Shown here: in pieces, positions 1 through 64,000 of the stretch
Numbering within the stretch: position 1 is the first letter of the stretch
How the letters are laid out: each line of letters starts with the position of its first letter
Origin: Elusimicrobiota bacterium
Lineage (GTDB): Bacteria > Elusimicrobiota > Elusimicrobia > UBA1565 > UBA9628
Assembly (NCBI GenBank): GCA_027452025.1
Contig: DAIDHI010000080.1
Location: 58-64,057 of the forward strand
Direction: 5' to 3'
Length of the DNA: 64,000 nt
Translations under genes and position numbers: made by a program
The notes under the pieces: model-generated
What the model was told of the DNA's origin: nothing
Database searches by the model: none
What the model saw: only the letters and a program-made list of their open reading frames with translations

Positions 1-14
1 GCCGGCGAGGGCGA

Positions 15-470
15 CTACCCGCGGTGGGTGTCGAAGAAGAAGCGCAGGCCGACGACTCCCGTCCCGTCGACCCCGGCGTCAGGGGTCAAACGGAAGATGG
101 GGCCGGCCTCGACGAACGCCTGCACCGGATGCGCCGGGAGCCAATATTCGAGGCCGCCCACGGGCCGCAGCCCGAACTGGTCCTCGCGCAGCCGGAACCC
201 AAGCCCTCCATAGAGCCCGAAGGTTCCCTTGGGCGGCTTGGGCAAGATGTCCCAGGCATGCCACGTATAACCGGCGTGAAAGGACACTTCGCCGGCGCTG
301 TCGCCGAGTCCGGCGTCGAACGCCTGCGAAGGGCCGAGCCAGTATTGTCCCGTCACCCCGTCTTCCTCGCCCACTTCCACGCCCGCGCCCAGCTGCCCCG
401 CGTGCGGCTGAGCCGCGGCGGGAACGGCGGCGAGCGCGATCACGATTGCGGCTGCCAGTGTCTGCTTCAT
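15..470 (-). CDS. secreted small beta-barrel-like outer-membrane protein (hypothetical)
   Basis: 151-aa ORF with signal peptide MKQTLAAAIVIALAAVPAAAQP, Gly/aromatic-rich alternating segments and a ...GLRFFFD C-terminal region. No specific family recognised. Confidence 0.5.
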   Translation of the reverse strand: MKQTLAAAIVIALAAVPAAAQPHAGQLGAGVEVGEEDGVTGQYWLGPSQAFDAGLGDSAGEVSFHAGYTWHAWDILPKPPKGTFGLYGGLGFRLREDQFGLRPVGGLEYWLPAHPVQAFVEAGPIFRLTPDAGVDGTGVVGLRFFFDTHRG

Positions 471-647
471 ATCGACGCGATCCTGCTAAAACAAAGAAGG
501 GCCGCACGTTGAGCCCCTCGTTCCGGGCAACCCTTCCCGTCCTCAGGATACCCGGCCGCGGCGCCCGCCGCCAGTCAAATGGCGCTCAAATATCCATCGG
601 TTTCACATGTCGGCGCGCATTTGTTACACTGCAGCCCGGAGACCTTG

Positions 648-3287
648 ATGGCCATTGCCCTGCCCAGCCGCGAGCGCCCAGCTTCCGCCGCCGCCAGCGC
701 CTCCGCGCAAGGCGAGCGTGAGATGCTCTCCTGCGCGTCGCTGACTCCCGAAGCGGCGCTGGCCAAACTCAGCTCCTCCGACAAGGGCATTGCGGCCTCC
801 GAGGCGGACGAGCGACGCGCGCGCTGCGGCGACAACTCCGTCGAGAAGGAGCACAAGGCCGGCCCGCTGAAAGACCTGCTCCACCGCTGCAGCAATCCTC
901 TCGTCGTCCAACTGCTCATCATCGCCGCCGTCTCCCTGGCCATGGGAGACCAGGCCTCTGCGGCCGTCGTCGGCCTCATGGTGGTGCTCAGCGTGGCCCT
1001 TTCCTATTTCCAGGAGCGCCGCTCGGGCAAAGCCGTGGAGCGGCTGATGGCCATGGTCAAGACCACCTGCACGGCCCTGCGCGACGGCAAGGAGACCGAG
1101 GTGGCGCTGACGGCGCTGGTGCCGGGCGACGTCGTCGTCCTGGCCGCGGGCTCCATCATCCCCGCCGATCTGCGCCTCATCTCCGCCAAGGACTTCTTCG
1201 TCAGCCAGGCCGCGCTGACCGGAGAATCGATGCCGGTCGAGAAAAACGCCGCGCCCTGCGACACGGCGGGCAAGACCGCGCTCGACTTGACCAACGCCGC
1301 CTTTCTCGGCAGCAACGTCCTCAGCGGAACGGCGCGGGGCGTCGTCGTCAACACGGGAACGCGCACGTATTTCGGCTCCATTTCCCGAAAGCTCGCCGCC
1401 CAGCGCACGCTGACCAGCTTCGACCGCGGCATCGCGGATTTCACCTGGCTGATGGTGCGCTTCATGGTCGTCATGGTCGCCGCCGTCTTCCTCATCGTCG
1501 GCGCGACGAAGGGCAACTGGATCGAGGCTCTGCTCTTCGGGCTCGCCGTCGCCGTCGGCCTGACCCCCGAGATGCTGCCGATGATCGTGACGGTCAACCT
1601 CTCGAAAGGCGCCATCGCGATGTCTCGCAAGAAAGTCATCGTCAAGCGCCTCAACTCCATCCAGAATTTCGGCGCGATGGACATCCTGTGCACGGACAAG
1701 ACCGGGACGATGACGCAGGACAAGATCGTCCTGGAGCGCCACGTCGACGTCACCAATCGCGAGAGCGCCGACGTGCTGCGCTACGCGTACATGAACAGCT
1801 ATTACCAGACGGGCCTGCGCAATCTCATCGACAAGGCCATCCTCGCGCACTCGGACCTCGACGTCGAGCGCACCTGCCGCAAGGTCGACGAGATTCCCTT
1901 CGATTTCCAGCGCCGGCGCATGTCGGTCATCATCGACTACGAAGGCGATCACGTGCTCATCTGCAAGGGAGCCGTGGAAGAGGTCTTCAACGCCTGCAGC
2001 CGCTACCAGGTCGACGATGAGATCTATCCGCTCATCGACATGCTCAAGCACGACCTTCTCGACGAGTATGAGGACCTCAGCGCCGACGGCTACCGGGTGC
2101 TCGCCGTGGCCTACCGGGAATTCCCGCGCAGCAAGGAGGTCTTCTCGGCGGGCGACGAGAGCGACTTGGTTCTCCTGGGCTACGTGGCCTTTTTCGACCC
2201 GCCGAAGGAATCGGCATCGGCCGCCCTCGAGGCCCTGCGCAAGGCCGGCGTGGCGACCAAGATCCTGACCGGCGACAACGCCCTCGTGACGCAGAAGATC
2301 TGCCGGGAAGTCGGCTTGCCGGTGGATCACATCGTCACGGGCAACGAGCTGCAGGGCCTCTCCGACGCCGAACTGACGGCCGCCGCGCAGAAAGCCAACG
2401 TCTTCGCGAGGCTCTCGCCGGCGCAGAAGGAAGACATCATCCGCGCCCTGCAGCGCGGCGGTCACGTCGTCGGCTTTTTGGGCGACGGCATCAACGACGC
2501 CCCCGCGATGAAGACGGCGGACGTCGGCATCTCCGTCGACACGGCCGTCGACGTAGCCAAGGAAGCCGCCGACATCATCCTGCTCAAGAAGAGCCTGCTC
2601 GTTCTCGACGACGGCATCATGGAAGGACGCAAGGTTTTCGGCAACATCATCAAGTACATCCGCATGGGCGCCAGTTCCAACTTCGGCAACATGTTCAGCA
2701 TGGTGGGCTCCAGCTACATTCTTCCCTTCCTGCCCATGGCCCCGATCCAGGTGCTCGTCAACAACCTGCTCTATGATTTCTCGCAAATCGGCATTCCCCT
2801 GGACCGCATCGACGACGAATATACGCAGAAGCCTCGCAAATGGGACATCGGGCTCATCAAGAAGTTCATGATCTGGATCGGGCCGACGAGCTCGGTCTTC
2901 GACTACACGACCTTCGCGATCATGCTGTATTTCTTCGGCTGCATCAAATGGTCGTCGGCGGCCGCCTCCCAAAAGGTCTACTTCGAGAGCTTGTTCCACA
3001 CCGGCTGGTTCGTGGAGTCTCTGCTCACGCAGACGATGATCGTGCACATCATCCGCACCAAGAAGATCCCGTTCCTGCAGAGCGCGGCGAGCCCCGCCTT
3101 GATCCTGACCACCGTCGCCGTGATGGCCGCGGCCTGTCTTCTGCCCTATTCGCCGCTGGCCCATCCGCTCGGGCTCGTCGCCCTGCCTTGGACGTTCTGG
3201 CCCTGGATGGTCGTGACGATCCTGGCCTACTCGCTGCTGACGCATTTCGTCAAGATGAAGTATTTCGCCTACTTCGGGGCGGACTAA
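648..3287 (+). CDS. mgtA: Mg2+-importing P-type ATPase (MgtA/MgtB type)
   Basis: P-type ATPase motifs are present: ICTDKTGTMTQDKIVL (phospho-Asp), TGDN, GDGINDAPAMKTADVGISV, and 10-TM-like hydrophobic blocks. The N-terminal region resembles MgtA. The ORF opens at 579, but GC3 only becomes high after about 630, so ATG 648 is preferred (ATG 723 is also possible). Confidence 0.88.
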   Translation: MAIALPSRERPASAAASASAQGEREMLSCASLTPEAALAKLSSSDKGIAASEADERRARCGDNSVEKEHKAGPLKDLLHRCSNPLVVQLLIIAAVSLAMGDQASAAVVGLMVVLSVALSYFQERRSGKAVERLMAMVKTTCTALRDGKETEVALTALVPGDVVVLAAGSIIPADLRLISAKDFFVSQAALTGESMPVEKNAAPCDTAGKTALDLTNAAFLGSNVLSGTARGVVVNTGTRTYFGSISRKLAAQRTLTSFDRGIADFTWLMVRFMVVMVAAVFLIVGATKGNWIEALLFGLAVAVGLTPEMLPMIVTVNLSKGAIAMSRKKVIVKRLNSIQNFGAMDILCTDKTGTMTQDKIVLERHVDVTNRESADVLRYAYMNSYYQTGLRNLIDKAILAHSDLDVERTCRKVDEIPFDFQRRRMSVIIDYEGDHVLICKGAVEEVFNACSRYQVDDEIYPLIDMLKHDLLDEYEDLSADGYRVLAVAYREFPRSKEVFSAGDESDLVLLGYVAFFDPPKESASAALEALRKAGVATKILTGDNALVTQKICREVGLPVDHIVTGNELQGLSDAELTAAAQKANVFARLSPAQKEDIIRALQRGGHVVGFLGDGINDAPAMKTADVGISVDTAVDVAKEAADIILLKKSLLVLDDGIMEGRKVFGNIIKYIRMGASSNFGNMFSMVGSSYILPFLPMAPIQVLVNNLLYDFSQIGIPLDRIDDEYTQKPRKWDIGLIKKFMIWIGPTSSVFDYTTFAIMLYFFGCIKWSSAAASQKVYFESLFHTGWFVESLLTQTMIVHIIRTKKIPFLQSAASPALILTTVAVMAAACLLPYSPLAHPLGLVALPWTFWPWMVVTILAYSLLTHFVKMKYFAYFGAD

Positions 3288-3299
3288 AAGGCCCAAGCC

Positions 3300-4082
3300 A
3301 TGAAAAGCATGCTCAACGCCCTGCAGGAGGGACGGCTCATCGAGCTGCCCGACACGGACAAGGAGAAGTCGCTCAAGCTCCTGGCCCACCTCATCGAGGC
3401 CATCCCCGATCTCGGAGGCAATCCTGAGCTTGAGGAAGCGATGCTGGCGCGCGAGCGGGTCCAAAACACGGCCCTGGGCGTCGGCGTCGCCTGCCCGCAC
3501 GTGCGGGCGGCCTCCGGCTCCGGCGGAGAGCTGCTTTGCGCCGTGGGCTGGACGCCGGCCGGCATCGATTACGGCGCCCCCGACGGCAAGAAGGTCCACC
3601 TCGTCGTCATGTACTATATCCCCGACTCGCAGAAAGGGACCTATCTCAAGGAAGTGTCGGCGCTGGCCAACGCCATCCGCAAGGAAGGAGGCATACAATC
3701 CATCGCCTCCGCCGAGGACCTGGGCTCCGTGCGCGAGCGCCTGCTCGACTGGGTGCAGGCCGCCATCGACGCGAGCGTCCCGGAGGCCAAGGCGCGCATG
3801 ATCCGGCTGGAGGCGCGCCAAGCGGCGGTGGAAGCCGCCCCGTCCGGCGCGCCGGGCGCCGTCCAGGTCCTGCCCCTGACCGTGGTCACGCTGCCCGAGC
3901 GCCATATCGTGCTGTGCGCCAACCGCGAGCTCGCCGAGTTGCTCGAGCGAGACGAGACCCTGCCCGCCGCCCTCAAGGCGAAGACGCAATTCAACCGCGG
4001 CGGCTATCAGCTGGTTTTTCGCTGCGCGGCGGACTTCGACTCGCGTTCGCTCTACGAGTATCTGGCGGTCAAGGCGGGATGA
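3300..4082 (+). CDS. PTS EIIA type-2 (PtsN/EIIA-Ntr-like) domain protein with uncharacterised C-terminal extension
   Basis: The N-terminal ~150 aa show the EIIA-2 pattern, including GVGVACPHVR with the putative phospho-His. About 100 aa at the C-terminus have no recognisable family. The gene starts 13 nt after the mgtA stop. Confidence 0.65.
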   Translation: MKSMLNALQEGRLIELPDTDKEKSLKLLAHLIEAIPDLGGNPELEEAMLARERVQNTALGVGVACPHVRAASGSGGELLCAVGWTPAGIDYGAPDGKKVHLVVMYYIPDSQKGTYLKEVSALANAIRKEGGIQSIASAEDLGSVRERLLDWVQAAIDASVPEAKARMIRLEARQAAVEAAPSGAPGAVQVLPLTVVTLPERHIVLCANRELAELLERDETLPAALKAKTQFNRGGYQLVFRCAADFDSRSLYEYLAVKAG

Positions 4083-4133
4083 CCCCCCAGCCGCGGCGGC
4101 GAACTCCCCGGCGCGCCAGCGCCGGCCGAGGTC

Positions 4134-4865
4134 TCATTTCCTCCTGCCCATGATGCGCAGGATATCGAGAAAGAGGTTGATGAAATCCAAGTACAGGGTC
4201 AGCGCGCCGAGCACGGCCTCCTTGCGCTCCTGGTCGCTTCCGGGCACGGCGATGAGCTCCATCTGCCGGATCTTCTGCGTGTCGTAGGCGGTTAAGCCTA
4301 CGAAGACCAGCACGCCGATGTAGGTCGTCGCCCAGCCAAGGGCTCGGCTATGCAGGAAGAAGTTCACCACCGAAGCGATGATGATACCGATGAGGGCCAT
4401 CAAGCAGAGGTTTCCCACCCTGGTGAGGTCGGTCTGCGTCGCGTAGCCATACGCGCTCATCACCGCGAAGGTACCCGCCGTGACGAAGAAGGCGGAAGCA
4501 ATCGTGGATTGGGCGTAGGCCAGGAAGATCACGGACATGGTCACGCCGTTGAGCGCGGAGTAGAAGAGGAATAGGCCCGCGGCCGCCGAGGCGGAAAGCC
4601 TGTTGACCAGCCAGACCAAGCCGACCACCATGAGCAGCTCGACGCCCAAAAGGCCGAAAAAGAGGACTTGATCCCGGAGGATCATTGGAGCCAGGATCGG
4701 ATTGACTCCTATATAGGCGGCGACAGCGCCGGTGAGCGCGAGTCCTCCGGTCATCCAGCCGAAAACCTCGGCGAAGAAGCGGCGGTTCTCGGCGCTGTCG
4801 TGAGCCTGCAGGCCGGAACGGGCGTCTCTGAGCACGGCGGCGGCGTTGGCGGCGGCGTTTTCCAT
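4134..4865 (-). CDS. Bax inhibitor-1/YccA family membrane protein
   Basis: 7-TM pattern with the family-typical C-terminus ...YDTQKIRQM...GALTLYLDFINLFLDILRIMG. The ATG at 4865 (MENAAANAA) is chosen over the listed 5111 start, whose N-terminus is Arg-rich junk. Confidence 0.85.
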   Translation of the reverse strand: MENAAANAAAVLRDARSGLQAHDSAENRRFFAEVFGWMTGGLALTGAVAAYIGVNPILAPMILRDQVLFFGLLGVELLMVVGLVWLVNRLSASAAAGLFLFYSALNGVTMSVIFLAYAQSTIASAFFVTAGTFAVMSAYGYATQTDLTRVGNLCLMALIGIIIASVVNFFLHSRALGWATTYIGVLVFVGLTAYDTQKIRQMELIAVPGSDQERKEAVLGALTLYLDFINLFLDILRIMGRRK

Positions 4866-4958
4866 GCCGCCAGTGTGGCCCCGAAGCCGCAGTGCGTCAA
4901 GGGCGGCTAAGCCTTGACAGCACCAGGCCCCCCTGTTATATATGGAAAGCCGCCGCGC

Positions 4959-5666
4959 ATGAAAAATACGATCCTCGCCATCAGCCTGCTGTCGGTCTGC
5001 GCGCCGCTGCGCGCGCAGTTGCTCGTGCTCGATCCGGGCCACGGCGGCCACGATCTCGGGGCCGTCGTGCGCGGGCGCTACGAGAAGCGGCTCACGCTGG
5101 AGATCGCCCAAAAGCTCAAGGAAAAGCTAGAAAAAGAGGGGGCGTCGGTGGCGCTGACCCGCGATCACGACGTCTATCTGCCGCTCGACGAGCGCGTGAA
5201 TCTGGGCGAGCGCGGCGCCGCCTTCATCTCGCTGCATCTCAACGACGTGCGCTCGCGGCGCGAGCGCGGCATCACGGTCTACGCCTTCGGCCGCGACCGG
5301 CGCCGCATCCCGCGCCGCCGGCACCGATACGCCATCCCGCCGCTTCCCGCTCCGCCCATGCAGCAGCGGCGCCAGAGCGCGCGCCTGGCCGCCGCGTTCG
5401 TCGGCACGCTGCGCAGCCGAGGCTTCCGCGTCGACCCTCCGGCTCGCGCGGGCTTTTACGTGCTCAAGAATCCGGACGTTCCGAGCGTCCTCATCGAACT
5501 GGGCTACCTGAGCAACCCGCGGGAAGCGGCGCGCTTGGAAAGCCCCGCGTATCAGGACCGCCTGGCCGACGCCCTTGCCGCGAGCCTCAGGCGTTATTTC
5601 GGACCATTTGCCGGCTCCACGCTGCAGGCGAAAGCCTCCGCCCTCAGCGCCGGCCGCTTGCGTTGA
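4959..5666 (+). CDS. N-acetylmuramoyl-L-alanine amidase (Amidase_3 family)
   Basis: LVLDPGHGGHDLGAV, ...FISLHLN..., VLIELGYLSNPREA are classic Amidase_3 Zn-ligand and fold motifs. A signal peptide begins at MKNTILAISLLSVCA (ATG 4959). Confidence 0.85.
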   Translation: MKNTILAISLLSVCAPLRAQLLVLDPGHGGHDLGAVVRGRYEKRLTLEIAQKLKEKLEKEGASVALTRDHDVYLPLDERVNLGERGAAFISLHLNDVRSRRERGITVYAFGRDRRRIPRRRHRYAIPPLPAPPMQQRRQSARLAAAFVGTLRSRGFRVDPPARAGFYVLKNPDVPSVLIELGYLSNPREAARLESPAYQDRLADALAASLRRYFGPFAGSTLQAKASALSAGRLR

Positions 5667-5678
5667 CCGGAGATCGCC

Positions 5679-6074
5679 ATGCGAAGACTCCTTTTCGCCT
5701 TCTTCGCCTTGTCCGCCCTCGTCTCGGCGCGCCTCTTCGGCGGCCCGATGGACGGCACCGTCTGGGACGTCAAGGTCAAGCCCGACTCCTTTTTCGCGAT
5801 GTCGCATCGCGGCACTCTGATGTTCGCGCGAGGACGCCTCAGCGTAGCCACGGCCGCGTCGCCCGACTTCCAGCCCGGCTACTATACCGCGCAATCGGTC
5901 GACGGCACCACGGCCGACGCGGTCTGGAACGCCTCCCTTAAAGAGCCGGATCAAGGCGTCATGAACTGGCATGGGCTCGTCCGCGGAGATCGCATCGAGG
6001 GCTTCGCGGTCTGGTGGACTAGGTCGGGGAAAGCCCGGCGCTTCAGCTTCACCGGCTCTCGACGCGAAGGCTAG
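5679..6074 (+). CDS. hypothetical secreted protein
   Basis: 131-aa ORF with signal peptide [17 protein letters not shown] and high GC3. No family recognised. Confidence 0.5.
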
Positions 6075-6631
6075 TGCTGCTGGCGTTCTACAAGCCCTAC
6101 GGCGTGGTGTCTCAGTTCACTCCTCTGGCGGGACATCCCACCCTCGCCGGCTTCGGCCTGCCCAAGGGCGTCTACCCCTGCGGCCGCCTCGACCGCGACA
6201 GCGAAGGCCTGCTGCTGCTCACCGACGACGGGGCCCTCCAGCATCGGCTCAGCGACCCGAGATTCGGCCAAGCGCGGACCTACTGGGCCCAGGTGGAGGG
6301 GGCGGCGCAGGAAGCGGCGCTCGCCAGGCTGCGGCGAGGGCCCCGGCTTTCCGATGGCCCGACTAGGCCGTGCGAGGCCCGGAGGCTTTCGGCGGAGCCC
6401 GATCTTGCGCCGCGCGATCCGCCGATCCGCTACAGAAGGACGGTCGCCACTTCGTGGCTCGAGATCACGCTGACCGAAGGCCGCAACCGCCAGGTGCGGC
6501 GTATGACGGCCGCCGTCGGCCTGCCTACCCTGCGCCTGGTACGCGTGCGCCACGGCGGCGCCGGGCTCGAAGGGCTCGCGCCCGGAGAGTGGCGGCCGGT
6601 CCGTCCAGACACTGTCACGCGTTCGCGCTAG
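6074..6631 (+). CDS. RsuA/RluE-family pseudouridine synthase
   Basis: [17 protein letters not shown] catalytic-Asp motif and the ...[10 protein letters not shown] motif are present. The protein is short and lacks an S4 domain, as RluE does. GTG start. Confidence 0.8.
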
Positions 6632-6663
6632 GCCGGGTACGACGCCTTTGTTAGCATCGCGCC

Positions 6664-6945
6664 ATGTCCAACCGGGAATTTTTCTTCGTGGCGACGATGA
6701 CCCTGGGCCTGGCCTTCGCCAATCTCATGGGCCCGCATTGGCTGGTCCGCAAATTCGCGCCTGACGGCAGCTTCATCCTCTGGAAGGTGGTGCCGCGCCC
6801 GACCCTCCCCCGCCGGCGCCAACCTCAGACGCCGATGTCCTCGTTCCAGAGACGCGGATTGGAAGCGATGAAGCCGCGCATCAAGCCGATGCAAGCTTCG
6901 TCGCCGAGATCGACGATCTGGGCGCCTTGGGCGCGCAGCCAATGA
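6664..6945 (+). CDS. small hypothetical membrane protein (uncertain)
   Basis: ATG ORF with high GC3 in its first ~50 codons and one hydrophobic helix (FFFVATMTLGLAFANLM). Its 3' part overlaps the convergent deaminase gene by ~120 nt, so the real extent is doubtful. Confidence 0.3.
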   Translation: MSNREFFFVATMTLGLAFANLMGPHWLVRKFAPDGSFILWKVVPRPTLPRRRQPQTPMSSFQRRGLEAMKPRIKPMQASSPRSTIWAPWARSQ

Positions 6946-7262
6946 GGCGCGCCGGCGAAATTCACCGACTCGCCGACGACGACCTTCGGGATGCGGAACT
7001 GCACGACGGCCCCGGAACACAGGTAGCAGGGCATCAGGGTCGAATACAGCACGGTCCCTTCATAGCGGCCGACGCGTCCGGCCTGGCGCAGGCAGTCGAT
7101 CTCGGCGTGGGCCATGGGGTCTCCCTGCTGGACGCGCCGATTGCGGCCCCGGCCGATGATGCGCCCGTCCTTGACCAGCACCGAGCCGATCGGAATGCCG
7201 CCTTCCTGGAGGCCCTGGCGAGCCTCGTCGAGAGCCGCTCGCAGAAAGACGTCGTGTTCCAT
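6825..7262 (-). CDS. CDA-fold nucleoside/cytosine deaminase (yeast-FCY1-like / TadA-like)
   Basis: HAE (MAHAEIDC) and PCxxC (MPCYLCSGA) zinc motifs. The 145-aa length and the C-terminus resemble the small cytosine deaminase class. Confidence 0.8.
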   Translation of the reverse strand: MEHDVFLRAALDEARQGLQEGGIPIGSVLVKDGRIIGRGRNRRVQQGDPMAHAEIDCLRQAGRVGRYEGTVLYSTLMPCYLCSGAVVQFRIPKVVVGESVNFAGAPHWLRAQGAQIVDLGDEACIGLMRGFIASNPRLWNEDIGV

Positions 7263-7304
7263 GGCGATATGATATGATCTTTGCCGCTATATAAGGAGAG
7301 ATCA

Positions 7305-8012
7305 ATGAGAATGACCGCCGCCGTCGTCGCCCTCTTGCTCGGCTCGCAGGCCTTCGCCGACGCCGCCCCCGCGAAGAAGTCGTCGTCGACGGGGACGTCC
7401 TCGTCGATGAGCGCGGACCAGAAGACATTCTACGCCCTCGGCATGGCGTTGGCCGATAATCTGAAGGTGTTCAGCCTGACGCGCCCGGAAGTCAAGCTCG
7501 TGGAACGAGGCCTGGAAGACGCCACGCTGGGCCGGCCGACCTCGGTGACCCTGCAGGAATACGGTCCAAAGATCCGGGCCTTGGCGGAGCAGCGCATGGC
7601 TGCCCAGGCGAAGAAAGAAAAGGCGCGCGACGCCGCGTTCGCGACCAACGTCCTCAAGGAACCGGGCGCCAAGACGTATCCTTCGGGCCTGATCATGATC
7701 GTGCTCAAGCCCGGCAAGGGGCCCTCGCCCAAGGCGACGGACACCGTCAAGGTGGACTACGAAGGCAAGCTCACCAACGGCAAAGTCTTCGACAGCTCGA
7801 TTGCCCGCGGCCAGCCCGCGGAATTCCCGCTCAACGCCGTCATCCCGTGCTGGACGGAAGCCGTCCAGAAGATGAAGGTCGGAGAGACGGCCCGACTGAT
7901 CTGCCCGTCGAAGATCGCCTACGGCGACGAGGGCCGGCCGCCTCAGATTCCGGGCGGCGCGACGCTGGACTTTAAGGTCACCCTGCTCTCCATCGTCAAC
8001 AAGAAGCCCTGA
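7305..8012 (+). CDS. FKBP-type peptidyl-prolyl cis-trans isomerase (FkpA/Mip-like, periplasmic)
   Basis: Signal peptide, an N-terminal dimerisation-helix region and a C-terminal FKBP domain (VDYEGKLTNGKVFDSS...IPGGATLDFKVTLLSI). AAGGAG lies upstream of ATG 7305. Confidence 0.85.
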   Translation: MRMTAAVVALLLGSQAFADAAPAKKSSSTGTSSSMSADQKTFYALGMALADNLKVFSLTRPEVKLVERGLEDATLGRPTSVTLQEYGPKIRALAEQRMAAQAKKEKARDAAFATNVLKEPGAKTYPSGLIMIVLKPGKGPSPKATDTVKVDYEGKLTNGKVFDSSIARGQPAEFPLNAVIPCWTEAVQKMKVGETARLICPSKIAYGDEGRPPQIPGGATLDFKVTLLSIVNKKP

Positions 8013-8015
8013 CGA

Positions 8016-8381
8016 TCAGCCGCGCCGGCGCCGGTGCTGGCGCAAAAGGCAATCGTCGGATACGACGAGGAGGCCCGCTTTGCGGGCGCGCTCTTCGCCG
8101 GCCGGGTGCGTGATCCCGTCTTGCAGCCAAAGCGCCTTCGCCTTGATCTTGATGGCCTCGTCGATCACGGGACCCACGACCTCGGGGTTGCGAAAGACAT
8201 CGACGACGTCGACGGGAAACGGGATCGCCGACAGGCTCGGATAGCACGTCTGCCCCAGCAATTCCTCGTGCCCGGGATTGACGGGAACCACGCGGTAGCC
8301 CCGCTCCTGCAGGTAGGCGGCCACGTAGTGGCCGGGACGGTCGGGCTTGGGCGAGCAGCCCACGACGGCGATGGTCTTCAT
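8016..8381 (-). CDS. CoA-binding domain protein (YccU-like)
   Basis: MKTIAVVGCSPKPDRPGHYVAAYLQERGYRVVPVNP is the typical CoA_binding_2 N-terminus. ATG at 8381 is preferred over the listed 8606. Confidence 0.8.
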   Translation of the reverse strand: MKTIAVVGCSPKPDRPGHYVAAYLQERGYRVVPVNPGHEELLGQTCYPSLSAIPFPVDVVDVFRNPEVVGPVIDEAIKIKAKALWLQDGITHPAGEERARKAGLLVVSDDCLLRQHRRRRG

Positions 8382-8452
8382 CGCCAGAATCCGATCGACG
8401 ACGTCGGCCGGCGCGCCTCCGGGCGTCAACCGGCAGGCGGAGCCGTCGGCCA

Positions 8453-8830
8453 CTAGGCGCGGTACGCTTCGACCTGGACTTCGCCGTCCTCGATCTGGAC
8501 GTGCACGGAGACGACGCGCGAGCAGACCTCGCAATCCTCGTACATCGTCTGCCCGTCGGATTCCGACGTGACATGGACCTCGAAAGTCTCCCCGCAATAG
8601 GGGCACTCGACTTCGGCGTCCTCGTCGATGGCCGGCGTCTCCGGTGCGGCCGTGACCTCGGTCAAAACGGCTTCCAGGACCTTGGCCTGCCGGCTTTCCT
8701 CCCGCTCCTCCGCCGGCTCGGCGGTCCGGGCGGAAGCCGCCTTCCTGCGAACGGCTGGCCTCTTCGCGTGACTCGGCTTGGCTTTCACAAGCAATATATA
8801 CCCCCCACCTTTTTCCCGCGCAAGACCCAA
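8453..8830 (-). CDS. CPXCG-motif cysteine-rich (zinc-ribbon) protein
   Basis: C-terminal ECPYCGETFEV...YEDCEVCSRVVSVHV matches the CPXCG small-protein family. The start is uncertain (TTG 8830, GTG 8788 or later). The N-terminal half is low-complexity. Confidence 0.55.
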   Translation of the reverse strand: MGLAREKGGGYILLVKAKPSHAKRPAVRRKAASARTAEPAEEREESRQAKVLEAVLTEVTAAPETPAIDEDAEVECPYCGETFEVHVTSESDGQTMYEDCEVCSRVVSVHVQIEDGEVQVEAYRA

Positions 8831-8846
8831 AACTCCTGGGACCAGC

Positions 8847-11561
8847 CTATGCGCCTTTGCTCACCTTCTCGAGAGTCAGCCAGCGGTTGGTGCCCGCGAA
8901 CTTTTGGTGCATGCGCGTGCGCGGCTCGCCGTGGGGTGCTCCGAGCTCGGCCACCTGCAAGTCGGCCAGCGCCTCCAGGCCCTTCTTCTTGAACTCGCGC
9001 AGCGAGGCCTCGAGAGCCATGCCCACTGTGCGGAAGGCCAGCAGCGTCGAGAATTGCAGGACGTAGCCGAGACCGCCGAGCTCCTCGTTGGCGATGAGCC
9101 GGCCCTCTTGCTTGGCCTTGCCCCAATGCAGCGAGGGGGAGAGATTGAAGCCCAGCATCTGATCCGGGAAATACTTGTGCACGCCTTGGGCGAAGGCCCT
9201 CGGCCCGTCGATGCCGGTGTCGTTGAACTCGGCCCAAATGACGTCCACGCCCAGAGACGCCGCCTCCAGGGCCCGCGCGATCGCGTGGTCGACGCCCGGC
9301 CCGCGCCCCCCCGGCACGGCGCCGTCCACGGCGTCGGTGCGCGCGATCACGACGAGGTCCGTCTCCGTCGCCTGGGCGGCGGCCTTGACGGCGATGAGCT
9401 TCTCGATCCACTTGTGGGTAGGTACGAGCACCTTGTCTCGCTTGCTGCCGTGATGGGCGATGATGTGGCCGCACGTGCGCTCGGCCGGATCCTGGTCCTC
9501 GAGATGCACGCCGGCGGCGCCCGCGCGGATGAGCTCGCGCGCCAGCGTGAATGTCTGCGTCGGCCCGCCGAAGCCGGCCTCGATGTCGGCGAAGATCGGA
9601 GGCGCGGCCAGGACCTCGCCGTCGCGGTCGTAGAAGTGTCGGTCGCGCGTGCCCTCGATGCCGCGCAGGAGCTCCTGCACCAGCGAGACCATGGAATGTG
9701 AAGGATATATCCCGATGTCTGGATACATGTTGTGGGCGACGGCCAGCTGCCAGCCGCTGGCGTAGATCGCCTCGAAGCCGAGCTCGGTCAGCAGCGACGC
9801 CGTCACGGCGTCGTAGGCCCCCGCCGTGTGGAGGTAGGACTCCGCCGGATCGCTCCGCCGCCGGGCGAAGCGCGCCTTGAGCAGCGCCCTCAGCTTCTGC
9901 GCCGGATGCGTTTTTTCAAGCGGCGCATACATCTTCGCGAACTGCGCCGCGGGATAGGTCCACTTCTTGAAACCTTCGCTGGGAACGGCCGCCGTCTCGC
10001 TGATCATATCTTGGCTCCATTGGCTGGCGCGCTCATAGCGTCGCTCCAGCGCCTCTCTTTGTGCGCGCTCGCCGTTCTGGCGCTGCGCGCGCAGATCCTT
10101 GAAAATCTTCTTCAGCTCCTCGTCGAACCAGCCCGCGACGAGCTCGCGCGTGACGCGCTCTCCCTCCGCGGCCGCGACGGCGTGCCTGATGCGCTGCGCG
10201 ACCATCAGCCGGTAAATCCGGTCCGTCGCCAGATCCTCCATGAAGTTGCCGATGAGGTCGCCGTGCCGGTCGTAGCCTTTGATCATCCGAGCGCCGAGCC
10301 CCGAGAGCACGCCGAATCGATATTCGATCATGGTCCGGATCGCGTCCTTGGTCCCGGCGACGGTGATCGCCCCGATCCCGGTCGGCGCGGGAGTCAGATC
10401 GGGCTTGACCTCGGCGCGCGCGGGAAACGAATGGAGCTGGTTGGGGGCGGGGAATTGGGAAATGGCGGCCTCGTGTTGATCGGGATGCCCGGTCCAAGCC
10501 CCGTCGAAGCCGCAATCCGCTTCATTCTTCTTGTCCGCGGCCAGCCGCTCCATGGCTCGTCCGTTGACCGCGGCATCGCCGCGGTCGGGAAAGAGCGCCG
10601 TCATGCCCCCGATCGCCAGCGCCCCTCGCCGATGGCAGATCTCGACGAGCCGGCGGCGAACATTCTGAAAAAAAGGGATGTCGTGCGGAATCGTGTTACG
10701 GTCCGGCAGGATCCAGCCCGGGTCGGCGAGCTTGAACTCGAGGAGGCTGGCCATATAGTCCCAGCGGCCCAAATTGAGGCCGATCGCGTGTCGGCGAGCC
10801 TCGTAGAGGATCTCCTCGATCTGATAAGCTGCGGGCAGCGACTCGATAAGATACATGATTTTCGTCGTTCCCTCCGGCACGCCGATCGCCGCCTCCATCG
10901 CGGCCAGCGCGTCCGAAAACCACCGCGCCTCGGCGGCCGATTCCACTTTCGGGATGTAGAATCCGAGCTTAGCCTGCAGCCCCGGCGAGTGGACCGCCGC
11001 TTTACGCAGGTCCGCCGTCGGGAAAAAGACCGCGACCATGTCGAAGAGCGAGGCCGACACAATCTCTCCCGGGACGGCTCGCGTTTCGTCGAGATGCAGG
11101 CCGCGGGGGCGGTAATACATAGCCTGAGCGCTCGGCTTGACGCGGGCGGTCTTGCCCGTTTGGGGGTCGGCATAGGCGAGCGTGCCGCGAATGGCCAAGA
11201 CGGTGTTTTCTTGGGCCGTCCGCACGTGCTCCCACTCGGGCGAGATGGAGTCCTCTCCATCCGGCATGCATCCCGGATCGTCGGCGTTGCACATGCCGAC
11301 CAGGATCTTCGCGTTGTCGGCCGGACCGGTGATCTGATTGCGCTGGTCCTTGGCCCAGTCCGGCAGCCGGATCTTCCAGGCCCCGCTCGTCGCCTCCGAT
11401 TCCGGGAGGTAGTCGGGCATCCGTCCTGCGCGCGCGGACGCCAGGGCCGCGCGGCGCTGCTGCAACAGGGCCTGGCGCCTAGGCTCGAAGCGCCTGTGGA
11501 GAGGCAGCAGGAACCCGCGCAAGTCATCCGGAACAATCGCGACGCTTTGTGTCGTTTTCAT
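8847..11561 (-). CDS. bifunctional malate synthase (N-terminal, A-type) / isocitrate lyase (C-terminal) fusion
   Basis: aa 1-~520 align by eye to malate synthase A (RNQITGP, FYIPKVESAAEARWF, GLNLGRWDYMAS, GGMTALFP, DGAWTGHP). aa ~560-904 align to isocitrate lyase (ASGWQLA, ADIEAGFGG, VHLEDQ, TCGH catalytic Cys-His, VVIARTDA, GFNLSPS). It is a single uninterrupted 904-codon frame. Confidence 0.9.
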   Translation of the reverse strand: MKTTQSVAIVPDDLRGFLLPLHRRFEPRRQALLQQRRAALASARAGRMPDYLPESEATSGAWKIRLPDWAKDQRNQITGPADNAKILVGMCNADDPGCMPDGEDSISPEWEHVRTAQENTVLAIRGTLAYADPQTGKTARVKPSAQAMYYRPRGLHLDETRAVPGEIVSASLFDMVAVFFPTADLRKAAVHSPGLQAKLGFYIPKVESAAEARWFSDALAAMEAAIGVPEGTTKIMYLIESLPAAYQIEEILYEARRHAIGLNLGRWDYMASLLEFKLADPGWILPDRNTIPHDIPFFQNVRRRLVEICHRRGALAIGGMTALFPDRGDAAVNGRAMERLAADKKNEADCGFDGAWTGHPDQHEAAISQFPAPNQLHSFPARAEVKPDLTPAPTGIGAITVAGTKDAIRTMIEYRFGVLSGLGARMIKGYDRHGDLIGNFMEDLATDRIYRLMVAQRIRHAVAAAEGERVTRELVAGWFDEELKKIFKDLRAQRQNGERAQREALERRYERASQWSQDMISETAAVPSEGFKKWTYPAAQFAKMYAPLEKTHPAQKLRALLKARFARRRSDPAESYLHTAGAYDAVTASLLTELGFEAIYASGWQLAVAHNMYPDIGIYPSHSMVSLVQELLRGIEGTRDRHFYDRDGEVLAAPPIFADIEAGFGGPTQTFTLARELIRAGAAGVHLEDQDPAERTCGHIIAHHGSKRDKVLVPTHKWIEKLIAVKAAAQATETDLVVIARTDAVDGAVPGGRGPGVDHAIARALEAASLGVDVIWAEFNDTGIDGPRAFAQGVHKYFPDQMLGFNLSPSLHWGKAKQEGRLIANEELGGLGYVLQFSTLLAFRTVGMALEASLREFKKKGLEALADLQVAELGAPHGEPRTRMHQKFAGTNRWLTLEKVSKGA

Positions 11562-11637
11562 GGTCGCCTAGCGTAAGAAATACCGCCGCGGGACTCAACG
11601 GAGGATCGGATGCGGGAGAGTAAAAGTTTCTTGACGG

Positions 11638-12396
11638 CTAGATGGCGATGCGAAGGAGGTCGCGCGCCAGGCCGACCCGACGCCGACCGCGCACGAGGGC
11701 GCGCAGCTCGGCCTCCGAGCGTTCCGACAGGTGGGTCAGCAGCCCGCGCCGGCACGCGGACGCGCCAAGAGTCGCCAAGGCCAAGGGAGGCGTCAAATGC
11801 CCGGCCGCGGGCGAAAGAGAGGACAGGGTGCACTCGAGAAGGAAGAGATCGGCCTCGGCCGCGAAATCGGCCAATCCCGGATCGTAGCCGGCGTCTCCGG
11901 AATAAACAAAGCTCTTCCTCTTATACGAGAGCCGGTATGCCAGGGCCGGCGTCGGATGCGGGACCGAGCGCGCCGCGACGCGCCAGTCCGCGCCTCGCGC
12001 GTCGCGGCCGGCAGAGAGTTCCTCGACCTCAAGGCGGTAGCCCCGGGGCGACAGCCAGGGGCGATAGGCGCCGCGCAAATCGTGGAGGAATCGCGCGAAA
12101 TCCCGCGGGCCCCAGAGCCGCAGCCGCCGGCTCCTCGGGCGGGCCTCGTAGCGCAGGAAGAAGAGGAGCGCCGCCAAGTCCCCTACGTGGTCGGGGTGGC
12201 GATGCGAGATGAAGACGTCGGTCACGCGCGCCGGGTCCAGGCCCGCGCGCGCCATCTGCCGGACGGCGCCGAACCCTAGGTCGAAGAGCATGATCCGGCC
12301 GTCCAGCACGACGGCGTTGGCCGCGGCGTTGCGTACCGCAGCTTTCGGCCGCCGCGGCGCGAACGCGCTGCCTGATCCCAAGATGACCAATTCCAT
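11638..12396 (-). CDS. MBL-fold metallo-hydrolase (RNase Z/ElaC-like)
   Basis: MELVILGSGSA... and the HRHPDHVGD metal-binding motif. 252 aa. Confidence 0.75.
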   Translation of the reverse strand: MELVILGSGSAFAPRRPKAAVRNAAANAVVLDGRIMLFDLGFGAVRQMARAGLDPARVTDVFISHRHPDHVGDLAALLFFLRYEARPRSRRLRLWGPRDFARFLHDLRGAYRPWLSPRGYRLEVEELSAGRDARGADWRVAARSVPHPTPALAYRLSYKRKSFVYSGDAGYDPGLADFAAEADLFLLECTLSSLSPAAGHLTPPLALATLGASACRRGLLTHLSERSEAELRALVRGRRRVGLARDLLRIAI

Positions 12397-12417
12397 GGGA
12401 CAATGTTAGAATAACAA

Positions 12418-12476
12418 GGTGTCAGACTTTCACTTTTCACTTACCTTTAATAAGTGGAAAGTGAAAGTCTGACACC
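12418..12476. repeat. AT-rich 26-bp-stem palindromic hairpin element (GGTGTCAG...CTGACACC termini)
   Basis: Left arm GGTGTCAGACTTTCACTTTTCACTTA (12418-12443), 7-nt loop CCTTTAA, right arm TAAGTGGAAAGTGAAAGTCTGACACC (12451-12476). 25 Watson-Crick pairs plus one T.G. It lies between a divergent gene pair, 42 nt upstream of the acnA ATG. Confidence 0.85.
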
Positions 12477-12518
12477 GATCGGACCGGTCGCCGTTAAGTC
12501 GGCTCCAGGAGAAACTCC

Positions 12519-15269
<2,751 letters not shown>

Positions 15270-16738
15270 CCCAGGGGTCCTCCCGGATCTGGGCGTCCCG
15301 CTGCTCGATCTGAGCGTCGAGGCGTTCGCGCTCGTTGGCCGGCAGGAGCTCGTTTTCCTGGCGCCGGCGCGCGGCCCAGCGCCGCCACCGCGCCAAAAAG
15401 TCGTGCACGAGGCGCTGGCGCCAACGCGCGTGGAAGGCGGCCGCGAAGCGCGCCAGCCGCGCGTCCGTGGGCGAGGGCGGAACCTTCGGAGCCATGCCCA
15501 GATCTTGATAAGGCTCGACCAGGTCCGAGGCGAGCAATTCCCGACGGCGCTCGCAGGCCGAGACCAGGCGGCGCAGGGGCGCGTCCAGGATCAAGTCGGG
15601 CTGGACCTGCTCGAGGCGGACGTAGAAGCGGCATTGGCTGGCCTGGGCGTCGCGCTCGTCGTAAAACCGGTCGCCTCCGCCTCCGTCCAGGCGCCGGTCC
15701 AGGTGCTGCAGTTCGTGAAGCAGCACGCCCGCCAACTGCCCTGACGCGTATTCGACCCGGGTGCTGCCGTCGGGATAGCCGTAGCGCACGGGCTCGCCGC
15801 GGCGGCCCGGCAGAAGATGCCGCCGCTCGTCGAGCGGATTGACGGCGGCCAGGGGAACAGGACGGCCTTGAAGCCCGGCCCGAGCCAACTGCTTGGCCAG
15901 AACCTGGGCATTGACGGCCAGGCGCCCCTTGAGCATCGGCGTCTCGACGTAGCCGGGAGTGACGGTGATGATCCAGCCGTCTTGCGGCTGCGCGGGAGAA
16001 ACCGGCACGACGAGCCCGTAAGGCTGGCCGCGCGTGCCGTCCATGACCAAAAAGGTTTGGGTCCTTTTGAGGGCGGCCACCGCGGCCCACGCGTCCTCGG
16101 GGTCGGCCGCCTGGAGGACCAACCTCGCCAGCGAATCGAAGGGCGGGCGCAGTGGGGGCAAGTCGGCCGCGGTGGGGCGTCCGGGATGCGGCTGGCGCCA
16201 GGGCACGACGAACGGCTTGGGAGCTTCGGCCTCCTTGGGCGGGGCGGCTCCGGTGCTGACGGCCACCGCGGGCGTGCTCACGGCCACCGCGGCGGTGCTT
16301 TGGGCGATCTGCGCGGCCGCGGTCGGCGTGCTGACGCGGACCGCCGCAGCCTTCGCTTTGCGCGGCGGGATCTTGACCTTGGGCAGCGGCTGGCCTTGCG
16401 CCTCCCATGCGGTCTCGAGATAGCGCTCGCCCTCGGGCGTCAGGCAGAGCTTCTTGAGGTCCTCGACGGCGACCAGCTTGGCCGCCACCGCGGGGCCGAA
16501 GCGCGTCTGGCACCTCCTCCAAAAGGCCATCTCGGCGGCCTTGCGGATGTTTTCCGGAGCATGGCCGGCCTCGCAGTCCTCGTTCCAGAGCCTCTGGTCG
16601 ACCTGCCAGTCGTCGGCCAGATCCTTGGTGAAGGAAGCCTCGCACTTCTTGACGGCCTGGGTGGCGCAGCCGCTCAAGAGCAGCGCGCCGGCCGCGCAAA
16701 GGCCCAGCGCCCGGACGGCGCTGCGCGCGCCGGCGACC

Positions 16739-17887
16739 TTAGGCCCTCGAGCGAAACCGGGACAGTCGGAAGCGGTGGAGGTTGAGATCGGGCTTGCCTC
16801 CCATGATCATCTCCGCCATCGTCTTACCGACGAGCGGGGCGAACTTGAAGCCGTGGCCGGAAAAGCCCGCCGCCACGAAGCCGTTGGGCGCGTCGGGCAG
16901 GCGGTCCAGGATGAAGTCGTCGTCCTTGGTGTTGTCGTAATGGCAGACGGCGCCCTCGAACTCGGTGAAATCGGCGAGCTCGGGGATGTAGCGGCGGAAA
17001 AAAGCCCGGCATTTTTTCTCGAACGCCGGCGGAGCCTCGCGCGGCGAGCCCGGCTCCGGCTTGCCCGCAGGCCCCTTGCGATGATCGGCGACCTTGAGGA
17101 AGCCGTGGATATGCAGAGGGAAGCCATAGAAGCCGAGCGGCAGGGCCGCGAAGACCGGGAAATGCTCGGGCCGGTAGCGCCCGCGGTTGGCCGGCGGGCG
17201 CACGTAGAGCTGGAACTGCCGTGTCACCTTGATCGGCAGGCGGAAATCCTTAAGCAGCTCGGGAGTCCAGACGCCGCCGGCGAAGAGATAGGCGTCGCCG
17301 CGCCAGACCTTGCCCGTCGCGTCCTTGACGCCCTTGATGCCCGACTTCTTGTCGTGGAGCACGGCGGTGACGCGGGTCTGCGCCCGAAACTTAGCGCCCT
17401 TGCGCTGGGCCAGGGCGGCGTAAGCCGCCACGGCGCGCTGGGCCCAAATCATGCCGCCGTCCTTGTGGAACAAGCCGTACTTGATGGCGCGGGTGTTCAC
17501 CATCGGGTAATTGCGGCGCACCTCGTCCTTGCTCATCTTGACGACGGGCAGCTTCATCTCCTTGAGGACGTCGTAGCTCTGGTCCTCGTAGCCCTTCGTC
17601 TTCGTGGCCAGCTCGAGCATGCCGTTCTGGACGAGGATCTTGTCCTCCCACTCGGCGTTGAGACCCAGCCACAGCGGCAGCGCCTTGACCGCCATGTCGG
17701 TGTAGAAAGCGTCCTTGCCGTAGGTCAGGCGGAAGGCGCGCAGGTGGTCGCCGGAGGCCTGCCACTGATTGGGGACGTCGAACTGGTCGAGCAGGGTGAC
17801 CGCCCGGCCCTTTTGGGCCAGCCAGTAGGCGGCGGTCACGCCCACGATCCCGCCTCCGACGACGATGACGCCGTTGCTGTCGTTCAT
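16739..17887 (-). CDS. FAD-dependent oxidoreductase (DAO family; sarcosine/glycine-oxidase-like)
   Basis: N-terminal dinucleotide fold VIVVGGGIVGVTAAYWLAQKGRAVTLLD and C-terminal ...GFSGHGFKFAPLVG. ATG 17887 overlaps the upstream stop as ATGA. Confidence 0.8.
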   Translation of the reverse strand: MNDSNGVIVVGGGIVGVTAAYWLAQKGRAVTLLDQFDVPNQWQASGDHLRAFRLTYGKDAFYTDMAVKALPLWLGLNAEWEDKILVQNGMLELATKTKGYEDQSYDVLKEMKLPVVKMSKDEVRRNYPMVNTRAIKYGLFHKDGGMIWAQRAVAAYAALAQRKGAKFRAQTRVTAVLHDKKSGIKGVKDATGKVWRGDAYLFAGGVWTPELLKDFRLPIKVTRQFQLYVRPPANRGRYRPEHFPVFAALPLGFYGFPLHIHGFLKVADHRKGPAGKPEPGSPREAPPAFEKKCRAFFRRYIPELADFTEFEGAVCHYDNTKDDDFILDRLPDAPNGFVAAGFSGHGFKFAPLVGKTMAEMIMGGKPDLNLHRFRLSRFRSRA

Positions 17888-18282
17888 CTCAAAAATCGAG
17901 CTTCGATGCGCCTGAGGACTCCGTCGTAGCCGCCGGGCCCCGTCCGCAGCCATACGGCTCCTTCCTGCTCGGCGGCCCGGCCCAACCCGCCGTCCGCCGT
18001 CACGACCGTCACTCCCGCGCCGGAATACCGGCGGGCGCGCACGCGATCGAGGATCAGCGCGTCCGCCGGCTCCTCATGAGAGGCCCTCACACGCAGGTTC
18101 TCGGCCTCCCAGCGCCAGCCCCGCCTGGGGCCGTCGAAGAACAGCTCGACTTCCAACTGCCCTCCGGCCTCGGCGCAGATGCGCGAAAGAATCGTCACCA
18201 GGCGCTGCGCTTCCTCGTCTTCGTCCTGGGCATCCACCCCGCGCACGAGGTTGGTCCCATCCACACAATAAAGCCGCGACAT
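17884..18282 (-). CDS. NYN/PIN-like domain protein (YacP-like)
   Basis: 132 aa. MSRLYCVDGTNLVRG... and ...VTVVTADGGL resemble the YacP/NYN ribonuclease-like fold. Assignment is by pattern only. Confidence 0.5.
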   Translation of the reverse strand: MSRLYCVDGTNLVRGVDAQDEDEEAQRLVTILSRICAEAGGQLEVELFFDGPRRGWRWEAENLRVRASHEEPADALILDRVRARRYSGAGVTVVTADGGLGRAAEQEGAVWLRTGPGGYDGVLRRIEARFLR

Positions 18283-18380
18283 CGGATTATATCTTAAAGT
18301 CTAGCAAACCTGTGTTCATAGGACCGGGACCCAGGGGCCCTTGACACCCACGGCCGGGCTCTTTAAACTTTTCGCAGGCG

Positions 18381-20517
<2,137 letters not shown>

Positions 20518-20534
<17 letters not shown>

Positions 20535-20967
20535 GGATCGCCGCCCATTCGGCGGGCGCGACCGGCTGGACCGAGAGGCGAGAGCGCTTGAAGAGCGCCA
20601 TATTCTCGAGCTCGGGCATCCCGCGAAGCTCGTCTAAAGGGATCAGCCGCTTAAACCTGCGCCCGAAGCGCACGTCGACATGGAACCAGATGGGCGCGTC
20701 CATTTTGGCCTTGGGATCGAAATGGACGTCCTTGCGGTCGAATTGGGTCGCGTCGGGATAGGCCTCGCGCGCGACCTCGACGACGCCGGCGATGCCGGAA
20801 GGCTCGGCATTGGAATGGTAGAAGTAGGCCAGATCGCCCCTCTTCATCTCCTTCATGTAGTTGCGCGCCTGGTAGTTGCGCACGCCGCTCCAGCCCGTGA
20901 CCTTGTCGCGCGCGAGGTCGGCGATGGAGTAGGCCGACGGCTCCGACTTCATGAGCCAGTGGCGCAC
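20518..20967 (-). CDS. EVE (PUA-like) domain protein
   Basis: MRHWLMKSEPSAYSIADL...GVRNYQARNYMKEMKRGDLAYFYHS is the canonical EVE-domain N-terminus. Confidence 0.8.
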
Positions 20968-20968
20968 G

Positions 20969-22423
20969 TTATTTAGAGCCGTTGCTCTTGGGCCCGTAAG
21001 GATACCACCACGGCTTGGCCTTCTGCTCGAAGTCCCAGTGGACGTGCTTGGACTGCTGGAACTCCTCCAGGCCCTCTTCGCCGAGTTCCCGCGAGCCGCC
21101 GGTCGCCTTGTAGCCGCCGAAGGGACCGGCGTCGTTGTCGGTGAGCGGATCGTTGATCCAGATCGTGCCCGCCTGGACCTCCTCGAAGAACTTCTTGGCC
21201 TTGCGCGCGTCGTGCGTGTAGAGGTTGGCGCCGAGTCCGTAGATCGAGTCGTTGGCCAGCTTGATCGCGTCGTCGAAGTGCCGATAGGGCATGACGGGAC
21301 AGACCGGGCCGAAGGTCTCGTCGCGCATGACCGTCATCTTGTGGTCGACGTCGGCCAGCACGGTGGGCTCATAGAAGAAGCCCCGCGGCCGGTCCTTCGG
21401 CCGCTTGCCGCCGGCCAGGAGCTTGGCTCCCCTTTTGAGCGCGTCGCGCACGTGCTCCTCCACCTTCTCGCGGTAGACCCCGCCGATCATGGGCCCCACG
21501 TCGGTGGCCGGATCGAAGCCGTCGCCGAGCCGGAGGGACCTCGTGAAGTCGGCCAGCCTTTCCAGAAAGGGCTTATAGATATCCTTCTGGACGTAGACGC
21601 GCTCGGCCGACGTGCAGACCTGCCCGGTGTTGAGAAAAGAGGCCCAAGCCACGGCCTTGACGGCCACGTCGAGATCGGAGTCCTCGCAGACGACGAAGGC
21701 GTCCTTGCCGCCCAGCTCCAGGTGAGCCTTCTTGACCATGTCGGCGCAGATCCGCGAGATGCGCTTGCCGGTTTCCAGCGAGCCCGTGAAGGCGATGAGG
21801 GCGACGTCTGGATGCCGCACGATCGCCTCCCCCGCCGTCTCCCCCAGGCCGGTCACGATCTCGACGACGCCGGGAGGCAGGACGTCGAAGATCCTCTCGA
21901 AGGCGAGCGTCGAAAGCGGCGTCTGCTCGGCCGGCTTGAGCACGATGGTGTTTCCGGCGGCCAGCGCCGGAGCGAGCTTCCAGGCCATGAGCAGGATCGG
22001 GTAATTCCAGGGCACGATCGCGCCGACGACGCCGTAGGGCTCCTTGACGACGAGGTTGAGCTGCGAGGTCTCGATCGACGGGATCACGCGGCCGCGGCGG
22101 CCCCGCGCGAGCTCCGCGTAGAATTCAAAGCAGGAAGCCGACCAGCCCATCTCGTCCTTGTTCTCCCGAAAAGGCTTGCCGCCTTCCTGGGTGAGGACCT
22201 TGGCCAGGTCGTCGGCGCGGTCCTGGATGCGGCGGGCGATCTCGCGCAGCATCTGCGCCTTTTCGTGGGCCGGCGTCCGGCGCCAGCCGTCCCAGGCCTT
22301 CTTGGCGCGGGCGACGGCCTTGTGCACTTGCTCGGCCGGCATGTCGGGCACCTGGCCGATGATCTGCTCGGTGGCCGGATTGACGACGGATATGGCGGCG
22401 TTCTGGATTTTAGGCATGGTCAC
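20969..22423 (-). CDS. NAD(P)+-dependent aldehyde dehydrogenase
   Basis: ALDH blocks: VPWNYP, FTGSLETGK, ELGGKDAFVV, and the catalytic-Cys region FLNTGQVCTSAERVYV. 484 aa. Confidence 0.9.
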   Translation of the reverse strand: MTMPKIQNAAISVVNPATEQIIGQVPDMPAEQVHKAVARAKKAWDGWRRTPAHEKAQMLREIARRIQDRADDLAKVLTQEGGKPFRENKDEMGWSASCFEFYAELARGRRGRVIPSIETSQLNLVVKEPYGVVGAIVPWNYPILLMAWKLAPALAAGNTIVLKPAEQTPLSTLAFERIFDVLPPGVVEIVTGLGETAGEAIVRHPDVALIAFTGSLETGKRISRICADMVKKAHLELGGKDAFVVCEDSDLDVAVKAVAWASFLNTGQVCTSAERVYVQKDIYKPFLERLADFTRSLRLGDGFDPATDVGPMIGGVYREKVEEHVRDALKRGAKLLAGGKRPKDRPRGFFYEPTVLADVDHKMTVMRDETFGPVCPVMPYRHFDDAIKLANDSIYGLGANLYTHDARKAKKFFEEVQAGTIWINDPLTDNDAGPFGGYKATGGSRELGEEGLEEFQQSKHVHWDFEQKAKPWWYPYGPKSNGSK

Positions 22424-23697
22424 ACCTTCGAGAACGCCCGGCGGGCGGCCAGGATCGTGCGGTCGACGTCCTTGGGCCGATGAGCCGCCGACAAGAAGGC
22501 CGCCTCGAATTGCGCGGGCGGGAAATAGACGCCCTCCCGGAGCATCGCGTTGAAGAAGCGCGCGTAGCGCTTGGCGTCGGCCTTCTTGGCCGACGCGTAG
22601 TCAAAGACGGGAGAGTCGCAGAAAAAGACCGTGAACATGGAGCCGGCGGAGTTGACCCGCACCGGCACCTTGGCCGCGCGCGCGGCGCCCAGCAGGCCGG
22701 CGACGAGCCGCGTCGTGGCTTCGTTGAGGCCCCGGTAGGGCCGGTCGCGGCGCAGCAGGCGCAGGCACTCGAGGCCGGCGGCCACGGCGACGGGGTTACC
22801 GGAAAGCGTGCCGGCTTGATAAACGGGGCCGAGGGGCGCCACGAGCTCCATGATCTCGCGCCGTCCGCCGTAGGCCGCCAGCGGCAGGCCGCCTCCGACG
22901 ATCTTGCCGAGAGTCGTCAGATCCGGCGTGATGCCCAGGGCGTTTTGCGCCCCGCCGTAGCAAAGGCGAAAGCCGGTGATCACCTCGTCGAAGATGAGCA
23001 GGGCCTTGTGCCTCTTCGTCAGCGCGCGCAGCCCCTCGAGAAAGCCGGGCCTCGGCAGCACGACGCCCATATTGCCCACGAAGGGCTCGACGATGACGGC
23101 GGCGATCTTGCCGCCGAGCTTGGAAAACGTCCGACGCGCCGCCTCGAGATCGTTGTAGGGCAGGGTCAGGGTGGTCCGGGCCCAGGCGGCGGGCACTCCC
23201 GCGGAGTCCGGCACCCCGAGCGTCGTCGCCCCCGAGCCGGCCTGCACCAGCAGGCTGTCCACGTGGCCGTGATAGCAGCCCGAGAACTTCACGATCAGGT
23301 CCCGCGAGGTCGCGGCCCGCGCCACCCGCAGCGCGCTCATCACGGCCTCGGTGCCGGAGCTCGTCAGCCGCACGCGCTCCAAGGACGGGATCGCGCGCCG
23401 CAGCTCCTCGGCGAGCTCCACTTCGGCCTCGGTGGCCGCGCCGAACGTCGAGCCCCGCCGCAGCGCCTTGGCCGCCGCGGCGGCGATCTCCGGCCGCGCG
23501 TGGCCCAGGATCAGCGGCCCCCAGGAGAGGCAGTAGTCGATGTAAGCGCGGCCGTCGGCGTCGACGAGCCGGCAGCCTGAGCCTTCGACGGCGAAGCGCG
23601 GCGCGCCCCCCACGGCCCTGAAGGCCCGCACCGGGGAATTGACGCCGCCGACGAGGACTTTTTGCGCGCGAGAAAAGAGCTTTTGGGACCGGGTCAT
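22420..23697 (-). CDS. hemL: glutamate-1-semialdehyde 2,1-aminomutase
   Basis: MTRSQKLFSRAQKVLVGGVNSPVRAF..., LIFDEVITGFR, TLGKIVGGGLPLAAYGG (PLP-Lys). ATG 23697 is preferred over the listed 23736. Confidence 0.9.
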   Translation of the reverse strand: MTRSQKLFSRAQKVLVGGVNSPVRAFRAVGGAPRFAVEGSGCRLVDADGRAYIDYCLSWGPLILGHARPEIAAAAAKALRRGSTFGAATEAEVELAEELRRAIPSLERVRLTSSGTEAVMSALRVARAATSRDLIVKFSGCYHGHVDSLLVQAGSGATTLGVPDSAGVPAAWARTTLTLPYNDLEAARRTFSKLGGKIAAVIVEPFVGNMGVVLPRPGFLEGLRALTKRHKALLIFDEVITGFRLCYGGAQNALGITPDLTTLGKIVGGGLPLAAYGGRREIMELVAPLGPVYQAGTLSGNPVAVAAGLECLRLLRRDRPYRGLNEATTRLVAGLLGAARAAKVPVRVNSAGSMFTVFFCDSPVFDYASAKKADAKRYARFFNAMLREGVYFPPAQFEAAFLSAAHRPKDVDRTILAARRAFSKV

Positions 23698-23773
23698 AGG
23701 GCCTAAGGTACAATAAATAAGGAGGGTACGGGCCATGGTCCCGATCGGCGCGGTGCGGCGTTATCTGGACGCG

Positions 23774-24478
23774 ATGTCGTTTCGCCTCAAGCAGGCCGAG
23801 GAGCGCGCCCAATGGAACGCGTTTCCTTTCGTGACGATCTCCCGCCGCGCGGGGGCGGGCGGCCGCAGCCTGGCCGCGGCGCTCGAGGGCGAGATGCGCT
23901 CGCGCAGCCGCGATGACCCCGCTCTATTCCTCGACTGGCACGTCTTCGACGAGACCCTCCTGCGGCTGCTCACGGAGCATCCGGGCTCCAAGACCCGCTT
24001 CGAAGAGCTCCTGGCCGAGGAATACCGCTCGAAGGCGCAGGATTACGTGCACCAGCTCCTCACGGGCGGCCCGCCCCAGGATCTCGTGCTCGCCCGGGTC
24101 TTTCACTCGCTGCGCGCCGTGGCGGGCTTCGGCAAGGCCCTCATCATCGGCCGCAGCGGCGCCTGCCTGACGCGCGACCTGCACAAGGGCGTGCACGTCA
24201 GGCTGGTCGGCAGCGAGAAGCCGTGCGTGGACCGGCTCAGGGAGCGTTACGGCCTCGACGAAGGCGAAGCCCGCCGGCGCCGGCTCCAGCTCGACGCCTC
24301 CCGCGCCAGGCTCGTCGCGGCGTATTTCGAGCGCGACATCGACGACCCGCTGCTTTACGACTGCGTCTGGAACACCGATCGCGTCTCCTTCGAGGAGATC
24401 GCGCGGGCGGTTTGCGACCGTGTGGAGGAGAAGGCGCGGGCCTACTCGGTCAGCCAGCGCGCCGCTTCGAGCGCGTAA
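23774..24478 (+). CDS. cytidylate-kinase-like family protein (Cytidylate_kin2-type)
   Basis: [19 protein letters not shown] degenerate P-loop and overall pattern of the cytidylate kinase-like family. The start is either 23735 or 23774, and 23774 leaves room for the divergent promoter. Confidence 0.55.
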
Positions 24479-25416
24479 TAGGTGAGGATGAAGTCCGCCC
24501 CGGCGCGCTTGATCGAGCCGAGGGCTTCCAGGGCGATCTTTTTCTCGTCGATCCAGCCGTTCTTGGCGGCCGCCTTGATCATGGAGAACTCGCCCGAGAC
24601 CTGGTAGGCCGACGTGGGCAGGCCGAAGCGCTCGCGCACGGCGGCCAGCACGTCGAGGTAAGGCAGAGCCGGCTTGACCATGATCATGTCCGCGCCCTCC
24701 TCCACGTCGAGGGCGGCCTCGCGCAGGGCCTCGCGGAAATTGCCCGGGTCCATTTGATAGGTCGAGCGGTCGCCGAACTGCGGCGGAGACTCGGCGGCGT
24801 CTCGGAAAGGGCCGTAGAAGGCGCTGGCGTACTTGGCCGCGTAGGCGAGGATCGGCGTGTCGGCGAATCCCGCGCAGTCCAGCGCCCGCCTGATCGCCGC
24901 CACCTGCCCGTCCATCATACCCGAGGGCGCCACGACGTCGAAGCCGGCCTGGGCCTGGGAGACGGCCGTCTTGGCCGCCAGCTCCAGCGTCGGATCGTTG
25001 AGGACGCGGCCCTTCTCCACGATGCCGCAGTGCCCGTGATCGGTGTATTCGCAAAAGCAGAGATCGGCGATGACGCAAAGCTCCGGATGCCGGTCCTTGA
25101 CCGCGCGCGCCGCGCGCTGGACGATGCCGTCCTTGGCATAGGCGCCGCTGGCCTTGGCGTCCTTCTTGTCCGGGATGCCGAAGAGGATGACGGCCGGAAT
25201 CCCCAGCTTGACGACGGCGTCGGCCGCCTTGACGGCCTCGTCGACGGAATACTGGAAGTGGCCCGGCATGGACGCGATCGGCCGCTTTTCGCTCTTGCCG
25301 GGGCGCACGAAGAGCGGAAGGACGAAGTCCGTCGGGTGCAGGCGAGTCTCGCGCACCAGGCGCCGCAGGGCGGCAGCCGCGCGCAGGCGGCGCGGGCGAG
25401 TCGTGGGAAAGGCCAT
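24442..25416 (-). CDS. hemB: porphobilinogen synthase (delta-aminolevulinate dehydratase)
   Basis: RPRRLR..., [14 protein letters not shown] (Zn-type Cys motif), [17 protein letters not shown] and KPALPYLD active-site Lys blocks. Confidence 0.92.
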
Positions 25417-25436
25417 CTCGCCGTCATTTTACTATA

Positions 25437-26876
25437 ATGGTCCGCCCCATGAAAGAAGCCTTCACTTTCCACGATGTCCTCCTTGTCCCGAAGCGCTCCT
25501 CGATCCGCTCGCGCCGCGACGTCGACACCTCCGGGCGTTTCTCCAAGAACATCGCCCTGGAATGCCCCATCGTCTCCGCGAACATGGATACGGTCACGGA
25601 GGCGAAGATGGCCATCGCGCTCGCGCAGGCCGGGGGCCTGGGCGTCATCCACCGTTTTCTGACGATCGAGGAGCAGGTGGCCGAGGTGGCCAAGGTCAAG
25701 CGCGCCGAGAACATCGTCATCGAGAAGCCTTACACGGTGGGGCCCGACAACAGCGTGGATTTCGCCAGGCGCCTGATGGCCGAGCAGGAGGTTGGCGGCC
25801 TGCTGGTCGTCGACGCCGGGCAAAAGCTGCTGGGCATCGTCACCTCGCGCGACCTGCAGTTCCAAAAAGACGACACCCTCCCGATCAAGCGCGTAATGTC
25901 CAAGAAGCTCGTCACCGGCAAGGTCGGCCTGGACCTCGAGGAAGCCCAGGATATCCTGCGCGAGCACAAGATCGAGAAGCTTCCTCTCATCGACAAGGAC
26001 GGCAAGCTCGCCGGCCTCATCACCGCCAAGGACATCCGCAAGAAGAAGCACCATCCGCACGCCTCCAAGGACAAGAAGGGGCGGCTGATGGCCGGCGCCG
26101 CGGTGGGGGTCGTCGGGGATTTCATGGAGCGCTCCTCCGCGCTCATCGCGGCCGGCGCCGACGTCCTGGTCGTCGACGTGGCGCACGGCCATGCCGACCA
26201 CGTCATCGACGTCGTCAGGAAGATCAAGCGCAAGTGGCCGGGCGCGGAACTGGTGGCCGGAAACGTGGCGACTTACGAGGGCGCCAAGGACCTGGCCGGC
26301 GCCGGCGCCGACGGCGTCAAGGTAGGCGTCGGGCCGGGCTCGATCTGCAGCACCCGCATCGTCTCCGGCTCGGGGCTGCCGCAGCTCTCCGCCGTCATGG
26401 AGTGCGCCAAGATCACCCGCGAGCGCGGCATCCCGGTCTGCGCCGACGGCGGCATCCGGGACTCCGGAGACATCGCCAAGGCCCTGGCCGCGGGAGCTTC
26501 CTGCGTCATGCTCGGCTCTCTTTTTGCCGGCACCGAGGAAAGCCCGGGCTGGACCGTGGTGCGCGACGGAGCACGCTACAAGGTCTACCGGGGCATGGCC
26601 TCCCTGGGAGCGACGTTGTCGCGCAAGCGCAAGGAGCGCTCCGACGACGAGCTGGATCCCATCGAAGTGGCCGAGGTCGTGCCCGAGGGGGTGGAGTCCA
26701 TGGCGCCCTTCAAGGGTCCGGTGGCCGACGTGCTCTACCAGCTCCAGGGCGGCCTTCGCTCCGGCATGAGCTACTCCGGGGCGCGCACGCTCAAGGAGTT
26801 CTGGGACAACTCGGAGTTCGTCCGGATCACCGCCGCCGCTTGGGCGGAGTCGCGGCCGCATCATCTCGACCGCTGA
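25437..26876 (+). CDS. guaB: IMP dehydrogenase
   Basis: [10 protein letters not shown], a CBS pair, [14 protein letters not shown] catalytic Cys loop, [21 protein letters not shown]. An alternative start at ATG 25449 sits just downstream of ACTATAAT. Confidence 0.92.
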
Positions 26877-28197
26877 AGAGCGGAGAAAGCTCCGGAAACG
26901 CTTCCAGCAGCTGCTCGCCGCGCAAGCGGTCCAGCCTCGCCGTCATCGAGCGCAACGCCTCGAGCTCTCCGCGGCAATCGTCGCGCGAATTCAAAAAGGC
27001 AAGCGCCGACCGAAACGGCGCCGCCGCGGCCTCACCCAAGGGCTCGAGGCGGTCGACGTAGGCCCGGTAAGCATCGATGGCGCGCTCCAGCAGCTCCGGG
27101 CCGAGGACGTGCGCCCGGTAATAGCGCGGCCAGCGCAGGGCTTTGATGCGCATGCCGTCCGCGGCCAGGTAGCCTTTTTCAACCCAGTCGCGGTGAAAAT
27201 TGGGCAGGTGGAGCGCGTTAAAGACGCTCAGCGTCGAGGCCACGGCGAAATCCACCCGGGGGCACTCACGCATGAGGCGCTTGCGGTTGTCCACTATGCC
27301 GTCCCACTTCTGCCCTTTGCGCAGGTACTGCGCCCGCGCGCCCATGGCATCGAGGCTGGCGACAACGCGCACTTCGCGGAACTTCGTCCAATAGCGCAAG
27401 GCGTCCCGGGAGCCCAGGCGCAGCGTGGAAAAGTTGGTCGTGTAGAACAAGGCGACGTCGAAGCGCCTGCGCGACGCCAGGTAGTCGAGGACGTCGTAAT
27501 GCTCGCGGGCCAGAAGAGGCTCTCCCGCGCCGCCGAATTGGATCGTGTGAGCCTCGTCGAGATGCGGCTTGAGGACCTCCAAGAAGCGCGCGCCCCGCGC
27601 CCCGGGCTCGATGAGCCTGGGCCGGGGGACCTTGCCGAGACGCTCGCCCGCCATGGCCGCCAGGTCGGGATACCAGCCCGAGCTGAGCTCGGGGTTGCAG
27701 GTCCGGCAGCTGTAGTTGCAAAGGTTGGAAAAGGTCAGGTGCAGGTAGCGCAGACGGGGATCGCGGAGGCCGCCGTCCTTCCTTGTCTGCGCGACCGCGT
27801 CGAAAAAACCGGAGAACCGGTCGTTGGCCCAATTGCGCATGCTGTACCAGCCGAAGCTCTCATGGGCCTGGCAGCGCTCGCATTGCGCAAGCCTCTTGCC
27901 CGCCAGCATGTCCCGGCGCGCCTTCTTGAGGGTTGGCTGGTTGAGAAAGCCGTCCGCGCGCAGGCCCTCCAAGCGCCCCAGGGACTTGCCTCGCGCGTCC
28001 CAGCGGCAGCACGGCGCCAGCCCCCCGTCGGCGAGGTTGCGCACGGCGAGCCAGGGCAGTATGCAGAAGCCCGGCGCTCGTTTAAGCGCGGCGTCGGGGC
28101 TCAGGCCTTCTTCAGGAGCTTGTTCTTGCAGAGTTGCTCGACCAGTGACCCAATCTCCGCCTCGGCCGCGGCGCCAGACACCTCGAAGAGACCGCAA
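26827..28197 (-). CDS. radical SAM protein with N-terminal Cys-rich (twitch-like) domain
   Basis: N-terminal FCILPW...PCC...CERC block, then the radical SAM motif CNYSCRTC (Cx3Cx2C). The listed TTG start (28197) overlaps the PqqD gene by 97 nt. A CTG at 28104 would overlap the PqqD stop as CTGA. Confidence 0.75.
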   Translation of the reverse strand: MRSLRGVWRRGRGGDWVTGRATLQEQAPEEGLSPDAALKRAPGFCILPWLAVRNLADGGLAPCCRWDARGKSLGRLEGLRADGFLNQPTLKKARRDMLAGKRLAQCERCQAHESFGWYSMRNWANDRFSGFFDAVAQTRKDGGLRDPRLRYLHLTFSNLCNYSCRTCNPELSSGWYPDLAAMAGERLGKVPRPRLIEPGARGARFLEVLKPHLDEAHTIQFGGAGEPLLAREHYDVLDYLASRRRFDVALFYTTNFSTLRLGSRDALRYWTKFREVRVVASLDAMGARAQYLRKGQKWDGIVDNRKRLMRECPRVDFAVASTLSVFNALHLPNFHRDWVEKGYLAADGMRIKALRWPRYYRAHVLGPELLERAIDAYRAYVDRLEPLGEAAAAPFRSALAFLNSRDDCRGELEALRSMTARLDRLRGEQLLEAFPELSPLFSGRDDAAATPPKRRR

Positions 28198-28373
28198 AGC
28201 TCGTCGCGAGCCTCGGCCAGCGACAGGCCGCGGGTGAGGGAGTCCCAGATGGCCGCGCCCGTCTCATTGAGCGAGAAATAAGCGCTCGTGTCGGTGTCGA
28301 GGATCACCGTCTCTTTATCGACCTTCCTGAAGGCCACGTTATCAGGAATCTGGAACTTGTCGTTGAGCGTCAT
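28101..28373 (-). CDS. PqqD-family peptide-binding protein (RiPP recognition element-like)
   Basis: 90 aa. VAFRKVDKETVILDTDTSAYFSLNETGAAIWDSL...EIGSLVEQLCKNKLL follows the PqqD pattern. Confidence 0.75.
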   Translation of the reverse strand: MTLNDKFQIPDNVAFRKVDKETVILDTDTSAYFSLNETGAAIWDSLTRGLSLAEARDELCGLFEVSGAAAEAEIGSLVEQLCKNKLLKKA

Positions 28374-28385
28374 GTCGACCGGAGT

Positions 28386-29597
28386 CTACCTAAATATGGA
28401 TAACCGCAGGTAGGCCAGCGCGGCCGCCTCCCAGCGATAACGCGGCGAGCGCGCCAAGGCCGCCGCCCCGAGCCGCCGGCGCAAAGGGGCGTCTCGAAGC
28501 AGGCGCTCCAGCCCGGCGGCGAGCGCCGCCGGGTCCTTGGGCGCGACGAGCAGGCCCGTGCGCCCGTCCTGGACTACGTGGGCCAGCCCGCCGACGCGCG
28601 TCGCCAGGACGGGCTTCGCGCAGGCCATGGCTTCGACGGCGGCCATGCCGAATATCTCGAAGCGAGACGGCAGGACGAGGAAAAGGCACCGGCGCATCAA
28701 GGCGCGCAAGGCGGGGCGCTCGACGAGGCCTAAAAACCGCACGCGCCGGCCAAGGCCCAGCTTGGCGGCCAGCGACTGGAAATAGCCGTCGAAATGATCC
28801 GGGCCGCAGAGCACGAGCGTAACCCCGGGGAATCGCGCGCACACATCGCGCCAGGCGAGCAGCAGCAGGTCGATGCCTTTGTAGTAGTGAAGCCGCGCCG
28901 CGCAAAGGATGAAGCGCGAGCCCGCAGGCAGCGGAAGCGGCGCCGGGCGGCCCCGAAACTCGCCGGGGTCGAAGCCCGACGGCACGACGGCGACGCGGCG
29001 CGAGGCTCCGTCCGTGCGGCGGATGTCCTCGGCCACCGAGGGCGAGATCACGGTGACCCAGGCCGCGCGCCGAAACGCTTCGTCGAGAAGCCGCCAGCGC
29101 CGGCCGCGCTGAGGACGCTCGCCGGTGACCCGGTCCCAGGAATGAAAGGTCAGGCCTACGGGCACGCGGCGCGCCGAGCAGGCCCGCCAAAGCGCCGTGA
29201 GCTGGTTGTCTCGGAAGCAGCGCATGACGTGAAGATGGATCATGTCGGGCCGGAAGTCCGCGAGGGCCGAGGACAGCTGCGCGAAGATGCGCCGGCCGCG
29301 CCGGCGACGCTGCGAGCCGTTGCCCCCGAGGCGCCAGAAGCGGCCCCAGGGCCTGTCCTCGAAAAACGGCAGCCGCGCGCCGGGCGCCAACTGCGCCGCG
29401 GCGGCGACCGGGCAGCCGAGCTTGGCATAACCCGCGGCGAGGCCTGCGATGGTGGACTCGGCCGTCGGATCGCCGGCGAGGAACTCGGCGCAGATGAAAA
29501 CGCGGGGCCGGGCTAGGGGAGGACGGCCAGGGCGATGCCGGCCTGCGTGGCCAAATAGGTCAACGCGCCGTGGACCACCAGCACCGGCTTGAGCCAA
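28386..29597 (-). CDS. glycosyltransferase family 4 (GT-B, group 1)
   Basis: The C-terminal half carries the GT4 signature (LVLPSRFEIFGMAAVEAMACAKPVLATRVGGLAHVVQDGRTGLLV). The start is unresolved. High-GC3 coding in this frame begins only at ~29516, where there is no ATG/GTG/TTG, and the nearest canonical start is TTG 29597, inside the small ORF. Confidence 0.7.
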   Translation of the reverse strand: MAQAGAGGPRRVDLFGHAGRHRPGRPPLARPRVFICAEFLAGDPTAESTIAGLAAGYAKLGCPVAAAAQLAPGARLPFFEDRPWGRFWRLGGNGSQRRRRGRRIFAQLSSALADFRPDMIHLHVMRCFRDNQLTALWRACSARRVPVGLTFHSWDRVTGERPQRGRRWRLLDEAFRRAAWVTVISPSVAEDIRRTDGASRRVAVVPSGFDPGEFRGRPAPLPLPAGSRFILCAARLHYYKGIDLLLLAWRDVCARFPGVTLVLCGPDHFDGYFQSLAAKLGLGRRVRFLGLVERPALRALMRRCLFLVLPSRFEIFGMAAVEAMACAKPVLATRVGGLAHVVQDGRTGLLVAPKDPAALAAGLERLLRDAPLRRRLGAAALARSPRYRWEAAALAYLRLSIFR

Positions 29598-29635
29598 GGG
29601 CGCCTCTTGCGCTTCTTGTCCTTTCCCTTGGCCAT
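29513..29635 (-). CDS. 40-aa small ORF (candidate precursor peptide or membrane anchor): MAKGKDKKRKRRPWLKPVLVVHGALTYLATQAGIALAVLP
   Basis: Not in the supplied ORF track. It has an ATG start and a TAG stop, and 37 of 40 codons end in G/C by hand count, against roughly half in the overlapping GT4 frame. It lies between the GT2 and GT4 genes of the PqqD/radical SAM operon. The SD (GAGG) abuts the ATG, which is a weak context. Confidence 0.5.
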   Translation of the reverse strand: MAKGKDKKRKRRPWLKPVLVVHGALTYLATQAGIALAVLP

Positions 29636-29653
29636 CCTCGGAATTAAAGCAGG

Positions 29654-30622
29654 TCACGGGGCCCCTGTCAACGCCAGGACGCCTCGCAGAGCGGGAGAGG
29701 CGAAATAAGGGTGCGCCGCGGCGCGCGAAAGCCACTCGCGCGCCCGCGGCCCGTCGCCGCTTTTGAGGCAGAGACCGGCCATCGCCGCGTAGAACTGCGC
29801 CGGCGCGGGATGTCCCTTGACGGCCTCGGCGTAGCGCCTGATGGCCAGGTCGAAGCGTCCGGCGGCGGCGTGCCGGGCCGCCAGCCACTCCGCGCGGTCC
29901 CAAGGGTGGCTGTCGGGCAGCGGAAAGCGCGCGAGACGAGAGCCCCATTTCTCGAAGAACTTCAAGCGCGCCGCCCCGGAGTCCGGATTGCGCCGCAGAT
30001 GGTCGTGGATCACGGCGCTGCCGCCGTGATAGAGGACGGCGAGCCCCTTCAAGCGAGCCCTCAGGCAATAGTCGAGGTCCTCGAACTGGCAAGGGAAGAA
30101 CCTCTCGTCGAACGGACCGACGCGCGAAAACAGCGAGCGGCGCATGAGCCAGCAGGCGCCGATCACGCTTTCGCAGCGGCGGGTGTAGTCGCGCTGGCCC
30201 AGGTCGCGCTCTTCCTCCCCGGCGTTGCGGCTCCACGGAGAGCCCATCTCCGCGGCGTTGATCGTGCCGTCCGGCCGCGCCACCTTGCAGCCGACGATGA
30301 CGGCCTTACGGTCGCCCTCGGCGGCCCGGAGCATCCCTTCCAGCCAGCCAGCCGTGGCGCGGGCATCGTCATCGAGCAGGACCACCCAATCAGAGCGGAG
30401 TCGCCCGCGGACGGCGTTGACGGCGCCGGAAAATCCCAGGTTGCGGCGGTGGCGAACCGCCTCGACGTCGGCGCCTCGCAGCCACGACGCCGTTCCGTCG
30501 CGGGAGGCGTTGTCGACGATGATCAGCCGGTGCGGGACGGCCCGCGTGTGGCGTCGGACCGATTGCACGCACGACGCCAGAGCCCGTCTGGCGTCGTGCG
30601 TGACCACGACGATGTCGATCAT
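29654..30622 (-). CDS. glycosyltransferase family 2 with C-terminal helical-repeat tail
   Basis: MIDIVVVTHDA...LIIVDNASRDGT...VVLLDDDA (DxD) GT-A pattern. GAGGAG SD overlaps the upstream stop. Confidence 0.8.
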   Translation of the reverse strand: MIDIVVVTHDARRALASCVQSVRRHTRAVPHRLIIVDNASRDGTASWLRGADVEAVRHRRNLGFSGAVNAVRGRLRSDWVVLLDDDARATAGWLEGMLRAAEGDRKAVIVGCKVARPDGTINAAEMGSPWSRNAGEEERDLGQRDYTRRCESVIGACWLMRRSLFSRVGPFDERFFPCQFEDLDYCLRARLKGLAVLYHGGSAVIHDHLRRNPDSGAARLKFFEKWGSRLARFPLPDSHPWDRAEWLAARHAAAGRFDLAIRRYAEAVKGHPAPAQFYAAMAGLCLKSGDGPRAREWLSRAAAHPYFASPALRGVLALTGAP

Positions 30623-30629
30623 CGGCTCC

Positions 30630-32612
30630 TCAGCTGGCCGCGGCGGAAAACGCGGCGAAATCGCTCATGCGAGGCATCTTGCGCACATAGGCGACGGCCT
30701 GCATCCGGTCGAGCGCGAGGCGCTGGGCGACCGGCAGGCTCGACATGGGCATGGCCAGGAAAAGGAAAGAGTCGTCCTCTTCGAAGACCCAGCGCCGCTT
30801 GACGAGGTCTGCGAGCGCCCGGCGCACGCGCTTGGCCGAGCAGCGGGGAAACTTTTCTTGGCAGGCCCGCAGGACGCCGGGGAAGGGACGGATCTCGTCG
30901 CAGGCTTCCAGGATCGCGGCCTCAAGGCCCGTGACCAGGCGCTGCCGGTGCTCGATGCGCCGGGAAAGCCCGAGCGGACGCGAGTCGTAGACCTCCATGA
31001 AGCCGAGGCCCTTGCGATAGGCGAAATAGTTCTTCTGGTAGATCCGCTGCCAATGGTCGAATATCGGGCGTATCACGGGCTCGGCGTAGTCAGCCGGATC
31101 CGGCTGCCCTTCGACGCTCGGCGCCTCGAAGAAGTAGGCGATCTCGCCGCGCTTGAAGCGCGGCTCTGGGTAGAGGAAACGGTATTCCTCCATAGGCACG
31201 GGCTCCCGCAGCCCGAAGCGCCGCCAGTCGAAGTAGTAGGGGCTGAAGCGGTCGACCCGGATGACGTGGGCGTAAAACGGCGGCTGCAGGTGCGTCGCCG
31301 CCGCCATCGTATCGGCGATCCTGCGGTACTCGTCGGGCGACTCGCCGGGAAAGCCCCACAGCATCCCCCACGTCAGCTGAATGCGGCCCGCGCAGGCCTT
31401 GAGCGCCTGGAGGTTTTGGATGGTCTTGACGCCCTTGCGCATCAGCTTGAGGACGGGCGTGCTGAAGCTCTCGATGCCCGCTTGGATCGCCAGGATTCCG
31501 GCCTCGTGAAGAGTCTCGATCTGGGCCGCCGTCAAGTTCGCCTTGGTCTCGAAAAAAACGTGCCACTCGAGCTTGTGCTTCTTGCGAAACTCCGCCAGGA
31601 CGGCGGTGAGGCTGGTGAGGTGCTCCACGCTCAGGATGTTGTCGCAGGCATGCAGCCGGTAGGTCTTGTATCTCTCGAAGAGGAAGGCGATCTCGGCGGC
31701 GACGGCCTGCGCCGGCTTGGCGCGGAACGTCATGCCGTCGCGGTTGAGCCCGCAGAACGTGCAGTGCTGCTTCTGCCCCCACCAGCATCCGCGGGAGGCC
31801 TCGAAAGTCACCTGCGGCGAGACCCACGATGCCATGCCCGAGGCCTCAAGCTCACGGAAATAGTCGTCGTGGTCGGGAACTGGCACGCGGCGCATGTCGG
31901 CCAGGCGCGTCTCAGCGGGGTTTCGGGAGACGACGCCCTCGCCTGTCCGCGCCGAGACATGCGGCATCCCCTTCGGGAGCCGGCCGGAGCGGATGTGCCG
32001 CAGCAGCGCCGGAAACGCCTCCTCGGCCTCGCCTTCGACGACGTAGTCGACCCACTCGCAGCCCTTGAGCGTCGCCACCCCCATCTCGCCGTCGCAATTG
32101 GCTCCGCCGAGGACGATCGTCGTTTTCGGATGCTTGCGCTTGATGAGGCGGGCCAGCGCCAGAGAGGCGATGTGATTGTGGAACATGCTGCTGAAGCCGA
32201 CGACGTCGTAGCGCCCCCAGGGGACGTCGGCCAGGCAATGCTCGAGGAAAGCCGGCACGTCGTCGCGCACGAGCCTGCGCAGGCGCTCGCGCGGAAATTT
32301 TCCAAGGTTCTTGGCGAACACGGGCTCGGCGAGGACGTCCTCGAGCTCGTCAGGCAGCTCCTTGAGGCCGCCCGGGCCGAAAAGATGATAGGCGAAGGCC
32401 CACTGCGCGAAATGCCCGTAGGGAGCGAGCGCGAAGGCGTCGAGAAGGTCGTCGGCCCACCGGCCGAAGCGCAAGTTGAGGTAGTGGACGTCGCAAGGCA
32501 TCCCTTCACGCGCGAGGACGCTTTTGAGCACGCCGACTCCGAGCGGAGGCCGGTCGGGCGCGGCCCAAGGCATGACGACCAAGGCGACGCGGAGGCTGCG
32601 CGGTTTGGACAT
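30630..32612 (-). CDS. B12-binding-domain radical SAM enzyme (class B; resembles RiPP C-methyltransferase-type)
   Basis: N-terminal LRVALVVMPWAAPDRPPLGVGVLKSVLAREGMPCDVHYLNLRF (cobalamin-binding-like Rossmann region), then SRGCWWGQKQHCTFCGLN (Cx7Cx2C cluster motif). 660 aa from ATG 32612. The listed 840-aa ORF has a junk N-terminus. Confidence 0.85.
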   Translation of the reverse strand: MSKPRSLRVALVVMPWAAPDRPPLGVGVLKSVLAREGMPCDVHYLNLRFGRWADDLLDAFALAPYGHFAQWAFAYHLFGPGGLKELPDELEDVLAEPVFAKNLGKFPRERLRRLVRDDVPAFLEHCLADVPWGRYDVVGFSSMFHNHIASLALARLIKRKHPKTTIVLGGANCDGEMGVATLKGCEWVDYVVEGEAEEAFPALLRHIRSGRLPKGMPHVSARTGEGVVSRNPAETRLADMRRVPVPDHDDYFRELEASGMASWVSPQVTFEASRGCWWGQKQHCTFCGLNRDGMTFRAKPAQAVAAEIAFLFERYKTYRLHACDNILSVEHLTSLTAVLAEFRKKHKLEWHVFFETKANLTAAQIETLHEAGILAIQAGIESFSTPVLKLMRKGVKTIQNLQALKACAGRIQLTWGMLWGFPGESPDEYRRIADTMAAATHLQPPFYAHVIRVDRFSPYYFDWRRFGLREPVPMEEYRFLYPEPRFKRGEIAYFFEAPSVEGQPDPADYAEPVIRPIFDHWQRIYQKNYFAYRKGLGFMEVYDSRPLGLSRRIEHRQRLVTGLEAAILEACDEIRPFPGVLRACQEKFPRCSAKRVRRALADLVKRRWVFEEDDSFLFLAMPMSSLPVAQRLALDRMQAVAYVRKMPRMSDFAAFSAAAS

Positions 32613-32657
32613 TTTGTTGCAAGGGGACGTCGCTGAAGTATTATAGTATATCGCCCT

Positions 32658-33209
32658 ATGGAGATCGTCGAGGAAGCCAGCGATATTTTCAGCTTTCAGC
32701 TCCTCTCGCCGAGCTATTGCCAAAAACTCGTCCGGTGGGCTTCGCGGGACCTCCGGTGGAATCGCGGGCGCGTGTACGCCGGTCCGCGGCGCCTGCAGGA
32801 CGCCGCCTCCCGCCGCTGCCTGGAGCGCACGGTCGCCGGCCTGCCCCCTCCCTGGAACGAGCTGGCGCAGGCTTGCCGCGAAAAGGCGCTTTCCGCGGCG
32901 CGGCTGTGCTGGCGCGAGCGCTTCAGGCGGCTGACCGGAGCGCGTCTGGTGCGCTACGACCCCGGCGGCTATTTCAAGATGCATTGCGACTTCCTCCCCA
33001 GCCTGCGGGTCAAGCCGCGCTTCCTGAGCCTGGTCTGCTATCTCAACGAAGACTTCTCGGGCGGGCGCACGGCCTTCCCGCGGCAAGCCCACGACATCGT
33101 CCCAAAGACCGGGAAAGCCGTCCTCTTCCCGTCCTCGATCACGCACCCTCACGAAGCCCAGGCCGTCCGAGAGGGGACCCGCTACGTGATCGTGGCCTGG
33201 GTCGAATGA
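32658..33209 (+). CDS. 2OG-Fe(II) oxygenase (prolyl-4-hydroxylase-like)
   Basis: YFKMHCD (HxD) ... ITHPHEA (distal His) ... RYVIVAWV, a double-stranded beta-helix pattern. 183 aa. Confidence 0.75.
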   Translation: MEIVEEASDIFSFQLLSPSYCQKLVRWASRDLRWNRGRVYAGPRRLQDAASRRCLERTVAGLPPPWNELAQACREKALSAARLCWRERFRRLTGARLVRYDPGGYFKMHCDFLPSLRVKPRFLSLVCYLNEDFSGGRTAFPRQAHDIVPKTGKAVLFPSSITHPHEAQAVREGTRYVIVAWVE

Positions 33210-33964
33210 GGGGCCGCCGCCCCGCGGTCTGCGTCGTCATCCCGACCTTCGACCGCATCGAGTTCCTCAAGCCCTGCCTGGAGTCCGTCTACGCGCAGAC
33301 GTTTCGCGGCTTCGAAATCGTCGTCGTGGACGACGGCTCGACCGACGGCACGGCGCGCTGGCTTGCCTCGCGGCGGCTGCCGCGCCTGACCTTGCTGCGC
33401 AACGCGCGCAACCGCGGCCCGGCCAGAGCCCGCAACCGCGCCCTCGCCGCGGCTTCGGCGCAGCTCTTGGCGTTCCTCGATTCGGATGACCTCTGGCGGC
33501 CCGGCTATCTGGACGCGATGACGCGCGCCTTTCGCGATCCGGGCATCGTGGCCGCGTTCTCGGGCTACGACCGCATCGACGAGCGCGGACGCCTGCGCCG
33601 CGGCGCCGGGCGCCCGCGCCGCAACCTGGCCCTGGAGGCGGTCGCGGGCCTCGAGACCCCGCCGCCGCCCTCGACGATGGTCATCCGAAGGCAGGCCTGC
33701 CGAGAGCTCGGCGGCTTCGACGAGCGCTTCGGACGGGTAAACGAGGACATCGACTTCCTGCTGCGCGCGGGCCTGCGCTACGGACCCGCCTCCTTCCGCC
33801 TCCAGCCGCGCAAGCTTGTCTTGCGCCGGCGTCATGGCGGCCAGATCAGCCGCCGCCTGCAAATCGAGCCTCTCGACACCGCCTGGCTCAACCTCAAGCA
33901 TCGCTGGTGGCTCGAGCTCCTGGCCGAAGGCGCTGGGCCCGGGCCCAGCGCGCTTAGGCCCTAA
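33206..33964 (+). CDS. glycosyltransferase family 2
   Basis: VCVVIPTFDRIEFLKPCLESVYAQTFRGFEIVVVDDGSTDGT ... FLDSDD GT-A motifs. The ATG overlaps the upstream stop (ATGA). Confidence 0.82.
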   Translation: MRGRRPAVCVVIPTFDRIEFLKPCLESVYAQTFRGFEIVVVDDGSTDGTARWLASRRLPRLTLLRNARNRGPARARNRALAAASAQLLAFLDSDDLWRPGYLDAMTRAFRDPGIVAAFSGYDRIDERGRLRRGAGRPRRNLALEAVAGLETPPPPSTMVIRRQACRELGGFDERFGRVNEDIDFLLRAGLRYGPASFRLQPRKLVLRRRHGGQISRRLQIEPLDTAWLNLKHRWWLELLAEGAGPGPSALRP

Positions 33965-34005
33965 GCCCCTGGGGCGCGCGGCGTGTTGCCGTTAAAATAG
34001 TCCAG

Positions 34006-35943
34006 ATGCTCAGAATATTGGCAGCTCTCCTGCTCGCCTGCCCGGCCGCCGCCGGCCAACTCCAGCAGGCCCCGGGGCCAGTCGAAGTCCCCTCTTTGCC
34101 CGCCGCGCAGGCCGCCGTTTTCCCGCGGCTCGACGCCCCGGCCGCGGCCGCGTCGCCCCAGGCGACGGCTTCCCAGGCGCCTCAAGCGCCCGCCGCGGCC
34201 GAAGCGGCGGAGCCGGCGGCCGCTCCGGCGCCGGCAGCCTTCGAGGCCCGGCCCTCCTTCGCGCGCCGCCTGCTCTATTCCAACTTCGCCGCGCGGCGCA
34301 TGGCGGCGCGCCTGCTCGACCGAAACCTTGGCTCCGCCCTCGGCGACCGGCTGTCATCGGAGCCGGCGCTGGCCCCTCACGCGCGGTTTTGGAGCGACCA
34401 ATCCGTGCGCATCGAGCTCGTCCCGGCCAAGGCCCTCGGTGCCTCGACGCGCGCGGCGAGCTACTCCCACAACCGGCGAGTCGTCCGGATCAACCGCGAC
34501 CGGGCCGCGCGCTGGCTCTGCGAGATCGCCGCCCAGGGAGCCCCTTTCGCGCAAGGCATCGACGTCCTGACCGAGAAACTCTTGCCGCTGCTGGCCCACG
34601 AGTTGCGCCACGGAATCACCAAGACCCAATGGCAGCGCGCCCTGGGCCATCGCCTCCCGATCGAGGCGCGCGAAAACGAGGTCCTCTCCTTCGCCGACGA
34701 GCTGCGCGTCTGGCAGGGGCTCAAGGATCGGCCGTCGGCGAGCGCCGAGCTCAGCCACCTCGACGAGCATCACCGGATCGTCGCCTCCTACTGGGCGCGG
34801 GACGGCTGGGCCGGTCTGGACTCGATCATCGACCAGGTGTATCGCCAGCCCGCCTTGCTCGGAGACCGGCAGGCCGTGCACGACGCCGCGCTCGCGGCCG
34901 CGGTCCGGACGCTCGGCGGCTCCGAGATCTCCGGCCTCCCCCAGACGCTCGCCGCGGCCTCCGGCGACGAGTCTTGGAGCCGCTTTCAGGAAGGCTTCCG
35001 CCCGCTCTATGAGGAGCAAAAGCGGGCCGTGGCGCCGGCGCCCGAGGAGACGCATCCGGCCTCGGCCATCGTCGCCGCGCTCAAGGCGACGGCGCTCAGG
35101 CGCCTGGCCTTCCGGCCTTGGGTCGTTCATCGCCTTCTGCCGCGCCTGCTCGGCGGCGCCGTGGTCAAGACCATGACCGCGGAGCTCGCGCGTCTCGCCT
35201 CGACCGGAGAGGAGGCCGCGTATCTGGCGCGCCAAGGTCCGGCGATCAAGCTCGACGGCGCTCCGCGCCTCGACGCGCACGACATGGCGCTCTACGACCG
35301 GGGCGCGCGCGACACGATCTATCTCAACCGCGACCGGCTGGGCGTCTGGCTGGCCTACCGTCTCATCGAGGGAGACTCGCCCAGGCAAGCCGCGCGCACG
35401 GTCGGCCTGAAGTTCCTTCCCACTCTCGCACACGAAGTGCGTCACGCGATCACCGACGGCCAATGGCTCGAGCGTTTGGGGTTCACCTTCATGGGCGGCA
35501 ACATCGAGACGGAGATGATCTCCCACGCGCAGACCGTCCGGGTCATCGGCGAGGTCAGGGCCAGGCACGAAAAGGAGCTTTCCTCGCGCCCGATCCCCGG
35601 ACTCGACGACCACCACGACGAGCTGCTCGAGCTTTGGCGGCAGGGCGGCTGGAGCGCCCTGGGCGCCTACGTGCGCCGCGAATACGAGACGCGCGTCTCC
35701 ATCCTCCGGACGGAGCGCGGCGAGCTCCACAACGTCATGAGCGCCATCGGCCTCGTCACCGCCGTGGGCATGTCCCAGGAAAAGGACGCCGCCGCGGCGA
35801 TGCGCGCCGTCTACGGCGACTTCCGCGCGTTTTTCTCCCAGCTCGACGACGCGGCCTCCTGGGAGGCCTTCCGCGGCCGCTTTTCCGGCGTCTACGCGCG
35901 CCAACTGCGCGCCGTCAGCCCCCGCCTTCCTTCCGCCCGCTGA
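34006..35943 (+). CDS. secreted protein with two tandem HExxH modules (hypothetical metallopeptidase-like)
   Basis: Signal peptide MLRILAALLLACPAAAG and an Ala/Pro-rich linker, followed by two homologous ~250-aa halves. Each half has ...NRDR...WL...LLAHELRHGI / LAHEVRHAI. Confidence 0.6.
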   Translation: MLRILAALLLACPAAAGQLQQAPGPVEVPSLPAAQAAVFPRLDAPAAAASPQATASQAPQAPAAAEAAEPAAAPAPAAFEARPSFARRLLYSNFAARRMAARLLDRNLGSALGDRLSSEPALAPHARFWSDQSVRIELVPAKALGASTRAASYSHNRRVVRINRDRAARWLCEIAAQGAPFAQGIDVLTEKLLPLLAHELRHGITKTQWQRALGHRLPIEARENEVLSFADELRVWQGLKDRPSASAELSHLDEHHRIVASYWARDGWAGLDSIIDQVYRQPALLGDRQAVHDAALAAAVRTLGGSEISGLPQTLAAASGDESWSRFQEGFRPLYEEQKRAVAPAPEETHPASAIVAALKATALRRLAFRPWVVHRLLPRLLGGAVVKTMTAELARLASTGEEAAYLARQGPAIKLDGAPRLDAHDMALYDRGARDTIYLNRDRLGVWLAYRLIEGDSPRQAARTVGLKFLPTLAHEVRHAITDGQWLERLGFTFMGGNIETEMISHAQTVRVIGEVRARHEKELSSRPIPGLDDHHDELLELWRQGGWSALGAYVRREYETRVSILRTERGELHNVMSAIGLVTAVGMSQEKDAAAAMRAVYGDFRAFFSQLDDAASWEAFRGRFSGVYARQLRAVSPRLPSAR

Positions 35944-36011
35944 GGGAACTTTTTTACCCCCTCGTTCGTATACCTAGGGTCGAGACCTTCGACAAGGAGG
36001 AGGAAGAAGCC

Positions 36012-36371
36012 ATGAAACGGACACGTTGGGCGTTGACGTTGGGCCTGCTGCTCGCCACCGCGGCGGCGACGCAGGCCAAGGGCCGCAAGGCGGATCAGGC
36101 TCTGCCGGACTCGGCGTTCGCGTCGATCGAGCAGGGGCCGCAGGGCCAGAAGATCCGGCGCCTGCCCTACCGCGACTCGTCGGGCGTGGTCGACCCCAAG
36201 CGCCTGCGCGCCGCGCTGCGCATGTGGAAGCGCGTCAAATGGCAGGACCCCACGGATGCGCAGCCGGCGCTGGCCCTGCTCACGCAGGCCAAGCAGCGGC
36301 TGTGCCAAGAGGGCAAGATGAAGTGCGGCAAGGGCCGCAAGAAGGGCAAGCCCAAGAAAGCCAAGGTCTGA
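36012..36371 (+). CDS. small secreted basic protein (hypothetical)
   Basis: AAGGAGGAGG SD, signal peptide MKRTRWALTLGLLLATAAATQA, Lys-rich C-terminus. Confidence 0.5.
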   Translation: MKRTRWALTLGLLLATAAATQAKGRKADQALPDSAFASIEQGPQGQKIRRLPYRDSSGVVDPKRLRAALRMWKRVKWQDPTDAQPALALLTQAKQRLCQEGKMKCGKGRKKGKPKKAKV

Positions 36372-36389
36372 GACGGCCGCGAAAGCGGC

Positions 36390-36426
36390 GCGGCCTCTCC
36401 GCTCGCGCGGAGAGGCCGCTCATTTT
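36390..36426. terminator. GC-rich hairpin between convergent transcripts (likely bidirectional terminator)
   Basis: 13-bp stem GCGGCCTCTCCGC / GCGGAGAGGCCGC with loop TCGC, followed on the + strand by TCATTTTA. It sits between the stop of the 36012-36371 gene and the 3' end of rnpB. Confidence 0.5.
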
Positions 36427-36797
36427 AGGGAGAGCCTGTACCCCGAATTCTGTTCCCCCCTCGCGGAGGGCGAGGATCATTTCTCTGATGCGGCTACCGA
36501 GGAGCCGCCCCGCCTCTCGGCGGGACCGCGCGGGCCGCGCGAGCTCCCACACTGCCTTGCTCCGGACGGGGTTTGCCGTGACGCCGTCCCTCGCGGGACG
36601 GCCGGTGGGCTCTTGCCCCACCTTTTCACCCTTGCACTCCGCACGGTCTGCGGAGTGCGGTTGTTCTCTGTGGCACTTTCCGTCGGCGAAGCGTATGGTC
36701 TTCGCCTCCCCGCCTTTCGACGGGCGTCCTGCCCTGCGGAGTTCGGAAGTTCCTCCCCCCGCGACGCGTCGCGGAAGGCGATCCCCCGGCTCTCCCT
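36427..36797 (-). ncRNA. rnpB: RNase P RNA (bacterial type A-like)
   Basis: The reverse complement contains GGAAAGTGCCACAGAGAACAACCGC, GCAAGGGTGAAAAGGTGGGGCAAGAGCCCACC, GGCAAACCCCGTCCGGAGCAAGG and ACAGAATTCGGGGTACAGG. P1 pairing is AGGGAGAGCC...GGCTCTCCCT. The ends are approximate. Confidence 0.85.
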
Positions 36798-36802
36798 AAA
36801 TC

Positions 36803-37540
36803 TTACGCCGCCGGAGCCGAGGCCTTGGCCAGGATCTCGGGGCGATAGAGGATGCGCTGGCAGCTCTCGCAGGTGACCAGGCTTTTGAGCTTGGTCGCCT
36901 CGACGATGACCTGGGGCGCCAGATTGATGCGGCAGGCGCTGCAGATCGCGGCCTCGATGGGCACCACGGCGTCCGGCTTGCCGCGGGAGCGGATGTGATC
37001 GTAGACGCGCATGGCCTGCGGAGGGATCGGAGCCGCGTCTTGGTCGCGCACGGCCTTGGCGGCGTCGTATTCCGCCTGGGCCTGCTTGAGGCGCCCCTCG
37101 TGGGCGGCGATCTCGGCCTCGAACTTCTTGGCCTCGGCGGCCACCTCGGCGGCGGCGGCCTTTTCGTCCTTGCGCGCCCCGTCGATCTGCTCCATCAGCA
37201 TCAAGATCTCGGTCTCGATCTCGCCGGCCGCCTGCTTGGCGAATCCGATCTCGGTCTGGAGAGCCTTGAAAGCCTCGTTGGTCTTGACCGTGTTGAGCTC
37301 GGCGCCGTGCTTCTTGGCCTGCTCTTCCTTCTGGGCGAGTTCGAGCTCCTTTTCCTTCTTCTTCTTTTCCAGGGCGATCGTCCTGGCCTTGGTCTCGCCG
37401 GCCCTGGCCTTCTCGGCCTCGAGCTGCGCCTTGAGATTGGCGATCATGACGGGAATCTTGTCCAGGACGGCCTTGAGCTTGTCGAGCGCGAAATCCTGCT
37501 TCTGGAGCTCGATAAGTTTAAGCAAGCTCTCCTTGTTCAT
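36803..37540 (-). CDS. coiled-coil / C4 zinc-ribbon protein (DUF164 family)
   Basis: A long coiled-coil (LKAQLEAEKARAGETK...) followed by CSACRINL...CESCQRILY, a Cys4 ribbon. Confidence 0.8.
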   Translation of the reverse strand: MNKESLLKLIELQKQDFALDKLKAVLDKIPVMIANLKAQLEAEKARAGETKARTIALEKKKKEKELELAQKEEQAKKHGAELNTVKTNEAFKALQTEIGFAKQAAGEIETEILMLMEQIDGARKDEKAAAAEVAAEAKKFEAEIAAHEGRLKQAQAEYDAAKAVRDQDAAPIPPQAMRVYDHIRSRGKPDAVVPIEAAICSACRINLAPQVIVEATKLKSLVTCESCQRILYRPEILAKASAPAA

Positions 37541-37565
37541 CGTTTTATTATACTATAGAAACGTC
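37541..37565. promoter_or_regulatory. 25-bp divergent intergenic region with face-to-face -10 boxes (candidate leaderless promoters)
   Basis: Sequence CGTTTTATTATACTATAGAAACGTC. On the - strand, TATAAT ends 6 nt before ATG 37540. On the + strand, TACTAT ends 9 nt before ATG 37566. No SD is present on either side. Confidence 0.35.
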
Positions 37566-38084
37566 ATGGCGGCCTCAAAAGTCGTTTTGCTCGTCGGCCA
37601 CGGGGGAATCCCCAAGGATTGCCCGCCGCAGCTCGTCTCCGAGTTCAAGCGCGAGGAGGCCCGGGCGGCCGGAAAGCCCTCCGCGCGCCTCCTCGAGCTC
37701 GACGCCCGCCTGCGCCAATGGCCCCGGACGCCGGAAAACGACCCCTATAAGCCCGGCTTGGAGGCCGTGGCGGCCTCCCTCGCCGCGGCCCTGCCGGAGC
37801 ACGACGTCGTCACCGCCTACAACGAATTCTGCGCGCCAAGCCTCGAGCAGGCCTTCGACGAGGCCGTGGCGGGCGGCGCCCGCCAGATCATTGTGATCAC
37901 CACCATGTACACGCGCGGGGGCATCCACAGCGAAAAGGAAATCCCAGCGATCCTGGAGGGCCTGCGCCGGCGCCATCCGGGAGTCGAGGCCCGCTACGTC
38001 TGGCCCTTCGATGCCGCGGCGATCGGGGAGTTCCTGGCCCGGGAAGTGCGCCGTACCGAGACGGACGCGCCGGCCCCGGCATGA
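37566..38084 (+). CDS. CbiX/SirB-type sirohydrochlorin chelatase-like protein
   Basis: VVLLVGHGGIP... and ...IIVITTMYTRGGIHSEKEIP match the small CbiX(S) pattern. 172 aa. Confidence 0.65.
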   Translation: MAASKVVLLVGHGGIPKDCPPQLVSEFKREEARAAGKPSARLLELDARLRQWPRTPENDPYKPGLEAVAASLAAALPEHDVVTAYNEFCAPSLEQAFDEAVAGGARQIIVITTMYTRGGIHSEKEIPAILEGLRRRHPGVEARYVWPFDAAAIGEFLAREVRRTETDAPAPA

Positions 38085-39865
38085 AGCTCTGGCTGACCTT
38101 GGCCGCGCTCCTGGCAGCCGCGACGCCCGCGCAAGCTTTCTTCTCCCACGCCCGAAAGGCCGCTTCCCCGCCGGCCGCGCCCGCGCCGCCGCCCGAACCC
38201 CTCGATCCGCTGACGACGGCCGAGATCGACGGCGCGGCGCAGGCGCTGCGCGACTCGCGGCTTTTCAGCGATTCCGCCGTCTACCTTTCCATCGCCCTCC
38301 AGGAGCCGTCCAAAGACGAGCCGGGCGCGGGCAAAAGGCTCGCCGCCGCCGTCATCTATGACCGCGCGCGCCGCGAGACCTCGGAGGCCGTCGTCGACGT
38401 CGCCAACCGCAAGCTCGAGTCGTGGCGCCTGGTCCCCGGCATAGAGCCCGGGCTTTCCGACGAGGAGCTCTCGCGGGCGCGGAAACTGGCGTTGTCCGAC
38501 TCCCGCTTCAAGGCGGCGATGGCGGCGCGCGGCCGCAAGACCTGGGACGATCTCGAGGTCGACGGCTGGTCGCCCGGGCCGCTCGACGCGGCGCGCAACT
38601 CGCCGCACCGGGTGGCGCGTCTGGACTTCTACGTGCCCGCGGCGCGCGGCCGCGTCCTCATCGACGGGCTGCAGGCGCTGGCCGACCTGACCGAGGGCAC
38701 GGTCGTCGAGCTGCTCGACGCCGGCGGGCCGCCTCTGCCGCCGCCGGCCCAGGCCCAGGCCCCGGCCCCCGCGCCGCCGCCGCAGCCGGCCAAGAAGAAG
38801 AAAAAACGGGAGGAAGCCCCCGCGCCTGCGGCGCCCTCCTACCCGTTCGAGGTCGCCGGCCACGAACTGCGCTGGCGAGGATGGACGCTGCGCTACGCGC
38901 TGACGCCGCGCGAAGGGCTCGTCCTCTACGAGGTCTCGCGCGACGGCCGGGGGATCGCCGACCGGGCGAGCCTTTCCGAGACGTTCGTCGTCTACGGCGA
39001 CGCGCGGCCGCAGTGGGCCGACCGCTCGGTTTTCCAGGAAGGCGAGCGCGGCCTGGGCCTGCGCGATATCCCGCTCGATCCCGCCCTGGACGCTCCCTCG
39101 CAAGCCGCCTTTTTCGACGAACCGGGCCCGGGGCCGGACGGCCGGGGCCGGATGCTGACGCGCGCCGTCGCCGTCTTCGAGCGAGACGCCGGCCGCGGAG
39201 CCGTCCGCCGCCTCAAGGAGCTCGTCCTCGAATCCAAGGCGCAGGCCGGACCCGAGACCTACGTCACGCGCTGGACCCTGGGCGACGACGGCGAGCTCGA
39301 CGCCGGCGTCGACGTCTCGCAAGACGACCCGGAGGCGCCGCCGCACCAGCATTTCTTCAATTTCAGGGTGGATTTCGACGTCGACGGCAGCACCGACTCG
39401 GTGGCCGAGCTGGAGGCCGCGCCCGGACGGATGACCCTGCTGTCGACGCCCCTGGAAAACCGCTCCCAGGCCCGTCGCGACGTCGACGAGGCGGCGGGCC
39501 GCCGGTGGCTCGTGACGGCGTCCTCCCCCTCGGCCGACGCCTCCCGAGGCTACCTGATCATCCCGGAGGGCAACGCGGCGCCGCTTTCGCCCGCCTTCTC
39601 GCCCGCGCGCCGCGCCGCGCCCTTCATCGGTCACCAGCTTTGGATCACGGCCTACCGCCCCGACGAGCTTTACGCGGCCGGAGAGTTCCCGGGCCGCCGC
39701 GCGCGCGCCGGAGGCGTCGAGCGCTGGACCCAGCGCGACGAGCCGATCCGCGACGCAGACCTCGTCGTCTGGTACACGCTGGGAGCCACGCATCTGCCCA
39801 GGGCCGACGGCTCCGCCCGCCGCCCGCTTTCCTGCCGCCTGCGCCTGGTCCCCGCCGGGCGCTAG
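38081..39865 (+). CDS. copper amine oxidase-fold protein (divergent; secreted)
   Basis: Signal peptide MKLWLTLAALLAAATPAQA. The C-terminal domain carries HQHFFNFRVDFDVDG (HxH copper ligands) and VVWYTLGATHLPRADG (third His). The canonical NY(D/E)Y TPQ motif is not seen. Confidence 0.6.
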   Translation: MKLWLTLAALLAAATPAQAFFSHARKAASPPAAPAPPPEPLDPLTTAEIDGAAQALRDSRLFSDSAVYLSIALQEPSKDEPGAGKRLAAAVIYDRARRETSEAVVDVANRKLESWRLVPGIEPGLSDEELSRARKLALSDSRFKAAMAARGRKTWDDLEVDGWSPGPLDAARNSPHRVARLDFYVPAARGRVLIDGLQALADLTEGTVVELLDAGGPPLPPPAQAQAPAPAPPPQPAKKKKKREEAPAPAAPSYPFEVAGHELRWRGWTLRYALTPREGLVLYEVSRDGRGIADRASLSETFVVYGDARPQWADRSVFQEGERGLGLRDIPLDPALDAPSQAAFFDEPGPGPDGRGRMLTRAVAVFERDAGRGAVRRLKELVLESKAQAGPETYVTRWTLGDDGELDAGVDVSQDDPEAPPHQHFFNFRVDFDVDGSTDSVAELEAAPGRMTLLSTPLENRSQARRDVDEAAGRRWLVTASSPSADASRGYLIIPEGNAAPLSPAFSPARRAAPFIGHQLWITAYRPDELYAAGEFPGRRARAGGVERWTQRDEPIRDADLVVWYTLGATHLPRADGSARRPLSCRLRLVPAGR

Positions 39866-39938
39866 TCATCCGGGCGTCCCGACCTTTTGACGCGGCCGCC
39901 ATGGCCGCTCCTATGGCGCGCCGATATGATGAGGCGCC

Positions 39939-41699
39939 ATGTCCCGACGCCGCCGCGCCCCGCTCCTGCTGGCCGCCGCGCTGCTGGGGGCGGGGCCGGC
40001 GTCGGCGAGGACGTCGAGCAGGGCTGCCGCGGTCGAGCAGCTGTGCCCCCGCATCCGCTTCGTAGGCCCGGCGATCGACCTCGACGACGTCGAGAAGCGC
40101 CTGGTCTGCGGAGATCCGAGCCGCCCGGCCTGGAGCCGCATCCCGCTCAACCAGGCCGAGCAGTTCATGCGCGCGTTCCTGCAGAGGCGCGGGCGCAATT
40201 TCCCGACCTTCAAGGCCGTCGACGACACCCTGGAGGTGCGCATCGGGACGCCGACCTACGTGACGAAGATGACGACCACGGGACTGGAGGGCATTTTGGA
40301 CATGAGCAAGCGCCGCCACATCGTCGGCGAGCTCATGACCCCGGCGGAGCTCGACAAGTTCACCAGCGCCGTCAAGTTCGAGCTCCAGAGCCGCGGCTAC
40401 GCCTGCCCCAAGATCAGCGTGACCGGCGACGCCCGCACGGGCGAGGTGCACGCCTCAGTCGATCCCGGGCCGCGCTACACGATGAGCGACATCGCCACGC
40501 CGCCGCCTCCGGGCATCGACCCGGACATCTTCCGCCGCTATTGGGCCTTCGAGCCCAGCCAGCCATTCGACACGCGCCTGCTGTCTTTGACCTCCGACCG
40601 CATCCAGACCGACGCGCTCTTCCTGAGCGCCTATTACGAGGTCGCGTGCACGACCACGGGGCTGCACATCACCCAAAGGGTCGTCGAGGCTCCTCCGCGC
40701 GAGGTGCGCATCGGCGTGGGGGCCGACACCGAAGGCTATCTGCGCGGCCGCGCCGAGTGGAAGCATTCCCGGATAGGCTACCGCGCCAGCTCCATCGACG
40801 TCACGGCCTTCGACTCCTTCCTCGAACAGTCGGTCGACGGCAACATGAAGTACTACCTGCGGCCTTCCGACCGCATCTACCTGATGCCGCGGGTCTTCCT
40901 GCGGCGCGAGAGCTACACTCCCTACGAAGCCGCCCACTCCGAGGCCGCGATCCTGCCCAGCTGGACTTGGGACGGCACCGACCTCCACGTCGAGACGCGC
41001 GGCGGCCCGGGCATCGAATATTTCAACACCTTGCGCGGCGAGGGCCCGATCGACGACAAGTTCCTCAGCTTCGACACTCAGGCCAAGGTGATGTCGCACC
41101 TCTACGAATATTACGAGCGCGACCCGCGCGAAGGCTGGACGGCCTCGTTCCAATCCAAGTCCCGCGTCTCCGGAGCTTATTCCGACCTGACGGCGCACAT
41201 GATGCGCGTCGACGAGGAGGATCTCTGGAACCTCGGGCGCTACAGCCCGCCGCTGGCCGTCCTGGCGATCCGAGGCTTTGCCGGCACCACCTGGCTCTCC
41301 GACCCCTCTCTGGCCTTCACCAAGCTCCCGCCGAGCATGCGCTTCTTCATGGGCGGCGACGCTAATTTCCGCGGAGCCCCGCTCATGGAGCTGCCCAACG
41401 ACGCCGGCGGGTTTTTGACGGCCGTCTATCAAGGCGTCGAGCTGCGCGCGGGCGACCTCCTTCCCTACGGGCTGCAGCCGCTCGTCTTCATGGACGGCGC
41501 GATGGGAGGCGAGAGCGCCTTCCACCTCGACCCCGCCGTCTACTGGGCTCCGGGAGCGGGCCTGCGCTGGGCGCTGCCCTTCGGCTCCATGCGCGCCACG
41601 ATCGCGCGGGGCCTGACCTGGGCGCGAGGCCAGCAGACCCTGCCGACCTTGAATCTGCCTCGCTGGCAGTTCTTCTTCACGTTCGGACAGGAATTCTGA
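39939..41699 (+). CDS. tamA: Omp85/BamA-family outer-membrane protein (TamA-like)
   Basis: Signal peptide, POTRA-like N-terminal repeats, a C-terminal beta-barrel ending ...WQFFFTFGQEF, and a position immediately upstream of a TamB-like gene. Confidence 0.7.
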   Translation: MSRRRRAPLLLAAALLGAGPASARTSSRAAAVEQLCPRIRFVGPAIDLDDVEKRLVCGDPSRPAWSRIPLNQAEQFMRAFLQRRGRNFPTFKAVDDTLEVRIGTPTYVTKMTTTGLEGILDMSKRRHIVGELMTPAELDKFTSAVKFELQSRGYACPKISVTGDARTGEVHASVDPGPRYTMSDIATPPPPGIDPDIFRRYWAFEPSQPFDTRLLSLTSDRIQTDALFLSAYYEVACTTTGLHITQRVVEAPPREVRIGVGADTEGYLRGRAEWKHSRIGYRASSIDVTAFDSFLEQSVDGNMKYYLRPSDRIYLMPRVFLRRESYTPYEAAHSEAAILPSWTWDGTDLHVETRGGPGIEYFNTLRGEGPIDDKFLSFDTQAKVMSHLYEYYERDPREGWTASFQSKSRVSGAYSDLTAHMMRVDEEDLWNLGRYSPPLAVLAIRGFAGTTWLSDPSLAFTKLPPSMRFFMGGDANFRGAPLMELPNDAGGFLTAVYQGVELRAGDLLPYGLQPLVFMDGAMGGESAFHLDPAVYWAPGAGLRWALPFGSMRATIARGLTWARGQQTLPTLNLPRWQFFFTFGQEF

Positions 41700-44074
41700 T
41701 GCGTACCCTGCGGCGCGCCGTCAAACGGCTCCTCCAGGCCCTCGGCCTGCTCCTCACGCTGACGACCGCGCTCCTGACGGCCTTCATCGCCCGTCCCGAA
41801 TGGTTCCTGACCTCGAGTCGCGTCGAGAGGCTGGCGCGCCGGTTCGGCAAGGCCTATCAGCCCTCATGGACGAGCTTCCATTTCGAGATCGTGTCCCGAA
41901 GCTTCCGCGACAAGACCGTCTCGGTCCGCGTGAAAGACCTGCGCTTCGACGATCCCGCCGCCGGCGCTTCCGGACTGGCGTCCACGGCGGCCGTGACCGT
42001 CAGCTTCCGCCTCGGCCTGCGTCCCCTCGTCCGGCTGACCAGGCTGGACTCGGCCGAGCTCGACGCGCGCTGGCTGCGGCTCGACGAGCGCGGGCCGCGC
42101 CCGGCCAAGCCGGCCAGGAAGACGGTGGAGCGCTACGTCTCGCTGCCGAACCTCCTGCCCGGGCCGGCGCGCTCGATGACATTCGGGGTCGTCGACCTGC
42201 GCGCCCGGCGATTCGTGATCCTGCGCTCGAGCGGCTCTCTGTCCGGCTCGGCCTGGGCGCGCTATCCGTGGCGCAGCCGGCCGCAGCTCGACGCCGCCTC
42301 CGACGTGATCTCGCGCTCGGCCGCGGGCGCCTCGCGCTGGCGCGCCCGCGCGGCCGTGACCTCCGACGTGTTCCAGAAAGGCGGCCTGACCTATCTCCAG
42401 GCGCGGGCGGACTTGGCGGGCCCGGGCTCGACGGCCAAGCTGAGCGCGCGGGTGTTCCAATCCGGGCCCCGGCAGACCCGGCTTCGCGCCGTCGCCGGCG
42501 GCCGCATCGGCGGGCACGCTTTCACCGCCGACCTAGCCGGCTCGCAGACGCCCGCGGCCTACGCCCTGCGCGGCTCGCTGGCCGTACTCGCTCCGACGCC
42601 GCGGCTGCGCTCCGTCTCCTTGGACGACTGCCGCCTCGACGTTCCCCTGCGCAAGGGCTCCCTTTCGCCGCGCGCGCTGACGCTCGATTGCCAGCTCGCG
42701 CTGGCGCCCGCGCCGTTCGGCCCGTCGCCCAACGCCGTTCCCAAGACCATCGCGGGGCGCGTCGCCTTCGACGCCGACGTCAAGAGCTACACGCTGGAGG
42801 GCAAGCCCGACGCCTTCGACGCCCGCCTAGACGCTGCGCTTGGGCCGATGCGCGGCTGGTACCGGTTCGACGCGCGCCTCCAGCTCCAGGCCTCCGGACG
42901 GCTCGCCGCGCTGCCCGCGAGCCTCAAAGCCCGGCACCGCTTGAGCGCCCGCCTGCGCGTGGCGCGCTTCCGCGACCTGGTCGAGTTCCTCAAAGGCACG
43001 AAATACGCCATTCCAGCCCCGCTCAACGTCCTGGAAGGCTCGATCGGCGCCTCGTTTTACGGCTCGGGCGACGCGCGCAGCCCCTCCCAGACGTTCGATT
43101 ATCGCGCGGGAACGGACCTCTCGGGCGCCGGCGAGCGCCTGAAGGTCTCCGTCGCCGGCTCGCTGCTCGCCAAGCGGCTCTTCGAGCCCTCGCGCTCCTT
43201 TTTTGACCGCACCGACGTCGACTTGGAGGAGGTGTCCGTCGAGCTGCCCTATCTGCGCCTGGGGCCGCTGCCGAAGGTGTTCGTCGACAGCCGGATCCAG
43301 ACCGGAGCCGCTTCGCGGCGCGCGGTCGACCCCGTGCCCCCCCCGCCCGCCGAGGCCGTGGCGGGCTCCACCGCGTCCGTGGTCGACTACGACGCGCGCG
43401 TGTTCACCTCCTCGCCCGCCGTGGTCCGGTCCAATCTCGCCAAGACGCCGGTCCCGGTCTCTCTGCGCCTGCGCGCCAGGCCGCAAGCCGTGAGCGGCAC
43501 GATCGCGATCGGGCGCTTCGAAGCCGAGCTGTTCCGGCAGCTGGCCGTCATCGACCACGTGATCCTGACCGAGCACCCGGGCGCCTCGGCGCTCGGCCTC
43601 GACGGCCTCGTCACCTATAAGCGTCCGGAAGCGACGATCTACATCCATCTGCTCGGCAGCACCTCCAAGCCGCAGGTCGCCCTGTCCAGCGACCCTCCGA
43701 TGACGCGAGACGAGATCCTGGCCCTGCTGCTCTACGGCCAGCCGCCGGACGCGCTCGACGAAGATCAGCGCAGCAACGTCGGAAACGCCTCCAACGGCAT
43801 GGCCGCGGGAGCCTTCGGCCTGGCCTCGCTCTATCTCTTCGCCTCCACGCCCGTGGAATACGTGGGCTACGATCCGGCGACGCAGACCTACGCCGTGCGG
43901 CTGAAGCTTCCGGGCGGGGTGCACATGCAGCTGGGCTCCTCGGCGCTGCAGGAATCGCGCACGCTCACGCTGCGCAAGCGGCTGGCGCCCCATTGGCAGA
44001 TCGAGACGCAAGCCGCGACCAGCCAGCAAGGCAACGCCATCACCACGTTCCTCGAGTGGTTCGAACGCTACTAG
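41699..44074 (+). CDS. tamB: translocation and assembly module TamB-like protein (DUF490 C-terminus)
   Basis: N-terminal membrane anchor, a long beta-rich body, and a C-terminal ...SDPPMTRDEILALLLYGQP... block typical of DUF490/TamB. The start overlaps the tamA-like stop. Confidence 0.7.
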   Translation: MRTLRRAVKRLLQALGLLLTLTTALLTAFIARPEWFLTSSRVERLARRFGKAYQPSWTSFHFEIVSRSFRDKTVSVRVKDLRFDDPAAGASGLASTAAVTVSFRLGLRPLVRLTRLDSAELDARWLRLDERGPRPAKPARKTVERYVSLPNLLPGPARSMTFGVVDLRARRFVILRSSGSLSGSAWARYPWRSRPQLDAASDVISRSAAGASRWRARAAVTSDVFQKGGLTYLQARADLAGPGSTAKLSARVFQSGPRQTRLRAVAGGRIGGHAFTADLAGSQTPAAYALRGSLAVLAPTPRLRSVSLDDCRLDVPLRKGSLSPRALTLDCQLALAPAPFGPSPNAVPKTIAGRVAFDADVKSYTLEGKPDAFDARLDAALGPMRGWYRFDARLQLQASGRLAALPASLKARHRLSARLRVARFRDLVEFLKGTKYAIPAPLNVLEGSIGASFYGSGDARSPSQTFDYRAGTDLSGAGERLKVSVAGSLLAKRLFEPSRSFFDRTDVDLEEVSVELPYLRLGPLPKVFVDSRIQTGAASRRAVDPVPPPPAEAVAGSTASVVDYDARVFTSSPAVVRSNLAKTPVPVSLRLRARPQAVSGTIAIGRFEAELFRQLAVIDHVILTEHPGASALGLDGLVTYKRPEATIYIHLLGSTSKPQVALSSDPPMTRDEILALLLYGQPPDALDEDQRSNVGNASNGMAAGAFGLASLYLFASTPVEYVGYDPATQTYAVRLKLPGGVHMQLGSSALQESRTLTLRKRLAPHWQIETQAATSQQGNAITTFLEWFERY

Positions 44075-44086
44075 GCGGAGCTTGAT

Positions 44087-44155
44087 GGTGTCAGGCCTTG
44101 AATTGTTTGACTTGTTTGCCGAGCAAACAAGTCAAACAATTCAAGGCCTGACACC
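44087..44155. repeat. AT-rich perfect 33-bp-stem palindromic hairpin element (GGTGTCAG...CTGACACC termini)
   Basis: GGTGTCAGGCCTTGAATTGTTTGACTTGTTTGC (44087-44119), loop CGA, then the exact reverse complement (44123-44155). It fills the 89-nt gap between the convergent tamB-like and DUF2267 genes. There is no U-tract. Confidence 0.9.
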
Positions 44156-44163
44156 AAGCCCAG

Positions 44164-44679
44164 TCAGTAGCCGCCGGGAACGGCGCCGTAGGGACCCGGC
44201 ACGGACGGAGCCGGCCGCTCGGGCGGGATCGCCGGCTCCGCTTCCTCGCGGGAAAGCTCCGACCAGAATTGCCGGATCTCGCGGGGCAAGATGAACCGGA
44301 TCGCCCGTACTTCGCCCGGGGATAAATGCTCCTCGACGACCCGGAACACCGCCCGCGCCGCGAGCGCGCCGTCGAGACCCGGCTGGCCGCGCAGGGCGTC
44401 GCCGATCGCGCGCAAGAACCGGTCCTTGGTGTAGCGCCGGGGCTTGCGCCGCGGCTTCCAGCCGTCGAAAAAGACGCCTCGCACGAGCAGCGGCATCTGG
44501 GACGAGAACTTGGCCGTCTCGTCGACGGGCATGCAGTCGCGCAGCGCATGCAGCACGGCCCTCAGCGCCGAATAGGCGCGGGGCCGGTCCGTCGAGTGGA
44601 TCTCCGACTCCACCCCCTTGATCCAGAGGTTCGTCTTTTGGAGCGACGAATCGAAGACGTCGATGTTCCTCACCGCCAT
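44164..44679 (-). CDS. DUF2267 domain protein
   Basis: ...RPRAYSALRAVLHALRDCMPVDETAKFSSQMPLLVRGVFFDGWKP... matches the DUF2267 pattern. Confidence 0.72.
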   Translation of the reverse strand: MAVRNIDVFDSSLQKTNLWIKGVESEIHSTDRPRAYSALRAVLHALRDCMPVDETAKFSSQMPLLVRGVFFDGWKPRRKPRRYTKDRFLRAIGDALRGQPGLDGALAARAVFRVVEEHLSPGEVRAIRFILPREIRQFWSELSREEAEPAIPPERPAPSVPGPYGAVPGGY

Positions 44680-44710
44680 AAATCCTCCCTCACTGGATTG
44701 TATCGGGCGG

Positions 44711-45655
44711 CTAGACCGACGGGACTGGGCGAGCTTGCAACTGTTTTGTGGCGGGAATGAGACGCTGGATCGCCTCCGCCATCCCCCTCGCGGCGGCTTC
44801 CTCGCCCGCGGCGTTGGGCCACGGCAGGCCCGGACGCAGCCGATAGCGCTTGAGCGGCGGCCTCAGGTCGCCGACCCCGTCATGAAAGGGAAGGCCGCAG
44901 GCGGCCGCGTACGTCCGGTAGGCCTGACGGACGGGCTCGGCGTCTCGAAGCGACCGCAAGGCGGGATCGGGGAACAGGACGACGACCCCCGGAACGCGGG
45001 CGCGGCGCAGGATCCTCGCGACGAGCGCCAAGTTGTCCCGGATCGACTTCGGATGAAACGGGATCGCGGGCCTGGGCCGCGACCAATAGGAGCGTTCCAT
45101 GTACCAGCGCAGCAAGACGCTGTGCGTCCTGAGGAAGTTCTTGAGGCGGGGAAAAGGATACCGCGCCTTGGCCAGAGGAGGCCCTTGGTCCAAGGCGGCT
45201 TCGAAGACCACGAGATCGGGGTGCCATTGCAGCGCCCGCGCCTTGAGGAACTCCCGCTCCTGGCCGAACTGGTAATGGTACATCGAAGCGTTGATCACAA
45301 CCAGCCGCATGCCCCGCGGCGGCCGGAGCAGGCCTTCCAGGCGGCGGACGAAGCCGGCCGCCTCCGGCAGCCCCAAAGCGAACGCCGGCTCGTCTCCGAC
45401 GACGACGACCCGGTATTCGCCGGCGGGCTTGGCCTTCGGGATGTCGCGCTCGCGCAGGCCGTCGGCGTTGATGCGGGTAAACGCCCCTTCCTTCATGCCG
45501 GCGGCCCCAGGACGCAGCTCGAAGCCGAGGCCGGGATCGAGGCTGTCCTCGTAGACGAGCGCGTCCTCGTGAATCACGGCCCTGGCGACGGCCTCCGCGC
45601 AGGCGGCCGCGGCGACAAGCGCGCAGGCGGCCGCGGCTATGGTCCTCGGCAACAT
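44711..45655 (-). CDS. secreted SGNH-hydrolase-like protein (hypothetical)
   Basis: Signal peptide and a VVVVGDEPAF block in place of the GDS motif. The flavodoxin-like alternation is weak evidence. Confidence 0.4.
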   Translation of the reverse strand: MLPRTIAAAACALVAAAACAEAVARAVIHEDALVYEDSLDPGLGFELRPGAAGMKEGAFTRINADGLRERDIPKAKPAGEYRVVVVGDEPAFALGLPEAAGFVRRLEGLLRPPRGMRLVVINASMYHYQFGQEREFLKARALQWHPDLVVFEAALDQGPPLAKARYPFPRLKNFLRTHSVLLRWYMERSYWSRPRPAIPFHPKSIRDNLALVARILRRARVPGVVVLFPDPALRSLRDAEPVRQAYRTYAAACGLPFHDGVGDLRPPLKRYRLRPGLPWPNAAGEEAAARGMAEAIQRLIPATKQLQARPVPSV

Positions 45656-45773
45656 CTCGTGCTCAGATTATCAACTTTTCCGGCAACCCACAACCCGGGC
45701 ATAAATCACTGACGAAACGGCTATCCCGCCGGCTTCGCCTCGGGCGCCTATAATTCGAGCAAGGAGGAAAACC

Positions 45774-46346
45774 ATGAACTCTTGGAAACCATGCATAAGA
45801 CGGGCGCTCGCGGCCGTCGGCGCGACGGCGCTGGCGCTGAGCGTGCTGGCGCTGCCGTCCGCCGTGTCCGCGGACACCGAAAGCGACGCGCACCCGCATA
45901 CGGGCGTGTCGATCGGAGGCAACGCGACGTACTTTCACGGCAACAAGGGCACGGCCGACGGCTGGTACGGCGGGGCGGACCTGCGGCTGCAATTCGCTCC
46001 CGCCTTGGCGCTGGAAGGCTCGGTCAACTACCAGCAGGATCGTTCCATCGACTACTACCCGGTCCAGGCGTCGCTGCTGGTCTACCTGACGCCGCAATAT
46101 CGCTTGAGCCCCTACATCCTGGGCGGCGGCACGTGGTATCTTCAAAGCGGGCCGGGCAACATGGGCAATTCGTTCGGGCCGCACGCGGGCGCAGGCCTGG
46201 AGCTCTATCTCAGCCGCGACTGGTCCATCGACAGCTCGTGGCGCTACATGTGGCTCCAGAACACCGGCACGGGCACGAACTACTTCAACCGCAGCTACAG
46301 CAGCAACACCTGGATGGTGCAGTCGGGCCTGCACTACCACTTCTAA
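45774..46346 (+). CDS. small outer-membrane beta-barrel protein
   Basis: Signal peptide ...LALPSAVSA, alternating aromatic/Gly strands, C-terminal ...SGLHYHF. Confidence 0.65.
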   Translation: MNSWKPCIRRALAAVGATALALSVLALPSAVSADTESDAHPHTGVSIGGNATYFHGNKGTADGWYGGADLRLQFAPALALEGSVNYQQDRSIDYYPVQASLLVYLTPQYRLSPYILGGGTWYLQSGPGNMGNSFGPHAGAGLELYLSRDWSIDSSWRYMWLQNTGTGTNYFNRSYSSNTWMVQSGLHYHF

Positions 46347-47236
46347 AAGAGGCGGACCGCGCCCCGGACGCCGCTGGAATCGCCGTGCCGGGCCCGGGCC
46401 AGCTTGGTGCGGACGTCGTCGGAGAAGACGTAGCGCCCCCAGAGCCGCGGGACGGACTGATAGAGCCGCGCGAGGTTGGAGAGCCCGCCGCCGAGCACGA
46501 TCACCTCGGGATCGAGGACGTTGATGACGGTGGCCAGCGCCCGGGCGAGGCGGTCCTCGTAGCGCTCAAGCGCCGCCGCCGCCCGAGGCTCTCCGGCGGC
46601 GGCCCGACGCGCGACCTCCTCGGACGCGACCCGCGTTTTCGCGCCCGGCTCGTAGTCGCGCGCCAGGCCCGGGCCCGACAAGAAGGTCTCGATGCAGCCG
46701 CGCTTGCCGCAGTAGCAGGACGGTCCCGGGCGCTCGTCGTCGGCCGGCCAGGGCAGCGGGTTGTGCCCCCACTCGCCGGTGATGGCGTTGGGGCCGGAGA
46801 GGATGCGTCCCGAAACCACCACGCCCCCGCCCACGCCCGTGCCGAGGATCGCGCCGAAGACGCAAGAGGCTCCGGCGGCGGCCCCGTCGGCCGCTTCCGA
46901 AAGGGCGAAACAGTCGGCGTCGTTGGCCAGCCGCACCGGCCGGCCCAGCGCCCGCGCCAAGTCCCGGTCCAGGGGCTTGCCGATGAGGCACGTCGAGTTG
47001 GCGTTCTTGACGAGGCCGGTGGCGGGCGAGAGCGCGCCCGGCATGGCGACGCCGATTCCCGCCGCCCGCGCTCCCGTCCGCTCCTCGGCCCGCCGGACGA
47101 GGCCGACGATGGCCGAAAGCGTCGCCTCGTAATCGCCGGCCGGCGTGGGCACGCGCTCCCGGAAGAGCTCCCGGTCCCCGCCGTCCAGGACGGCGGCCTC
47201 GATCTTGGTGCCGCCCAAGTCGACGCCGATGCGCAC
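46343..47236 (-). CDS. mak: ROK-family sugar kinase (fructokinase/mannokinase Mak-like)
   Basis: MRIGVDLGGTKIE, VKNANSTCLIGKPL, RLANDADCFALSEA, GEWGHNPLPW, CYCGKRGCIETFLSG (Zn motif), ARHGDSSGVRGA. From memory this closely parallels E. coli Mak/YajF. Confidence 0.8.
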   Translation of the reverse strand: MRIGVDLGGTKIEAAVLDGGDRELFRERVPTPAGDYEATLSAIVGLVRRAEERTGARAAGIGVAMPGALSPATGLVKNANSTCLIGKPLDRDLARALGRPVRLANDADCFALSEAADGAAAGASCVFGAILGTGVGGGVVVSGRILSGPNAITGEWGHNPLPWPADDERPGPSCYCGKRGCIETFLSGPGLARDYEPGAKTRVASEEVARRAAAGEPRAAAALERYEDRLARALATVINVLDPEVIVLGGGLSNLARLYQSVPRLWGRYVFSDDVRTKLARARHGDSSGVRGAVRLF

Positions 47237-47253
47237 GCCGCTAGACTAGCCTA

Positions 47254-47733
47254 TTATGGCGACGTCTGCACGCCCCCCGAAGGCGTCGCCGCCGCGCCCT
47301 GGCCGGCCGCCCCCGCCGCCGGGCGCTTGACCTCGACGAGGACCAAGTCGCAGGCATGATCGCCCGTGGCCGCGGCGCCGCGCTGGGCGGCGTCCGACCA
47401 GATGACTTGGTCCTTCTTCGTGTTCAGGTCCCACGTCCGTCCGTCCGCGGACTCCAGCCGCAGAGAGCAGTCCTGAAGCGAATACATCATCTCGTTGGGC
47501 GTATCCGGCATCGTGACGCGCTGGCCGGGACTGATCGACAGCCGGCTCACGCGCACTTGCGCGTTGTCGTAGATGGGCTGCGCCTGGCCCGGCAAGGGCG
47601 CCTCTCCGGCCGGCTGCACGTTGGTGGCGGACGGGGAACTCGACGACGCCTGGGCCGTGGCCTCGCCGGCGCGGGTGTGAGCGCACGCGCACCCCAGCAC
47701 GGCGGCCGCGGCCAAGAGAAACAGTCTCTTCAT
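47254..47733 (-). CDS. hypothetical lipoprotein (small beta-rich/cupin-like)
   Basis: AAGGAGG SD, MKRLFLLAAAAVLGCACAH lipobox. ATG 47733 is preferred over the listed 47943. Confidence 0.5.
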   Translation of the reverse strand: MKRLFLLAAAAVLGCACAHTRAGEATAQASSSSPSATNVQPAGEAPLPGQAQPIYDNAQVRVSRLSISPGQRVTMPDTPNEMMYSLQDCSLRLESADGRTWDLNTKKDQVIWSDAAQRGAAATGDHACDLVLVEVKRPAAGAAGQGAAATPSGGVQTSP

Positions 47734-47804
47734 GGCTGCCTCCTTTGCGACGCCTCCAGTATAGCCGGACGGACGCGACGATCCTCGGACGGGGCGCAAA
47801 CGAG

Positions 47805-48467
47805 TCAGTGAAGCAGCGCGGCCCAGTCCAGCCGCAGAAGGTCGCCGATGCGCGGGACCGCGACGTCGGCCCAGTCCCCCCGCGAGACACCCGCCGCGTA
47901 ATGCCCCTGGCGGGGCCACACGGTGATCACGCGGTCCTTCCACGCTCTCTTGACGGCCTTCAGGATGCGCGGCTTGTCGTCGACGAGCACATAGCGCCGG
48001 GCGGGATACAGACGCTCGACGTCGCGCAGGTTCTTCTCCTTGTGCACGTAGACGAGGGCCCGGCCGCCCGTCGCGCGGGAAAGGCCCGACGCGCGGGTCT
48101 TGAGCGGCTGGAACACGGCGTCGCCGTCGGTGAAGAGCACGGTCCTCCCGAGGCGGCGCAAAAGCCCGAGGACCCGCCGCGCGCGCGGGTAGACGCGGCG
48201 GGCGAAGGGATAGTCGATCAAGAAGGCGGAGACTTGGGCGAAATGCTGGTCGGCGGGATAGCGCGCCCGATAGCGCTGGACGGCGCCCAGATAGTCGGCG
48301 TAGCCGAGCTCCCGGCGCAGGCTCTCGAAGATGCGCCAGTAAAGCCTCTGGCGCGCGGCGCCGATCTGGCGATTGAGATGCCGGCGCAAGTCGGCCGCCA
48401 CCGTGTCGTTGTCGAGCAGGGTGTTGTCGACGTCGAGCAGGAAGACGACGCGGCCGATGCGCTTCAC
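47805..48467 (-). CDS. HAD-superfamily hydrolase
   Basis: VVFLLDVDNTLLDND (DxDxT motif I) and a downstream ...VLFTDGD... region. 220 aa. Confidence 0.7.
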   Translation of the reverse strand: MKRIGRVVFLLDVDNTLLDNDTVAADLRRHLNRQIGAARQRLYWRIFESLRRELGYADYLGAVQRYRARYPADQHFAQVSAFLIDYPFARRVYPRARRVLGLLRRLGRTVLFTDGDAVFQPLKTRASGLSRATGGRALVYVHKEKNLRDVERLYPARRYVLVDDKPRILKAVKRAWKDRVITVWPRQGHYAAGVSRGDWADVAVPRIGDLLRLDWAALLH

Positions 48468-49000
48468 GAGCCGAGCACGGCCTCCGGCCTGAGATAATGG
48501 CAGGTGTAGCCGCCGGGGTCCTTCTGCAGGTAGTCCTGATGGTAATCTTCGGCGGGATAAAACGGCCCCGCGGGCGAGATCTCGGTGACCAGCGGCGCGC
48601 CCCAGCCGCCCGCCTCGTCGATCCTCCTCTTGAGCGCCTCGGCGGCCTTGCGCTGCTCCTCGGTATGGAAGAAGATCGCCGAGCGGTAGGAGGTGCCGAC
48701 GTCGTTGCCCTGCCGGTTGAGGGTCGTCGGATCGTGCATGCGGAAGAACCAGCGCAGGAGGACCTCGAAGGGCAGCCGGTCCGGGTCGTATTCGACGCGC
48801 ACGGCCTCGGCGTGGCCCGTGGCGCCGGAATGGACGGCCTCGTAGCGCGGGTTGGGCGTGCGCCCCCCGGTATAGCCGACTTCCGTGCGCGTCACGCCGG
48901 GGATGCGGCGCAGCAGCTCCTGCATGCCCCAGAAGCAGCCTCCCGCCAGGTCCACCGTCTCCGTCCGCTTGCGCTCGGTCATGTCCTCGGTCTCCGCCAA
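48464..49000 (-). CDS. msrA: peptide-methionine (S)-S-oxide reductase
   Basis: GGCFWGMQE active-site motif, GHAEAVRVEYDP, YHQDYL. Confidence 0.92.
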   Translation of the reverse strand: MAETEDMTERKRTETVDLAGGCFWGMQELLRRIPGVTRTEVGYTGGRTPNPRYEAVHSGATGHAEAVRVEYDPDRLPFEVLLRWFFRMHDPTTLNRQGNDVGTSYRSAIFFHTEEQRKAAEALKRRIDEAGGWGAPLVTEISPAGPFYPAEDYHQDYLQKDPGGYTCHYLRPEAVLGS

Positions 49001-49048
49001 ATGGTATAGTGCGCTGCCGGGGAAAAATTACTTTAAAAGGAAGACGAC

Positions 49049-49474
49049 ATGCCAGGGCACTTCAAGAAACGCCGCCACGCGCCGGGACCGAGCAAGAACG
49101 AGGAGAAGATCATGCGCGCCCGCCGCGCCGAGAATCAAACCCGCCTGGGCTCCCGCCACGCCGCCGTGCGTCAACTGCGCGCGGAATTGGTGTTCCTCGA
49201 CGCCCACCAGACGGAGCTCGACCGCAAGGCCGTGACCCGCGGACCCTCGGACGCCGCCTCGCTTTCCTTCTCCTGTCCCGGCCTCTGCGGGCGCAGCGTC
49301 TTCGACCTGGAGCCGCTGCTTTTGCAGAACGTGGCGTCCCGAGCGCCCTCCTTCGAGGTCGGTCTAAAATGCGCGGCGCAGGTCGCCTCCTCCGGCCAGC
49401 CCTGCGGCTGCGAGCTCAAGGGCCGCATCGACATCGACTACTTCCCGGCCGAGAACCCCGCCCCCGGCGCCTGA
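49049..49474 (+). CDS. hypothetical Cys-containing protein
   Basis: 141-aa ATG ORF with consistently high GC3. No family recognised. Confidence 0.45.
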   Translation: MPGHFKKRRHAPGPSKNEEKIMRARRAENQTRLGSRHAAVRQLRAELVFLDAHQTELDRKAVTRGPSDAASLSFSCPGLCGRSVFDLEPLLLQNVASRAPSFEVGLKCAAQVASSGQPCGCELKGRIDIDYFPAENPAPGA

Positions 49475-49634
49475 CGCTCCGGGCTCGAGGGCAGCCTGCT
49501 TTTCCGCCCGACAGCCCGGGTCCCTTGGCCCGCGCGGAGGGCGCGCACGACGGCGAATCTATGATCCCCATCATGGTCGCCGCATTGCCGCACTGGTAAA
49601 CTTCGAAAGCCCAGGAGGGCCCGACCCGCCAACC

Positions 49635-50300
49635 GTGCTGTCATCAAAGGAGATTCGCCGCTTCCTCGCCTGCATCAAGCCCTTCGCCGCGCTGCCCAGC
49701 CGGGAGCTCGACCGCGTCGCCAGCCACGCCGTGAGCCGGCGATTCCTGGACGGGGAGACGGTCTACGAGGAAAGCGCCGCGGCCGAGAGCATCTGGATCG
49801 TCCATCAGGGCCGCGTCGTCGTCTTTAAGAACGCGCCGCTCCAGGGCCGCTTCCCGATCGAGTCGCTGGGCCCGGGCGAGGTCTTCGGCGCCTTCTGCCG
49901 CCTCGGCGAGGATTCCGGGAAATACCCCTGCTCGGCCCTGGCCGCAGGCAAGGCGACGATCATCCGCCTGCCCGAGCGCTCCTTCTTCGAGCCTTACGAC
50001 GGCAACTCCGCCTTCGCCCGCCAGGCTTGCGCGCTCTGCTCGGTGCGCCTGGCGATCACGCTCACTCTCAGGAACGTCGATCAAGCGCCGGTCGAGACGC
50101 GCGTCGCCCACACGCTCGCGCGCCTGCACCGCGTCTACGGGGCGACGATCCCCTTGACCAAGCGCGAGCTCGCCGAGCTCGTCGGCTCAGCCCTAGAGAC
50201 CACCTTCCGGGCGCTGGCCAAACTCCAGCGCCAGGGAGTGGTCTTTTCCTCGCGCGGCAGGATCGAGATCAAGAAGCCGGAGCGGCTGACGGCTTCTTAG
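49635..50300 (+). CDS. Crp/Fnr-family transcriptional regulator
   Basis: A cNMP-binding-like beta-roll (GETVYEESAAAESIWIVHQGRVVVFK) and a C-terminal HTH (LTKRELAELVGSALETTFRALAKLQRQGVV). GTG start. Confidence 0.8.
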   Translation: MLSSKEIRRFLACIKPFAALPSRELDRVASHAVSRRFLDGETVYEESAAAESIWIVHQGRVVVFKNAPLQGRFPIESLGPGEVFGAFCRLGEDSGKYPCSALAAGKATIIRLPERSFFEPYDGNSAFARQACALCSVRLAITLTLRNVDQAPVETRVAHTLARLHRVYGATIPLTKRELAELVGSALETTFRALAKLQRQGVVFSSRGRIEIKKPERLTAS

Positions 50301-50302
50301 CC

Positions 50303-50902
50303 CTACTCGACGCGAAAGACCTGCCCCGTCTGCGCGCCCTCCACGCTCTTGGCGTAGGCCAGCGCCACCCGCGCGCCGGCCACGGGCTCGTAGCCCCGGA
50401 AATAGGGCCCGAAATCCTTCATCGACTCGGCGAGCACTCCGGGGCAAACGGCGTTGATGCGCCGGCCGCGCGAAAGCTCCACGGCCGCCGCGACGCAGAA
50501 CGAGTTGATCGCGCCGTTGACCATGGAAGCGGAGCTGCCGAAGCGGATCGGGTCGCGGTCGAGGATTCCGGAGGTCAGAGTGAAGGAGCCTCCGTCGCTG
50601 ACGTGCTCGCGGCCGAGGAGCACCAGGTTGACCTGCCCCATGAGCTTGTCCTTGAGGCCGATCTCGAAGCCGCTTGCGTCGAGCTGCTCGAGCGGCGCGA
50701 ACTTCACGCGCCCGGCCGCCGACACGACGGCGTCGACTTTGCCGAGCTTCGCGAACGCCGCCCTGATCGACTCGACCGAGGTGATGTCGACGCGAATGTC
50801 GCCCGTCTTGCTGCCGCCCGAAACGATCTCGTGCCGCGAGCCCAGCTCCGCGGCCACGGCCCGCCCGATGGTGCCCGACGCGCCCACGAGGAATATTTTC
50901 AT
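50303..50902 (-). CDS. short-chain dehydrogenase/reductase (atypical, ~200 aa)
   Basis: MKIFLVGASGTIGRAV Rossmann motif ... RINAVCPGV. Confidence 0.78.
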   Translation of the reverse strand: MKIFLVGASGTIGRAVAAELGSRHEIVSGGSKTGDIRVDITSVESIRAAFAKLGKVDAVVSAAGRVKFAPLEQLDASGFEIGLKDKLMGQVNLVLLGREHVSDGGSFTLTSGILDRDPIRFGSSASMVNGAINSFCVAAAVELSRGRRINAVCPGVLAESMKDFGPYFRGYEPVAGARVALAYAKSVEGAQTGQVFRVE

Positions 50903-50944
50903 GGGCCGATTATGACAATTCCAGGGGGCGGGCCGCGACGCCGG

Positions 50945-51496
50945 CTACTGATTTCCGCCAGAGGGCTGCGTCGACTCGCCGAGCTTGCCCTGCAGACGCT
51001 TGGCCTCGCCCAGGTGCCGGGCGACGGTCTCCCGGGTGCTCTCGATGAACCGCCGGAATTCCTTGTTCGACGTGGAAGCCAGGGCCGAATCGAGCTTGTC
51101 GAGCGCCTGCTGGTGCTCCTTGATCTGCGCTTCGATGTAGGCGGCGTCGAAGCCGCCGGCGCCCCGCGCCTGCAGCTGCTGCGTCGTCTCCTGCGCCTGG
51201 CTCGACAAGGCCTGGACCTCCGACGTCGCCTCCGGCTGTATTCCCTGGCGCTTGTCGACGGACGCCAACTGGGAGTCGTTCTTGCTGTGGTCTCGCAGCA
51301 TCATATGGGCGAAGCGCTTGACCGCCGGCGACTGGGCGCTCTGCTCGGCGACCTTCGCCTGGGAGATCTCCGCGTGGTTGATCGCCTGGATCATCGCCGC
51401 CGTCTGCGCGTCCGCGGGGCCCTGGTTGGAAGTCCCTTGAGCGAAAGCCGTCGCCGCCAGCGCCGCCGCCGAGACCGCCAAGATCAATCTGTTCAT
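50945..51496 (-). CDS. DUF4142 domain protein (periplasmic)
   Basis: Signal peptide MNRLILAVSAAALAATAFA, ...INHAEISQAKVA...FAHMMLRDHS... pattern, AAGGAGG SD before ATG 51496. Confidence 0.72.
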   Translation of the reverse strand: MNRLILAVSAAALAATAFAQGTSNQGPADAQTAAMIQAINHAEISQAKVAEQSAQSPAVKRFAHMMLRDHSKNDSQLASVDKRQGIQPEATSEVQALSSQAQETTQQLQARGAGGFDAAYIEAQIKEHQQALDKLDSALASTSNKEFRRFIESTRETVARHLGEAKRLQGKLGESTQPSGGNQ

Positions 51497-51676
51497 AGTG
51501 TTCCTCCTTGGTTGGGCGGTCATTCTACCAGCGCGCCGCGACGGCCCGGCGTCGGCCGCGTAAGCAAGGCCGGACGGACGTCGCCGGCGTTGAATTACCT
51601 GGAGTTGCGGAAAATCGGCGGTCCCCGTCAAGCAAAAGCCCTTCCGCGAGGAAGGGCTTATCCGGCAGGGTCGAGA

Positions 51677-51751
51677 TGGTGGGCAGTATAGGATTCGAAC
51701 CTATGACCCCTGTCGTGTGAGGACAGTGCTCTACCGCTGAGCTAACTGCCC
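51677..51751 (-). tRNA. tRNA-Val (anticodon CAC), CCA-encoded
   Basis: Reverse complement: GGGCAGT TA GCTC AGCGGTA GAGC A CTGTC CTCACAC GACAG GGGTC ATAGG TTCGAAT CCTAT ACTGCCC A CCA. This gives a full cloverleaf with a 7-bp acceptor stem and a TTCGAAT T-loop. Confidence 0.9.
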
Positions 51752-51803
51752 GCAAAGCGGTTCGTTGATTATAGCAATTTCCCGATTTGCCACTCGCAGC
51801 CAA

Positions 51804-51833
51804 TTGACAACCCAAGTTCTCCCTTATTAGTAT
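51804..51833 (+). promoter_or_regulatory. candidate sigma70-type promoter of the regulator/radical-SAM operon
   Basis: TTGACA (51804-51809), an 18-nt spacer, then TAGTAT (51828-51833), inside an unusually AT-rich ~110-nt intergenic region. A small inverted repeat ATTGAAACAAT lies just downstream. Confidence 0.35.
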
Positions 51834-51862
51834 TTTCAGAACTTATTGAAACAATAGAAACC

Positions 51863-52378
51863 ATGAGCGACAGGCTTAAGGCGGCGAAGGCGCGGTTCGT
51901 GTCCACCTGGGGCGAGATGGCGTCCCATTGGGGCATCAACAAGACGATGGCGCGCATCCATGCGCTGCTCATCGCCTCCGACGCCGCGCTCTCGGTCGAC
52001 GAGATCATGGCAACGCTCTCGATCAGCCGCGGTAACGCCAGCATGAACCTGCGGGCGCTGATGGACTGGGGCCTGGTCAGGCGCGTTTCGGTGGGCAGCG
52101 AGCGGCGCGAGTATTTCCAGAGCGAGAAGGACGTCTGGAACATGTGCTGCCGCATCGCGCGCGAGCGCAAGAAGCGGGAGATCGAGCCCGTGATCGGCGC
52201 TCTGGAGGAATGCCTGCGCGAAGCCGGGGAAGGCCAGGACTCGGCGGCCTTCCGGCGCCGGACCAAGGAGCTCTTGGAGCTGGTCAAGACCCTCGATTTC
52301 GTGCTCGGCAAGGTCGCCGCGCAAGAGAAGAACGCCGTCATGCCGCGCGTGCTGACGCTGCTCAAGGCCATGTCATGA
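51863..52378 (+). CDS. GbsR/MarR-like winged-helix transcriptional regulator
   Basis: FVSTWGEMASHWGINKTMARIHALLIASDAALSVDEIMATLSISRGNASMNLRALMDWGLVRRV is the GbsR-type wHTH pattern. Confidence 0.7.
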   Translation: MSDRLKAAKARFVSTWGEMASHWGINKTMARIHALLIASDAALSVDEIMATLSISRGNASMNLRALMDWGLVRRVSVGSERREYFQSEKDVWNMCCRIARERKKREIEPVIGALEECLREAGEGQDSAAFRRRTKELLELVKTLDFVLGKVAAQEKNAVMPRVLTLLKAMS

Positions 52379-53319
52379 CTCCCGCTTCTTTATTAAAGGT
52401 GGAGGACTCGCTCTCCCGCGTTCGCGCGGGCCTGGAGAGCCGCGCCCTGCGCATCGAGGGCCGGGTCGGCCGGGAGCTGGCGGCCTTCGTGGCCCGCCCG
52501 GGAAAGATGCTGCGCTCGCGCTTCTGCCTGCTTTTGGGCGGCGCGCTGGGCGTGCCGCGGGACAAGGCCGAGGCGGCCGCCCGGGCGCTGGAGCTGGTGC
52601 ACAACGCCAGCCTCCTCCATGACGACTGCATCGACGAGGCCACGCTTCGCCGCAGCCGGCCCACGCCCAACGCCCTTTTCAACATCCCGACGGCGCTGCT
52701 CATCGGCGATCTGGCTTTTTCCCAAGGCCTCGAGGAGGCCGTGGACGTTTCGCCGAGCGCGGCCAAGCTCCTGGCCGCGGCGGTGCGCGAGATGTCGGTC
52801 GGGGAGCTTCAGGAGGAGTTCCTCAAGGGCGACGCCGACTTGACCGTCGACGCCTACATCGGCGTCTGCTCGCGCAAGACCGGCGCGCTCTTCGAGTGGG
52901 CCGGGGCGGTGCTCTCGGAGCTGAGCCCCTTTCCCCACGAGCAGGCGGACCCGCCGCGGCTGGCCTGCGCGGCCGGCATCCTCCTTCAGGTCGTCGACGA
53001 CATCCACGACTACACCCTGGGCGAGCGGGTGTCGGGCAAGGACGAGGGCCAGGACGTCAAGAACCGGCGGCTGACGCTGCCCTGCCTCTACGCCCTGGCC
53101 GACGCGCGGGCCCGCGAGGAGTTTCTCAAGCTTTGGCGAGGCGGCGACGCGACGGGAGTGGGACGGTTCCTCGTCGAGGGCGGGTTCGTCGCGAAGGCGC
53201 GCGGGAAGGGGCGGGAGCTGGCCGACTCCATGACGGCGATGGCGCGCGCCCTGCCCTGCCGCGCCGAGGCCTCCCAATTGGCCTTCTTCATCGACCTGCT
53301 GGTCAAGAGGGAATTTTGA
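52375..53319 (+). CDS. polyprenyl diphosphate synthase (trans-isoprenyl, FARM/SARM type)
   Basis: First Asp-rich motif LLHDDCIDE and second motif VVDDIHD. 314 aa. The ATG overlaps the regulator stop (ATGA). Confidence 0.88.
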   Translation: MTPASLLKVEDSLSRVRAGLESRALRIEGRVGRELAAFVARPGKMLRSRFCLLLGGALGVPRDKAEAAARALELVHNASLLHDDCIDEATLRRSRPTPNALFNIPTALLIGDLAFSQGLEEAVDVSPSAAKLLAAAVREMSVGELQEEFLKGDADLTVDAYIGVCSRKTGALFEWAGAVLSELSPFPHEQADPPRLACAAGILLQVVDDIHDYTLGERVSGKDEGQDVKNRRLTLPCLYALADARAREEFLKLWRGGDATGVGRFLVEGGFVAKARGKGRELADSMTAMARALPCRAEASQLAFFIDLLVKREF

Positions 53320-53320
53320 G

Positions 53321-53761
53321 ATGTCTTACGAGGCCCTGGTCAAGAAAGCGTGGGCGAGCGGGACGTTCAAGCTCGACGAGGCCGAGGCCGGAAAGGCCGA
53401 TCCGTCGGCGGCCGTCAGTCGCGAGGCCGTGCGCCGGGAGATGGAACAGATCGCGGAGAGGGAGACCTGGGACGCCGCAAGCTGCTTCTCCGCCCATAAA
53501 GAGGGAATCATGAAACTAGCTCCGTTCGTGAAGTTCCGTGAAGAGAAGTTCGGCGCCGTGCTCTTTGAGACGCGCTCGGAGAAGGTCTATACGCTCAGCC
53601 CGAGCGGCGCCGCCGTCGTGCGGGAAGTGGTCGCCGGGGCCACTTCCAGCGACCTGCCGGCCAGGCTCAAGCAGAAGTTCGAGGACCCCACCGGGAAGAT
53701 GGAGCAGGAAGCGGCAAGCTTCCTGGCCCAGCTCAAGGACAAGGGCCTCGTCGTCGAGTAG
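53321..53761 (+). CDS. PqqD-family peptide chaperone (RRE) with 63-aa N-terminal extension
   Basis: The C-terminal 83 aa (MKLAPFVKFREEKFGAVLFETRSEKVYTLSPSGAAVVREV...FLAQLKDKGLVV) show the PqqD/MftB pattern. The N-terminal 63 aa have high GC3, so they are probably translated. There is an internal alternative start at 53510. Both ATGs are preceded by AAGAGGGAAT. Confidence 0.7.
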   Translation: MSYEALVKKAWASGTFKLDEAEAGKADPSAAVSREAVRREMEQIAERETWDAASCFSAHKEGIMKLAPFVKFREEKFGAVLFETRSEKVYTLSPSGAAVVREVVAGATSSDLPARLKQKFEDPTGKMEQEAASFLAQLKDKGLVVE

Positions 53762-53767
53762 GGCGCC

Positions 53768-54739
53768 GTGACCGCGCAAGCTCCCGAAAGCGCGCCGCAG
53801 ACGGGCACCGAGGATCTCGGCGCCCCGCTCTACGTCGCCTGGCAGATCACCAACGAGTGCAACCTGGCCTGCCTACACTGCATCGAGGAGTCCGGGCCGG
53901 GAAAGGCCTTCAAGGACGAGCTGACCACCGAGGAGGCTTACCGCCTCATCGACCAGCTCGCGCAAGGCGAGGTGCCCTACGTCTCCTTCTCGGGCGGCGA
54001 GCCGATGGTCCGGCCGGACTTCTTCGGCATGGTCGAGAGAATCACTCGGGGCGGCGTCGGGCTCAAGATCGAGACCAACGGCCATTACCTAACCGCTGAC
54101 AACTGCCGCCGCCTCAAGGACCTGGGCGTCAAGGCCGTCCAGGTCTCCCTCGACGGCGCCAGCCCCGCCTCGTTCAACAAGATGCGGGTCCACGGCCGCT
54201 TCGAGTCGGCGCTGGAAGGCATCGGCCGGCTGCGCGAGGCGGGCGTGCCGATCGAAATCAACTTCGTGCCGGCGAAGTTTAATATCCGCGAGATCGGCGC
54301 CGCCGTCGACTTGGCCTACCGGCTCGGGGCGTATTCGTTCTATACCGGCAAGCTGATGTATACCGGCAACGCCGTGCGCACCTGGGGCATCACCGCCCCC
54401 GACGAGGCGGAGTATCCCGCCTACTTCGCCGCGCTCAAGGAGAAGGCCAAGGAGTACGAAGGCCGCATGCGCGTCTACTACCACGAGATGGGGCTGCTCG
54501 AGGAGCTGCGCTACCGCCTGAAAAACCCCGCCGCCCTCTTCATCGTCCTGCCCAACGGCAAGGTCAAGCTCATCAACGCCCTGCCCTTTATCTGCGGCGA
54601 CCTGCGCCGCCAGAGCCTGGGCCAGGTCTGGCAGAGCTTCCAGCTCGCCTGGAAAAGCCCGCGGGTCAGCGCCTTCATCGACGAGCTCGCCGCCGACCCC
54701 TCGATCCTGTCTCGTCTGCACCGCTGGGAGGAGGTCTAG
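53768..54739 (+). CDS. radical SAM enzyme, PqqE/AhbD-like core, SPASM cysteines absent (paralog 1)
   Basis: YVAWQITNECNLACLHC (Cx3Cx2C), SFSGGEP, KIETNG, VQVSLDG. The C-terminal region ...VLPNGKVKLINALPFICGDL keeps only one Cys. Confidence 0.85.
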   Translation: MTAQAPESAPQTGTEDLGAPLYVAWQITNECNLACLHCIEESGPGKAFKDELTTEEAYRLIDQLAQGEVPYVSFSGGEPMVRPDFFGMVERITRGGVGLKIETNGHYLTADNCRRLKDLGVKAVQVSLDGASPASFNKMRVHGRFESALEGIGRLREAGVPIEINFVPAKFNIREIGAAVDLAYRLGAYSFYTGKLMYTGNAVRTWGITAPDEAEYPAYFAALKEKAKEYEGRMRVYYHEMGLLEELRYRLKNPAALFIVLPNGKVKLINALPFICGDLRRQSLGQVWQSFQLAWKSPRVSAFIDELAADPSILSRLHRWEEV

Positions 54740-54745
54740 GCGGAC

Positions 54746-55633
54746 ATGAGCCTCGTCGGCAAGGCCGCGGCGCTGGTGCGCTACCGCTTCTTTCTCTACG
54801 CGGGCCTCCTGCCCTATCTGCTGGGCGCGGCCTGGGCCTACGGCGTGGACCGGCAGTTTCGGCCCGGCGTCTTCTGGCTCGGCCTGCTCGGGATCTTCCT
54901 CGCCGTCGTCGGAGTCGAGAGCTTCAACGAGTATTTCGACGCGAAGATGGGGACCGACCGGGTCTTCAATCCCGACGCCGACGAGAACATCCCGGAGTGG
55001 ATGTTCTCGCTCGGCGTGGCCGCCTTCGCGCTGGCCGCGGCGGTCGGCTTCTACCTGGCCTGGGAAGGCGGCTGGCCCGTGGTCCTCTATACTCTGCTCG
55101 GCGGCGCCGCCGCCGTCTGGTACGTGGGCCCGCCCGTGCGCTGGGTCTACCGGGGCCTTGGCGAGGCCGTGATCGGGCTGTCCTACGGCCCGTGGATGAC
55201 GCTGGGCTCGGTGCAGCTGCACACGCACCGTTTTTCCTGGGGCGCGCTGGCCGCGTCGCTCGTCCCCGGCCTGCTGATCATGGCGCTGGCCGTGGTCAAC
55301 AACATCCCCGATTATCATCAGGACCGGCTGGTCGGCAAGAGGAACCTCGTCGTGAGGCTGGGCCGGGAGAAGGGACGGCTGCTCTACCTCGCCTTGTCGG
55401 GGCTGGGCTTGGCCGTGATCGTCGCCGGAGCGGCGGCGGGGACGTTCCCGCGCCTTTGCCTGCTGGCCGCGCTGCCCGGCGCCGCCCTTTGGTGGGCGAG
55501 CCTGCGCGCCGGCCGGGACACCTGGGACACGCCCCGCGCCTTCCTGCCGGCCATCAAGAGCATCGTGCAATGCTACGCCTTGACGACGCTGATCTTCGCC
55601 TTGGCGGTGGCGTTCGGAGCGCGCCTGGCATGA
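54746..55633 (+). CDS. UbiA-superfamily aromatic prenyltransferase, MenA-like
   Basis: NEYFDAKMGTD (compare MenA NDYGDAVKGSD) and NNIPDYHQDRLVGKRNLVVRLG (compare MenA NNLRDINSDRENGKNTLVVRLG, recalled from E. coli). 8-9 TM helices. Confidence 0.85.
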   Translation: MSLVGKAAALVRYRFFLYAGLLPYLLGAAWAYGVDRQFRPGVFWLGLLGIFLAVVGVESFNEYFDAKMGTDRVFNPDADENIPEWMFSLGVAAFALAAAVGFYLAWEGGWPVVLYTLLGGAAAVWYVGPPVRWVYRGLGEAVIGLSYGPWMTLGSVQLHTHRFSWGALAASLVPGLLIMALAVVNNIPDYHQDRLVGKRNLVVRLGREKGRLLYLALSGLGLAVIVAGAAAGTFPRLCLLAALPGAALWWASLRAGRDTWDTPRAFLPAIKSIVQCYALTTLIFALAVAFGARLA

Positions 55634-56592
55634 GGATCGATTCCCTGAGCGCCCCGGCGATGGTCGCCTGGCAGCTCACGCGCGACTGCAACCTCGCCTG
55701 CCTGCACTGCTGCACGGACTCCGCGCCGGGCCGGGCGCTGCCCGGCGAGCTGCCGCGCGAGAGAGCCCTGTCTCTGGCGCGCGAGATCGCCGAGGCGGGC
55801 GTGCCTTACGCGCTGATCGCCGGCGGCGAGCCGAGCTTGGTCTCGCATTTCGGCGAGGTCTGCGCCGCGCTTTCCCAGGGCGGCGTCTGGCTCAAGGTCG
55901 AGACCAACGGCCAGAGCTTCGACGTCTCGGCGCTGCGCGGCCTGCGCGTGCGCTCGGTGCAAGTCTCGCTCGACGGCGCGACTCGGCGCGTCTACGCCCG
56001 ACAGCGGCCGGGCGGCGACCTGGAGAAGGCCCTGGCCTGCGGCCGCGCCGTGCGCGCCGCCGGGCTGCCCCTGGAGATCACGTTCGCCCCCACTCTCCTC
56101 AACATCGACGAGGCCGGCGCCGTCATCGACTTGGCCCTGGAGCTCGGAGCCTTCCGCTTCAACACCGGAAGGCTCATGCGATTGGGCACCGCCGCCAAGC
56201 TCTGGCAGCGCCTGGAGCCTTCGCAGGAGCGCTACGAAAGGTTCCTCGCGCTGCTCGAGCGGCGCGAGCGCGAGCTGGCCGGACGCCTGGAGCTGTGCTT
56301 CCGGCCGTTTTCGCTGCCCGAGGATGCCCGGGCCCTCAGACGCGAGCCCCCGGGGACCTTGCTGATCCTCCCCGACGGCCGCGTGAAAGTGGCCGCGCCG
56401 CTGCCCTACACCTGTTTCGACGTGACGAAACGTCCGTTTCTCGAGGCGTGGGACGCGTATCGCAAGTCTTTCGGCGATCCGCGCGTCCTGCGCGCCTTCG
56501 AGCGCCTCGCCGCCGACCCCGCGTCGTCGGCGAAGGCCAATGAGTGGGTCGACCTGGAGTCCGTCGCCTTCGATTTGCCGGCCGTGGTCTGA
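55630..56592 (+). CDS. radical SAM enzyme, PqqE/AhbD-like core, SPASM cysteines absent (paralog 2)
   Basis: MVAWQLTRDCNLACLHC, IAGGEP, KVETNG, VQVSLDG, ...ILPDGRVKVAAPLPYTCFDV. The ATG overlaps the prenyltransferase stop (ATGA). Confidence 0.85.
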   Translation: MRIDSLSAPAMVAWQLTRDCNLACLHCCTDSAPGRALPGELPRERALSLAREIAEAGVPYALIAGGEPSLVSHFGEVCAALSQGGVWLKVETNGQSFDVSALRGLRVRSVQVSLDGATRRVYARQRPGGDLEKALACGRAVRAAGLPLEITFAPTLLNIDEAGAVIDLALELGAFRFNTGRLMRLGTAAKLWQRLEPSQERYERFLALLERRERELAGRLELCFRPFSLPEDARALRREPPGTLLILPDGRVKVAAPLPYTCFDVTKRPFLEAWDAYRKSFGDPRVLRAFERLAADPASSAKANEWVDLESVAFDLPAVV

Positions 56593-56612
56593 CCGGCAGA
56601 CAGGAGTCAAGC

Positions 56613-56735
56613 ATGAACGACCAGAAGAAGACCGTGACCGTCGTGAAGGCCGAGCCGAAGCTCGTTTGGCAGACCCCCTCCCTGGAGGAGGTCTCCGATC
56701 GGGTGATGGCGCAGCCTTACATCCGGTTCACGTGA
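56613..56735 (+). CDS. 40-aa candidate precursor peptide (PqqA-like): MNDQKKTVTVVKAEPKLVWQTPSLEEVSDRVMAQPYIRFT
   Basis: AGGAG SD lies 7 nt upstream of ATG 56613. 37 of 40 codons end in G/C by hand count. The TGA stop overlaps the GTG start of the next radical SAM gene (GTGA). It is visible only as the tail of the listed ORF 56544-56735. Confidence 0.6.
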   Translation: MNDQKKTVTVVKAEPKLVWQTPSLEEVSDRVMAQPYIRFT

Positions 56736-57700
56736 CGCACGGGAGAGGGGCGTCCGTGGGCGACTACGGCGCCCCTCTCTTTCTGGCCTGGCAGCTGACC
56801 AACCGCTGCACGGGCAGCTGCCTGCACTGCTGCGAGGAATCCGGGCCCGACAAGGCTTGGCCCGACGAGATGAGCCGCGAGCAGTGCTTGTCGCTGGCCC
56901 GGCAGATCGCGCGCATGGGCGTGCCTTACGTGGCCTTCGGCGGCGGCGAGCCGATGGGCTCGCCCCACGTCTGGGAGATCTTCGAGATCCTGGCGCGCGG
57001 CGGCGTCGAGATCAAGATCGAGACCAACGGGCTGCTCCTGGACGACGCGGCCTGCGACCGGCTCAAGGCCTTGAACGTCGCCTGCGTGCAGATCTCCATC
57101 GACGGGGCGACGGCCGCCGTTCACGAGGGCCTGCGTCCCGGCTCCGGCTACGCGCCGGCCTGGGAGGCGATCGACCGCCTGGTCTCGCGCGGCCTGGGTC
57201 CCGAGCTCGTTTTCATCCCCACCAAGCTCAACGTCTCCGGCGCCGTCGCCGTCTATGAGCAAGCGGCGCGGCGGGGCGTGCGCACGTTCGTGACGGGGCC
57301 GCTCATGCGCCTGGGGCGGGCCGCCGCGGCCTGGGAGGCCCTGGCCTGCTCCGAGGAGCAATGGGCCGCCGCGGCCGAGGCCCTGCGGCAGGCCTCGCTG
57401 CGCGAAAAAGGCCCGCGCCTGGCGCTCTATCCTTGGGGCATCCAGGCCGAGATGAAGACCCGCGCCGAAAGCCCGCAGGCCATGGTGCTGGTCGTGCCCA
57501 ACGGCCGGGTCAAGCTCCTCAACGCCCTGCCCTTCGCCGCCGCCGACCTCAAGACCGAGACGCTGGCCGCGGCCTGGCCGAAGGTCGCCGCCGCCTGGCG
57601 GCGGCCCGAGGTCCAGGACTTCGTGCGCCGCGCGCAAAGCGACCCCGGTCTTCTGCGCCACGCCAACGAGTGCTGGGACGTGGCCCTCGCCGGCGCCTAA
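56732..57700 (+). CDS. radical SAM enzyme, PqqE/AhbD-like core, SPASM cysteines absent (paralog 3)
   Basis: LFLAWQLTNRCTGSCLHC, FGGGEP, KIETNG, VQISIDG, ...VVPNGRVKLLNALPFAAADL (no Cys at the SPASM-entry position). GTG 56732 is preferred, and GTG 56756 is also in frame. Confidence 0.85.
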   Translation: MTHGRGASVGDYGAPLFLAWQLTNRCTGSCLHCCEESGPDKAWPDEMSREQCLSLARQIARMGVPYVAFGGGEPMGSPHVWEIFEILARGGVEIKIETNGLLLDDAACDRLKALNVACVQISIDGATAAVHEGLRPGSGYAPAWEAIDRLVSRGLGPELVFIPTKLNVSGAVAVYEQAARRGVRTFVTGPLMRLGRAAAAWEALACSEEQWAAAAEALRQASLREKGPRLALYPWGIQAEMKTRAESPQAMVLVVPNGRVKLLNALPFAAADLKTETLAAAWPKVAAAWRRPEVQDFVRRAQSDPGLLRHANECWDVALAGA

Positions 57701-57744
57701 AACTCGCTGCGACGGGCGGCAAAACTGCTATCCTGAGACGTCGC

Positions 57745-58191
57745 ATGGCGGCTCTCTTTCCTCACGGCTGGATCCATTACTTGGCGGGCGGCCTGCTCAT
57801 CGGCTGCGGGGTCTCGCTGATCTATCTCTGCACCGGCGTGGCCGCCGGCACGAGCTCTTTTTTCAGCGCGCAGTGGTCCTGGTTCTCGCGCCTGGGCTTT
57901 TTTAGGCAGGAGCGCTGGCGCGAGGAACGCGGCTGGCGGCTGATCTACGCCGCCGGCCTGGTCGCCGGAGCGCTGCTTTGGCGGCTCGAGACCGGCGTCT
58001 GCCTGACGACGTCCGTGGAGCCGCGCAGGCTCCTCGTCGGCGGCCTGCTGGCCGGCTTCGGTGCGCGCCTTTCGGGCGGCTGCACGGCCGGCCACGGCAT
58101 CTGCGGCCTCGCCTCTCTCAAGAAGGAGTCTTTCGTGGCCGTTCCCGTCTTCCTGCTCACGGCGATCCTCGTGGCGAGGCTCCTGCCGTGA
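57745..58191 (+). CDS. YeeE/YedE-family (sulfur-compound transport) membrane protein, half-size subunit 1
   Basis: GGLLIGCGVSLIYL... and ...LSGGCTAGHGICGL conserved Cys motifs of the YeeE/YedE family. 148 aa. Confidence 0.75.
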   Translation: MAALFPHGWIHYLAGGLLIGCGVSLIYLCTGVAAGTSSFFSAQWSWFSRLGFFRQERWREERGWRLIYAAGLVAGALLWRLETGVCLTTSVEPRRLLVGGLLAGFGARLSGGCTAGHGICGLASLKKESFVAVPVFLLTAILVARLLP

Positions 58192-58598
58192 AGCGCGCCG
58201 CCGCGGCGCTCTTGGGCGGCGTCCTCTTCGGCCTGGGCCTGGCCGTTTCCGGCATGGTCCGGCCCGAGACCGTCCTCGATTTCCTCCACCTGCGCGACAT
58301 GGGCCTTTTGCTCGTGCTCGGCGGGGCGGCGGGCGTCAGCCTCCTCGCCTTCCAGCTCGCGCCGCGGCTGCTCGGCCGGCCGGCGTTCGGAGGAAGCTTC
58401 GAGCCGCATCCCGGGCGCCTGAGCGGACGCACCTTCGCCGGCGCGGCGATCTTCGGGGCGGGCTGGGGCCTGTGCGGAGTCTGCCCGGGGCCGGCCGTGG
58501 CGGGCCTGGGCGCGGGCCTGACGGCGCTCTTGTGGTCCGTCGCCGGGCTCGCGCTCGGCGCCTGGCTGCACGGGCTCTATCAAGAGCTGGCCGGCTAG
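58188..58598 (+). CDS. YeeE/YedE-family membrane protein, half-size subunit 2
   Basis: LLGGVLFGLGLAVSGM...GAGWGLCGVCPGPA motif. The GTG overlaps the upstream stop (GTGA). Confidence 0.7.
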   Translation: MKRAAAALLGGVLFGLGLAVSGMVRPETVLDFLHLRDMGLLLVLGGAAGVSLLAFQLAPRLLGRPAFGGSFEPHPGRLSGRTFAGAAIFGAGWGLCGVCPGPAVAGLGAGLTALLWSVAGLALGAWLHGLYQELAG

Positions 58599-58599
58599 C

Positions 58600-59760
58600 T
58601 CAGGTTCCGATCTTGTCGCTGCGCGCCGGCAGGGGATTGTCCCCCGGCCGGAACGGATGAGCCAGCAGGTAATGCGCGTAGCGCTGCACGCCCCACAACG
58701 GCGGCTGGCGCAGCGCCTGCCGGTAGGCGTCCCGGGCGTCCGCCCGGCGTCCGAGCAAGTCCAGCGACTCGCCCTTGAACAAGCTCAAGACGCTGCAGAA
58801 GCGCTGGCCGCGCGGCACGAATTGCGCGGCCCGTTCGTAGTCGACGAGGGCTTCCTGGGGCCGGCCCTCCATCTGGCGGGCCAGGCCGAGGAAGCCGCGG
58901 CCGATGGCGCGGTCGAGCGGCCGGTAGAACGGCGCTTTGGCGCGCGCGTGGTCCAGATACCGGCGCGCCTGCTCGCCTAGGCCCTGCGCGTCGCCCAGGC
59001 GCACGAGCCCGACGAGCCGCAGGAAGGCGAAGAAGGGGCTGCCGGGATAGCGCTTGCCGGCGTCCTCCAGGATCTGCCAGGCCTCCTGGGGCTTCTTCTC
59101 GAAGGTCCAGTCGATGGCGACGAGCAGGAGCTTGGCGGCCATGGCGCTGAAGCGGCCTTGCGAGGCCAGCGCCAATTCGTGAAGACCGCGCGCCTTGCCG
59201 CCGCCGCCCATGAAGGCCAGGAAGCGCACGATGCGAGACAGCGTGGCCAGGTAGTAGTCGAAGGCTCCAAGGCCGAGATAGGCGTCGTCGAGGGCCGGGT
59301 CGAGGGAAACGGCGCGCCGCTCCGCCTTGTAGGCGCGGCGGCCGTCGAAGTAGGCGCGCACCCATTTCTGGCGCGCGGCCTCCCAGCGCCCGCGCAGGCC
59401 GTAGGCCGCGCCCAGATAAAGGTAGGCCTCGGGATCCTTGGCGTGGCCGCGCGCGTAGGACGAGGCGTCGGCGATCGCCGTCGAGACGGCGGCGGTGAAC
59501 CTCGCTTCCTCCGGGCTGCCCGGAAGCGCCAGGAGGTTTTCCATGCGCCACCAGGTCGCCGTGGCGTAGCCCAGGGAGAGCACGGGGTCGCCGGGGCGCT
59601 GCGCCATCAAGACGGCGAAGTCCTGTTCCGCGCCGTCGTAGTCGCACATGTAGAGCGCGTCGATGCCCTTGGTGACGGCGGCCTGGTCCTCGGGCGTCAT
59701 GGCTCGGGCCGCGCCAGGGATCGCGAGCAGCGCCGCCAACGCCAGGCCCCGAAGGTTCAC
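58600..59760 (-). CDS. secreted TPR-like helical-repeat protein (hypothetical)
   Basis: Signal peptide MNLRGLALAALLAIPGAARA and repeated A-x-x-x-Y/A-x-x-A helical hairpin patterns. Confidence 0.5.
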   Translation of the reverse strand: MNLRGLALAALLAIPGAARAMTPEDQAAVTKGIDALYMCDYDGAEQDFAVLMAQRPGDPVLSLGYATATWWRMENLLALPGSPEEARFTAAVSTAIADASSYARGHAKDPEAYLYLGAAYGLRGRWEAARQKWVRAYFDGRRAYKAERRAVSLDPALDDAYLGLGAFDYYLATLSRIVRFLAFMGGGGKARGLHELALASQGRFSAMAAKLLLVAIDWTFEKKPQEAWQILEDAGKRYPGSPFFAFLRLVGLVRLGDAQGLGEQARRYLDHARAKAPFYRPLDRAIGRGFLGLARQMEGRPQEALVDYERAAQFVPRGQRFCSVLSLFKGESLDLLGRRADARDAYRQALRQPPLWGVQRYAHYLLAHPFRPGDNPLPARSDKIGT

Positions 59761-59860
59761 GGGGGCATCATACCCGATTTTGAAGCGTGATTTTATCGCC
59801 TAGCCGCGCCGAGTTTTGTTAGGATGATCTCAAGCCGTTTCCATTTCAGGAGGAATCTCA

Positions 59861-60241
59861 ATGCCAATCACCACAGATCGTCAGACGTCCGTCGCGGGAG
59901 CCGTGGACTATTTCCGCGCCAAGCTCCAGTTCGAGACGACGCCGCACCAAGTCAAGGCCGCCGTCGAGCATGGCGACATCGTGCTCCTCGACGTGCGCGA
60001 CGCCGAGTCCTACAAGGCCGAACGCATCCCCGGCGCCAAGAACGTCCCCATGACCGAGCTCGAGAAGCACCTCAAGAGCCTGCCCAAGGACAAGACCCTC
60101 GTGACCTACTGCTGGAACATCACCTGCGCCATGGCGCCCAAGGCGGCCCTCATGCTGGCCGAGAAAGGCTTCCAGGTCCAGGAGCTCGTCGGCGGCCTGG
60201 AGGAATACCGCAAGAAGTTTCCCACCGAAAAGGCCAAGTAG
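59861..60241 (+). CDS. rhodanese-like domain protein
   Basis: VLLDVRDAESYKAERIPGAKNVP ... TLVTYCWNITCAMAPKAA (active-site Cys loop). Confidence 0.85.
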   Translation: MPITTDRQTSVAGAVDYFRAKLQFETTPHQVKAAVEHGDIVLLDVRDAESYKAERIPGAKNVPMTELEKHLKSLPKDKTLVTYCWNITCAMAPKAALMLAEKGFQVQELVGGLEEYRKKFPTEKAK

Positions 60242-60259
60242 ATCGCCTGTCGCCGTCTC

Positions 60260-60294
60260 GACCCCGCTCGCCCCGCGAGCGGGGTCTTTTTTTT
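60260..60294 (+). terminator. Rho-independent terminator
   Basis: GACCCCGCTCG / CGAGCGGGGTC 11-bp stem, loop CCCCG, followed by T8 (60287-60294). The T-run overlaps the stop codon of the convergent gene. Confidence 0.85.
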
Positions 60295-61502
60295 CAGCGC
60301 AAGACCAGCCGCGAGTCCGGCGGCCACAGGCGCGGCGTCTGATCCCGGCCGAAGCCCCGGGCCGCGTCCTCGACGCGCGGCGCGAGATAGCGCTCGAGGC
60401 CCGCGGCCGTCACGCGGCCGGAGGCGTCGGCGGCCTCGCCGTCGAGGCCCTTGAGCAGGTAATACGTGAAGGCGCCATGGCCGACGCGGTCGAGCGAGAC
60501 GGAGACTTGCCTCGGGCCGGAGGCCGTCAGGACGGTCAGCGTGGGGTCGCGAGGCAGAGCTGATTCGACCCGCGTGACCAGCGGGCGGACGTTGGAGGCC
60601 AGGACCGAGCGCGGGCCCGCGCCCGAAAAGCAGGCGTCGAGCGCGACGAAGGTTTGGCGCGCGCCGAGCTCGGAAAGGTCGGCATAGAGGCGTTTGAGCG
60701 GGAAGCCAGTTTTCTTGAGGTAGTTCGCATCGCCGTCCCAGGGCACCAGATAAGCCGCGCCGGTGACCGGGTCCGGCGCTCCGTGGCCGGAAAAGAAGAA
60801 ATAGACCCGGCTGTCCTCCTTGACGCGGCGAGGCAGCCACAGCTCCAGGTATTTCTCCAGGCTCGCCAGCCCGGCCTTGTCGTCGGCCAGGAAGACCACG
60901 TTGCGCGGCGGCACGCCCAGGGCGAGCAGGTGCCGGTAGACGGCCCGGGCGTCGCGCACGGCGTAGCGCGCGTCGGGCAGGTCCGAATAATGCTCGACGC
61001 CGACGGCCACGGCCAGGTCGTGCGGCCGCTGCGGCAGCCGGTAGTCCGGCTCGGCCAGCGGGTCCTCGGAGCCGGGCAGCGGCCCGGGCGCGGACGGCTG
61101 GGCCCCGGCCGCCGGCAGCGAGGCGAGCAGGCCGGGGTCGGAGAGCAGCCGGCGGGCGACCTTCCGCGACAAGTCGCGCATCGCGCCCGACCACGTCCAG
61201 AGGCTGCGCGTCTCGACTGAAAAAAGCCGCCGCGAGCGGGCGCCGTCGTAGACGTCCGCGGTGAATCCCACGCCGCGCCCGAGCTCTATTTGCAGGTCGC
61301 AGTCCCGCTTGCCCTGCCGCGCGCGGTCAAACTCCGCGGCGTAGCGCAGAAACAGGGGAACCAGCGGCTCGTCGTCGGCGGTCTTGGCCGAGACGCAGAC
61401 CGCGGCGTCGAACCCCGCGCGCGCCGGCGCGGCGGCGGGCCCGAAGGACGACAGAAGGAGCAGAAGCGCGGCGGTCATGCGGCGGGGCGGGGCTAGCCGC
61501 AA
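60294..61502 (-). CDS. secreted caspase-like (peptidase C14) domain protein
   Basis: Signal peptide. A C14 His-Cys dyad context is present: YFFFSGHGAPD and FVALDACFSGAG. The start is 61502 or 61478. Confidence 0.72.
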   Translation of the reverse strand: MRLAPPRRMTAALLLLLSSFGPAAAPARAGFDAAVCVSAKTADDEPLVPLFLRYAAEFDRARQGKRDCDLQIELGRGVGFTADVYDGARSRRLFSVETRSLWTWSGAMRDLSRKVARRLLSDPGLLASLPAAGAQPSAPGPLPGSEDPLAEPDYRLPQRPHDLAVAVGVEHYSDLPDARYAVRDARAVYRHLLALGVPPRNVVFLADDKAGLASLEKYLELWLPRRVKEDSRVYFFFSGHGAPDPVTGAAYLVPWDGDANYLKKTGFPLKRLYADLSELGARQTFVALDACFSGAGPRSVLASNVRPLVTRVESALPRDPTLTVLTASGPRQVSVSLDRVGHGAFTYYLLKGLDGEAADASGRVTAAGLERYLAPRVEDAARGFGRDQTPRLWPPDSRLVLR

Positions 61503-62493
61503 GGGTAGCCCCGGCCGCGGCTCCCGTCAAGGCGTCGAGGGCCCAGCGCGCGGCGCCGGTCGCCACGGCGAGGTCCCCCAGCCGCGCCGGGACGACGCGC
61601 ACGACGCGCGCGATCGGGGCCAAGGCATGGCGGCGCATGGTCTTTTCGGCCTCCGGCACGATGATGTCCCCCAAGGCCTTCACCAGGCCTCCGCCGAGGA
61701 CGACCATGTCGGGATTGAGAAAGTTCACGAGGTTGGCGAGCACCAGGCCCACGACGCTTGCGCGGCTGCGCACGAGCTCCTCCAGCTGAGCGTCGCCCTT
61801 GCGGATGGCGCGGGCCATGACGTCGGCGCGGATGTCGAGGAGGTTGGCCCCCGCCTCGCGAAACAGCGCGGGCGCCCACTGCTTGGCCGCGAGCGCCGCG
61901 GCCTGCGCGGCCACGGCGTGGCGGCTGGCGATGTCGTCGAAGAGACCCTGCCGCCCGGAGCCCGAGAGCGGCCCCAAGGCGTCGAGCAGGTAGTGGCCGA
62001 TCTCGCCGGCGAGGCCCGAGGAGCCCTGGTAAAGCCGGCCTTCGAGGATGATCGCCCCTCCGATGCCCGTGCCCAGGAATAGGCCGATCACGTTGCGCGC
62101 CAGCGCCGCCGCGCCGAGCTTGAACTCGCCGTAGAGGCCCATTTGCGCGTCGTTGCCGACGAAAACGGGGCAGCCGGTCGCGCGGCGCAGGCGGGCGGCG
62201 ATCGGGAAGTCGCGGATGAATGGGATGTTGGGGCAGGACGCCAGCGCGCCGGACTCGGCGTCGATGAAGCCCGCGCAGCCGGCGCCCACGGCTTGGATTT
62301 CGAGGCGCTCGCGGCGGGCGCGGGCTGCCAGCCTTTGCACGCTCTCATCGAGCCTGGCCGAGAACAGGCGCAGGCCCTTATCGGGCTCCGAGCGGTGCAG
62401 CAGCGACTCGACGGGCCGCAGCTTCTCGTCGAAAAGCGCCGCCAGCACTTTGGAGCCGCCCAGATCCAGGCCCAGGTAAGCCCGCCCGCTCAT
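61327..62493 (-). CDS. ROK-family kinase/regulator-like protein (no Zn Cys motif) with Arg-rich tail
   Basis: YLGLDLGGSKV, VGNDAQMGLYGE, LGTGIGGAIILEG, GEIGHYLLD, VVLGGGL. The last ~60 aa are Arg-rich and overlap the start of the caspase-like gene by ~176 nt. Confidence 0.7.
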   Translation of the reverse strand: MSGRAYLGLDLGGSKVLAALFDEKLRPVESLLHRSEPDKGLRLFSARLDESVQRLAARARRERLEIQAVGAGCAGFIDAESGALASCPNIPFIRDFPIAARLRRATGCPVFVGNDAQMGLYGEFKLGAAALARNVIGLFLGTGIGGAIILEGRLYQGSSGLAGEIGHYLLDALGPLSGSGRQGLFDDIASRHAVAAQAAALAAKQWAPALFREAGANLLDIRADVMARAIRKGDAQLEELVRSRASVVGLVLANLVNFLNPDMVVLGGGLVKALGDIIVPEAEKTMRRHALAPIARVVRVVPARLGDLAVATGAARWALDALTGAAAGATLAASPAPPHDRRASAPSVVLRARRRAGARGVRRRGLRLGQDRRRRAAGSPVSALRRGV

Positions 62494-62553
62494 GATTGAA
62501 TTTTACCGCCGCCAAGATGACGGGCGCTTGCCCGCGAGGTCGCGATCGGTCGC

Positions 62554-63861
62554 CTAGCGAGCGGCGGCGTCGGCCTGGGTGGCGACCGGCAGGGCGGGCC
62601 GGTCCTGGTAGGCGGCGACGAAATTGCGCATGATCGTGACGACGTAAGCGCGCGTCTCCGCCGGCAGGCTGCGCCCGCGGGTGACGAACTGGTCGACGCG
62701 CCCCATGCCCGCGTTGTAGGCCGCCAGCGCGAGGATGACGGCCTTGACGGCCTGCGTCATCTGGCTCGTCGCGTCATAGCCGCCGCGGCGCACCTGGCGG
62801 TAGGCGACCTCGACGACGTCGTCGGCGTCCCTGCGGACCGCGGCCCCGAACTCGGCCATGACCTGCTGCGCGGAACGGCCGGAATAGCGCTCCAAGAGCA
62901 TCCGGAAGATGCCCGTGCCCTTATCGACGTTCTCGCGCGGCCGCAGCATCTGCGCGCGCGTCGTGTTCCAATCGCCGGGGACCACCTGCATCAGGCCGAC
63001 GGCCTGCCGGCCGCTGATCGCCGCCGTCTTGAAGTCGGATTCGATCCGGGCCATGGAGGTCACGAGCCGCGCGGCGGCGGCGCGTGCCTTGCCGAAAGAC
63101 CGAGACGCCGCGTCCAAGGCCAGGGTGTAGACTTGGCCATAGGACAGCCGCCGGGCGGCGGCCGCGTCGGGGACGGCCGCCGCGGGAACAGGGGCGAGAT
63201 CGGGCGACGAGGCCCCCGGCCAGCGCCTGGCGGGCTCGAAATCCCGCGCGACCATGGTGGAAAGGGCGTCGAGGCGGCGGCGCTCGGCGACGGGCAGGCG
63301 GTCGGCCAGGACGCCGAGGTCCACGTCGCCTCGTCCGGACTGCAGCGCGGCCACGATGCCCTCGGCCTTGGCCTTGGCGCGCGAGGCCGCCGGCCCGCGG
63401 CGCCGGCTGAGGCTTTCAACGATCGCCTTTTCGCTAGCCGTCAGGGCTTTCGCCTGCAGCCGAGCAACATAGCCCTGGACGCCCAGGGCCATGTAGCGGC
63501 CGTCCTGGGCCTGGGATTCATAGCTGAGGCGCAGGGCGCAGGAGAGGGCGGCCTTGAAGCGCTCGCCCTGCTTATTGAGCTGGGTCAGATACATGGGAGC
63601 GGCGGTGACTTTCCGGACCTCCTCCATCTCGCCCCTATAATAGGCGTAGCCTTGCGGGCACTGCGCCTCGGGCCCCGGGCTCTTATCGAGAGTTTCCGGC
63701 AGGAGCTGAAGGTAGCCCGCGGCGTCGGAGTTGAGCTGGAGCCTTTCTTGACGGACGGCCTCGGAAAACGGCACCGTCTGCGGCTTGGCGGCGCCGAGGC
63801 CCTCGGCGAAAGCGCCCTGGGCGGGGAACGCCAGGACCGCGGCGAGCAGGACCGTCTTCAT
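62554..63861 (-). CDS. lytic transglycosylase (SLT domain) with N-terminal helical region
   Basis: Signal peptide MKTVLLAAVLAFPAQGAFA. Catalytic block MARIESDFKTAAISGRQAVGLMQV and ...AAYNAGMGRV. GGGAGG SD before ATG 63861. Confidence 0.8.
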   Translation of the reverse strand: MKTVLLAAVLAFPAQGAFAEGLGAAKPQTVPFSEAVRQERLQLNSDAAGYLQLLPETLDKSPGPEAQCPQGYAYYRGEMEEVRKVTAAPMYLTQLNKQGERFKAALSCALRLSYESQAQDGRYMALGVQGYVARLQAKALTASEKAIVESLSRRRGPAASRAKAKAEGIVAALQSGRGDVDLGVLADRLPVAERRRLDALSTMVARDFEPARRWPGASSPDLAPVPAAAVPDAAAARRLSYGQVYTLALDAASRSFGKARAAAARLVTSMARIESDFKTAAISGRQAVGLMQVVPGDWNTTRAQMLRPRENVDKGTGIFRMLLERYSGRSAQQVMAEFGAAVRRDADDVVEVAYRQVRRGGYDATSQMTQAVKAVILALAAYNAGMGRVDQFVTRGRSLPAETRAYVVTIMRNFVAAYQDRPALPVATQADAAAR

Positions 63862-64000
63862 CCTCCCCAGTATGCCCCCGGCCGCTCCCGCGGCGGCTGA
63901 GGCCAAGGGCCCATTCCCGGTTGGGACTAAAGGCCTAGGCGCGCAAGCGGCCTGCCGGCTGGCTGGCATGCTCTAAGGATAAGGGACATTCGGCGGGCCC

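Follow-up and report, generated by a model that had tools for sequence, protein, structure and literature searches.

Enzymes that unite malate synthase (MS) with isocitrate lyase (ICL), the two activities of the glyoxylate shunt, in a single polypeptide are known from eukaryotes, and those of Euglena (MS-ICL) and of nematodes (ICL-MS) have been described as bifunctional enzymes (PMC1630690), a pair of precedents that the sequence-only reading of the locus studied here had named correctly. The bifunctional glyoxylate cycle enzyme of Euglena gracilis presents both enzymes in the same order as the protein analyzed in this work, whereas the nematode enzyme shows the reverse one (e.g. Strongyloides P0127, with MS at 456-923); as opposed to our protein, both are eukaryotic, longer (967 aa to >1100 aa) and endowed with canonical KKCGH ICL domains. 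That reading was not aware of the fusion being common in bacteria, an impression that a check of domain architectures does not bear out. The MS-ICL order is found in RefSeq proteins of Anaeromyxobacter sp. K, A. oryzae and Bdellovibrio bacteriovorus, and in more than 100 metagenomic clusters; the fusion of Anaeromyxobacter dehalogenans was already listed by Kondrashov et al. 2006 (PMC1630690), and Anaeromyxobacter sp. Fw109-5 appears in the 2016 fusion catalogue of Henry et al. (PMC4921024). Our literature searches found no biochemical characterisation of any bacterial MS-ICL fusion. In general terms, joining MS to ICL is a way of running the glyoxylate shunt that recurs and has been catalogued before, and the general importance of one more case is limited.

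The window, by which we mean the whole stretch of 64,000 nucleotides of Elusimicrobiota DNA that was analyzed, contains a further gene of this kind (Table 1). Both the ORF list and the Pfam matches agree with the initial description of a continuous frame in which MS lies N-terminal to an ICL-family domain, and the third-position GC of this frame (0.85) is typical for real genes in this window (67% GC). The encoded protein is identical to NCBI protein P0001, which lies on a 64.5-kb contig, and 46 further full-length orthologues (875-922 aa) from independent assemblies (NCBI, JGI, ENA and Logan) align collinearly with it across the MS/ICL junction. The resulting 47 fused proteins are 70-78% identical, with a mean column identity of 79%, and all the named carriers belong to the Elusimicrobiota. 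An uninterrupted fused ORF is likewise present in 20 GTDB species-representative Elusimicrobiota loci among those listed by tblastn score. Since independent full-length orthologues are collinear, the fusion is no assembly artefact, and the missed stop or frameshift at the junction against which the sequence-only reading had cautioned is excluded. The fused gene is real and subject to purifying selection. A scan of its surroundings returned two promoter-like sites (0.4 expected), neither of them placed to drive this minus-strand gene, and four terminator-like sites (3.2 expected).

Table 1. Features of the fused locus and its neighbours (positions counted from the first letter of the window).
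Feature	Position	Strand	Basis and remarks
CoA_binding_2 (YccU-like) gene	8016..8381	minus	second gene downstream of fused gene; Pfam PF13380, residues 77-191 of maximal ORF
CPXCG zinc-ribbon gene	8453..8830	minus	directly downstream of fused gene; Pfam PF14255
Fused MS-ICL gene	8847..11561	minus	ATG-to-stop ORF, 904 codons + stop codon
Compact isocitrate-lyase-family half, residues ~534-904	8850..9962	minus	Pfam PF00463; alignment to 6lrp and 7cmx
Altered catalytic loop E694-RTCGH-IIAHHGSKRD-KVLVP714	9420..9482	minus	sequence; conserved 48/48
Junction/linker, residues ~521-533	9963..10001	minus	47 fusions aligned with the split MS and ICL of L002
Malate synthase A-type half, residues ~1-520 (MS_N, TIM barrel, C-terminal domain)	10002..11561	minus	Pfam PF20656, PF01274, PF20659
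MBL-fold hydrolase gene	11638..12396	minus	76 nt upstream of fused gene; Pfam Lactamase_B_2
Aconitase A gene	12519..15269	plus	divergent; Pfam Aconitase and Aconitase_C

The assignment of the N-terminal ~520 residues to an A-type malate synthase stands. The three-domain architecture exceeds all Pfam gathering cutoffs (MS_N, residues 9-55, 27.6 bits against 23.5; MS_TIM-barrel, residues 148-376, E 4e-55, 186.9 bits against 26.4; MS_C, residues 399-491, 35.5 bits against 23.1), and the top structural matches are to malate synthase A (3cux and 3cuz, E ~1e-74, residues 10-498). The score for the NCBIfam equivalog TIGR01344 falls short of its cutoff (343.3 against 594.5 bits), and the half belongs to a divergent MSA-like clade, for which the PGAP label is only "aldolase/citrate lyase family protein". 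R151/R153, E240, D268 and D443 are invariant in 48 of 48 sequences, and R151, E240, D268 and D443 align in the 3cuz alignment with R166, E250, D278 and D447 of E. coli MSA, which we take to be the catalytic Arg, the two Mg2+ ligands (Glu and Asp) and the catalytic-base Asp, roles reportedly set out by Lohman et al. in 2008. The Asp/Arg mechanism of malate synthase is documented (PMC3112382). Related MS proteins (~50% identity) sit beside canonical KKCGH ICLs in Acidobacteriota operons, and this pairing supports a true role of the clade in the glyoxylate shunt.

The C-terminal half is a member of the isocitrate lyase family of about 371 residues, and not of ~340 as first estimated. The Pfam ICL domain begins at residue 552 (E 6e-42, 144.3 bits against a gathering cutoff of 26) and isocitrate lyases are the top structural matches (6lrp and 7cmx, E ~1e-51, residues 573-895), with scores below the NCBIfam equivalog cutoffs (PRK15063, 203.3 against 562 bits; TIGR01346, 188.5 against 275.9 bits). 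Judging by sequence, it shares with canonical bacterial ICLs (AceA; M. tuberculosis ICL1; 1f61, 6lrp, 7cmx) the TIM-barrel ICL/PEP-mutase fold, together with the Cys-Gly-His general-acid triad, the ICL-type Trp/Phe/Thr specificity residues and all the motifs that bind Mg and substrate, but ICLs of the window type are shorter (~371-388 aa versus ~430), starting with an N-terminus reduced by ~17 residues. Residues invariant in 48 of 48 sequences comprise SGW602-604, D659/E661, E688-D689-Q690, C697/H699, R741, E778, N806/S808/S810 and F837/T839. The catalytic Cys-His is therefore retained, as the sequence-only reading had observed, within an altered loop. This loop, ERTCGHIIAHHGSKRDKVLVP (residues 694-714, nt 9482-9420), is conserved in all 48 aligned sequences, including one unfused ICL: RT replaces KK, and a conserved seven-residue insert (AHHGxKR) follows CGH. 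It is present in 80 sequences of the compact clade, the canonical KKCGH[LM]GGKVLVP being found elsewhere. Compared with the PROSITE-type ICL signature, which we take to be K-[KR]-C-G-H-[LMQR], the clade-invariant hexapeptide R695-T696-C697-G698-H699-I700 (RTCGHI) lies outside the pattern at three of six positions. Trp, Phe and Thr are said to have been established as discriminators between ICL and MICL by Liu et al. in 2005. A published study confirms the KKCGH motif and identifies Phe and Thr as the residues that mark ICL specificity, PrpB having L and S in their place (PMC11982470).

The differences extend beyond the loop. The C-terminal lid tail is absent, the window protein stopping 9-13 residues past the HQxxxGT motif, whereas solved ICLs and the Bdellovibrio fusion run on for 26-49 residues; the compact tail is ~17-35 residues shorter than that of solved ICLs, and in M. 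tuberculosis ICL this tail closes the active site of the neighbouring subunit (PMC8099091). A deletion of ~18 residues follows ARTDA. The compact subtype also exists as standalone genes, and some genomes keep a standalone compact paralogue in addition to the fusion; no methylcitrate or acetate-use genes were found around these paralogues in the contexts examined. The altered loop is no product of the fusion: it marks the whole compact ICL clade, standalone genes included; hence, the subtype does not result from the fusion. In terms of primary structure, the compact ICL subtype with its rebuilt loop is the distinctive part of the fused protein. An AlphaFold2 model of the full protein, built on a 29-sequence alignment, reached a mean pLDDT of 68.6, good for the MS half and poor for the ICL half (27-87), and was left out of structural claims and fold searches.

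The comparison with the fusions known earlier in bacteria points to separate origins. Those of Anaeromyxobacter (P0415, 1111 aa; A. oryzae P0426) and Bdellovibrio (P0482, 969 aa) are, like the window protein, single chains in which MS_N, MS_TIM and MS_C precede ICL, and they presumably carry out the same two-step glyoxylate shunt. On the other hand, they are only 31-34% identical to the window protein, their ICL is of canonical full length, with an EKKCGH[LM]GGKVLVP loop and a C-terminal tail, and the Anaeromyxobacter fusions bear an extra C-terminal hemerythrin domain. Given this low identity, the different ICL subtype and the fact that each half has unfused proteins as its nearest relatives, the window gene stems from an independent fusion event and not from common descent with them. 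The fused proteins group together as a single clade in the MS tree, with the split forms as sister group, and the pattern of the ICL tree matches it. Apart from a gene with a frameshift, one incomplete sequence and two of ~525 aa that seem to be truncated, the fused MS clade has no non-fused members. P0062, from the complete genome CP096137.1, was considered as the ancestral split state and rejected, being a fused gene with two frameshifts.

True split pairs with the gene order of the fusion occur in three loci: L002, L020 (an Acidobacteriota MAG) and L029 (Elusimicrobiota). Their MS is 61-68% identical to that of the window, and their compact ICL has the RTCGH..AHHG loop, but they consist of two genes, the MS ending in ...RG[ED]F, followed by a stop codon and then by a spacer (of 57 nt in L002) with a ribosome-binding site and an ATG, both of which are proper in L002. 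Orthologous synteny links the fused locus L084 with the broken fused locus L001. Both domain trees, and synteny as well, support an origin of the fusion from a split operon, and a single in-frame fusion would fit the pattern of both trees: one Elusimicrobiota lineage would have lost the stop codon, along with the short spacer, that separated an MS gene from the compact ICL gene downstream of it, and MS and ICL would thereby have been joined in frame. The persistence of split sister operons beside the fused clade makes this a clean natural case of operon-to-fusion evolution. Programmed readthrough in the unfused loci was also contemplated. MS and ICL genes share a frame in 46 of 51 unfused loci, often with one stop between them, among the best 80 of 317 loci in a table sorted by tblastn score; same-frame loci are overrepresented in this set because a single HSP may extend across an in-frame stop, and among loci ranked by MS-only score (L072-L083) one same-frame case stands against five in different frames. 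Stop codons vary (TAA, TAG, TGA), several spacers hold further stops, and spacers carry AGGAG and ATG; readthrough was rejected as a ranking artefact.

The CPXCG gene is conserved in its downstream position in eight loci (L004, L006, L008, L016, L019, L023, L024 and L086), and the CoA_binding_2 gene, with "MKTIAVVG" as its likely start, in five (L006, L008, L019, L023 and L086); the MBL-fold gene is syntenic only in L006, L019 and L023. An aconitase gene does lie about 1 kb away on the opposite strand, as the sequence-only reading stated (958 nt from the start codon of the fused gene, with the MBL-fold gene between), but this adjacency is lineage-specific: the window, L006, L019 and L023, which represent the nearest sub-lineage, are the only ones to show it, and aconitase is absent near the fusions of L084, L085 and L086. 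With synteny so limited, and unrelated neighbours at other fused loci, aconitase was rejected as a functional partner. Among the fused loci examined, no conserved neighbour links the fused gene to acetate or fatty-acid use. Elsewhere in the window, an odd AT skew at 28-30 kb corresponds to an ordinary glycosyltransferase gene.

Taken together, it seems probable that the gene encodes a bifunctional glyoxylate-shunt enzyme that arose in one Elusimicrobiota lineage by in-frame joining of adjacent MS and compact ICL genes, this being the best reading because neither half varies at any of its catalytic or substrate-binding residues; on this sequence evidence we infer both enzyme activities. The C-terminal domain would cleave isocitrate to succinate and glyoxylate, with Cys697 on the mobile loop as general acid, and the N-terminal domain would condense glyoxylate with acetyl-CoA to yield malate. 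ICL may drive the assembly of a tetramer bearing four MS domains, and the selective benefit might reside in a fixed 1:1 stoichiometry and in holding reactive glyoxylate close to its consumer. Counting against such a bifunctional enzyme are the equivalog scores of both halves, the departure from the PROSITE-type hexapeptide, the short C-terminal tail and the ~18-residue deletion, along with the standalone compact paralogue of some genomes and the lack of a conserved acetate or fatty-acid neighbour.

Several of these features could also be accommodated by a real fusion of shifted specificity, in which the compact ICL-like domain cleaves 2-methylisocitrate or another 2-substituted hydroxy-acid and the MS-like domain condenses the oxo-acid so formed, glyoxylate or pyruvate, with an acyl-CoA, so that the protein would serve some pathway different from the classical glyoxylate shunt. 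The rebuilt loop, with RT for KK and its insert, the missing lid, the sub-cutoff scores and the second ICL copy would all be in keeping with it, and ICL promiscuity towards 2-methylisocitrate is known (PMC11982470). Nonetheless, there is no variation at the ICL-type discriminators Trp604, Phe837 and Thr839 or in the succinate-binding N-x-S-x-S motif, PrpB and the other lyases of the superfamily match far more weakly (E 1e-13 to 1e-15 versus 1e-51 for ICL), the score for the PrpB model TIGR02317 is 89.9 bits where 354.4 would be required, and no methylcitrate-cycle genes were found nearby at the loci examined. The loop, moreover, reads RTCGH instead of the KRCGH of 2-methylisocitrate lyase, next to ICL-type Phe and Thr. 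We thus regard a shift in specificity as distinctly unlikely.

The junction bears on whether a single frame might yield two proteins in the cell, by internal initiation near it (e.g. at Met519, which is invariant) or by proteolytic cleavage of the linker, so that the fusion would only package two enzymes at the transcriptional/translational level. The linker had been put at ~40 aa, but it amounts to only ~13 residues, because residues 534-572 are the N-terminal segment of ICL itself, kept in standalone homologues. Its sequence varies and its length ranges from 8 to 30 residues across orthologues; in the split pair of L002, MS ends in ...MIHRGEF and ICL begins with MKAKDTVTT.... A short, variable and probably flexible linker (AlphaFold pLDDT <50 over residues 528-550, which is weak evidence) would suit such a separation, as would the GGAG-like sequence that precedes Met519 in the window, but the conservation of Met519 is accounted for by its place in the conserved C-terminal helix of unfused MS (...SEQMIHRGEF), the open frame is maintained across the length-variable linker in 47 lineages, and the literature calls the Euglena and nematode fusions bifunctional enzymes. 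Two separate products are hence very improbable. Even less credit is due to a catalytically dead ICL-like domain serving malate synthase as an oligomerisation or regulatory module: the canonical loop Lys-Lys and the lid tail are both lost, but all Mg-binding, substrate-binding and general-acid residues are invariant in 48 sequences and more than 70 standalone homologues, which is unexpected for a dead domain, and standalone compact ICL genes have no MS to regulate. Finally, a sequencing or assembly error that erased a stop codon or a frameshift by which two genes were kept apart can be practically dismissed, for although frameshifts in related loci (two in CP096137.1, one in L022) show that error or decay does occur in such GC-rich assemblies, the fused proteins stem from different projects and assemblers, the GTDB loci are intact, and errors within the fused clade break fused genes and do not create them.

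Building on the bifunctional glyoxylate-shunt enzyme, a bolder proposal can be put forward, which we regard as tentative and unlikely. The compact proteins with RTCGH, the AHHGxKR insert and no C-terminal tail might constitute a mechanistically distinct ICL subclass, in which the longer loop, where Lys-Arg and His-His are conserved, stands in for the missing lid and Lys-Lys in active-site closure and charge, and the Elusimicrobiota fusion might build an (MS-ICL)4 particle that passes glyoxylate directly to malate synthase. As the sequence-only reading proposed, the fused protein might channel glyoxylate.

Literature searches for papers linking Elusimicrobia or Elusimicrobiota with the glyoxylate shunt returned nothing relevant, and the window gene adds one independent fusion origin, in an uncultured phylum. 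Pipeline labels for such proteins read only "isocitrate lyase/PEP mutase family" or "aldolase/citrate lyase family", and with labels so unspecific the glyoxylate shunt may be missed in pathway reconstructions of Elusimicrobiota, Polarisedimenticolia and Gemmatimonadota. The ICL subtype is, however, the more useful lead. In tuberculosis ICL serves as a drug target, and its catalysis relies on closure of loop and lid; a natural family that presumably works without the lid and with a longer loop could help to reveal what lid and loop contribute.

A sequence-only reading had described a 904-codon frame joining an A-type malate synthase (MS) to an isocitrate lyase (ICL), and this ORF, which begins with ATG, was recovered with its coordinates exact (see table). 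Its third-position GC is 0.85, and it is a true coding sequence rather than a high-GC accident. Its MS half matches solved malate synthase A structures (3cux/3cuz; E ~1e-74) and its ICL half isocitrate lyase structures (6lrp/7cmx; E ~1e-51), both over near whole length. The 614-codon ORF antisense to it is no gene but a shadow ORF of the kind usual at high GC.

The fusion is real, as the comparative evidence from collinear relatives and intact ORFs in other assemblies indicates. An NCBI entry from a 64.5-kb contig has the identical sequence, and 46 more full-length relatives (875-922 aa, 70-78% identity) from NCBI, JGI, ENA and Logan assemblies are all collinear with the protein over the MS-ICL junction. 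The fused gene is a single uninterrupted ORF in 20 GTDB species-representative loci, all titled Elusimicrobia or Elusimicrobiota (one is Candidatus Endomicrobium, of the same phylum). Frameshifts were found in the fused genes of CP096137.1 (two) and of locus L022 (one); within the fused clade, assembly errors or decay disrupt fused genes and do not generate them. In CP096137.1, an Elusimicrobiota MAG given as a "complete genome", the frameshifts (L025:~9450-9860, equivalent to locus L001) fall in the linker and ~124 residues into the ICL half, and its database entries are therefore split into an MS (protein P0062, 556 aa) and ICL fragments; the breaks reflect either decay to a pseudogene or consensus errors in long reads.

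True two-gene relatives occur at loci L002, L020 (an Acidobacteriota MAG) and L029 (Elusimicrobiota), where an MS ending in ...MI[HL]RG[ED]F* is followed by a 388-aa ICL-like gene, in L002 after a 57-nt spacer with GGGAGG...ATG. Aligned with these split pairs, the linker shrinks from the ~40 residues first proposed to ~13 (about 521-533), the earlier figure having counted in the conserved N-terminal segment of the ICL (WTYPxAEFAKMYAP...); orthologue linkers span 8 to 30 residues of variable sequence. In the neighbour-joining MS-domain tree all 47 fused proteins form one clade, which otherwise holds only the frameshifted P0062, one partial and two ~525-aa truncated-looking sequences, and its sister is a group of 21 split MS proteins. 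The fused ICL halves likewise form one clade, sister to 57 standalone compact ICLs; inside that clade also fall two sequences called as standalone, one of 385 aa from a 1.7-kb contig and one of 423 aa from a 6.8-kb contig. The fused gene of L084 and the broken one of L001 are flanked by the same genes. The simplest account is one in-frame fusion event in one Elusimicrobiota lineage, a supported reading that stops short of proof because both domain trees are distance trees without support values.

The MS→ICL architecture itself is known and widespread, against the initial impression that it may not be common in bacteria. Fusions have been reported in nematodes (ICL-MS), Euglena (MS-ICL) and Anaeromyxobacter dehalogenans (Kondrashov et al. 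2006, PMC1630690), and a 2016 catalogue includes Anaeromyxobacter sp. Fw109-5 (PMC4921024). RefSeq holds MS→ICL proteins from Anaeromyxobacter sp. K, A. oryzae and Bdellovibrio bacteriovorus, the same order recurs in seven or more further representatives of 50%-identity clusters, and nearly all of the best 120 clusters listed are proteins of at least 950 aa with both domains. All these other fusions carry canonical ICLs and share only 31-34% identity with the Elusimicrobiota protein, which represents an independent event built from a different ICL subtype. Those of Anaeromyxobacter sp. K and A. oryzae differ also in an additional C-terminal hemerythrin domain; this triple fusion (P0415, P0426 and many clusters; PF01814, residues ~989-1103) suggests that control of the glyoxylate shunt is linked to O2, iron or NO. 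Our literature search found no paper on the present fusion, nor on Elusimicrobia and the glyoxylate shunt. Of the 51 loci listed within L027-L080 (Acidobacteriota, Syntrophobacterales, Planctomycetales), 46 have MS and a canonical ICL in a shared reading frame, a single stop apart; this is most likely a ranking artefact, since a tblastn HSP can run through an in-frame stop.

Both halves seem equipped for catalysis. In the 3cuz alignment, R151/R153, E240, D268 and D443, invariant in 48 of 48 sequences, match the active-site residues R166, E250, D278 and D447 of E. coli malate synthase A; the part of the Asp and Arg in the mechanism is described in PMC3112382. The ICL half keeps an invariant set (see table) in which Phe and Thr at F837/T839 are ICL-type, methylisocitrate lyases having Leu and Ser (PMC11982470), and the matches to ICL surpass those to 2-methylisocitrate lyase (PrpB) and further lyases of the superfamily by some 35 orders of magnitude. 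Acidobacteriota operons, moreover, pair canonical KKCGH ICLs with MS proteins ~50% identical to this MS half. Taken together, these observations point to what is probably a bifunctional enzyme, which would cleave isocitrate to succinate and glyoxylate and condense glyoxylate with acetyl-CoA into malate. An ICL-type tetramer and kinetic coupling of both halves might be envisaged.

Features of the window, of the fusion protein (residues) and of compared loci
Feature	Position	Strand	Remark
CPXCG zinc-ribbon and CoA_binding_2 (YccU-like) genes	8016-8830	-	
MS-ICL fusion gene	8847..11561	-	
Antisense ORF	9732..11576	+	shadow ORF
ORF	15217-16677	-	
DAO-family FAD oxidoreductase	16739-17953	-	
ORF	26827-28197	-	CNYSCRTC motif
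B12-binding radical SAM gene	30630-33152		
ORF	34006-35943	+	
RNase P RNA class A	36423-36797	-	Rfam, 182 bits
ORF	44711-45655	-	
tRNA-Val(CAC)	51677-51751	-	single tRNA
MS_N	residues 9-55		Pfam
MS TIM barrel	residues 148-376		Pfam, E 4e-55
MS_C	residues 399-491		Pfam
ICL	residues from 552		Pfam, E 6e-42
SGW	residues 602-604		invariant
D659/E661	ICL half		invariant
EDQ	residues 688-690		invariant
C697-G-H699	ICL half		invariant
R741	ICL half		invariant
E778	ICL half		invariant
N806/S808/S810	ICL half		invariant
F837/T839	ICL half		invariant
Compact ICL paralogue P0288	L087:7001-8173		standalone
Compact ICL paralogue P0337	L088:7001-8167		standalone
Sibling-branch ICL	L089:7001-8134		
Sibling-branch ICL	L090:4072-5205		

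The aconitase gene, earlier read as a consistent metabolic context, does lie 958 nt away on the opposite strand, with an MBL-fold gene between, and is conserved only as lineage synteny. The order aconitase, MBL hydrolase, fusion, CPXCG zinc ribbon, CoA-binding protein, FKBP and deaminase is full in three loci (L006, L019, L023) and partial in five (L004, L008, L016, L024, L086); other fused loci have unrelated neighbours (short-chain dehydrogenase, aldehyde dehydrogenase, TatD, NTP-transferase), and the adjacency thus shows no conserved functional linkage. Directly downstream on the same strand, the CPXCG and CoA_binding_2 pair is held in place at five related loci, and CPXCG alone at three more; a CoA-binding protein beside an enzyme that uses acetyl-CoA could be significant or mere coincidence. 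The DAO-family oxidoreductase, ~5 kb from the fusion, is conceivably linked to MS, because the family includes glycine and D-amino-acid oxidases, which yield glyoxylate. The remainder of the window is ordinary chromosome, with the RNase P RNA and tRNA-Val(CAC) its sole Rfam/ARAGORN matches. No Pfam family matched four sizeable ORFs (third-position GC 0.82-0.88) at E <= 1e-5; the motif in one of these ORFs, ~2.4 kb from the B12-binding radical SAM gene, is reminiscent of radical-SAM enzymes.

In at least two genomes a fused locus coexists with a standalone compact ICL gene, a paralogue with ~77% identity to the ICL half of the fusion. In both genomes, a large TPR/polysaccharide-deacetylase gene precedes the paralogue and two-component and Fe-SOD genes lie near; a ferritin/rubrerythrin gene adjoins it in L088 only. 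These surroundings may represent an oxidative-stress context.

Both halves score below NCBIfam equivalog cutoffs (MS, 343 vs 594.5 bits; ICL, 203 vs 562 and 188 vs 276 bits), and the ICL half is a member of a compact subtype, ~371-388 aa in length. Where solved ICLs have the hexapeptide KKCGH[LM], this subtype has RTCGHI followed by a 7-residue insert (CGH-[IV][IV]-A-H-H-G-x-K-R-x-KVLVP), invariant throughout the clade; its N-terminus is ~17 residues shorter, ~18 residues are missing past ARTDA, and only 9-13 residues follow HQxxxGT, against 26-49 in solved ICLs and the Bdellovibrio fusion. The altered Cys-His loop noted earlier is present (ERTCGHIIAHHGSKRDKVLVP, residues 694-714), as a trait of the clade and not of the fusion: the compact features recur in the unfused partners and in over 70 standalone genes, and are hence not caused by the fusion. 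A sibling branch of compact standalone ~378-aa proteins (P0123, P0377, P0383), some from Gemmatimonadota, carries the variant NRTCGHIVNVGKxKRNKVLVPR, with the same insert length and basic pair and without the histidines, and has ENQ in place of EDQ just upstream; its genes at L089 and L090 lie amid cell-envelope and polysaccharide genes, and no MS gene was found within 7 kb of them. In M. tuberculosis ICL1, the C-terminal tail closes like a lid over the active site of the adjacent subunit, its movement coupled to that of the Cys loop (PMC8099091). The interest of the case rests mostly on this compact ICL subtype, in which, speculatively, the insert's conserved basic pair might stand in for the missing Lys-Lys, and the lengthened catalytic loop for the lid.

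Follow-up and report, generated by a model that had tools for sequence, protein, structure and literature searches.

Results

A long hairpin lies between the divergent MBL-fold hydrolase and acnA genes

The window considered here, by which we mean the whole 64-kb stretch of DNA that was analysed, carries a gene for an MBL-fold hydrolase (RNase Z/BN-like) on the minus strand (11638–12396) and, divergent from it on the plus strand, acnA, the gene for aconitase A (12519–15269). Judged by homologues of its MBL-fold protein, the contig belongs to an uncultivated Elusimicrobiota MAG. The spacer between these genes contains hairpin element 1 (12418–12476, no strand assigned), which is 59 nt long and consists of a 26-bp stem and a 7-nt loop. 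Its sequence reads GGTGTCAGACTTTCACTTTTCACTTA-CCTTTAA-TAAGTGGAAAGTGAAAGTCTGACACC, that is, a 26-nt arm, the 7-nt loop and a second 26-nt arm; the arms are 96% complementary, and the lone mismatch is a T.G on the plus strand (T.G/A.C). The GC content of the hairpin is 0.39, as against 0.684 for the 64-kb window. It lies 21 nt from the start of the MBL-fold gene (CAT, 12394–12396) and 42 nt from the acnA ATG (12519). Folded as RNA, the element has an energy of −42.4 kcal/mol (z = −10.1), a value equalled by none of 200 shuffles, and folded as DNA it has an energy of −26.5 kcal/mol (z = −9.9). The left foot of the element (12418–12429, plus strand) is GGTGTCAGACTT, where the family consensus is GGTGTCAGRCYT, and the right foot (12465–12476, plus strand), AAGTCTGACACC, is the reverse complement of the left. 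The arms also contain direct repeats with a period of 7 (P = 0.025 against shuffles). A first-pass annotation of this DNA had described a 59-nt element with one T.G pair in a 26-bp stem, a foreign composition, the same two distances to the flanking genes and short direct repeats in the arms. All of this was borne out, and the repeats also prove to be a trait of the family described below.

A second hairpin, element 2 (44086–44156, no strand assigned), consists of two 34-nt arms, whose 100% complementarity gives a perfect 34-bp stem, and a 3-nt loop; its foot is GGTGTCAGGCCT/AGGCCTGACACC. Its folding is correspondingly stable, both as RNA (−63 kcal/mol, z = −14) and as DNA (z = −15.5), and a 9-nt tandem repeat (TTGTTTGAC TTGTTTGC) is present in each arm, with a period-9 score that none of 200 shuffles reached. 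Element 2 sits between the stop codons of two convergent genes, a TamB-like gene on the plus strand (41699–44074), which ends 11 nt before it, and a DUF2267 gene on the minus strand (44164–44679), whose stop codon lies 7 nt past it. No T-run follows the full stem, and a terminator scan matched only T-rich stretches within the arm. An empty-site comparison was uninformative for this hairpin, as the relatives with a 3–12-nt convergent spacer after DUF2267 have a different neighbouring gene. We rejected the possibility that the hairpins are intrinsic (Rho-independent) terminators, hairpin 1 being located in a divergent promoter region and hairpin 2 having no T-run after the full stem. For hairpin 1, a simple terminator had been discounted at first pass, correctly so given its position, and the scan likewise gave no terminator-like site in this region.

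Both hairpins start with GGTGTCAGRCYT and finish with ARGYCTGACACC. A common terminus of 8 bp had been pointed out in the first-pass annotation; the shared terminus exceeds this length, reading GGTGTCAG-R-C-Y-T, and GGTGTCAG occurs four times in the 64-kb window, each time as a terminus of one of the two hairpins. No other inverted repeat in the window is both long and near-perfect, the next-best being GC-rich chance pairs with 72–85% complementarity, and a search of the window for further degenerate copies of the foot returned none beyond chance.

Hairpins with the same foot occur in many genomes

The termini common to the two hairpins, which the first-pass annotation had allowed might be shared by coincidence, are the hallmark of a family that numbers hundreds of copies across many genomes. 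Contigs of a one-genome-per-species collection were searched with the 19-base-equivalent pattern GGTGTCAGRC-N26-50-GYCTGACACC, which matched at least 119 loci. Among the matches listed, six loci came from Elusimicrobia MAGs (L138, L153, L159, L209, L232 and L235), each of them a long hairpin with the family foot and an interior different from the others; similar long hairpins were found in Acidobacteriota, Geobacter, Actinobacteria and various GC-rich MAGs. Metagenomes and viral contigs were searched with the 22-base-equivalent pattern GGTGTCAGRCYT-N21-51-ARGYCTGACACC. A looser 8+8-base pattern had given almost exclusively chance matches on viral contigs, and stricter patterns were adopted. 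In metagenomes the 22-base-equivalent pattern, for which we estimate only a few chance matches, was found at 120 loci or more, and essentially all of the 125 matches listed were hairpins. The same pattern had no match in 2.9 million viral contigs, and a blastn search with a Bacillaceae 50-nt element found no match among plasmids. The elements are chromosomal, not viral. Altogether, the pattern scans yielded at least about 240 distinct copies of the family, with hosts that include Elusimicrobia, Acidobacteriota, Geobacter, Actinobacteria, Bacillaceae, Bordetella/Achromobacter, Massilia and others.

By their interiors the elements divide into many subfamilies, and each of these has multiple copies in a single metagenome. 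In metagenome Ga0255338, GTCGTTCTTTGCATAAC (GGTGTCAGGCCTGTCGTTCTTTGCATAAC...) is present about 12 times, and a 64-nt element occurs in about 30 near-identical copies in peat/soil samples. The interior of hairpin 1 falls into a ‘CTTTCAC..TTTCAC’ subfamily, whose other members occupy non-orthologous loci (L159, L281, L283, L292, L350 and L353). Additionally, we found related architectures built on the 13-mer GGTGTC(A/T)G(A/G)CACC, which is a palindrome by itself. In Bacillaceae this architecture takes the form of the 50-nt element, in Massilia and Pseudoduganella it is seen as 70-nt elements with a local stem capped by the 13-mer, and in Bordetella, Achromobacter and Actinobacteria the 13-mer occurs as singlets, doublets and tandem arrays. 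Literature searches with the foot and the 13-mers returned primer coincidences only, with coverage that was incomplete and an earlier description possible, and those on palindromic repeats in Elusimicrobia returned nothing relevant.

Covariation of the arms points to a constraint on pairing

Elements of the family follow a common plan, with a conserved foot, a variable and A+T-rich self-complementary interior and a short loop. The foot, 5′-GG(T/G)GTCAGRCYT...ARGYCTGAC(A/C)CC-3′, is conserved family-wide and across phyla. Elements are 46–75 nt long with a median ungapped stem of 25 bp, perfect stems of at least 20 bp are present in 39 of 111 distinct copies, and the GC content of the interior is 0.2–0.5 even in hosts of 65–73% GC. 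Tandem repeats of 7–9 nt reached P ≤ 0.05 against shuffles in 23 of 80 non-redundant arms, both window copies included.

Covariation was assessed across the outer 24 nt of each arm in 99 distinct elements, with column shuffles and a slid partner as controls. In these 99 elements 93.9% of cells were paired, compared to 69.6% after shuffling and 27–40% with the partner slid, and the covariation score was 0.589 compared to 0.139 for shuffled columns, with none of 500 shuffles scoring as high. At positions 13–24, which lie beyond the bases fixed by the search pattern, each of the four Watson-Crick pair types is common. Compensatory arm variants occur within one subfamily (GGCCTGTCG/CGACAGGCC, GGCTTGTCG/CGACAAGCC and GGCCTCCCG/CGGGAGGCC). 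Position 3 of the foot co-varies too (GGTGTC/GACACC versus GGGGTC/GACCCC), and copies with GGGGTCAG...CTGACCCC have interiors identical to those of GGTGTCAG copies. Judged from these alignments, it is the pairing that is selected or copied, and not the sequence of the interior. The mismatches comprise 29 G.T, 33 A.C and 54 transversion mismatches, and elements with two transition mismatches divide into six mixed and five same-type. Since there is no strand-specific G.U bias in this small sample, the pairing constraint looks like one on DNA complementarity, not RNA.

At gathering thresholds, neither hairpin, nor the elements at 18 related loci, matched any Rfam family. Permissive matches were to eukaryotic miRNA-precursor models and were sub-threshold (the best, mir-1256, scored 44.9 bits against a gathering threshold of 70); these were rejected as generic hairpins.

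Orthologous sites keep the foot and differ in the interior

Copies occupy divergent, co-directional and convergent intergenic spacers, beside ordinary and unrelated genes. The flanks of more than 150 copies showed neither a target-site duplication nor a common target, and in several copies (L138, L173, L167, L123 and L332) the palindrome extends past the foot. The outward CTGACA of the foot was considered as a −35 for flanking genes and rejected, as its spacing to −10-like hexamers, inspected by hand in the window and at L153, L159 and L235, was inconsistent.

Two sets of orthologous sites bear on the turnover of the elements. One is a convergent GNAT-gene spacer with well-aligned flanks (L275, L310 and L327), and the other comprises L265 (= L364) and L301. 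Within each set the foot is identical and the interiors are unalignable, and each interior is of a type that is multi-copy in that genome’s own metagenome. Partial tandem duplications of the foot and its flank are present at L327, L295, L355 and L359. These turnover data fit either repeated replacement and homogenisation or long residence with a constraint on the foot and pairing only. The orthologous sets would fit long residence under functional constraint, or replacement in situ, at least as well as they would fit copy-and-paste.

Hairpin 1 lies at the predicted start of acnA transcription

A promoter scan of the region found a single sigma-70-like site, ATGACC-18 nt-TAGAAT, where 0.1 were expected. 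This predicted acnA promoter (12383–12412, plus strand) consists of ATGACC, an 18-nt spacer and a TG-extended TAGAAT, with the −10 at 12407–12412. The predicted acnA transcription start, at about 12418–12420, coincides with the first bases of element 1, with which the acnA leader would now start. Because the conserved extended −10 ends 5 nt upstream, element 1 is probably transcribed as the extreme 5′ end of the acnA mRNA. The mRNA would then begin with a 26-bp 5′-terminal stem-loop located 42 nt before the start codon, leaving the Shine-Dalgarno sequence free. On the opposite strand, the near-palindromic TGTTAGAATAACA (12404–12416, minus strand) contains, read directly from the sequence, TGTTATTCT (12416–12408). 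This could be a TG-extended −10 of the MBL-fold gene, with the ATG 11 nt downstream; if so, element 1 would occupy or replace the −35/upstream region of the MBL promoter.

The divergent MBL/acnA pair is kept in three related lineages, with spacers of 57 nt (L240), 51 nt (L242-244) and 22 nt (L373), none of which contains a hairpin. Subtracting the 59-nt element from the window’s spacer leaves 63 nt. L240 also keeps the adjoining malate synthase-isocitrate lyase fusion gene, and its acnA leader is homologous to the part of the window’s acnA leader that lies outside element 1. These empty-site relatives are distant, their MBL proteins being 63–65% identical. In the window, L240, L242 and L373 alike, TAGAAT is found within a few bases of the MBL start, and it is TG-extended in the window and in L242. 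In L373 the −10 is 6 nt ahead of the acnA ATG, which implies a leaderless acnA transcript. That hairpin-less relatives carry the same TAGAAT argues that hairpin 1 is an insertion, placed 5 nt after the conserved −10 and at the predicted acnA start. Three losses, in which the hairpin would have disappeared from each of the related lineages rather than been gained here, are formally possible.

Search for a mobilising enzyme

ORF searches found no transposase or recombinase genes in the 64-kb window, and neither ORF clustering nor Pfam scans of 150 neighbouring ORFs revealed a recurrent transposase or recombinase beside the elements. A RAYT Y1-transposase gene in particular was found neither in the window nor among the 150 ORFs adjoining elements, so that the linked Y1 transposase suggested as a check at first pass did not materialise, either here or beside about 150 other copies. 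The fetched loci (~1.5 Mb) likewise contained no gene bounded by two feet that could represent a parent element, and the genes located between paired copies are ordinary genes. The foot bears no GTAG or CGTC tag; what is conserved instead is GG(T/G)GTCAGRC, which is part of the stem.

A single lead to an enzyme emerged. At L260, a RAYT gene (7256–8137) is flanked by inverted TTGGGGTCGGACCAAGC, a repeat that agrees with the foot variant GGGGTCAGACC in 10 of 11 positions. Elements at L277 and L359 are each directly adjoined by a truncated RAYT-like gene. We judged this adjacency to be coincidental, since intact relatives of the L277 type (L371) have an inverted repeat of their own, GGGA(G/C)GTCTATAAGTTCA, and lack GGTGTCAG hairpins.

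Discussion

We think it likely that both hairpins are copies of a widespread, REPIN-like family of non-autonomous palindromic DNA repeats. A REP/MITE-like palindromic element was among the possibilities raised at first pass, and it gained support from the hundreds of copies in many genomes and from the lack of hairpin 1 in the orthologous spacer of three related lineages. REPINs have conserved ends, between which lies a spacer that has only to be able to fold into a hairpin, and compensatory changes are common in them (Bertels & Rainey 2011, PMC3116915). RAYT/TnpA_REP, for its part, processes REPs in the form of folded single strands, reading a conserved tag at the foot together with structure (Corneloup et al. 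2021, PMC8266576). As the anatomy of our elements matches that of REPINs, and as REPs are processed in this form, we propose that a trans-acting enzyme reads the foot. The elements would spread, or be renewed, at the DNA level, probably as folded single-stranded DNA in which the interior needs only to pair. A HUH/Y1 enzyme of the RAYT type would be the obvious candidate for the mobiliser, and it is put forward as a candidate only.

If both hairpins arrived in this way, their effects at acnA and at the convergent site would be by-products of insertion. The 5′-terminal stem-loop would be expected to stabilise the acnA mRNA against 5′-end-dependent decay, and element 1 would also displace the upstream region of the divergent MBL promoter. 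In its convergent spacer, which it fills, element 2 could serve as a bidirectional 3′ stem-loop.

Several features of the family could also be expected if the elements were structures selected by the host and not mobile, with the foot binding a conserved host protein (nucleoid, gyrase or other), or with the hairpins acting as terminators, insulators or mRNA-end protectors at fixed sites while the interior drifts. The foot is identical across phyla and is kept alongside different interiors at orthologous sites (L275/L310/L327 and L265/L301), many copies in Bacillaceae, Omnitrophota and elsewhere have an A-run and a T-run at their flanks in the manner of bidirectional terminators, and viral contigs yielded 0 matches. 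However, copies also occur in divergent promoter regions, where they have no terminator role, neither window copy has a U-tract, and three orthologous spacers lack hairpin 1. The elements are, moreover, A+T-rich and foreign within genomes of 68–70% GC, and interiors that are common to loci within a genome but differ between genomes at one locus indicate copying or homogenisation rather than independent drift. We consider host-selected structures unlikely on this evidence, though the conserved orthologous sites keep them in contention. Conserved termini, a variable inner arm and a short, intergenic, multi-copy nature with subfamilies are what one would expect of MITEs derived from DDE-type ISs, in which two terminal inverted repeats abut and IS relatives share only the outermost 10–12 bp. 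That origin is very unlikely in our view, given that none of the inspected copies has a target-site duplication, that the palindrome continues past the foot in the five copies named above (L138, L173, L167, L123 and L332), and that the neighbours include neither a full-length partner with these ends nor a DDE transposase. Independent decay of the terminal repeats would also not give the compensatory double changes seen in the arms.

Two further explanations concern hairpin 1 and its setting. The first-pass annotation had suggested a 5′-UTR structure controlling acnA, and the part of this suggestion that stands is that the hairpin, located between the predicted −10 and the start codon, is probably within the transcript. 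Aconitases moonlight as RNA-binding proteins, and on these grounds one could imagine the acnA leader to contain a dedicated cis-regulatory RNA, working through IRE-like autoregulation or as some other switch. The control part of the suggestion fares poorly, as the element is generic: the same type occurs beside unrelated genes, and acnA of three related lineages lacks the hairpin, with L373 acnA even predicted to be leaderless. The loop, CCUUUAA on an unbroken 26-bp stem, is not IRE-like, with no CAGUG hexaloop and no C-bulge; Rfam offered nothing but sub-threshold, generic matches, and the mismatches carry no strand-specific G.U signal. A dedicated riboregulator thus appears highly improbable. 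The inverted repeat within a divergent promoter region had also prompted the idea of a protein-binding operator, here one for a transcription factor of the MBL and acnA promoters. We find this scarcely credible, because the half-sites lie 30–55 bp apart at a variable distance and enclose a self-complementary spacer, an architecture that no dimeric operator is known to require, and because an identical foot is present in convergent and co-directional spacers across phyla.

A broader version of the mobile-element account is conceivable, although we regard it as doubtful. All of these elements might belong to one ancient, cross-phylum system of single-strand DNA elements with the GG(T/G)GTCAGRC foot, served by one foot-specific class of enzyme that also swaps interiors in situ. 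Cassette-like exchange at the conserved foot would then both insert copies and renew or swap the interiors of resident ones, and the site in its minimal form would be the 13-mer GGTGTC(A/T)GACACC found in Bordetella, Achromobacter and Actinobacteria. Exchange of interiors in situ would account for the same foot being found with genome-own interiors at orthologous sites, as well as for interiors that are homogenised within a genome and for the partial duplications of foot and flank.

Returning to the REPIN-like family that we favour, a foot that is identical from Elusimicrobia to Bacillaceae, attached to sequence that is otherwise free so long as it pairs, would amount to a natural experiment on what a hairpin-recognising enzyme reads. 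The family would extend REPIN-like biology to uncultivated phyla. Its members are easily mistaken for regulators, terminators or miRNA-like hairpins, and a simple pattern now recognises them. Hairpin 1, at the predicted acnA +1 and beside a cluster of glyoxylate-shunt genes, offers a testable case of a selfish insertion, one that may alter both mRNA stability and the architecture of a divergent promoter.

Comparison with known systems

REP/REPIN-type repeats are best known from Proteobacteria, each lineage with a sequence of its own. Like them, our elements are short, extragenic palindromic repeats present in many copies (two in the 64-kb window and at least about 240 in the fetched loci), with no target duplication, populations that are specific to a genome and a location that is chromosomal rather than phage- or plasmid-borne. 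As in REPINs, two conserved inverted ends enclose a spacer that keeps its hairpin potential by compensatory changes. In contrast, whereas a REP is itself a stem-loop of 20–40 nt, the end of our elements is a 10–13-nt foot that forms the base of one long stem, and it lacks the GTAG/CGTC tag. The foot is also common to many phyla, unlike the lineage-specific sequences of REPs. The interior has a strong A+T bias, and no flanked RAYT gene was found in the window or among the 150 ORFs beside elements.

In bacterial MITEs such as Correia/NEMIS, the interior is conserved, target-site duplications are present, and a parent IS can be recognised. Our elements resemble them in being small, non-autonomous, intergenic inverted repeats, and in that such repeats can be co-transcribed and so alter the ends or stability of mRNAs. 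They differ in having no conserved interior, target duplication or parent IS, and in that their arms co-vary. Given these failed MITE tests, the lack of a GTAG/CGTC tag, and a search of the window and of 150 neighbouring ORFs that brought up no flanked RAYT, we place the elements in neither the REP nor the MITE family.

The attC sites of integrons have R and L boxes (RYYYAAC/GTTRRRY), extrahelical bases and imperfect stems, and occur in arrays next to intI. Like these recombination substrates, our elements would act as a folded single-strand structure in which the bases of the foot are conserved and the rest is highly variable, and attC sites are cited as an analogy in PMC8266576. Our elements show no R or L boxes, extrahelical bases, imperfect stems or intI-linked arrays, unlike attC.

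Stem-loops at the 5′ terminus stabilise bacterial mRNAs, as in the ompA leader. The predicted acnA transcript would likewise start with a stable hairpin, preceded by 0–2 unpaired 5′ nucleotides. Unlike in ompA-type leaders, the 5′ stem-loop of acnA may be a consequence of where this particular copy landed, rather than a defining feature of the element.

Predicted divergent promoters and the neighbourhood of acnA

Between the gene for an MBL-fold hydrolase (11638-12396, minus strand) and acnA (12519-15269, plus strand), the near-palindrome TGTTAGAATAACA occupies positions 12404-12416, and a TG-extended -10 can be read on both of its strands (TGTTAGAAT on the plus strand, TGTTATTCT on the minus strand). 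This double reading suggests that acnA and the MBL gene are served by overlapping, face-to-face promoters, and an MBL transcript from the promoter predicted here would be almost leaderless. In a relative of this locus from an Elusimicrobia MAG (L373 110-135), the MBL/acnA spacer is only 22 nt long, and TAGAAT, the predicted acnA -10, stands 6 nt ahead of the acnA ATG, which implies that the acnA mRNA of this relative would be leaderless.

Adjoining the MBL gene and acnA is a single 904-aa ORF (8847-11561, minus strand) that fuses malate synthase to isocitrate lyase, so that the domains for both activities, and thus the entire glyoxylate shunt, lie in one protein. The same fusion occurs in the same neighbourhood in a second relative, L240. 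Farther along the window, at 52144-55633, genes for a polyprenyl synthetase, a PqqD-like protein, a radical-SAM enzyme and a UbiA prenyltransferase form a co-directional cluster, and an additional radical-SAM gene is located at 56540-57700; a pathway for quinone or another prenylated cofactor may be encoded here. The window yielded matches to just two Rfam families, a class A RNase P RNA (36423-36797, minus strand, 182 bits) and one tRNA (51680-51751, minus strand).

Foot variants and duplications at element ends

Five hairpins from other loci carry the foot variant (T)GGGGTCAGRC...GYCTGACCCC(A): L249 7812-7890, L290 930-998, L352 730-804, L311 1892-1954 and L313 1979-2024. Some of these share their interior with GGTGTCAG-foot copies on the same contig, so position 3 of the foot itself can switch from T:A to G:C as long as the change is compensated. 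Element ends with 12-25 nt of flank are also partially duplicated in tandem, for example ...CTGACACC-ATTCTAATCCGTTAGGCGGAA-TGACACC-ATTCTAATCCGTTAGGCGGAA; such duplications, at L327 (around 6040-6093), L295 5060-5130, L355 1560-1720 and L359 2420-2530, may be footprints of slippage or of the mechanism by which the elements insert. A second perfect inverted repeat in an Elusimicrobia MAG (L159 2929-2991; 21 bp, TAATTCGGGACACAATACCTA ... TAGGTATTGTGTCCCGAATTA, with a 21-nt spacer) lacks the family foot, yet contains GACAC/GTGTC.

RAYT-like transposase genes

In L260 (7150-8200), a gene for a 293-aa Y1 (RAYT/IS200-like) transposase lies between inverted copies of TTGGGGTCGGACCAAGC(TATCC), with another copy at 11137; 10 of 11 positions agree between this repeat and the foot variant GGGGTCAGACC. 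A second RAYT-like family, whose C terminus bears a DnaA_C-type HTH, was met at L371 1974-2969, L372 and L277 563-952; many of its database entries are 5′-truncated gene calls or fragments. The L371 ORF is in fact uninterrupted at 332 aa, and inverted GGGA(G/C)GTCTATAAGTTCA lies on either side of it.

Similar repeats in other arrangements

The 13-mer GGTGTC(A/T)GACACC does not build single long hairpins in Vicinamibacterales, Thermoleophilia, Achromobacter and Bordetella (L158 1487-1570, L136 7835-7999, L146 7170-7660 and L165 2351-2625); there it recurs in tandem at regular intervals, the periods being 21, 56, about 176 and 106 nt. On phage-like contigs, the heptamer GGTGTCA(G) occurs in runs, or TGACACC repeats are dispersed, arranged as inverted blocks: L077 (1-57 and 7831-7902, the former at position 1 of a fetched stretch that begins within the contig), L032 at 4100, L005/L052 and L058/L004/L100. 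The repeats on these contigs resemble iterons or terminal repeats and probably have no connection with the hairpin family.

What the first reader, a model, noticed from the sequence alone, without database searches (positions are those of the whole stretch)
26827..33964. Second PqqD/radical SAM locus combined with a B12-radical SAM enzyme, three glycosyltransferases and a 2OG oxygenase (possible glycosylated/methylated RiPP or novel glycan-tailoring cluster)
**Minus-strand operon, in order:**
- B12-binding radical SAM (Cx7Cx2C; its N-terminus resembles the RiPP C-methyltransferase type)
- GT2
- 40-aa ORF
- GT4
- PqqD-family protein
- radical SAM with an N-terminal Cys-rich twitch-like domain

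**Divergent arm.** Transcribed from a 45-bp AT-rich spacer: a prolyl-4-hydroxylase-like 2OG-Fe(II) oxygenase and a GT2, joined by an ATGA overlap.

**Interpretation.** A PqqD-type RRE implies a peptide substrate. Glycosyltransferases together with a hydroxylase and a class B radical SAM enzyme would add heavy tailoring. Gaps between the minus-strand genes are 7, 18 and 12 nt, or the genes overlap. The last gene overlaps the convergent guaB 3' end by 50 nt.
Basis: partly seen in the sequence, partly recalled or inferred. Interest (0 to 1): 0.75.

Follow-up and report, generated by a model that had tools for sequence, protein, structure and literature searches.

The report
New methylated, probably glycosylated peptide cluster
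This is a real gene cluster for making a small, chemically decorated peptide of a family nobody has described, found so far only in uncultured Elusimicrobiota-like bacteria; it is a good natural-product lead, not a new principle.

Summary
The key test it proposed came out in its favour. The 40-codon ORF (29513-29635, minus strand) belongs to a conserved peptide family of about 11 members. Each has a charged N-terminus, a conserved W/Y-x-K-P-x-L-x3-G-x-L-x-F-L block, and a variable 7-10-residue C-terminal core.

All eight members, including the divergent L087 peptide, that lie on a contig of 7.5 kb or more sit beside a close homologue of the cluster's cobalamin radical-SAM enzyme (TIGR03975). 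Of the six loci whose gene content could be read, all six carry a GT4, a full-length orthologue where DNA allowed the test and only a partial match in L087. Five of the six carry a PqqD protein. The window locus is flanked by housekeeping genes, not by an LPS or EPS locus.

The PqqD protein's only significant solved relatives are lasso-peptide leader-binding proteins, and the leader carries the lasso-type YxxPxL motif. No lasso protease or cyclase is present.

My best reading is a new RiPP family. A lasso-type leader/RRE pair feeds a clavusporin/polytheonamide-type C-methyltransferase, followed by hydroxylation and glycosylation. All of the chemistry is inferred. The N-twitch radical-SAM enzyme is not conserved with the peptide. 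Two genes lack canonical start codons where homology predicts them.

The parts
29513..29635 (-). Precursor peptide gene (40 aa): MAKGKDKKRKRRP | WLKPVLVVHGALTYLAT | QAGIALAVLP. The three parts are a charged N-terminus, a conserved recognition block, and a variable core. The boundaries are inferred from the lasso -17 rule.
   Evidence: Homologues lie next to orthologous enzymes in L002, L004, L086 and the P0003 contig. A profile search gave E values from 8e-20 to 2e-4 for six other 41-47-aa ORFs. The 11-member alignment shows a conserved block and a variable tail. Codons of conserved residues carry synonymous differences. The only curated-family hits are weak matches to lasso precursor models.
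30630..32612 (-). Cobalamin-dependent (class B) radical SAM enzyme of family TIGR03975, a putative peptide C-methyltransferase.
   Evidence: TIGR03975 scores 585.7 bits against a cutoff of 281.85, with PF04055 and PF02310 also matched. The Cx7Cx2C cluster motif is invariant in the family alignment. The closest relatives are 53% identical and sit in peptide-bearing loci.
28101..28373 (-). Stand-alone PqqD-family protein, the putative leader-binding RRE.
   Evidence: PF05402 scores 54.5 bits. The best NCBIfam hit is the lasso PqqD chaperone at 53 bits, below its cutoff of 70. The only significant PDB sequence matches are the lasso B1 proteins TbiB1 (E 1.7e-7, full length), TfuB1 and 9x90. Orthologues occur in L002, L003, L004 and L087.
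28386..29507 (-). GT4 glycosyltransferase immediately downstream of the precursor gene. The start codon is unresolved.
   Evidence: PF00534 scores 140 bits, with PF13439 also matched. Full-length orthologues occur in peptide loci: L002 53%, L004 41% and L086 38% identity. The start position reads CCC here where L002 has GTG.
29654..30622 (-). GT2 glycosyltransferase with a C-terminal TPR segment.
   Evidence: PF00535 scores 81.9 bits and TPR_19 scores 28.6 bits at residues 252-304. The best NCBIfam hit is MftF, below cutoff. Homologues at about 32% identity occur in L087.
26827..28104 (-). Radical SAM enzyme with an N-terminal twitch-like Cys domain (NF033640). It is a lineage-specific accessory. 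The start is uncertain: CTG 28104, TTG 28197 or GTG 28044.
   Evidence: NF033640 scores 304 bits against a cutoff of 170. Conserved cysteines are FC..PW, PCC, C..C and CNYSCRTC. The AF2 model has pLDDT 89.5, and Foldseek top hits are CteB, anSME, SkfB, SuiB and BlsE at TM of only 0.35-0.40. It is absent from the other peptide loci. Homologues elsewhere sit next to a sugar epimerase/dehydratase or among other radical SAM genes.
32613..32657 (.). 45-bp AT-rich divergent intergenic spacer with promoter-like elements on both strands.
   Evidence: The sequence was read. On the + strand, TTGCAA-16-TATTAT is the only sigma-70-like match in 26000-36500. The reverse complement contains TATAAT about 30 nt upstream of the B12 enzyme's ATG, read directly.
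32658..33209 (+). 2OG/Fe(II) oxygenase of the peptidyl prolyl/lysyl hydroxylase type.
   Evidence: PF13640 scores 64.5 bits. An HxD...H...R signature is visible in the translation. The closest solved sequences are LH3 lysyl hydroxylase/glycosyltransferase, B. anthracis P4H, P3H1 and mimivirus L230. A 42%-identical orthologue occurs in L002 and L003, and there are two copies on the P0003 contig.
33206..33964 (+). GT2 glycosyltransferase, translationally coupled to the oxygenase by an ATGA overlap.
   Evidence: PF00535 scores 112 bits. The overlap was read. Homologues at 30-39% identity occur in L086, L087 and L001.
34006..35943 (+). Possible extra member (uncertain): a secreted 645-aa protein with two tandem HExxH domains. 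It lies 41 nt downstream of GT2 on the same strand.
   Evidence: The signal-peptide-like N-terminus and two LAHExRH motifs are visible. The two halves are 28% identical (E 1e-20). It has no Pfam or NCBIfam hit and no homologue in the other peptide loci. A terminator-like hairpin lies at 35927-35948.

Best explanation
The locus is a biosynthetic gene cluster for a ribosomally made, post-translationally modified peptide (RiPP) of an undescribed family.

The 40-aa ORF is the precursor. Its conserved block, W/Y-x-K-P-x-L-x3-G-x-L-x-F/Y-L, is a lasso/PqqA-type leader motif. Its last roughly 10 residues (QAGIALAVLP) are the core.

Proposed mechanism, all steps inferred:
1. The stand-alone PqqD protein is a lasso-B1-like RRE. 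It binds the leader block and presents the short hydrophobic core to the TIGR03975 cobalamin radical-SAM enzyme.
2. That enzyme methylates unactivated side-chain carbons, as MpcB does in clavusporins and the PoyB/C-type enzymes do in polytheonamides.
3. The prolyl/lysyl-hydroxylase-like 2OG oxygenase installs a hydroxyl group. Candidate sites are the C-terminal Pro, which is shared by all precursors whose loci have this oxygenase, or a Lys or Pro of the leader.
4. The GT4 is encoded next to the precursor gene in three loci and within two genes of it in two others. Helped by the two GT2s, one of them TPR-fused, it attaches sugar(s).
5. The N-twitch radical-SAM enzyme is a lineage-specific extra tailoring step, acting on either the peptide or the sugar.

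What is shown: gene content, family memberships, conservation of the peptide and its co-occurrence with the enzymes. The substrates, sites, order of steps, leader removal and export are not shown.
For: **Precursor.**
- The family has 11 members plus one divergent member. All share a charged N-terminus, a conserved block and a variable 7-10-residue tail. The distance from the leader Tyr/Trp to the C-terminus is 23-26 residues.
- HMM E values against 1.84 billion proteins reach 3e-14, 1e-10 and 4e-8 for ORFs that were not used to build the profile.
- Nine of 11 members have at most 15 uncharged residues in a row, so they are not transmembrane proteins.

**Co-occurrence.**
- Every member on a contig of at least 7.5 kb is beside a homologue of the B12 enzyme at 40-53% identity. 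These are the window, L002, the P0003 contig, L004, L086, L087, and the P0163/P0025 and P0164/P0006 pairs.
- The last two pairs rest only on a matching contig length and a shared source database, not on a read of the contig.
- GT4 orthologues at 38-53% identity over their full length are in L002, L004 and L086. The match in L087 is partial, and a GT4 gene is called on the P0003 contig.
- PqqD orthologues are in L002, L004 and L087, and a PqqD is called on the P0003 contig.
- None of 80 more distant TIGR03975 loci from Nitrospira, Acidobacteria and others carries the peptide motif. Only one has a PqqD match.

**Recognition module.**
- The PqqD's only significant solved relatives are the lasso RREs TbiB1, TfuB1 and 9x90.
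- The only curated families the peptide touches are lasso precursor models.
- YxxPxL is the lasso leader motif, at positions -17 to -12 (PMC10368454).

**Enzyme precedents.**
- MpcB is a B12 radical SAM enzyme with the same unusual Cx7Cx2C motif. It poly-beta-methylates Pro, Val, Ile and Thr of a 39-mer precursor (PMC10849626).
- The oxygenase's nearest solved relatives hydroxylate peptidyl Lys or Pro, and two of them are hydroxylase-glycosyltransferase fusions.

**Context.** The window flanks are housekeeping genes. There is no Wzx/Wzy, priming transferase or sugar-nucleotide gene.
Against: - No leader peptidase, exporter or immunity gene is recognisable in the window cluster.
- The GT4's solved relatives (SPS-like Tll1590, MshA, PimA) act on small molecules or lipids, not peptides.
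- Some homologous loci also hold glycan-type genes: GT9, ABC-2, DegT, sulfatases and a 1474-aa beta-helix protein.
- The 2OG oxygenase, the GT2s and the N-twitch enzyme are not present in every peptide locus.
- The window core has no Ser or Thr, so O-glycosylation would need prior hydroxylation.
- GT4 and the N-twitch gene lack canonical starts at the homology-predicted sites.
- All family members come from metagenomes or MAGs. Nothing is known about expression.
Confidence: 0.62

Rival explanations
1. There are two independent modules side by side. One is a minimal methylated-RiPP module of precursor, PqqD and B12 radical SAM. The other is a separate glycan or glycoconjugate module of GT4, two GT2s, the 2OG oxygenase and the N-twitch radical SAM. 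The second module's products are not attached to the peptide.
For: - GT4's solved relatives use non-peptide acceptors.
- N-twitch homologues sit beside a sugar epimerase/dehydratase in L088.
- GT9, ABC-2 and DegT genes occur in some related loci.
- The GT2s, the 2OG oxygenase and the N-twitch enzyme are variably present.
Against: - The GT4 orthologue travels with the peptide in every locus examined. It is directly adjacent in three loci.
- The genes are interleaved in one tightly spaced operon: B12, GT2, peptide, GT4, PqqD, radical SAM, with gaps of 7-18 nt.
- One GT2 carries a TPR peptide-binding-type domain.
- The oxygenase is of the peptidyl-residue hydroxylase type.
- There is no polysaccharide export or polymerisation machinery in the window.
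Confidence: 0.2
2. This is an ordinary polysaccharide or glycolipid tailoring cluster. The 40-aa ORF would be a small membrane or regulatory protein, or not a gene at all. The PqqD-like protein would be a non-RiPP accessory.
For: - There are three glycosyltransferases.
- The window peptide's C-terminal 23 residues are uncharged.
- Some related loci have glycan-type neighbours.
Against: - The small ORF is conserved with a leader/core pattern. In 9 of 11 members its hydrophobic run is too short for a membrane helix.
- The B12 enzyme belongs to a family curated as RiPP maturases, well above cutoff.
- The PqqD matches only lasso leader-binding proteins in the PDB.
- The window flanks are housekeeping genes.
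Confidence: 0.08
3. The cluster follows a peptide-derived small-molecule or cofactor logic, like mycofactocin or PQQ. A radical SAM enzyme with PqqD would modify the C-terminal residue(s). These would then be excised and glycosylated by MftF-like GT2s.
For: - Both GT2s have MftF as their best NCBIfam hit.
- The cluster combines a PqqD, a radical SAM enzyme and a short peptide.
- The distance from the leader motif to the C-terminus is nearly fixed.
- A C-terminal Pro is present in 6 of 11 members.
Against: - The MftF hits are far below cutoff: 71 and 112 bits against 280. There is no MftB, MftC, MftD or MftE equivalent.
- The C-terminal residues vary widely (…VLP, …ATS, …CPC, …ISN, …QIT), unlike the invariant cores of cofactor precursors.
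- The only radical SAM enzyme conserved with the peptide is a class B methyltransferase type.
Confidence: 0.07

Closest known systems
Clavusporin (mpc) clusters of actinomycetes (Zhang & Seyedsayamdost 2024, PMC10849626)
   Same: Both have a short precursor (39 aa there, 40 aa here) with a hydrophobic core. Both have a cobalamin radical SAM enzyme with the unusual Cx7Cx2C cluster motif. In mpc that enzyme needs a partner protein and the leader peptide, and it carries out multiple beta-C-methylations. This is the best functional precedent for the central enzyme here.
   Different: - The partner here is a PqqD/RRE, not DUF5825. No cluster protein hits DUF5825 in Pfam.
- There is no S9 peptidase or MFS exporter.
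- The precursor is unrelated in sequence.
- This cluster has three glycosyltransferases, a 2OG oxygenase and a second radical SAM enzyme.
- The host is Elusimicrobiota-like, not Actinobacteria.
- I could not compare MpcB's sequence directly.
Lasso peptide systems (leader plus B1 RRE)
   Same: The leader carries [YW]xxPxL…G. The PqqD protein aligns over its full length with TbiB1 and TfuB1. The only curated peptide models hit are lasso precursors.
   Different: No B2 transglutaminase-like protease and no asparagine-synthetase-like cyclase was found among the ORFs scanned across the window. The window core has no Asp or Glu to close a macrolactam. The PqqD and peptide scores are below NCBIfam's lasso cutoffs.
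Proteusins / polytheonamides (Poy cluster)
   Same: Both combine class B radical SAM C-methylation with Fe/2OG hydroxylation of a ribosomal peptide. Poy details are from my own knowledge and from the introduction of PMC10849626.
   Different: Proteusins use long NHLP-type leaders and have no RRE. There is no NHLP or Nif11 match for the precursor here. No epimerase or dehydratase was identified. Glycosyltransferases are not part of Poy.
Mycofactocin pathway
   Same: Both have a short peptide, a PqqD-type chaperone, a radical SAM enzyme and GT2 glycosylation.
   Different: All Mft-specific models are missed or far below cutoff. The core here is variable. The conserved radical SAM enzyme here is a B12 methyltransferase type.
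Collagen LH3 / mimivirus L230 hydroxylase-glycosyltransferases
   Same: A peptidyl-residue 2OG hydroxylase is coupled to a glycosyltransferase. Here they are separate genes joined by an ATGA overlap.
   Different: This is an analogy of logic only. Sequence similarity is weak (E about 1e-4), and the substrates are unrelated.

Membership tests
TIGR03975 (RiPP maturation radical SAM C-methyltransferase) | Full-length HMM match above the curated cutoff | tested here: met
   585.7 bits against a cutoff of 281.85, covering residues 9-620 of 660.
TIGR03975 (RiPP maturation radical SAM C-methyltransferase) | N-terminal B12-binding domain plus a radical SAM core with the Cx7Cx2C cluster motif | tested here: met
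   PF02310 scores 39.3 bits and PF04055 scores 48.1 bits. CWWGQKQHCTFC is invariant among 13 homologues.
TIGR03975 (RiPP maturation radical SAM C-methyltransferase) | C-methyltransferase activity on a peptide | not testable with these tools
   Needs co-expression or an in vitro assay.
RiPP biosynthetic gene cluster (general) | A short precursor gene with a conserved leader and a variable core, encoded with its modifying enzymes | tested here: met
   An 11-member alignment. All 8 peptides on sufficiently long contigs, counting the divergent L087 peptide, co-occur with the B12 enzyme. Two of the eight rest only on matching contig lengths.
RiPP biosynthetic gene cluster (general) | A leader-recognition element (RRE) | tested here: met
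   PF05402 is above cutoff. There is full-length similarity to the lasso RREs TbiB1 and TfuB1. Binding itself was not tested.
RiPP biosynthetic gene cluster (general) | A leader peptidase and/or exporter | tested here: not met
   None is recognisable in 26.8-34 kb. The HExxH protein at 34006-35943 is only a candidate.
Clavusporin (mpc)-type cluster | A DUF5825 partner protein downstream of the B12 enzyme | tested here: not met
   No cluster protein matches DUF5825 in Pfam.
Clavusporin (mpc)-type cluster | An upstream MFS transporter and S9 peptidase | tested here: not met
   Absent from the cluster and its flanks.
Clavusporin (mpc)-type cluster | An MpcB-like B12 radical SAM enzyme with Cx7Cx2C and a short precursor with a hydrophobic core | tested here: inconclusive
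   The motif and precursor type agree (PMC10849626). One actinomycete TIGR03975 locus I checked (L039) was not mpc-type.
Lasso peptide system | A B1 (PqqD-type RRE) above the family cutoff | tested here: inconclusive
   NF033530 scores 53.2 bits against a cutoff of 70. However, the only PDB matches are lasso B1 proteins.
Lasso peptide system | A YxxPxL leader motif | tested here: met
   WLKPVL in the window and Y-x-[KV]-P-x-[LMI] in all 11 members. The motif definition is from PMC10368454.
Lasso peptide system | A B2 protease and a C lasso cyclase | tested here: not met
   No transglutaminase-like or asparagine-synthase-like protein was found among the ORFs scanned across the window.
Lasso peptide system | A core with Gly/Ala/Ser/Cys at position 1 and Asp/Glu at positions 7-9 | tested here: not met
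   The window core QAGIALAVLP has no acidic residue.
Mycofactocin pathway | MftA, MftB, MftC and MftF equivalogs | tested here: not met
   The GT2s hit MftF at 71 and 112 bits against a cutoff of 280. The cluster's PqqD and radical SAM enzymes have no MftB or MftC hit.
LPS/EPS/O-antigen locus | A flippase or polymerase, an ABC exporter, a priming phosphoglycosyl transferase and sugar-nucleotide genes in or beside the cluster | tested here: not met
   The window flanks are guaB, hemB, an aminotransferase, an aldehyde dehydrogenase and a kinase on one side. On the other side are an unknown secreted protein, a CT398-like protein, an amine oxidase and Omp85/TamB.
NF033640 (N-terminal twitch radical SAM) | HMM match above cutoff with conserved N-terminal Cys residues and CxxxCxxC | tested here: met
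   304 bits against a cutoff of 170. The cysteines are conserved in a 25-sequence alignment.

The most novel reading that the evidence does not exclude
This would be a new RiPP class. Its products would be very short linear peptides of roughly 7-10 residues that are C-methylated at unactivated carbons, hydroxylated and O-glycosylated. A lasso-type leader/RRE recognition pair would have been re-wired to a class B radical SAM methyltransferase and a dedicated GT4, without lasso protease or cyclase. The nearly fixed leader-to-C-terminus distance would act as a ruler that places the C-terminal residues in the active sites. This would be the first natural-product pathway defined for Elusimicrobiota.
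Probability: 0.35. Interest if true: 0.7.

Novelty: new variant of a known kind. Interest (0 to 1): 0.55.

Why it matters
If the reading is right, three things follow.

- **A new enzyme pairing.** RiPP chemistry would gain a combination not described in the literature I could search. That combination is RRE-guided cobalamin radical-SAM C-methylation together with hydroxylation and glycosylation of a tiny hydrophobic peptide.
- **Modular recognition.** It would show that the lasso-type leader/RRE recognition module can be re-used with entirely different tailoring enzymes. That is useful for engineering hybrid RiPPs.
- **A handle on an uncultured phylum.** It would give a first view of the specialised metabolism of an uncultured phylum. 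By analogy with clavusporins, the product could be a surface-active or envelope-associated peptide.

If the reading is wrong, the cluster is simply an unusual glycan locus. The finding does not open a long-standing question. It is a well-supported genome-mining lead.

Tried and rejected
- **Source contig.** Exact-sequence look-ups for the source contig (PqqD and P0001) found nothing. The organism is therefore inferred only from NCBI-named Elusimicrobiota homologues.
- **Genome scan.** It returned only relatives at 40% identity or less from Nitrospira, Acidobacteria and others, and none had the peptide. It served as a negative control, not as a source of new members.
- **Metagenome scan.** The scan with the peptide profile gave one locus, L085. 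It is a low-GC false positive.
- **Link to mpc clusters.** I tried to tie TIGR03975 to mpc-type clusters through an actinomycete locus, L039. There is no DUF5825 there, so that link rests only on the Cx7Cx2C motif reported in PMC10849626.
- **N-twitch enzyme fold.** The Foldseek search gave only generic SPASM/twitch radical-SAM similarity at TM 0.35-0.40. Peptide-modifying enzymes (CteB, SkfB, SuiB, anSME) and sugar-modifying enzymes (BlsE, DesII) both appear, so it does not decide the substrate.
- **PqqD model.** The single-sequence AF2 model of PqqD had low confidence (pLDDT 58). Only its beta-beta-beta-alpha-alpha-alpha topology is noted, and I ran no fold search on it.
- **Lasso cluster hypothesis.** Rejected: no B2 protease or C cyclase, and no acidic residue in the core.
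- **Small membrane protein hypothesis for the ORF.** Rejected on the family alignment.
- **HExxH protein as leader peptidase.** Not supported by conservation.
- **Riboswitch.** No cobalamin riboswitch was found.
- **Literature.** Searches for TIGR03975, Elusimicrobia RiPPs, and B12-rSAM with RRE and GT found no description of this family.

Full report
**1.

The window is about 68% G+C throughout, and the cluster does not differ in composition from its flanks. On the minus strand the genes are as follows:
- 32612-30630: a cobalamin radical-SAM enzyme. TIGR03975 scores 585.7 bits against a cutoff of 281.85. The cluster motif is CWWGQKQHCTFC.
- 30622-29654: a GT2 with a C-terminal TPR segment.
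- 29635-29513: a 40-codon ORF.
- About 29507-28386: a GT4.
- 28373-28101: a PqqD-family protein.
- Down to 26827: a radical-SAM enzyme of the N-terminal-twitch family NF033640 (304 bits, cutoff 170).

Across a 45-bp AT-rich spacer (32613-32657) lie a 2OG/Fe(II) oxygenase (32658-33209) and a GT2 (33206-33964), joined by an ATGA overlap. The spacer contains the only sigma-70-like match in the 10.5 kb scanned, and a TATAAT on the other strand.

**2. The decisive test: is the small ORF conserved?**

The B12 enzyme has thousands of family relatives. Only a small clade is 40% identical or more, and several of its members are labelled Elusimicrobiota by NCBI.

I read the contigs of those close relatives.
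- L002 (53% identity) encodes MANEKDAGAPKRKPYVKPLLILHGSLTFLATQAEIASAFIP directly upstream of a GT4 orthologue. It also has a PqqD, a 2OG oxygenase and a sulfatase.
- The P0003 contig has two small ORFs upstream of its GT4, together with a PqqD, two 2OG oxygenases and the B12 enzyme.
- L004, an Elusimicrobiota MAG, has a 43-aa homologue after three tandem TIGR03975 genes, with a GT4 and a PqqD nearby.
- L086 has another homologue beside the B12 enzyme, with GT2, GT4 and GT2 genes following.
- L087 has a divergent 67-aa version.

A profile of four members was searched against 1.84 billion representative proteins. It recovered further 42-47-aa ORFs at E = 3e-14, 1e-10, 4e-8, 2e-6 and 2e-4. Two of these sit on contigs whose length and source match those of close B12-enzyme homologues: 8019 bp with P0025 and 7536 bp with P0006. 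That match is an inference from contig length, not a read of the contig.

So every family member on a contig long enough to judge lies with the B12 enzyme. In contrast, 80 loci of more distant TIGR03975 enzymes (Nitrospira, Acidobacteria and others) contain no such peptide. Only one of them has a PqqD match, and none has a full-length GT4 orthologue.

**3. Anatomy of the peptide**

The 11-member alignment shows three parts:
- a Lys/Asp/Glu-rich N-terminus that is conserved only in composition;
- a conserved block, [KR][PKS]-[YW]-x-[KV]-P-x-[LMI]-x2-[HYF]-G-x-L-x-[FY]-L;
- a variable tail of 7-10 residues: QAGIALAVLP, QAEIASAFIP, QAEIAAMATP, HATNASALIP, QAEVASAVIP, DIAEAATS (twice), DAGALCPC, KAWAARMISN, DVGAQIT and FAAATSLP.

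The distance from the Tyr/Trp to the C-terminus is 23-26 residues in all members. Conserved residues are encoded by different synonymous codons in different loci. In 9 of 11 members the longest uncharged run is 15 residues or fewer, which argues against a membrane-anchor role. This is the standard leader/core pattern of a RiPP precursor.

**4. Recognition module**

The PqqD protein's only significant matches among solved structures are three lasso-peptide leader-binding B1 proteins: TbiB1 (E 1.7e-7, aligned end to end), TfuB1 and 9x90. Its best NCBIfam hits are the lasso PqqD chaperone models, below their cutoffs.

The precursor's only curated-family hits are weak matches to lasso precursor models, for 2 of 11 members. 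[YW]xxPxL is the lasso leader motif, which occupies positions -17 to -12 (PMC10368454). Applying that spacing gives the core boundaries used above, and this step is an inference.

This is nevertheless not a lasso cluster. No B2 protease or lasso cyclase was found among the ORFs I scanned across the window. The window core also has no acidic residue.

**5. Enzymology by precedent**

MpcB of the clavusporin pathway is a B12 radical-SAM enzyme with the same unusual Cx7Cx2C motif. With a partner protein and a leader-bearing 39-mer, it installs up to eight beta-methyl groups on Pro, Val, Ile and Thr (PMC10849626). I therefore expect the TIGR03975 enzyme here to C-methylate the Ala/Ile/Leu/Val/Pro-rich core, with the PqqD protein replacing DUF5825 as the leader-handling partner. 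No DUF5825 is present.

The oxygenase's nearest solved relatives are peptidyl lysyl and prolyl hydroxylases. They include LH3 and mimivirus L230, which couple hydroxylation to glycosylation. Here the oxygenase is translationally coupled to a GT2.

All the precursors from loci that carry this oxygenase end in Pro: the window, L002 and at least one of the two small ORFs on the P0003 contig. L004 lacks the oxygenase and its precursor ends in ...ATS. L086 is an exception, with a Pro terminus and no oxygenase in the 15 kb available. The sample is far too small to call this a correlation.

GT4 is the enzyme most tightly linked to the peptide. It is adjacent in three loci and within two genes in two more. 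Identity is 38-53% over the full length in L002, L004 and L086. However, its solved relatives act on small molecules and lipids, so peptide glycosylation remains an inference.

**6. The N-twitch radical-SAM enzyme**

This enzyme is a genuine NF033640 member with conserved N-terminal cysteines. It is absent from the other peptide loci. Its homologues elsewhere sit beside a sugar epimerase/dehydratase (L088) or among other radical-SAM genes.

A confident AF2 model (pLDDT 89.5) resembles peptide-modifying enzymes (CteB, anSME, SkfB, SuiB) and sugar-modifying enzymes (BlsE, DesII) about equally, at TM 0.35-0.40. I treat it as a lineage-specific tailoring enzyme of unknown substrate.

**7. Context and boundaries**

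- To the left are guaB, hemB, a cytidylate-kinase-like gene, an aminotransferase, an aldehyde dehydrogenase and a TPR-kinase.
- To the right are an unknown secreted protein, RNase P RNA, a CT398-like protein, a copper amine oxidase and Omp85/TamB.
- No polysaccharide export, polymerisation or sugar-nucleotide genes are present.
- Some related loci do contain GT9, ABC-2, DegT and sulfatase genes. This keeps a partial glycan reading alive.

**8. Loose ends**

- GT4 has CCC where its L002 orthologue has its GTG start. The nearest in-frame canonical start, TTG at 29597, would overlap the precursor ORF.
- NCBI's start for the N-twitch gene removes a family-conserved cysteine. A CTG overlapping the PqqD stop is the best alternative.
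- No peptidase or exporter is identified. The 645-aa protein at 34006-35943 has two tandem HExxH domains and is on the same strand 41 nt after GT2. It has no homologue in the other loci.

**9. Verdict**

The locus is best described as a new variant of a known kind. It is an uncharacterised RiPP family that combines a lasso-type leader/RRE pair with a clavusporin/polytheonamide-type class B radical-SAM methyltransferase, a peptidyl-hydroxylase-type oxygenase and glycosyltransferases. So far it is seen only in Elusimicrobiota-like metagenomic genomes.

I found no description of it in the searchable literature. Interest is moderate to good as a discovery lead (0.55). The chemistry is untested, and such orphan RiPP families are not rare.

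Noticed in passing
window 52144-57700 (+): This is the other PqqD/radical-SAM locus. It holds a polyprenyl-synthase-like ORF with DDxxD motifs, a PqqD-domain protein (53321-53761), a radical SAM enzyme, a MenA/UbiA-like prenyltransferase and two more radical-SAM paralogues. All NCBIfam hits are below cutoff. It looks like an isoprenoid or quinone-type pathway that uses a PqqD-domain protein, not an obvious RiPP.
   Followed up: partly
window 34006-35943 (+): A secreted 645-aa protein made of two tandem domains that are 28% identical. Each domain has an LAHExRH (HExxH) motif and a downstream Glu. It has no Pfam or NCBIfam match. It is a possible novel metalloprotease next to the cluster, but it is not conserved with the cluster.
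   Followed up: partly
window 29499-29597 and 28044-28197 (-): Two consecutive operon genes, GT4 and the N-twitch radical SAM enzyme, lack a canonical start codon at the homology-predicted site. GT4 has CCC where the orthologue has GTG. The radical SAM gene has only a CTG, which overlaps the PqqD stop as CTGA. This is either non-canonical initiation or coupling, or an assembly error.
   Followed up: partly
window 8847-11567 (-): A single 906-aa ORF combines malate synthase domains (N-terminal) with isocitrate lyase/PEP-mutase domains (C-terminal). It appears to be a fused glyoxylate-shunt enzyme.
   Followed up: no
L004 1-21950 (Elusimicrobiota MAG GCA_044450935.1): The homologous locus is much more elaborate. 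It has three tandem TIGR03975 genes plus four other B12 radical-SAM genes, a split transketolase, an aldo-keto reductase, a radical SAM-SPASM enzyme and a sulfatase around a 43-aa precursor ending in DIAEAATS. The same core recurs with a different leader in P0161.
   Followed up: partly
L002 725-2104; L087 8581-9939 and 1228-3417; L004 18890-19831; P0003 contig: A PF00884 sulfatase-family gene accompanies the peptide, B12 enzyme and PqqD in four related loci. It is 49% identical between L002 and L087, and in two loci a radical SAM-SPASM (anSME-like) gene is also present. It is absent from the window.
   Followed up: partly
window 36423-36797 (-) and 51677-51751 (-): RNase P RNA (class A, 182 bits) and tRNA-Val(CAC). 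No cobalamin riboswitch is present anywhere in the window, despite the B12-dependent enzyme.
   Followed up: yes
P0129, P0141 (homologues of the N-twitch radical SAM enzyme): Some N-twitch radical-SAM homologues are fused to long TPR arrays (698-715 aa). The cluster's GT2 also carries a TPR. TPR domains usually bind peptides or proteins, so this is a weak hint about substrate type.
   Followed up: no
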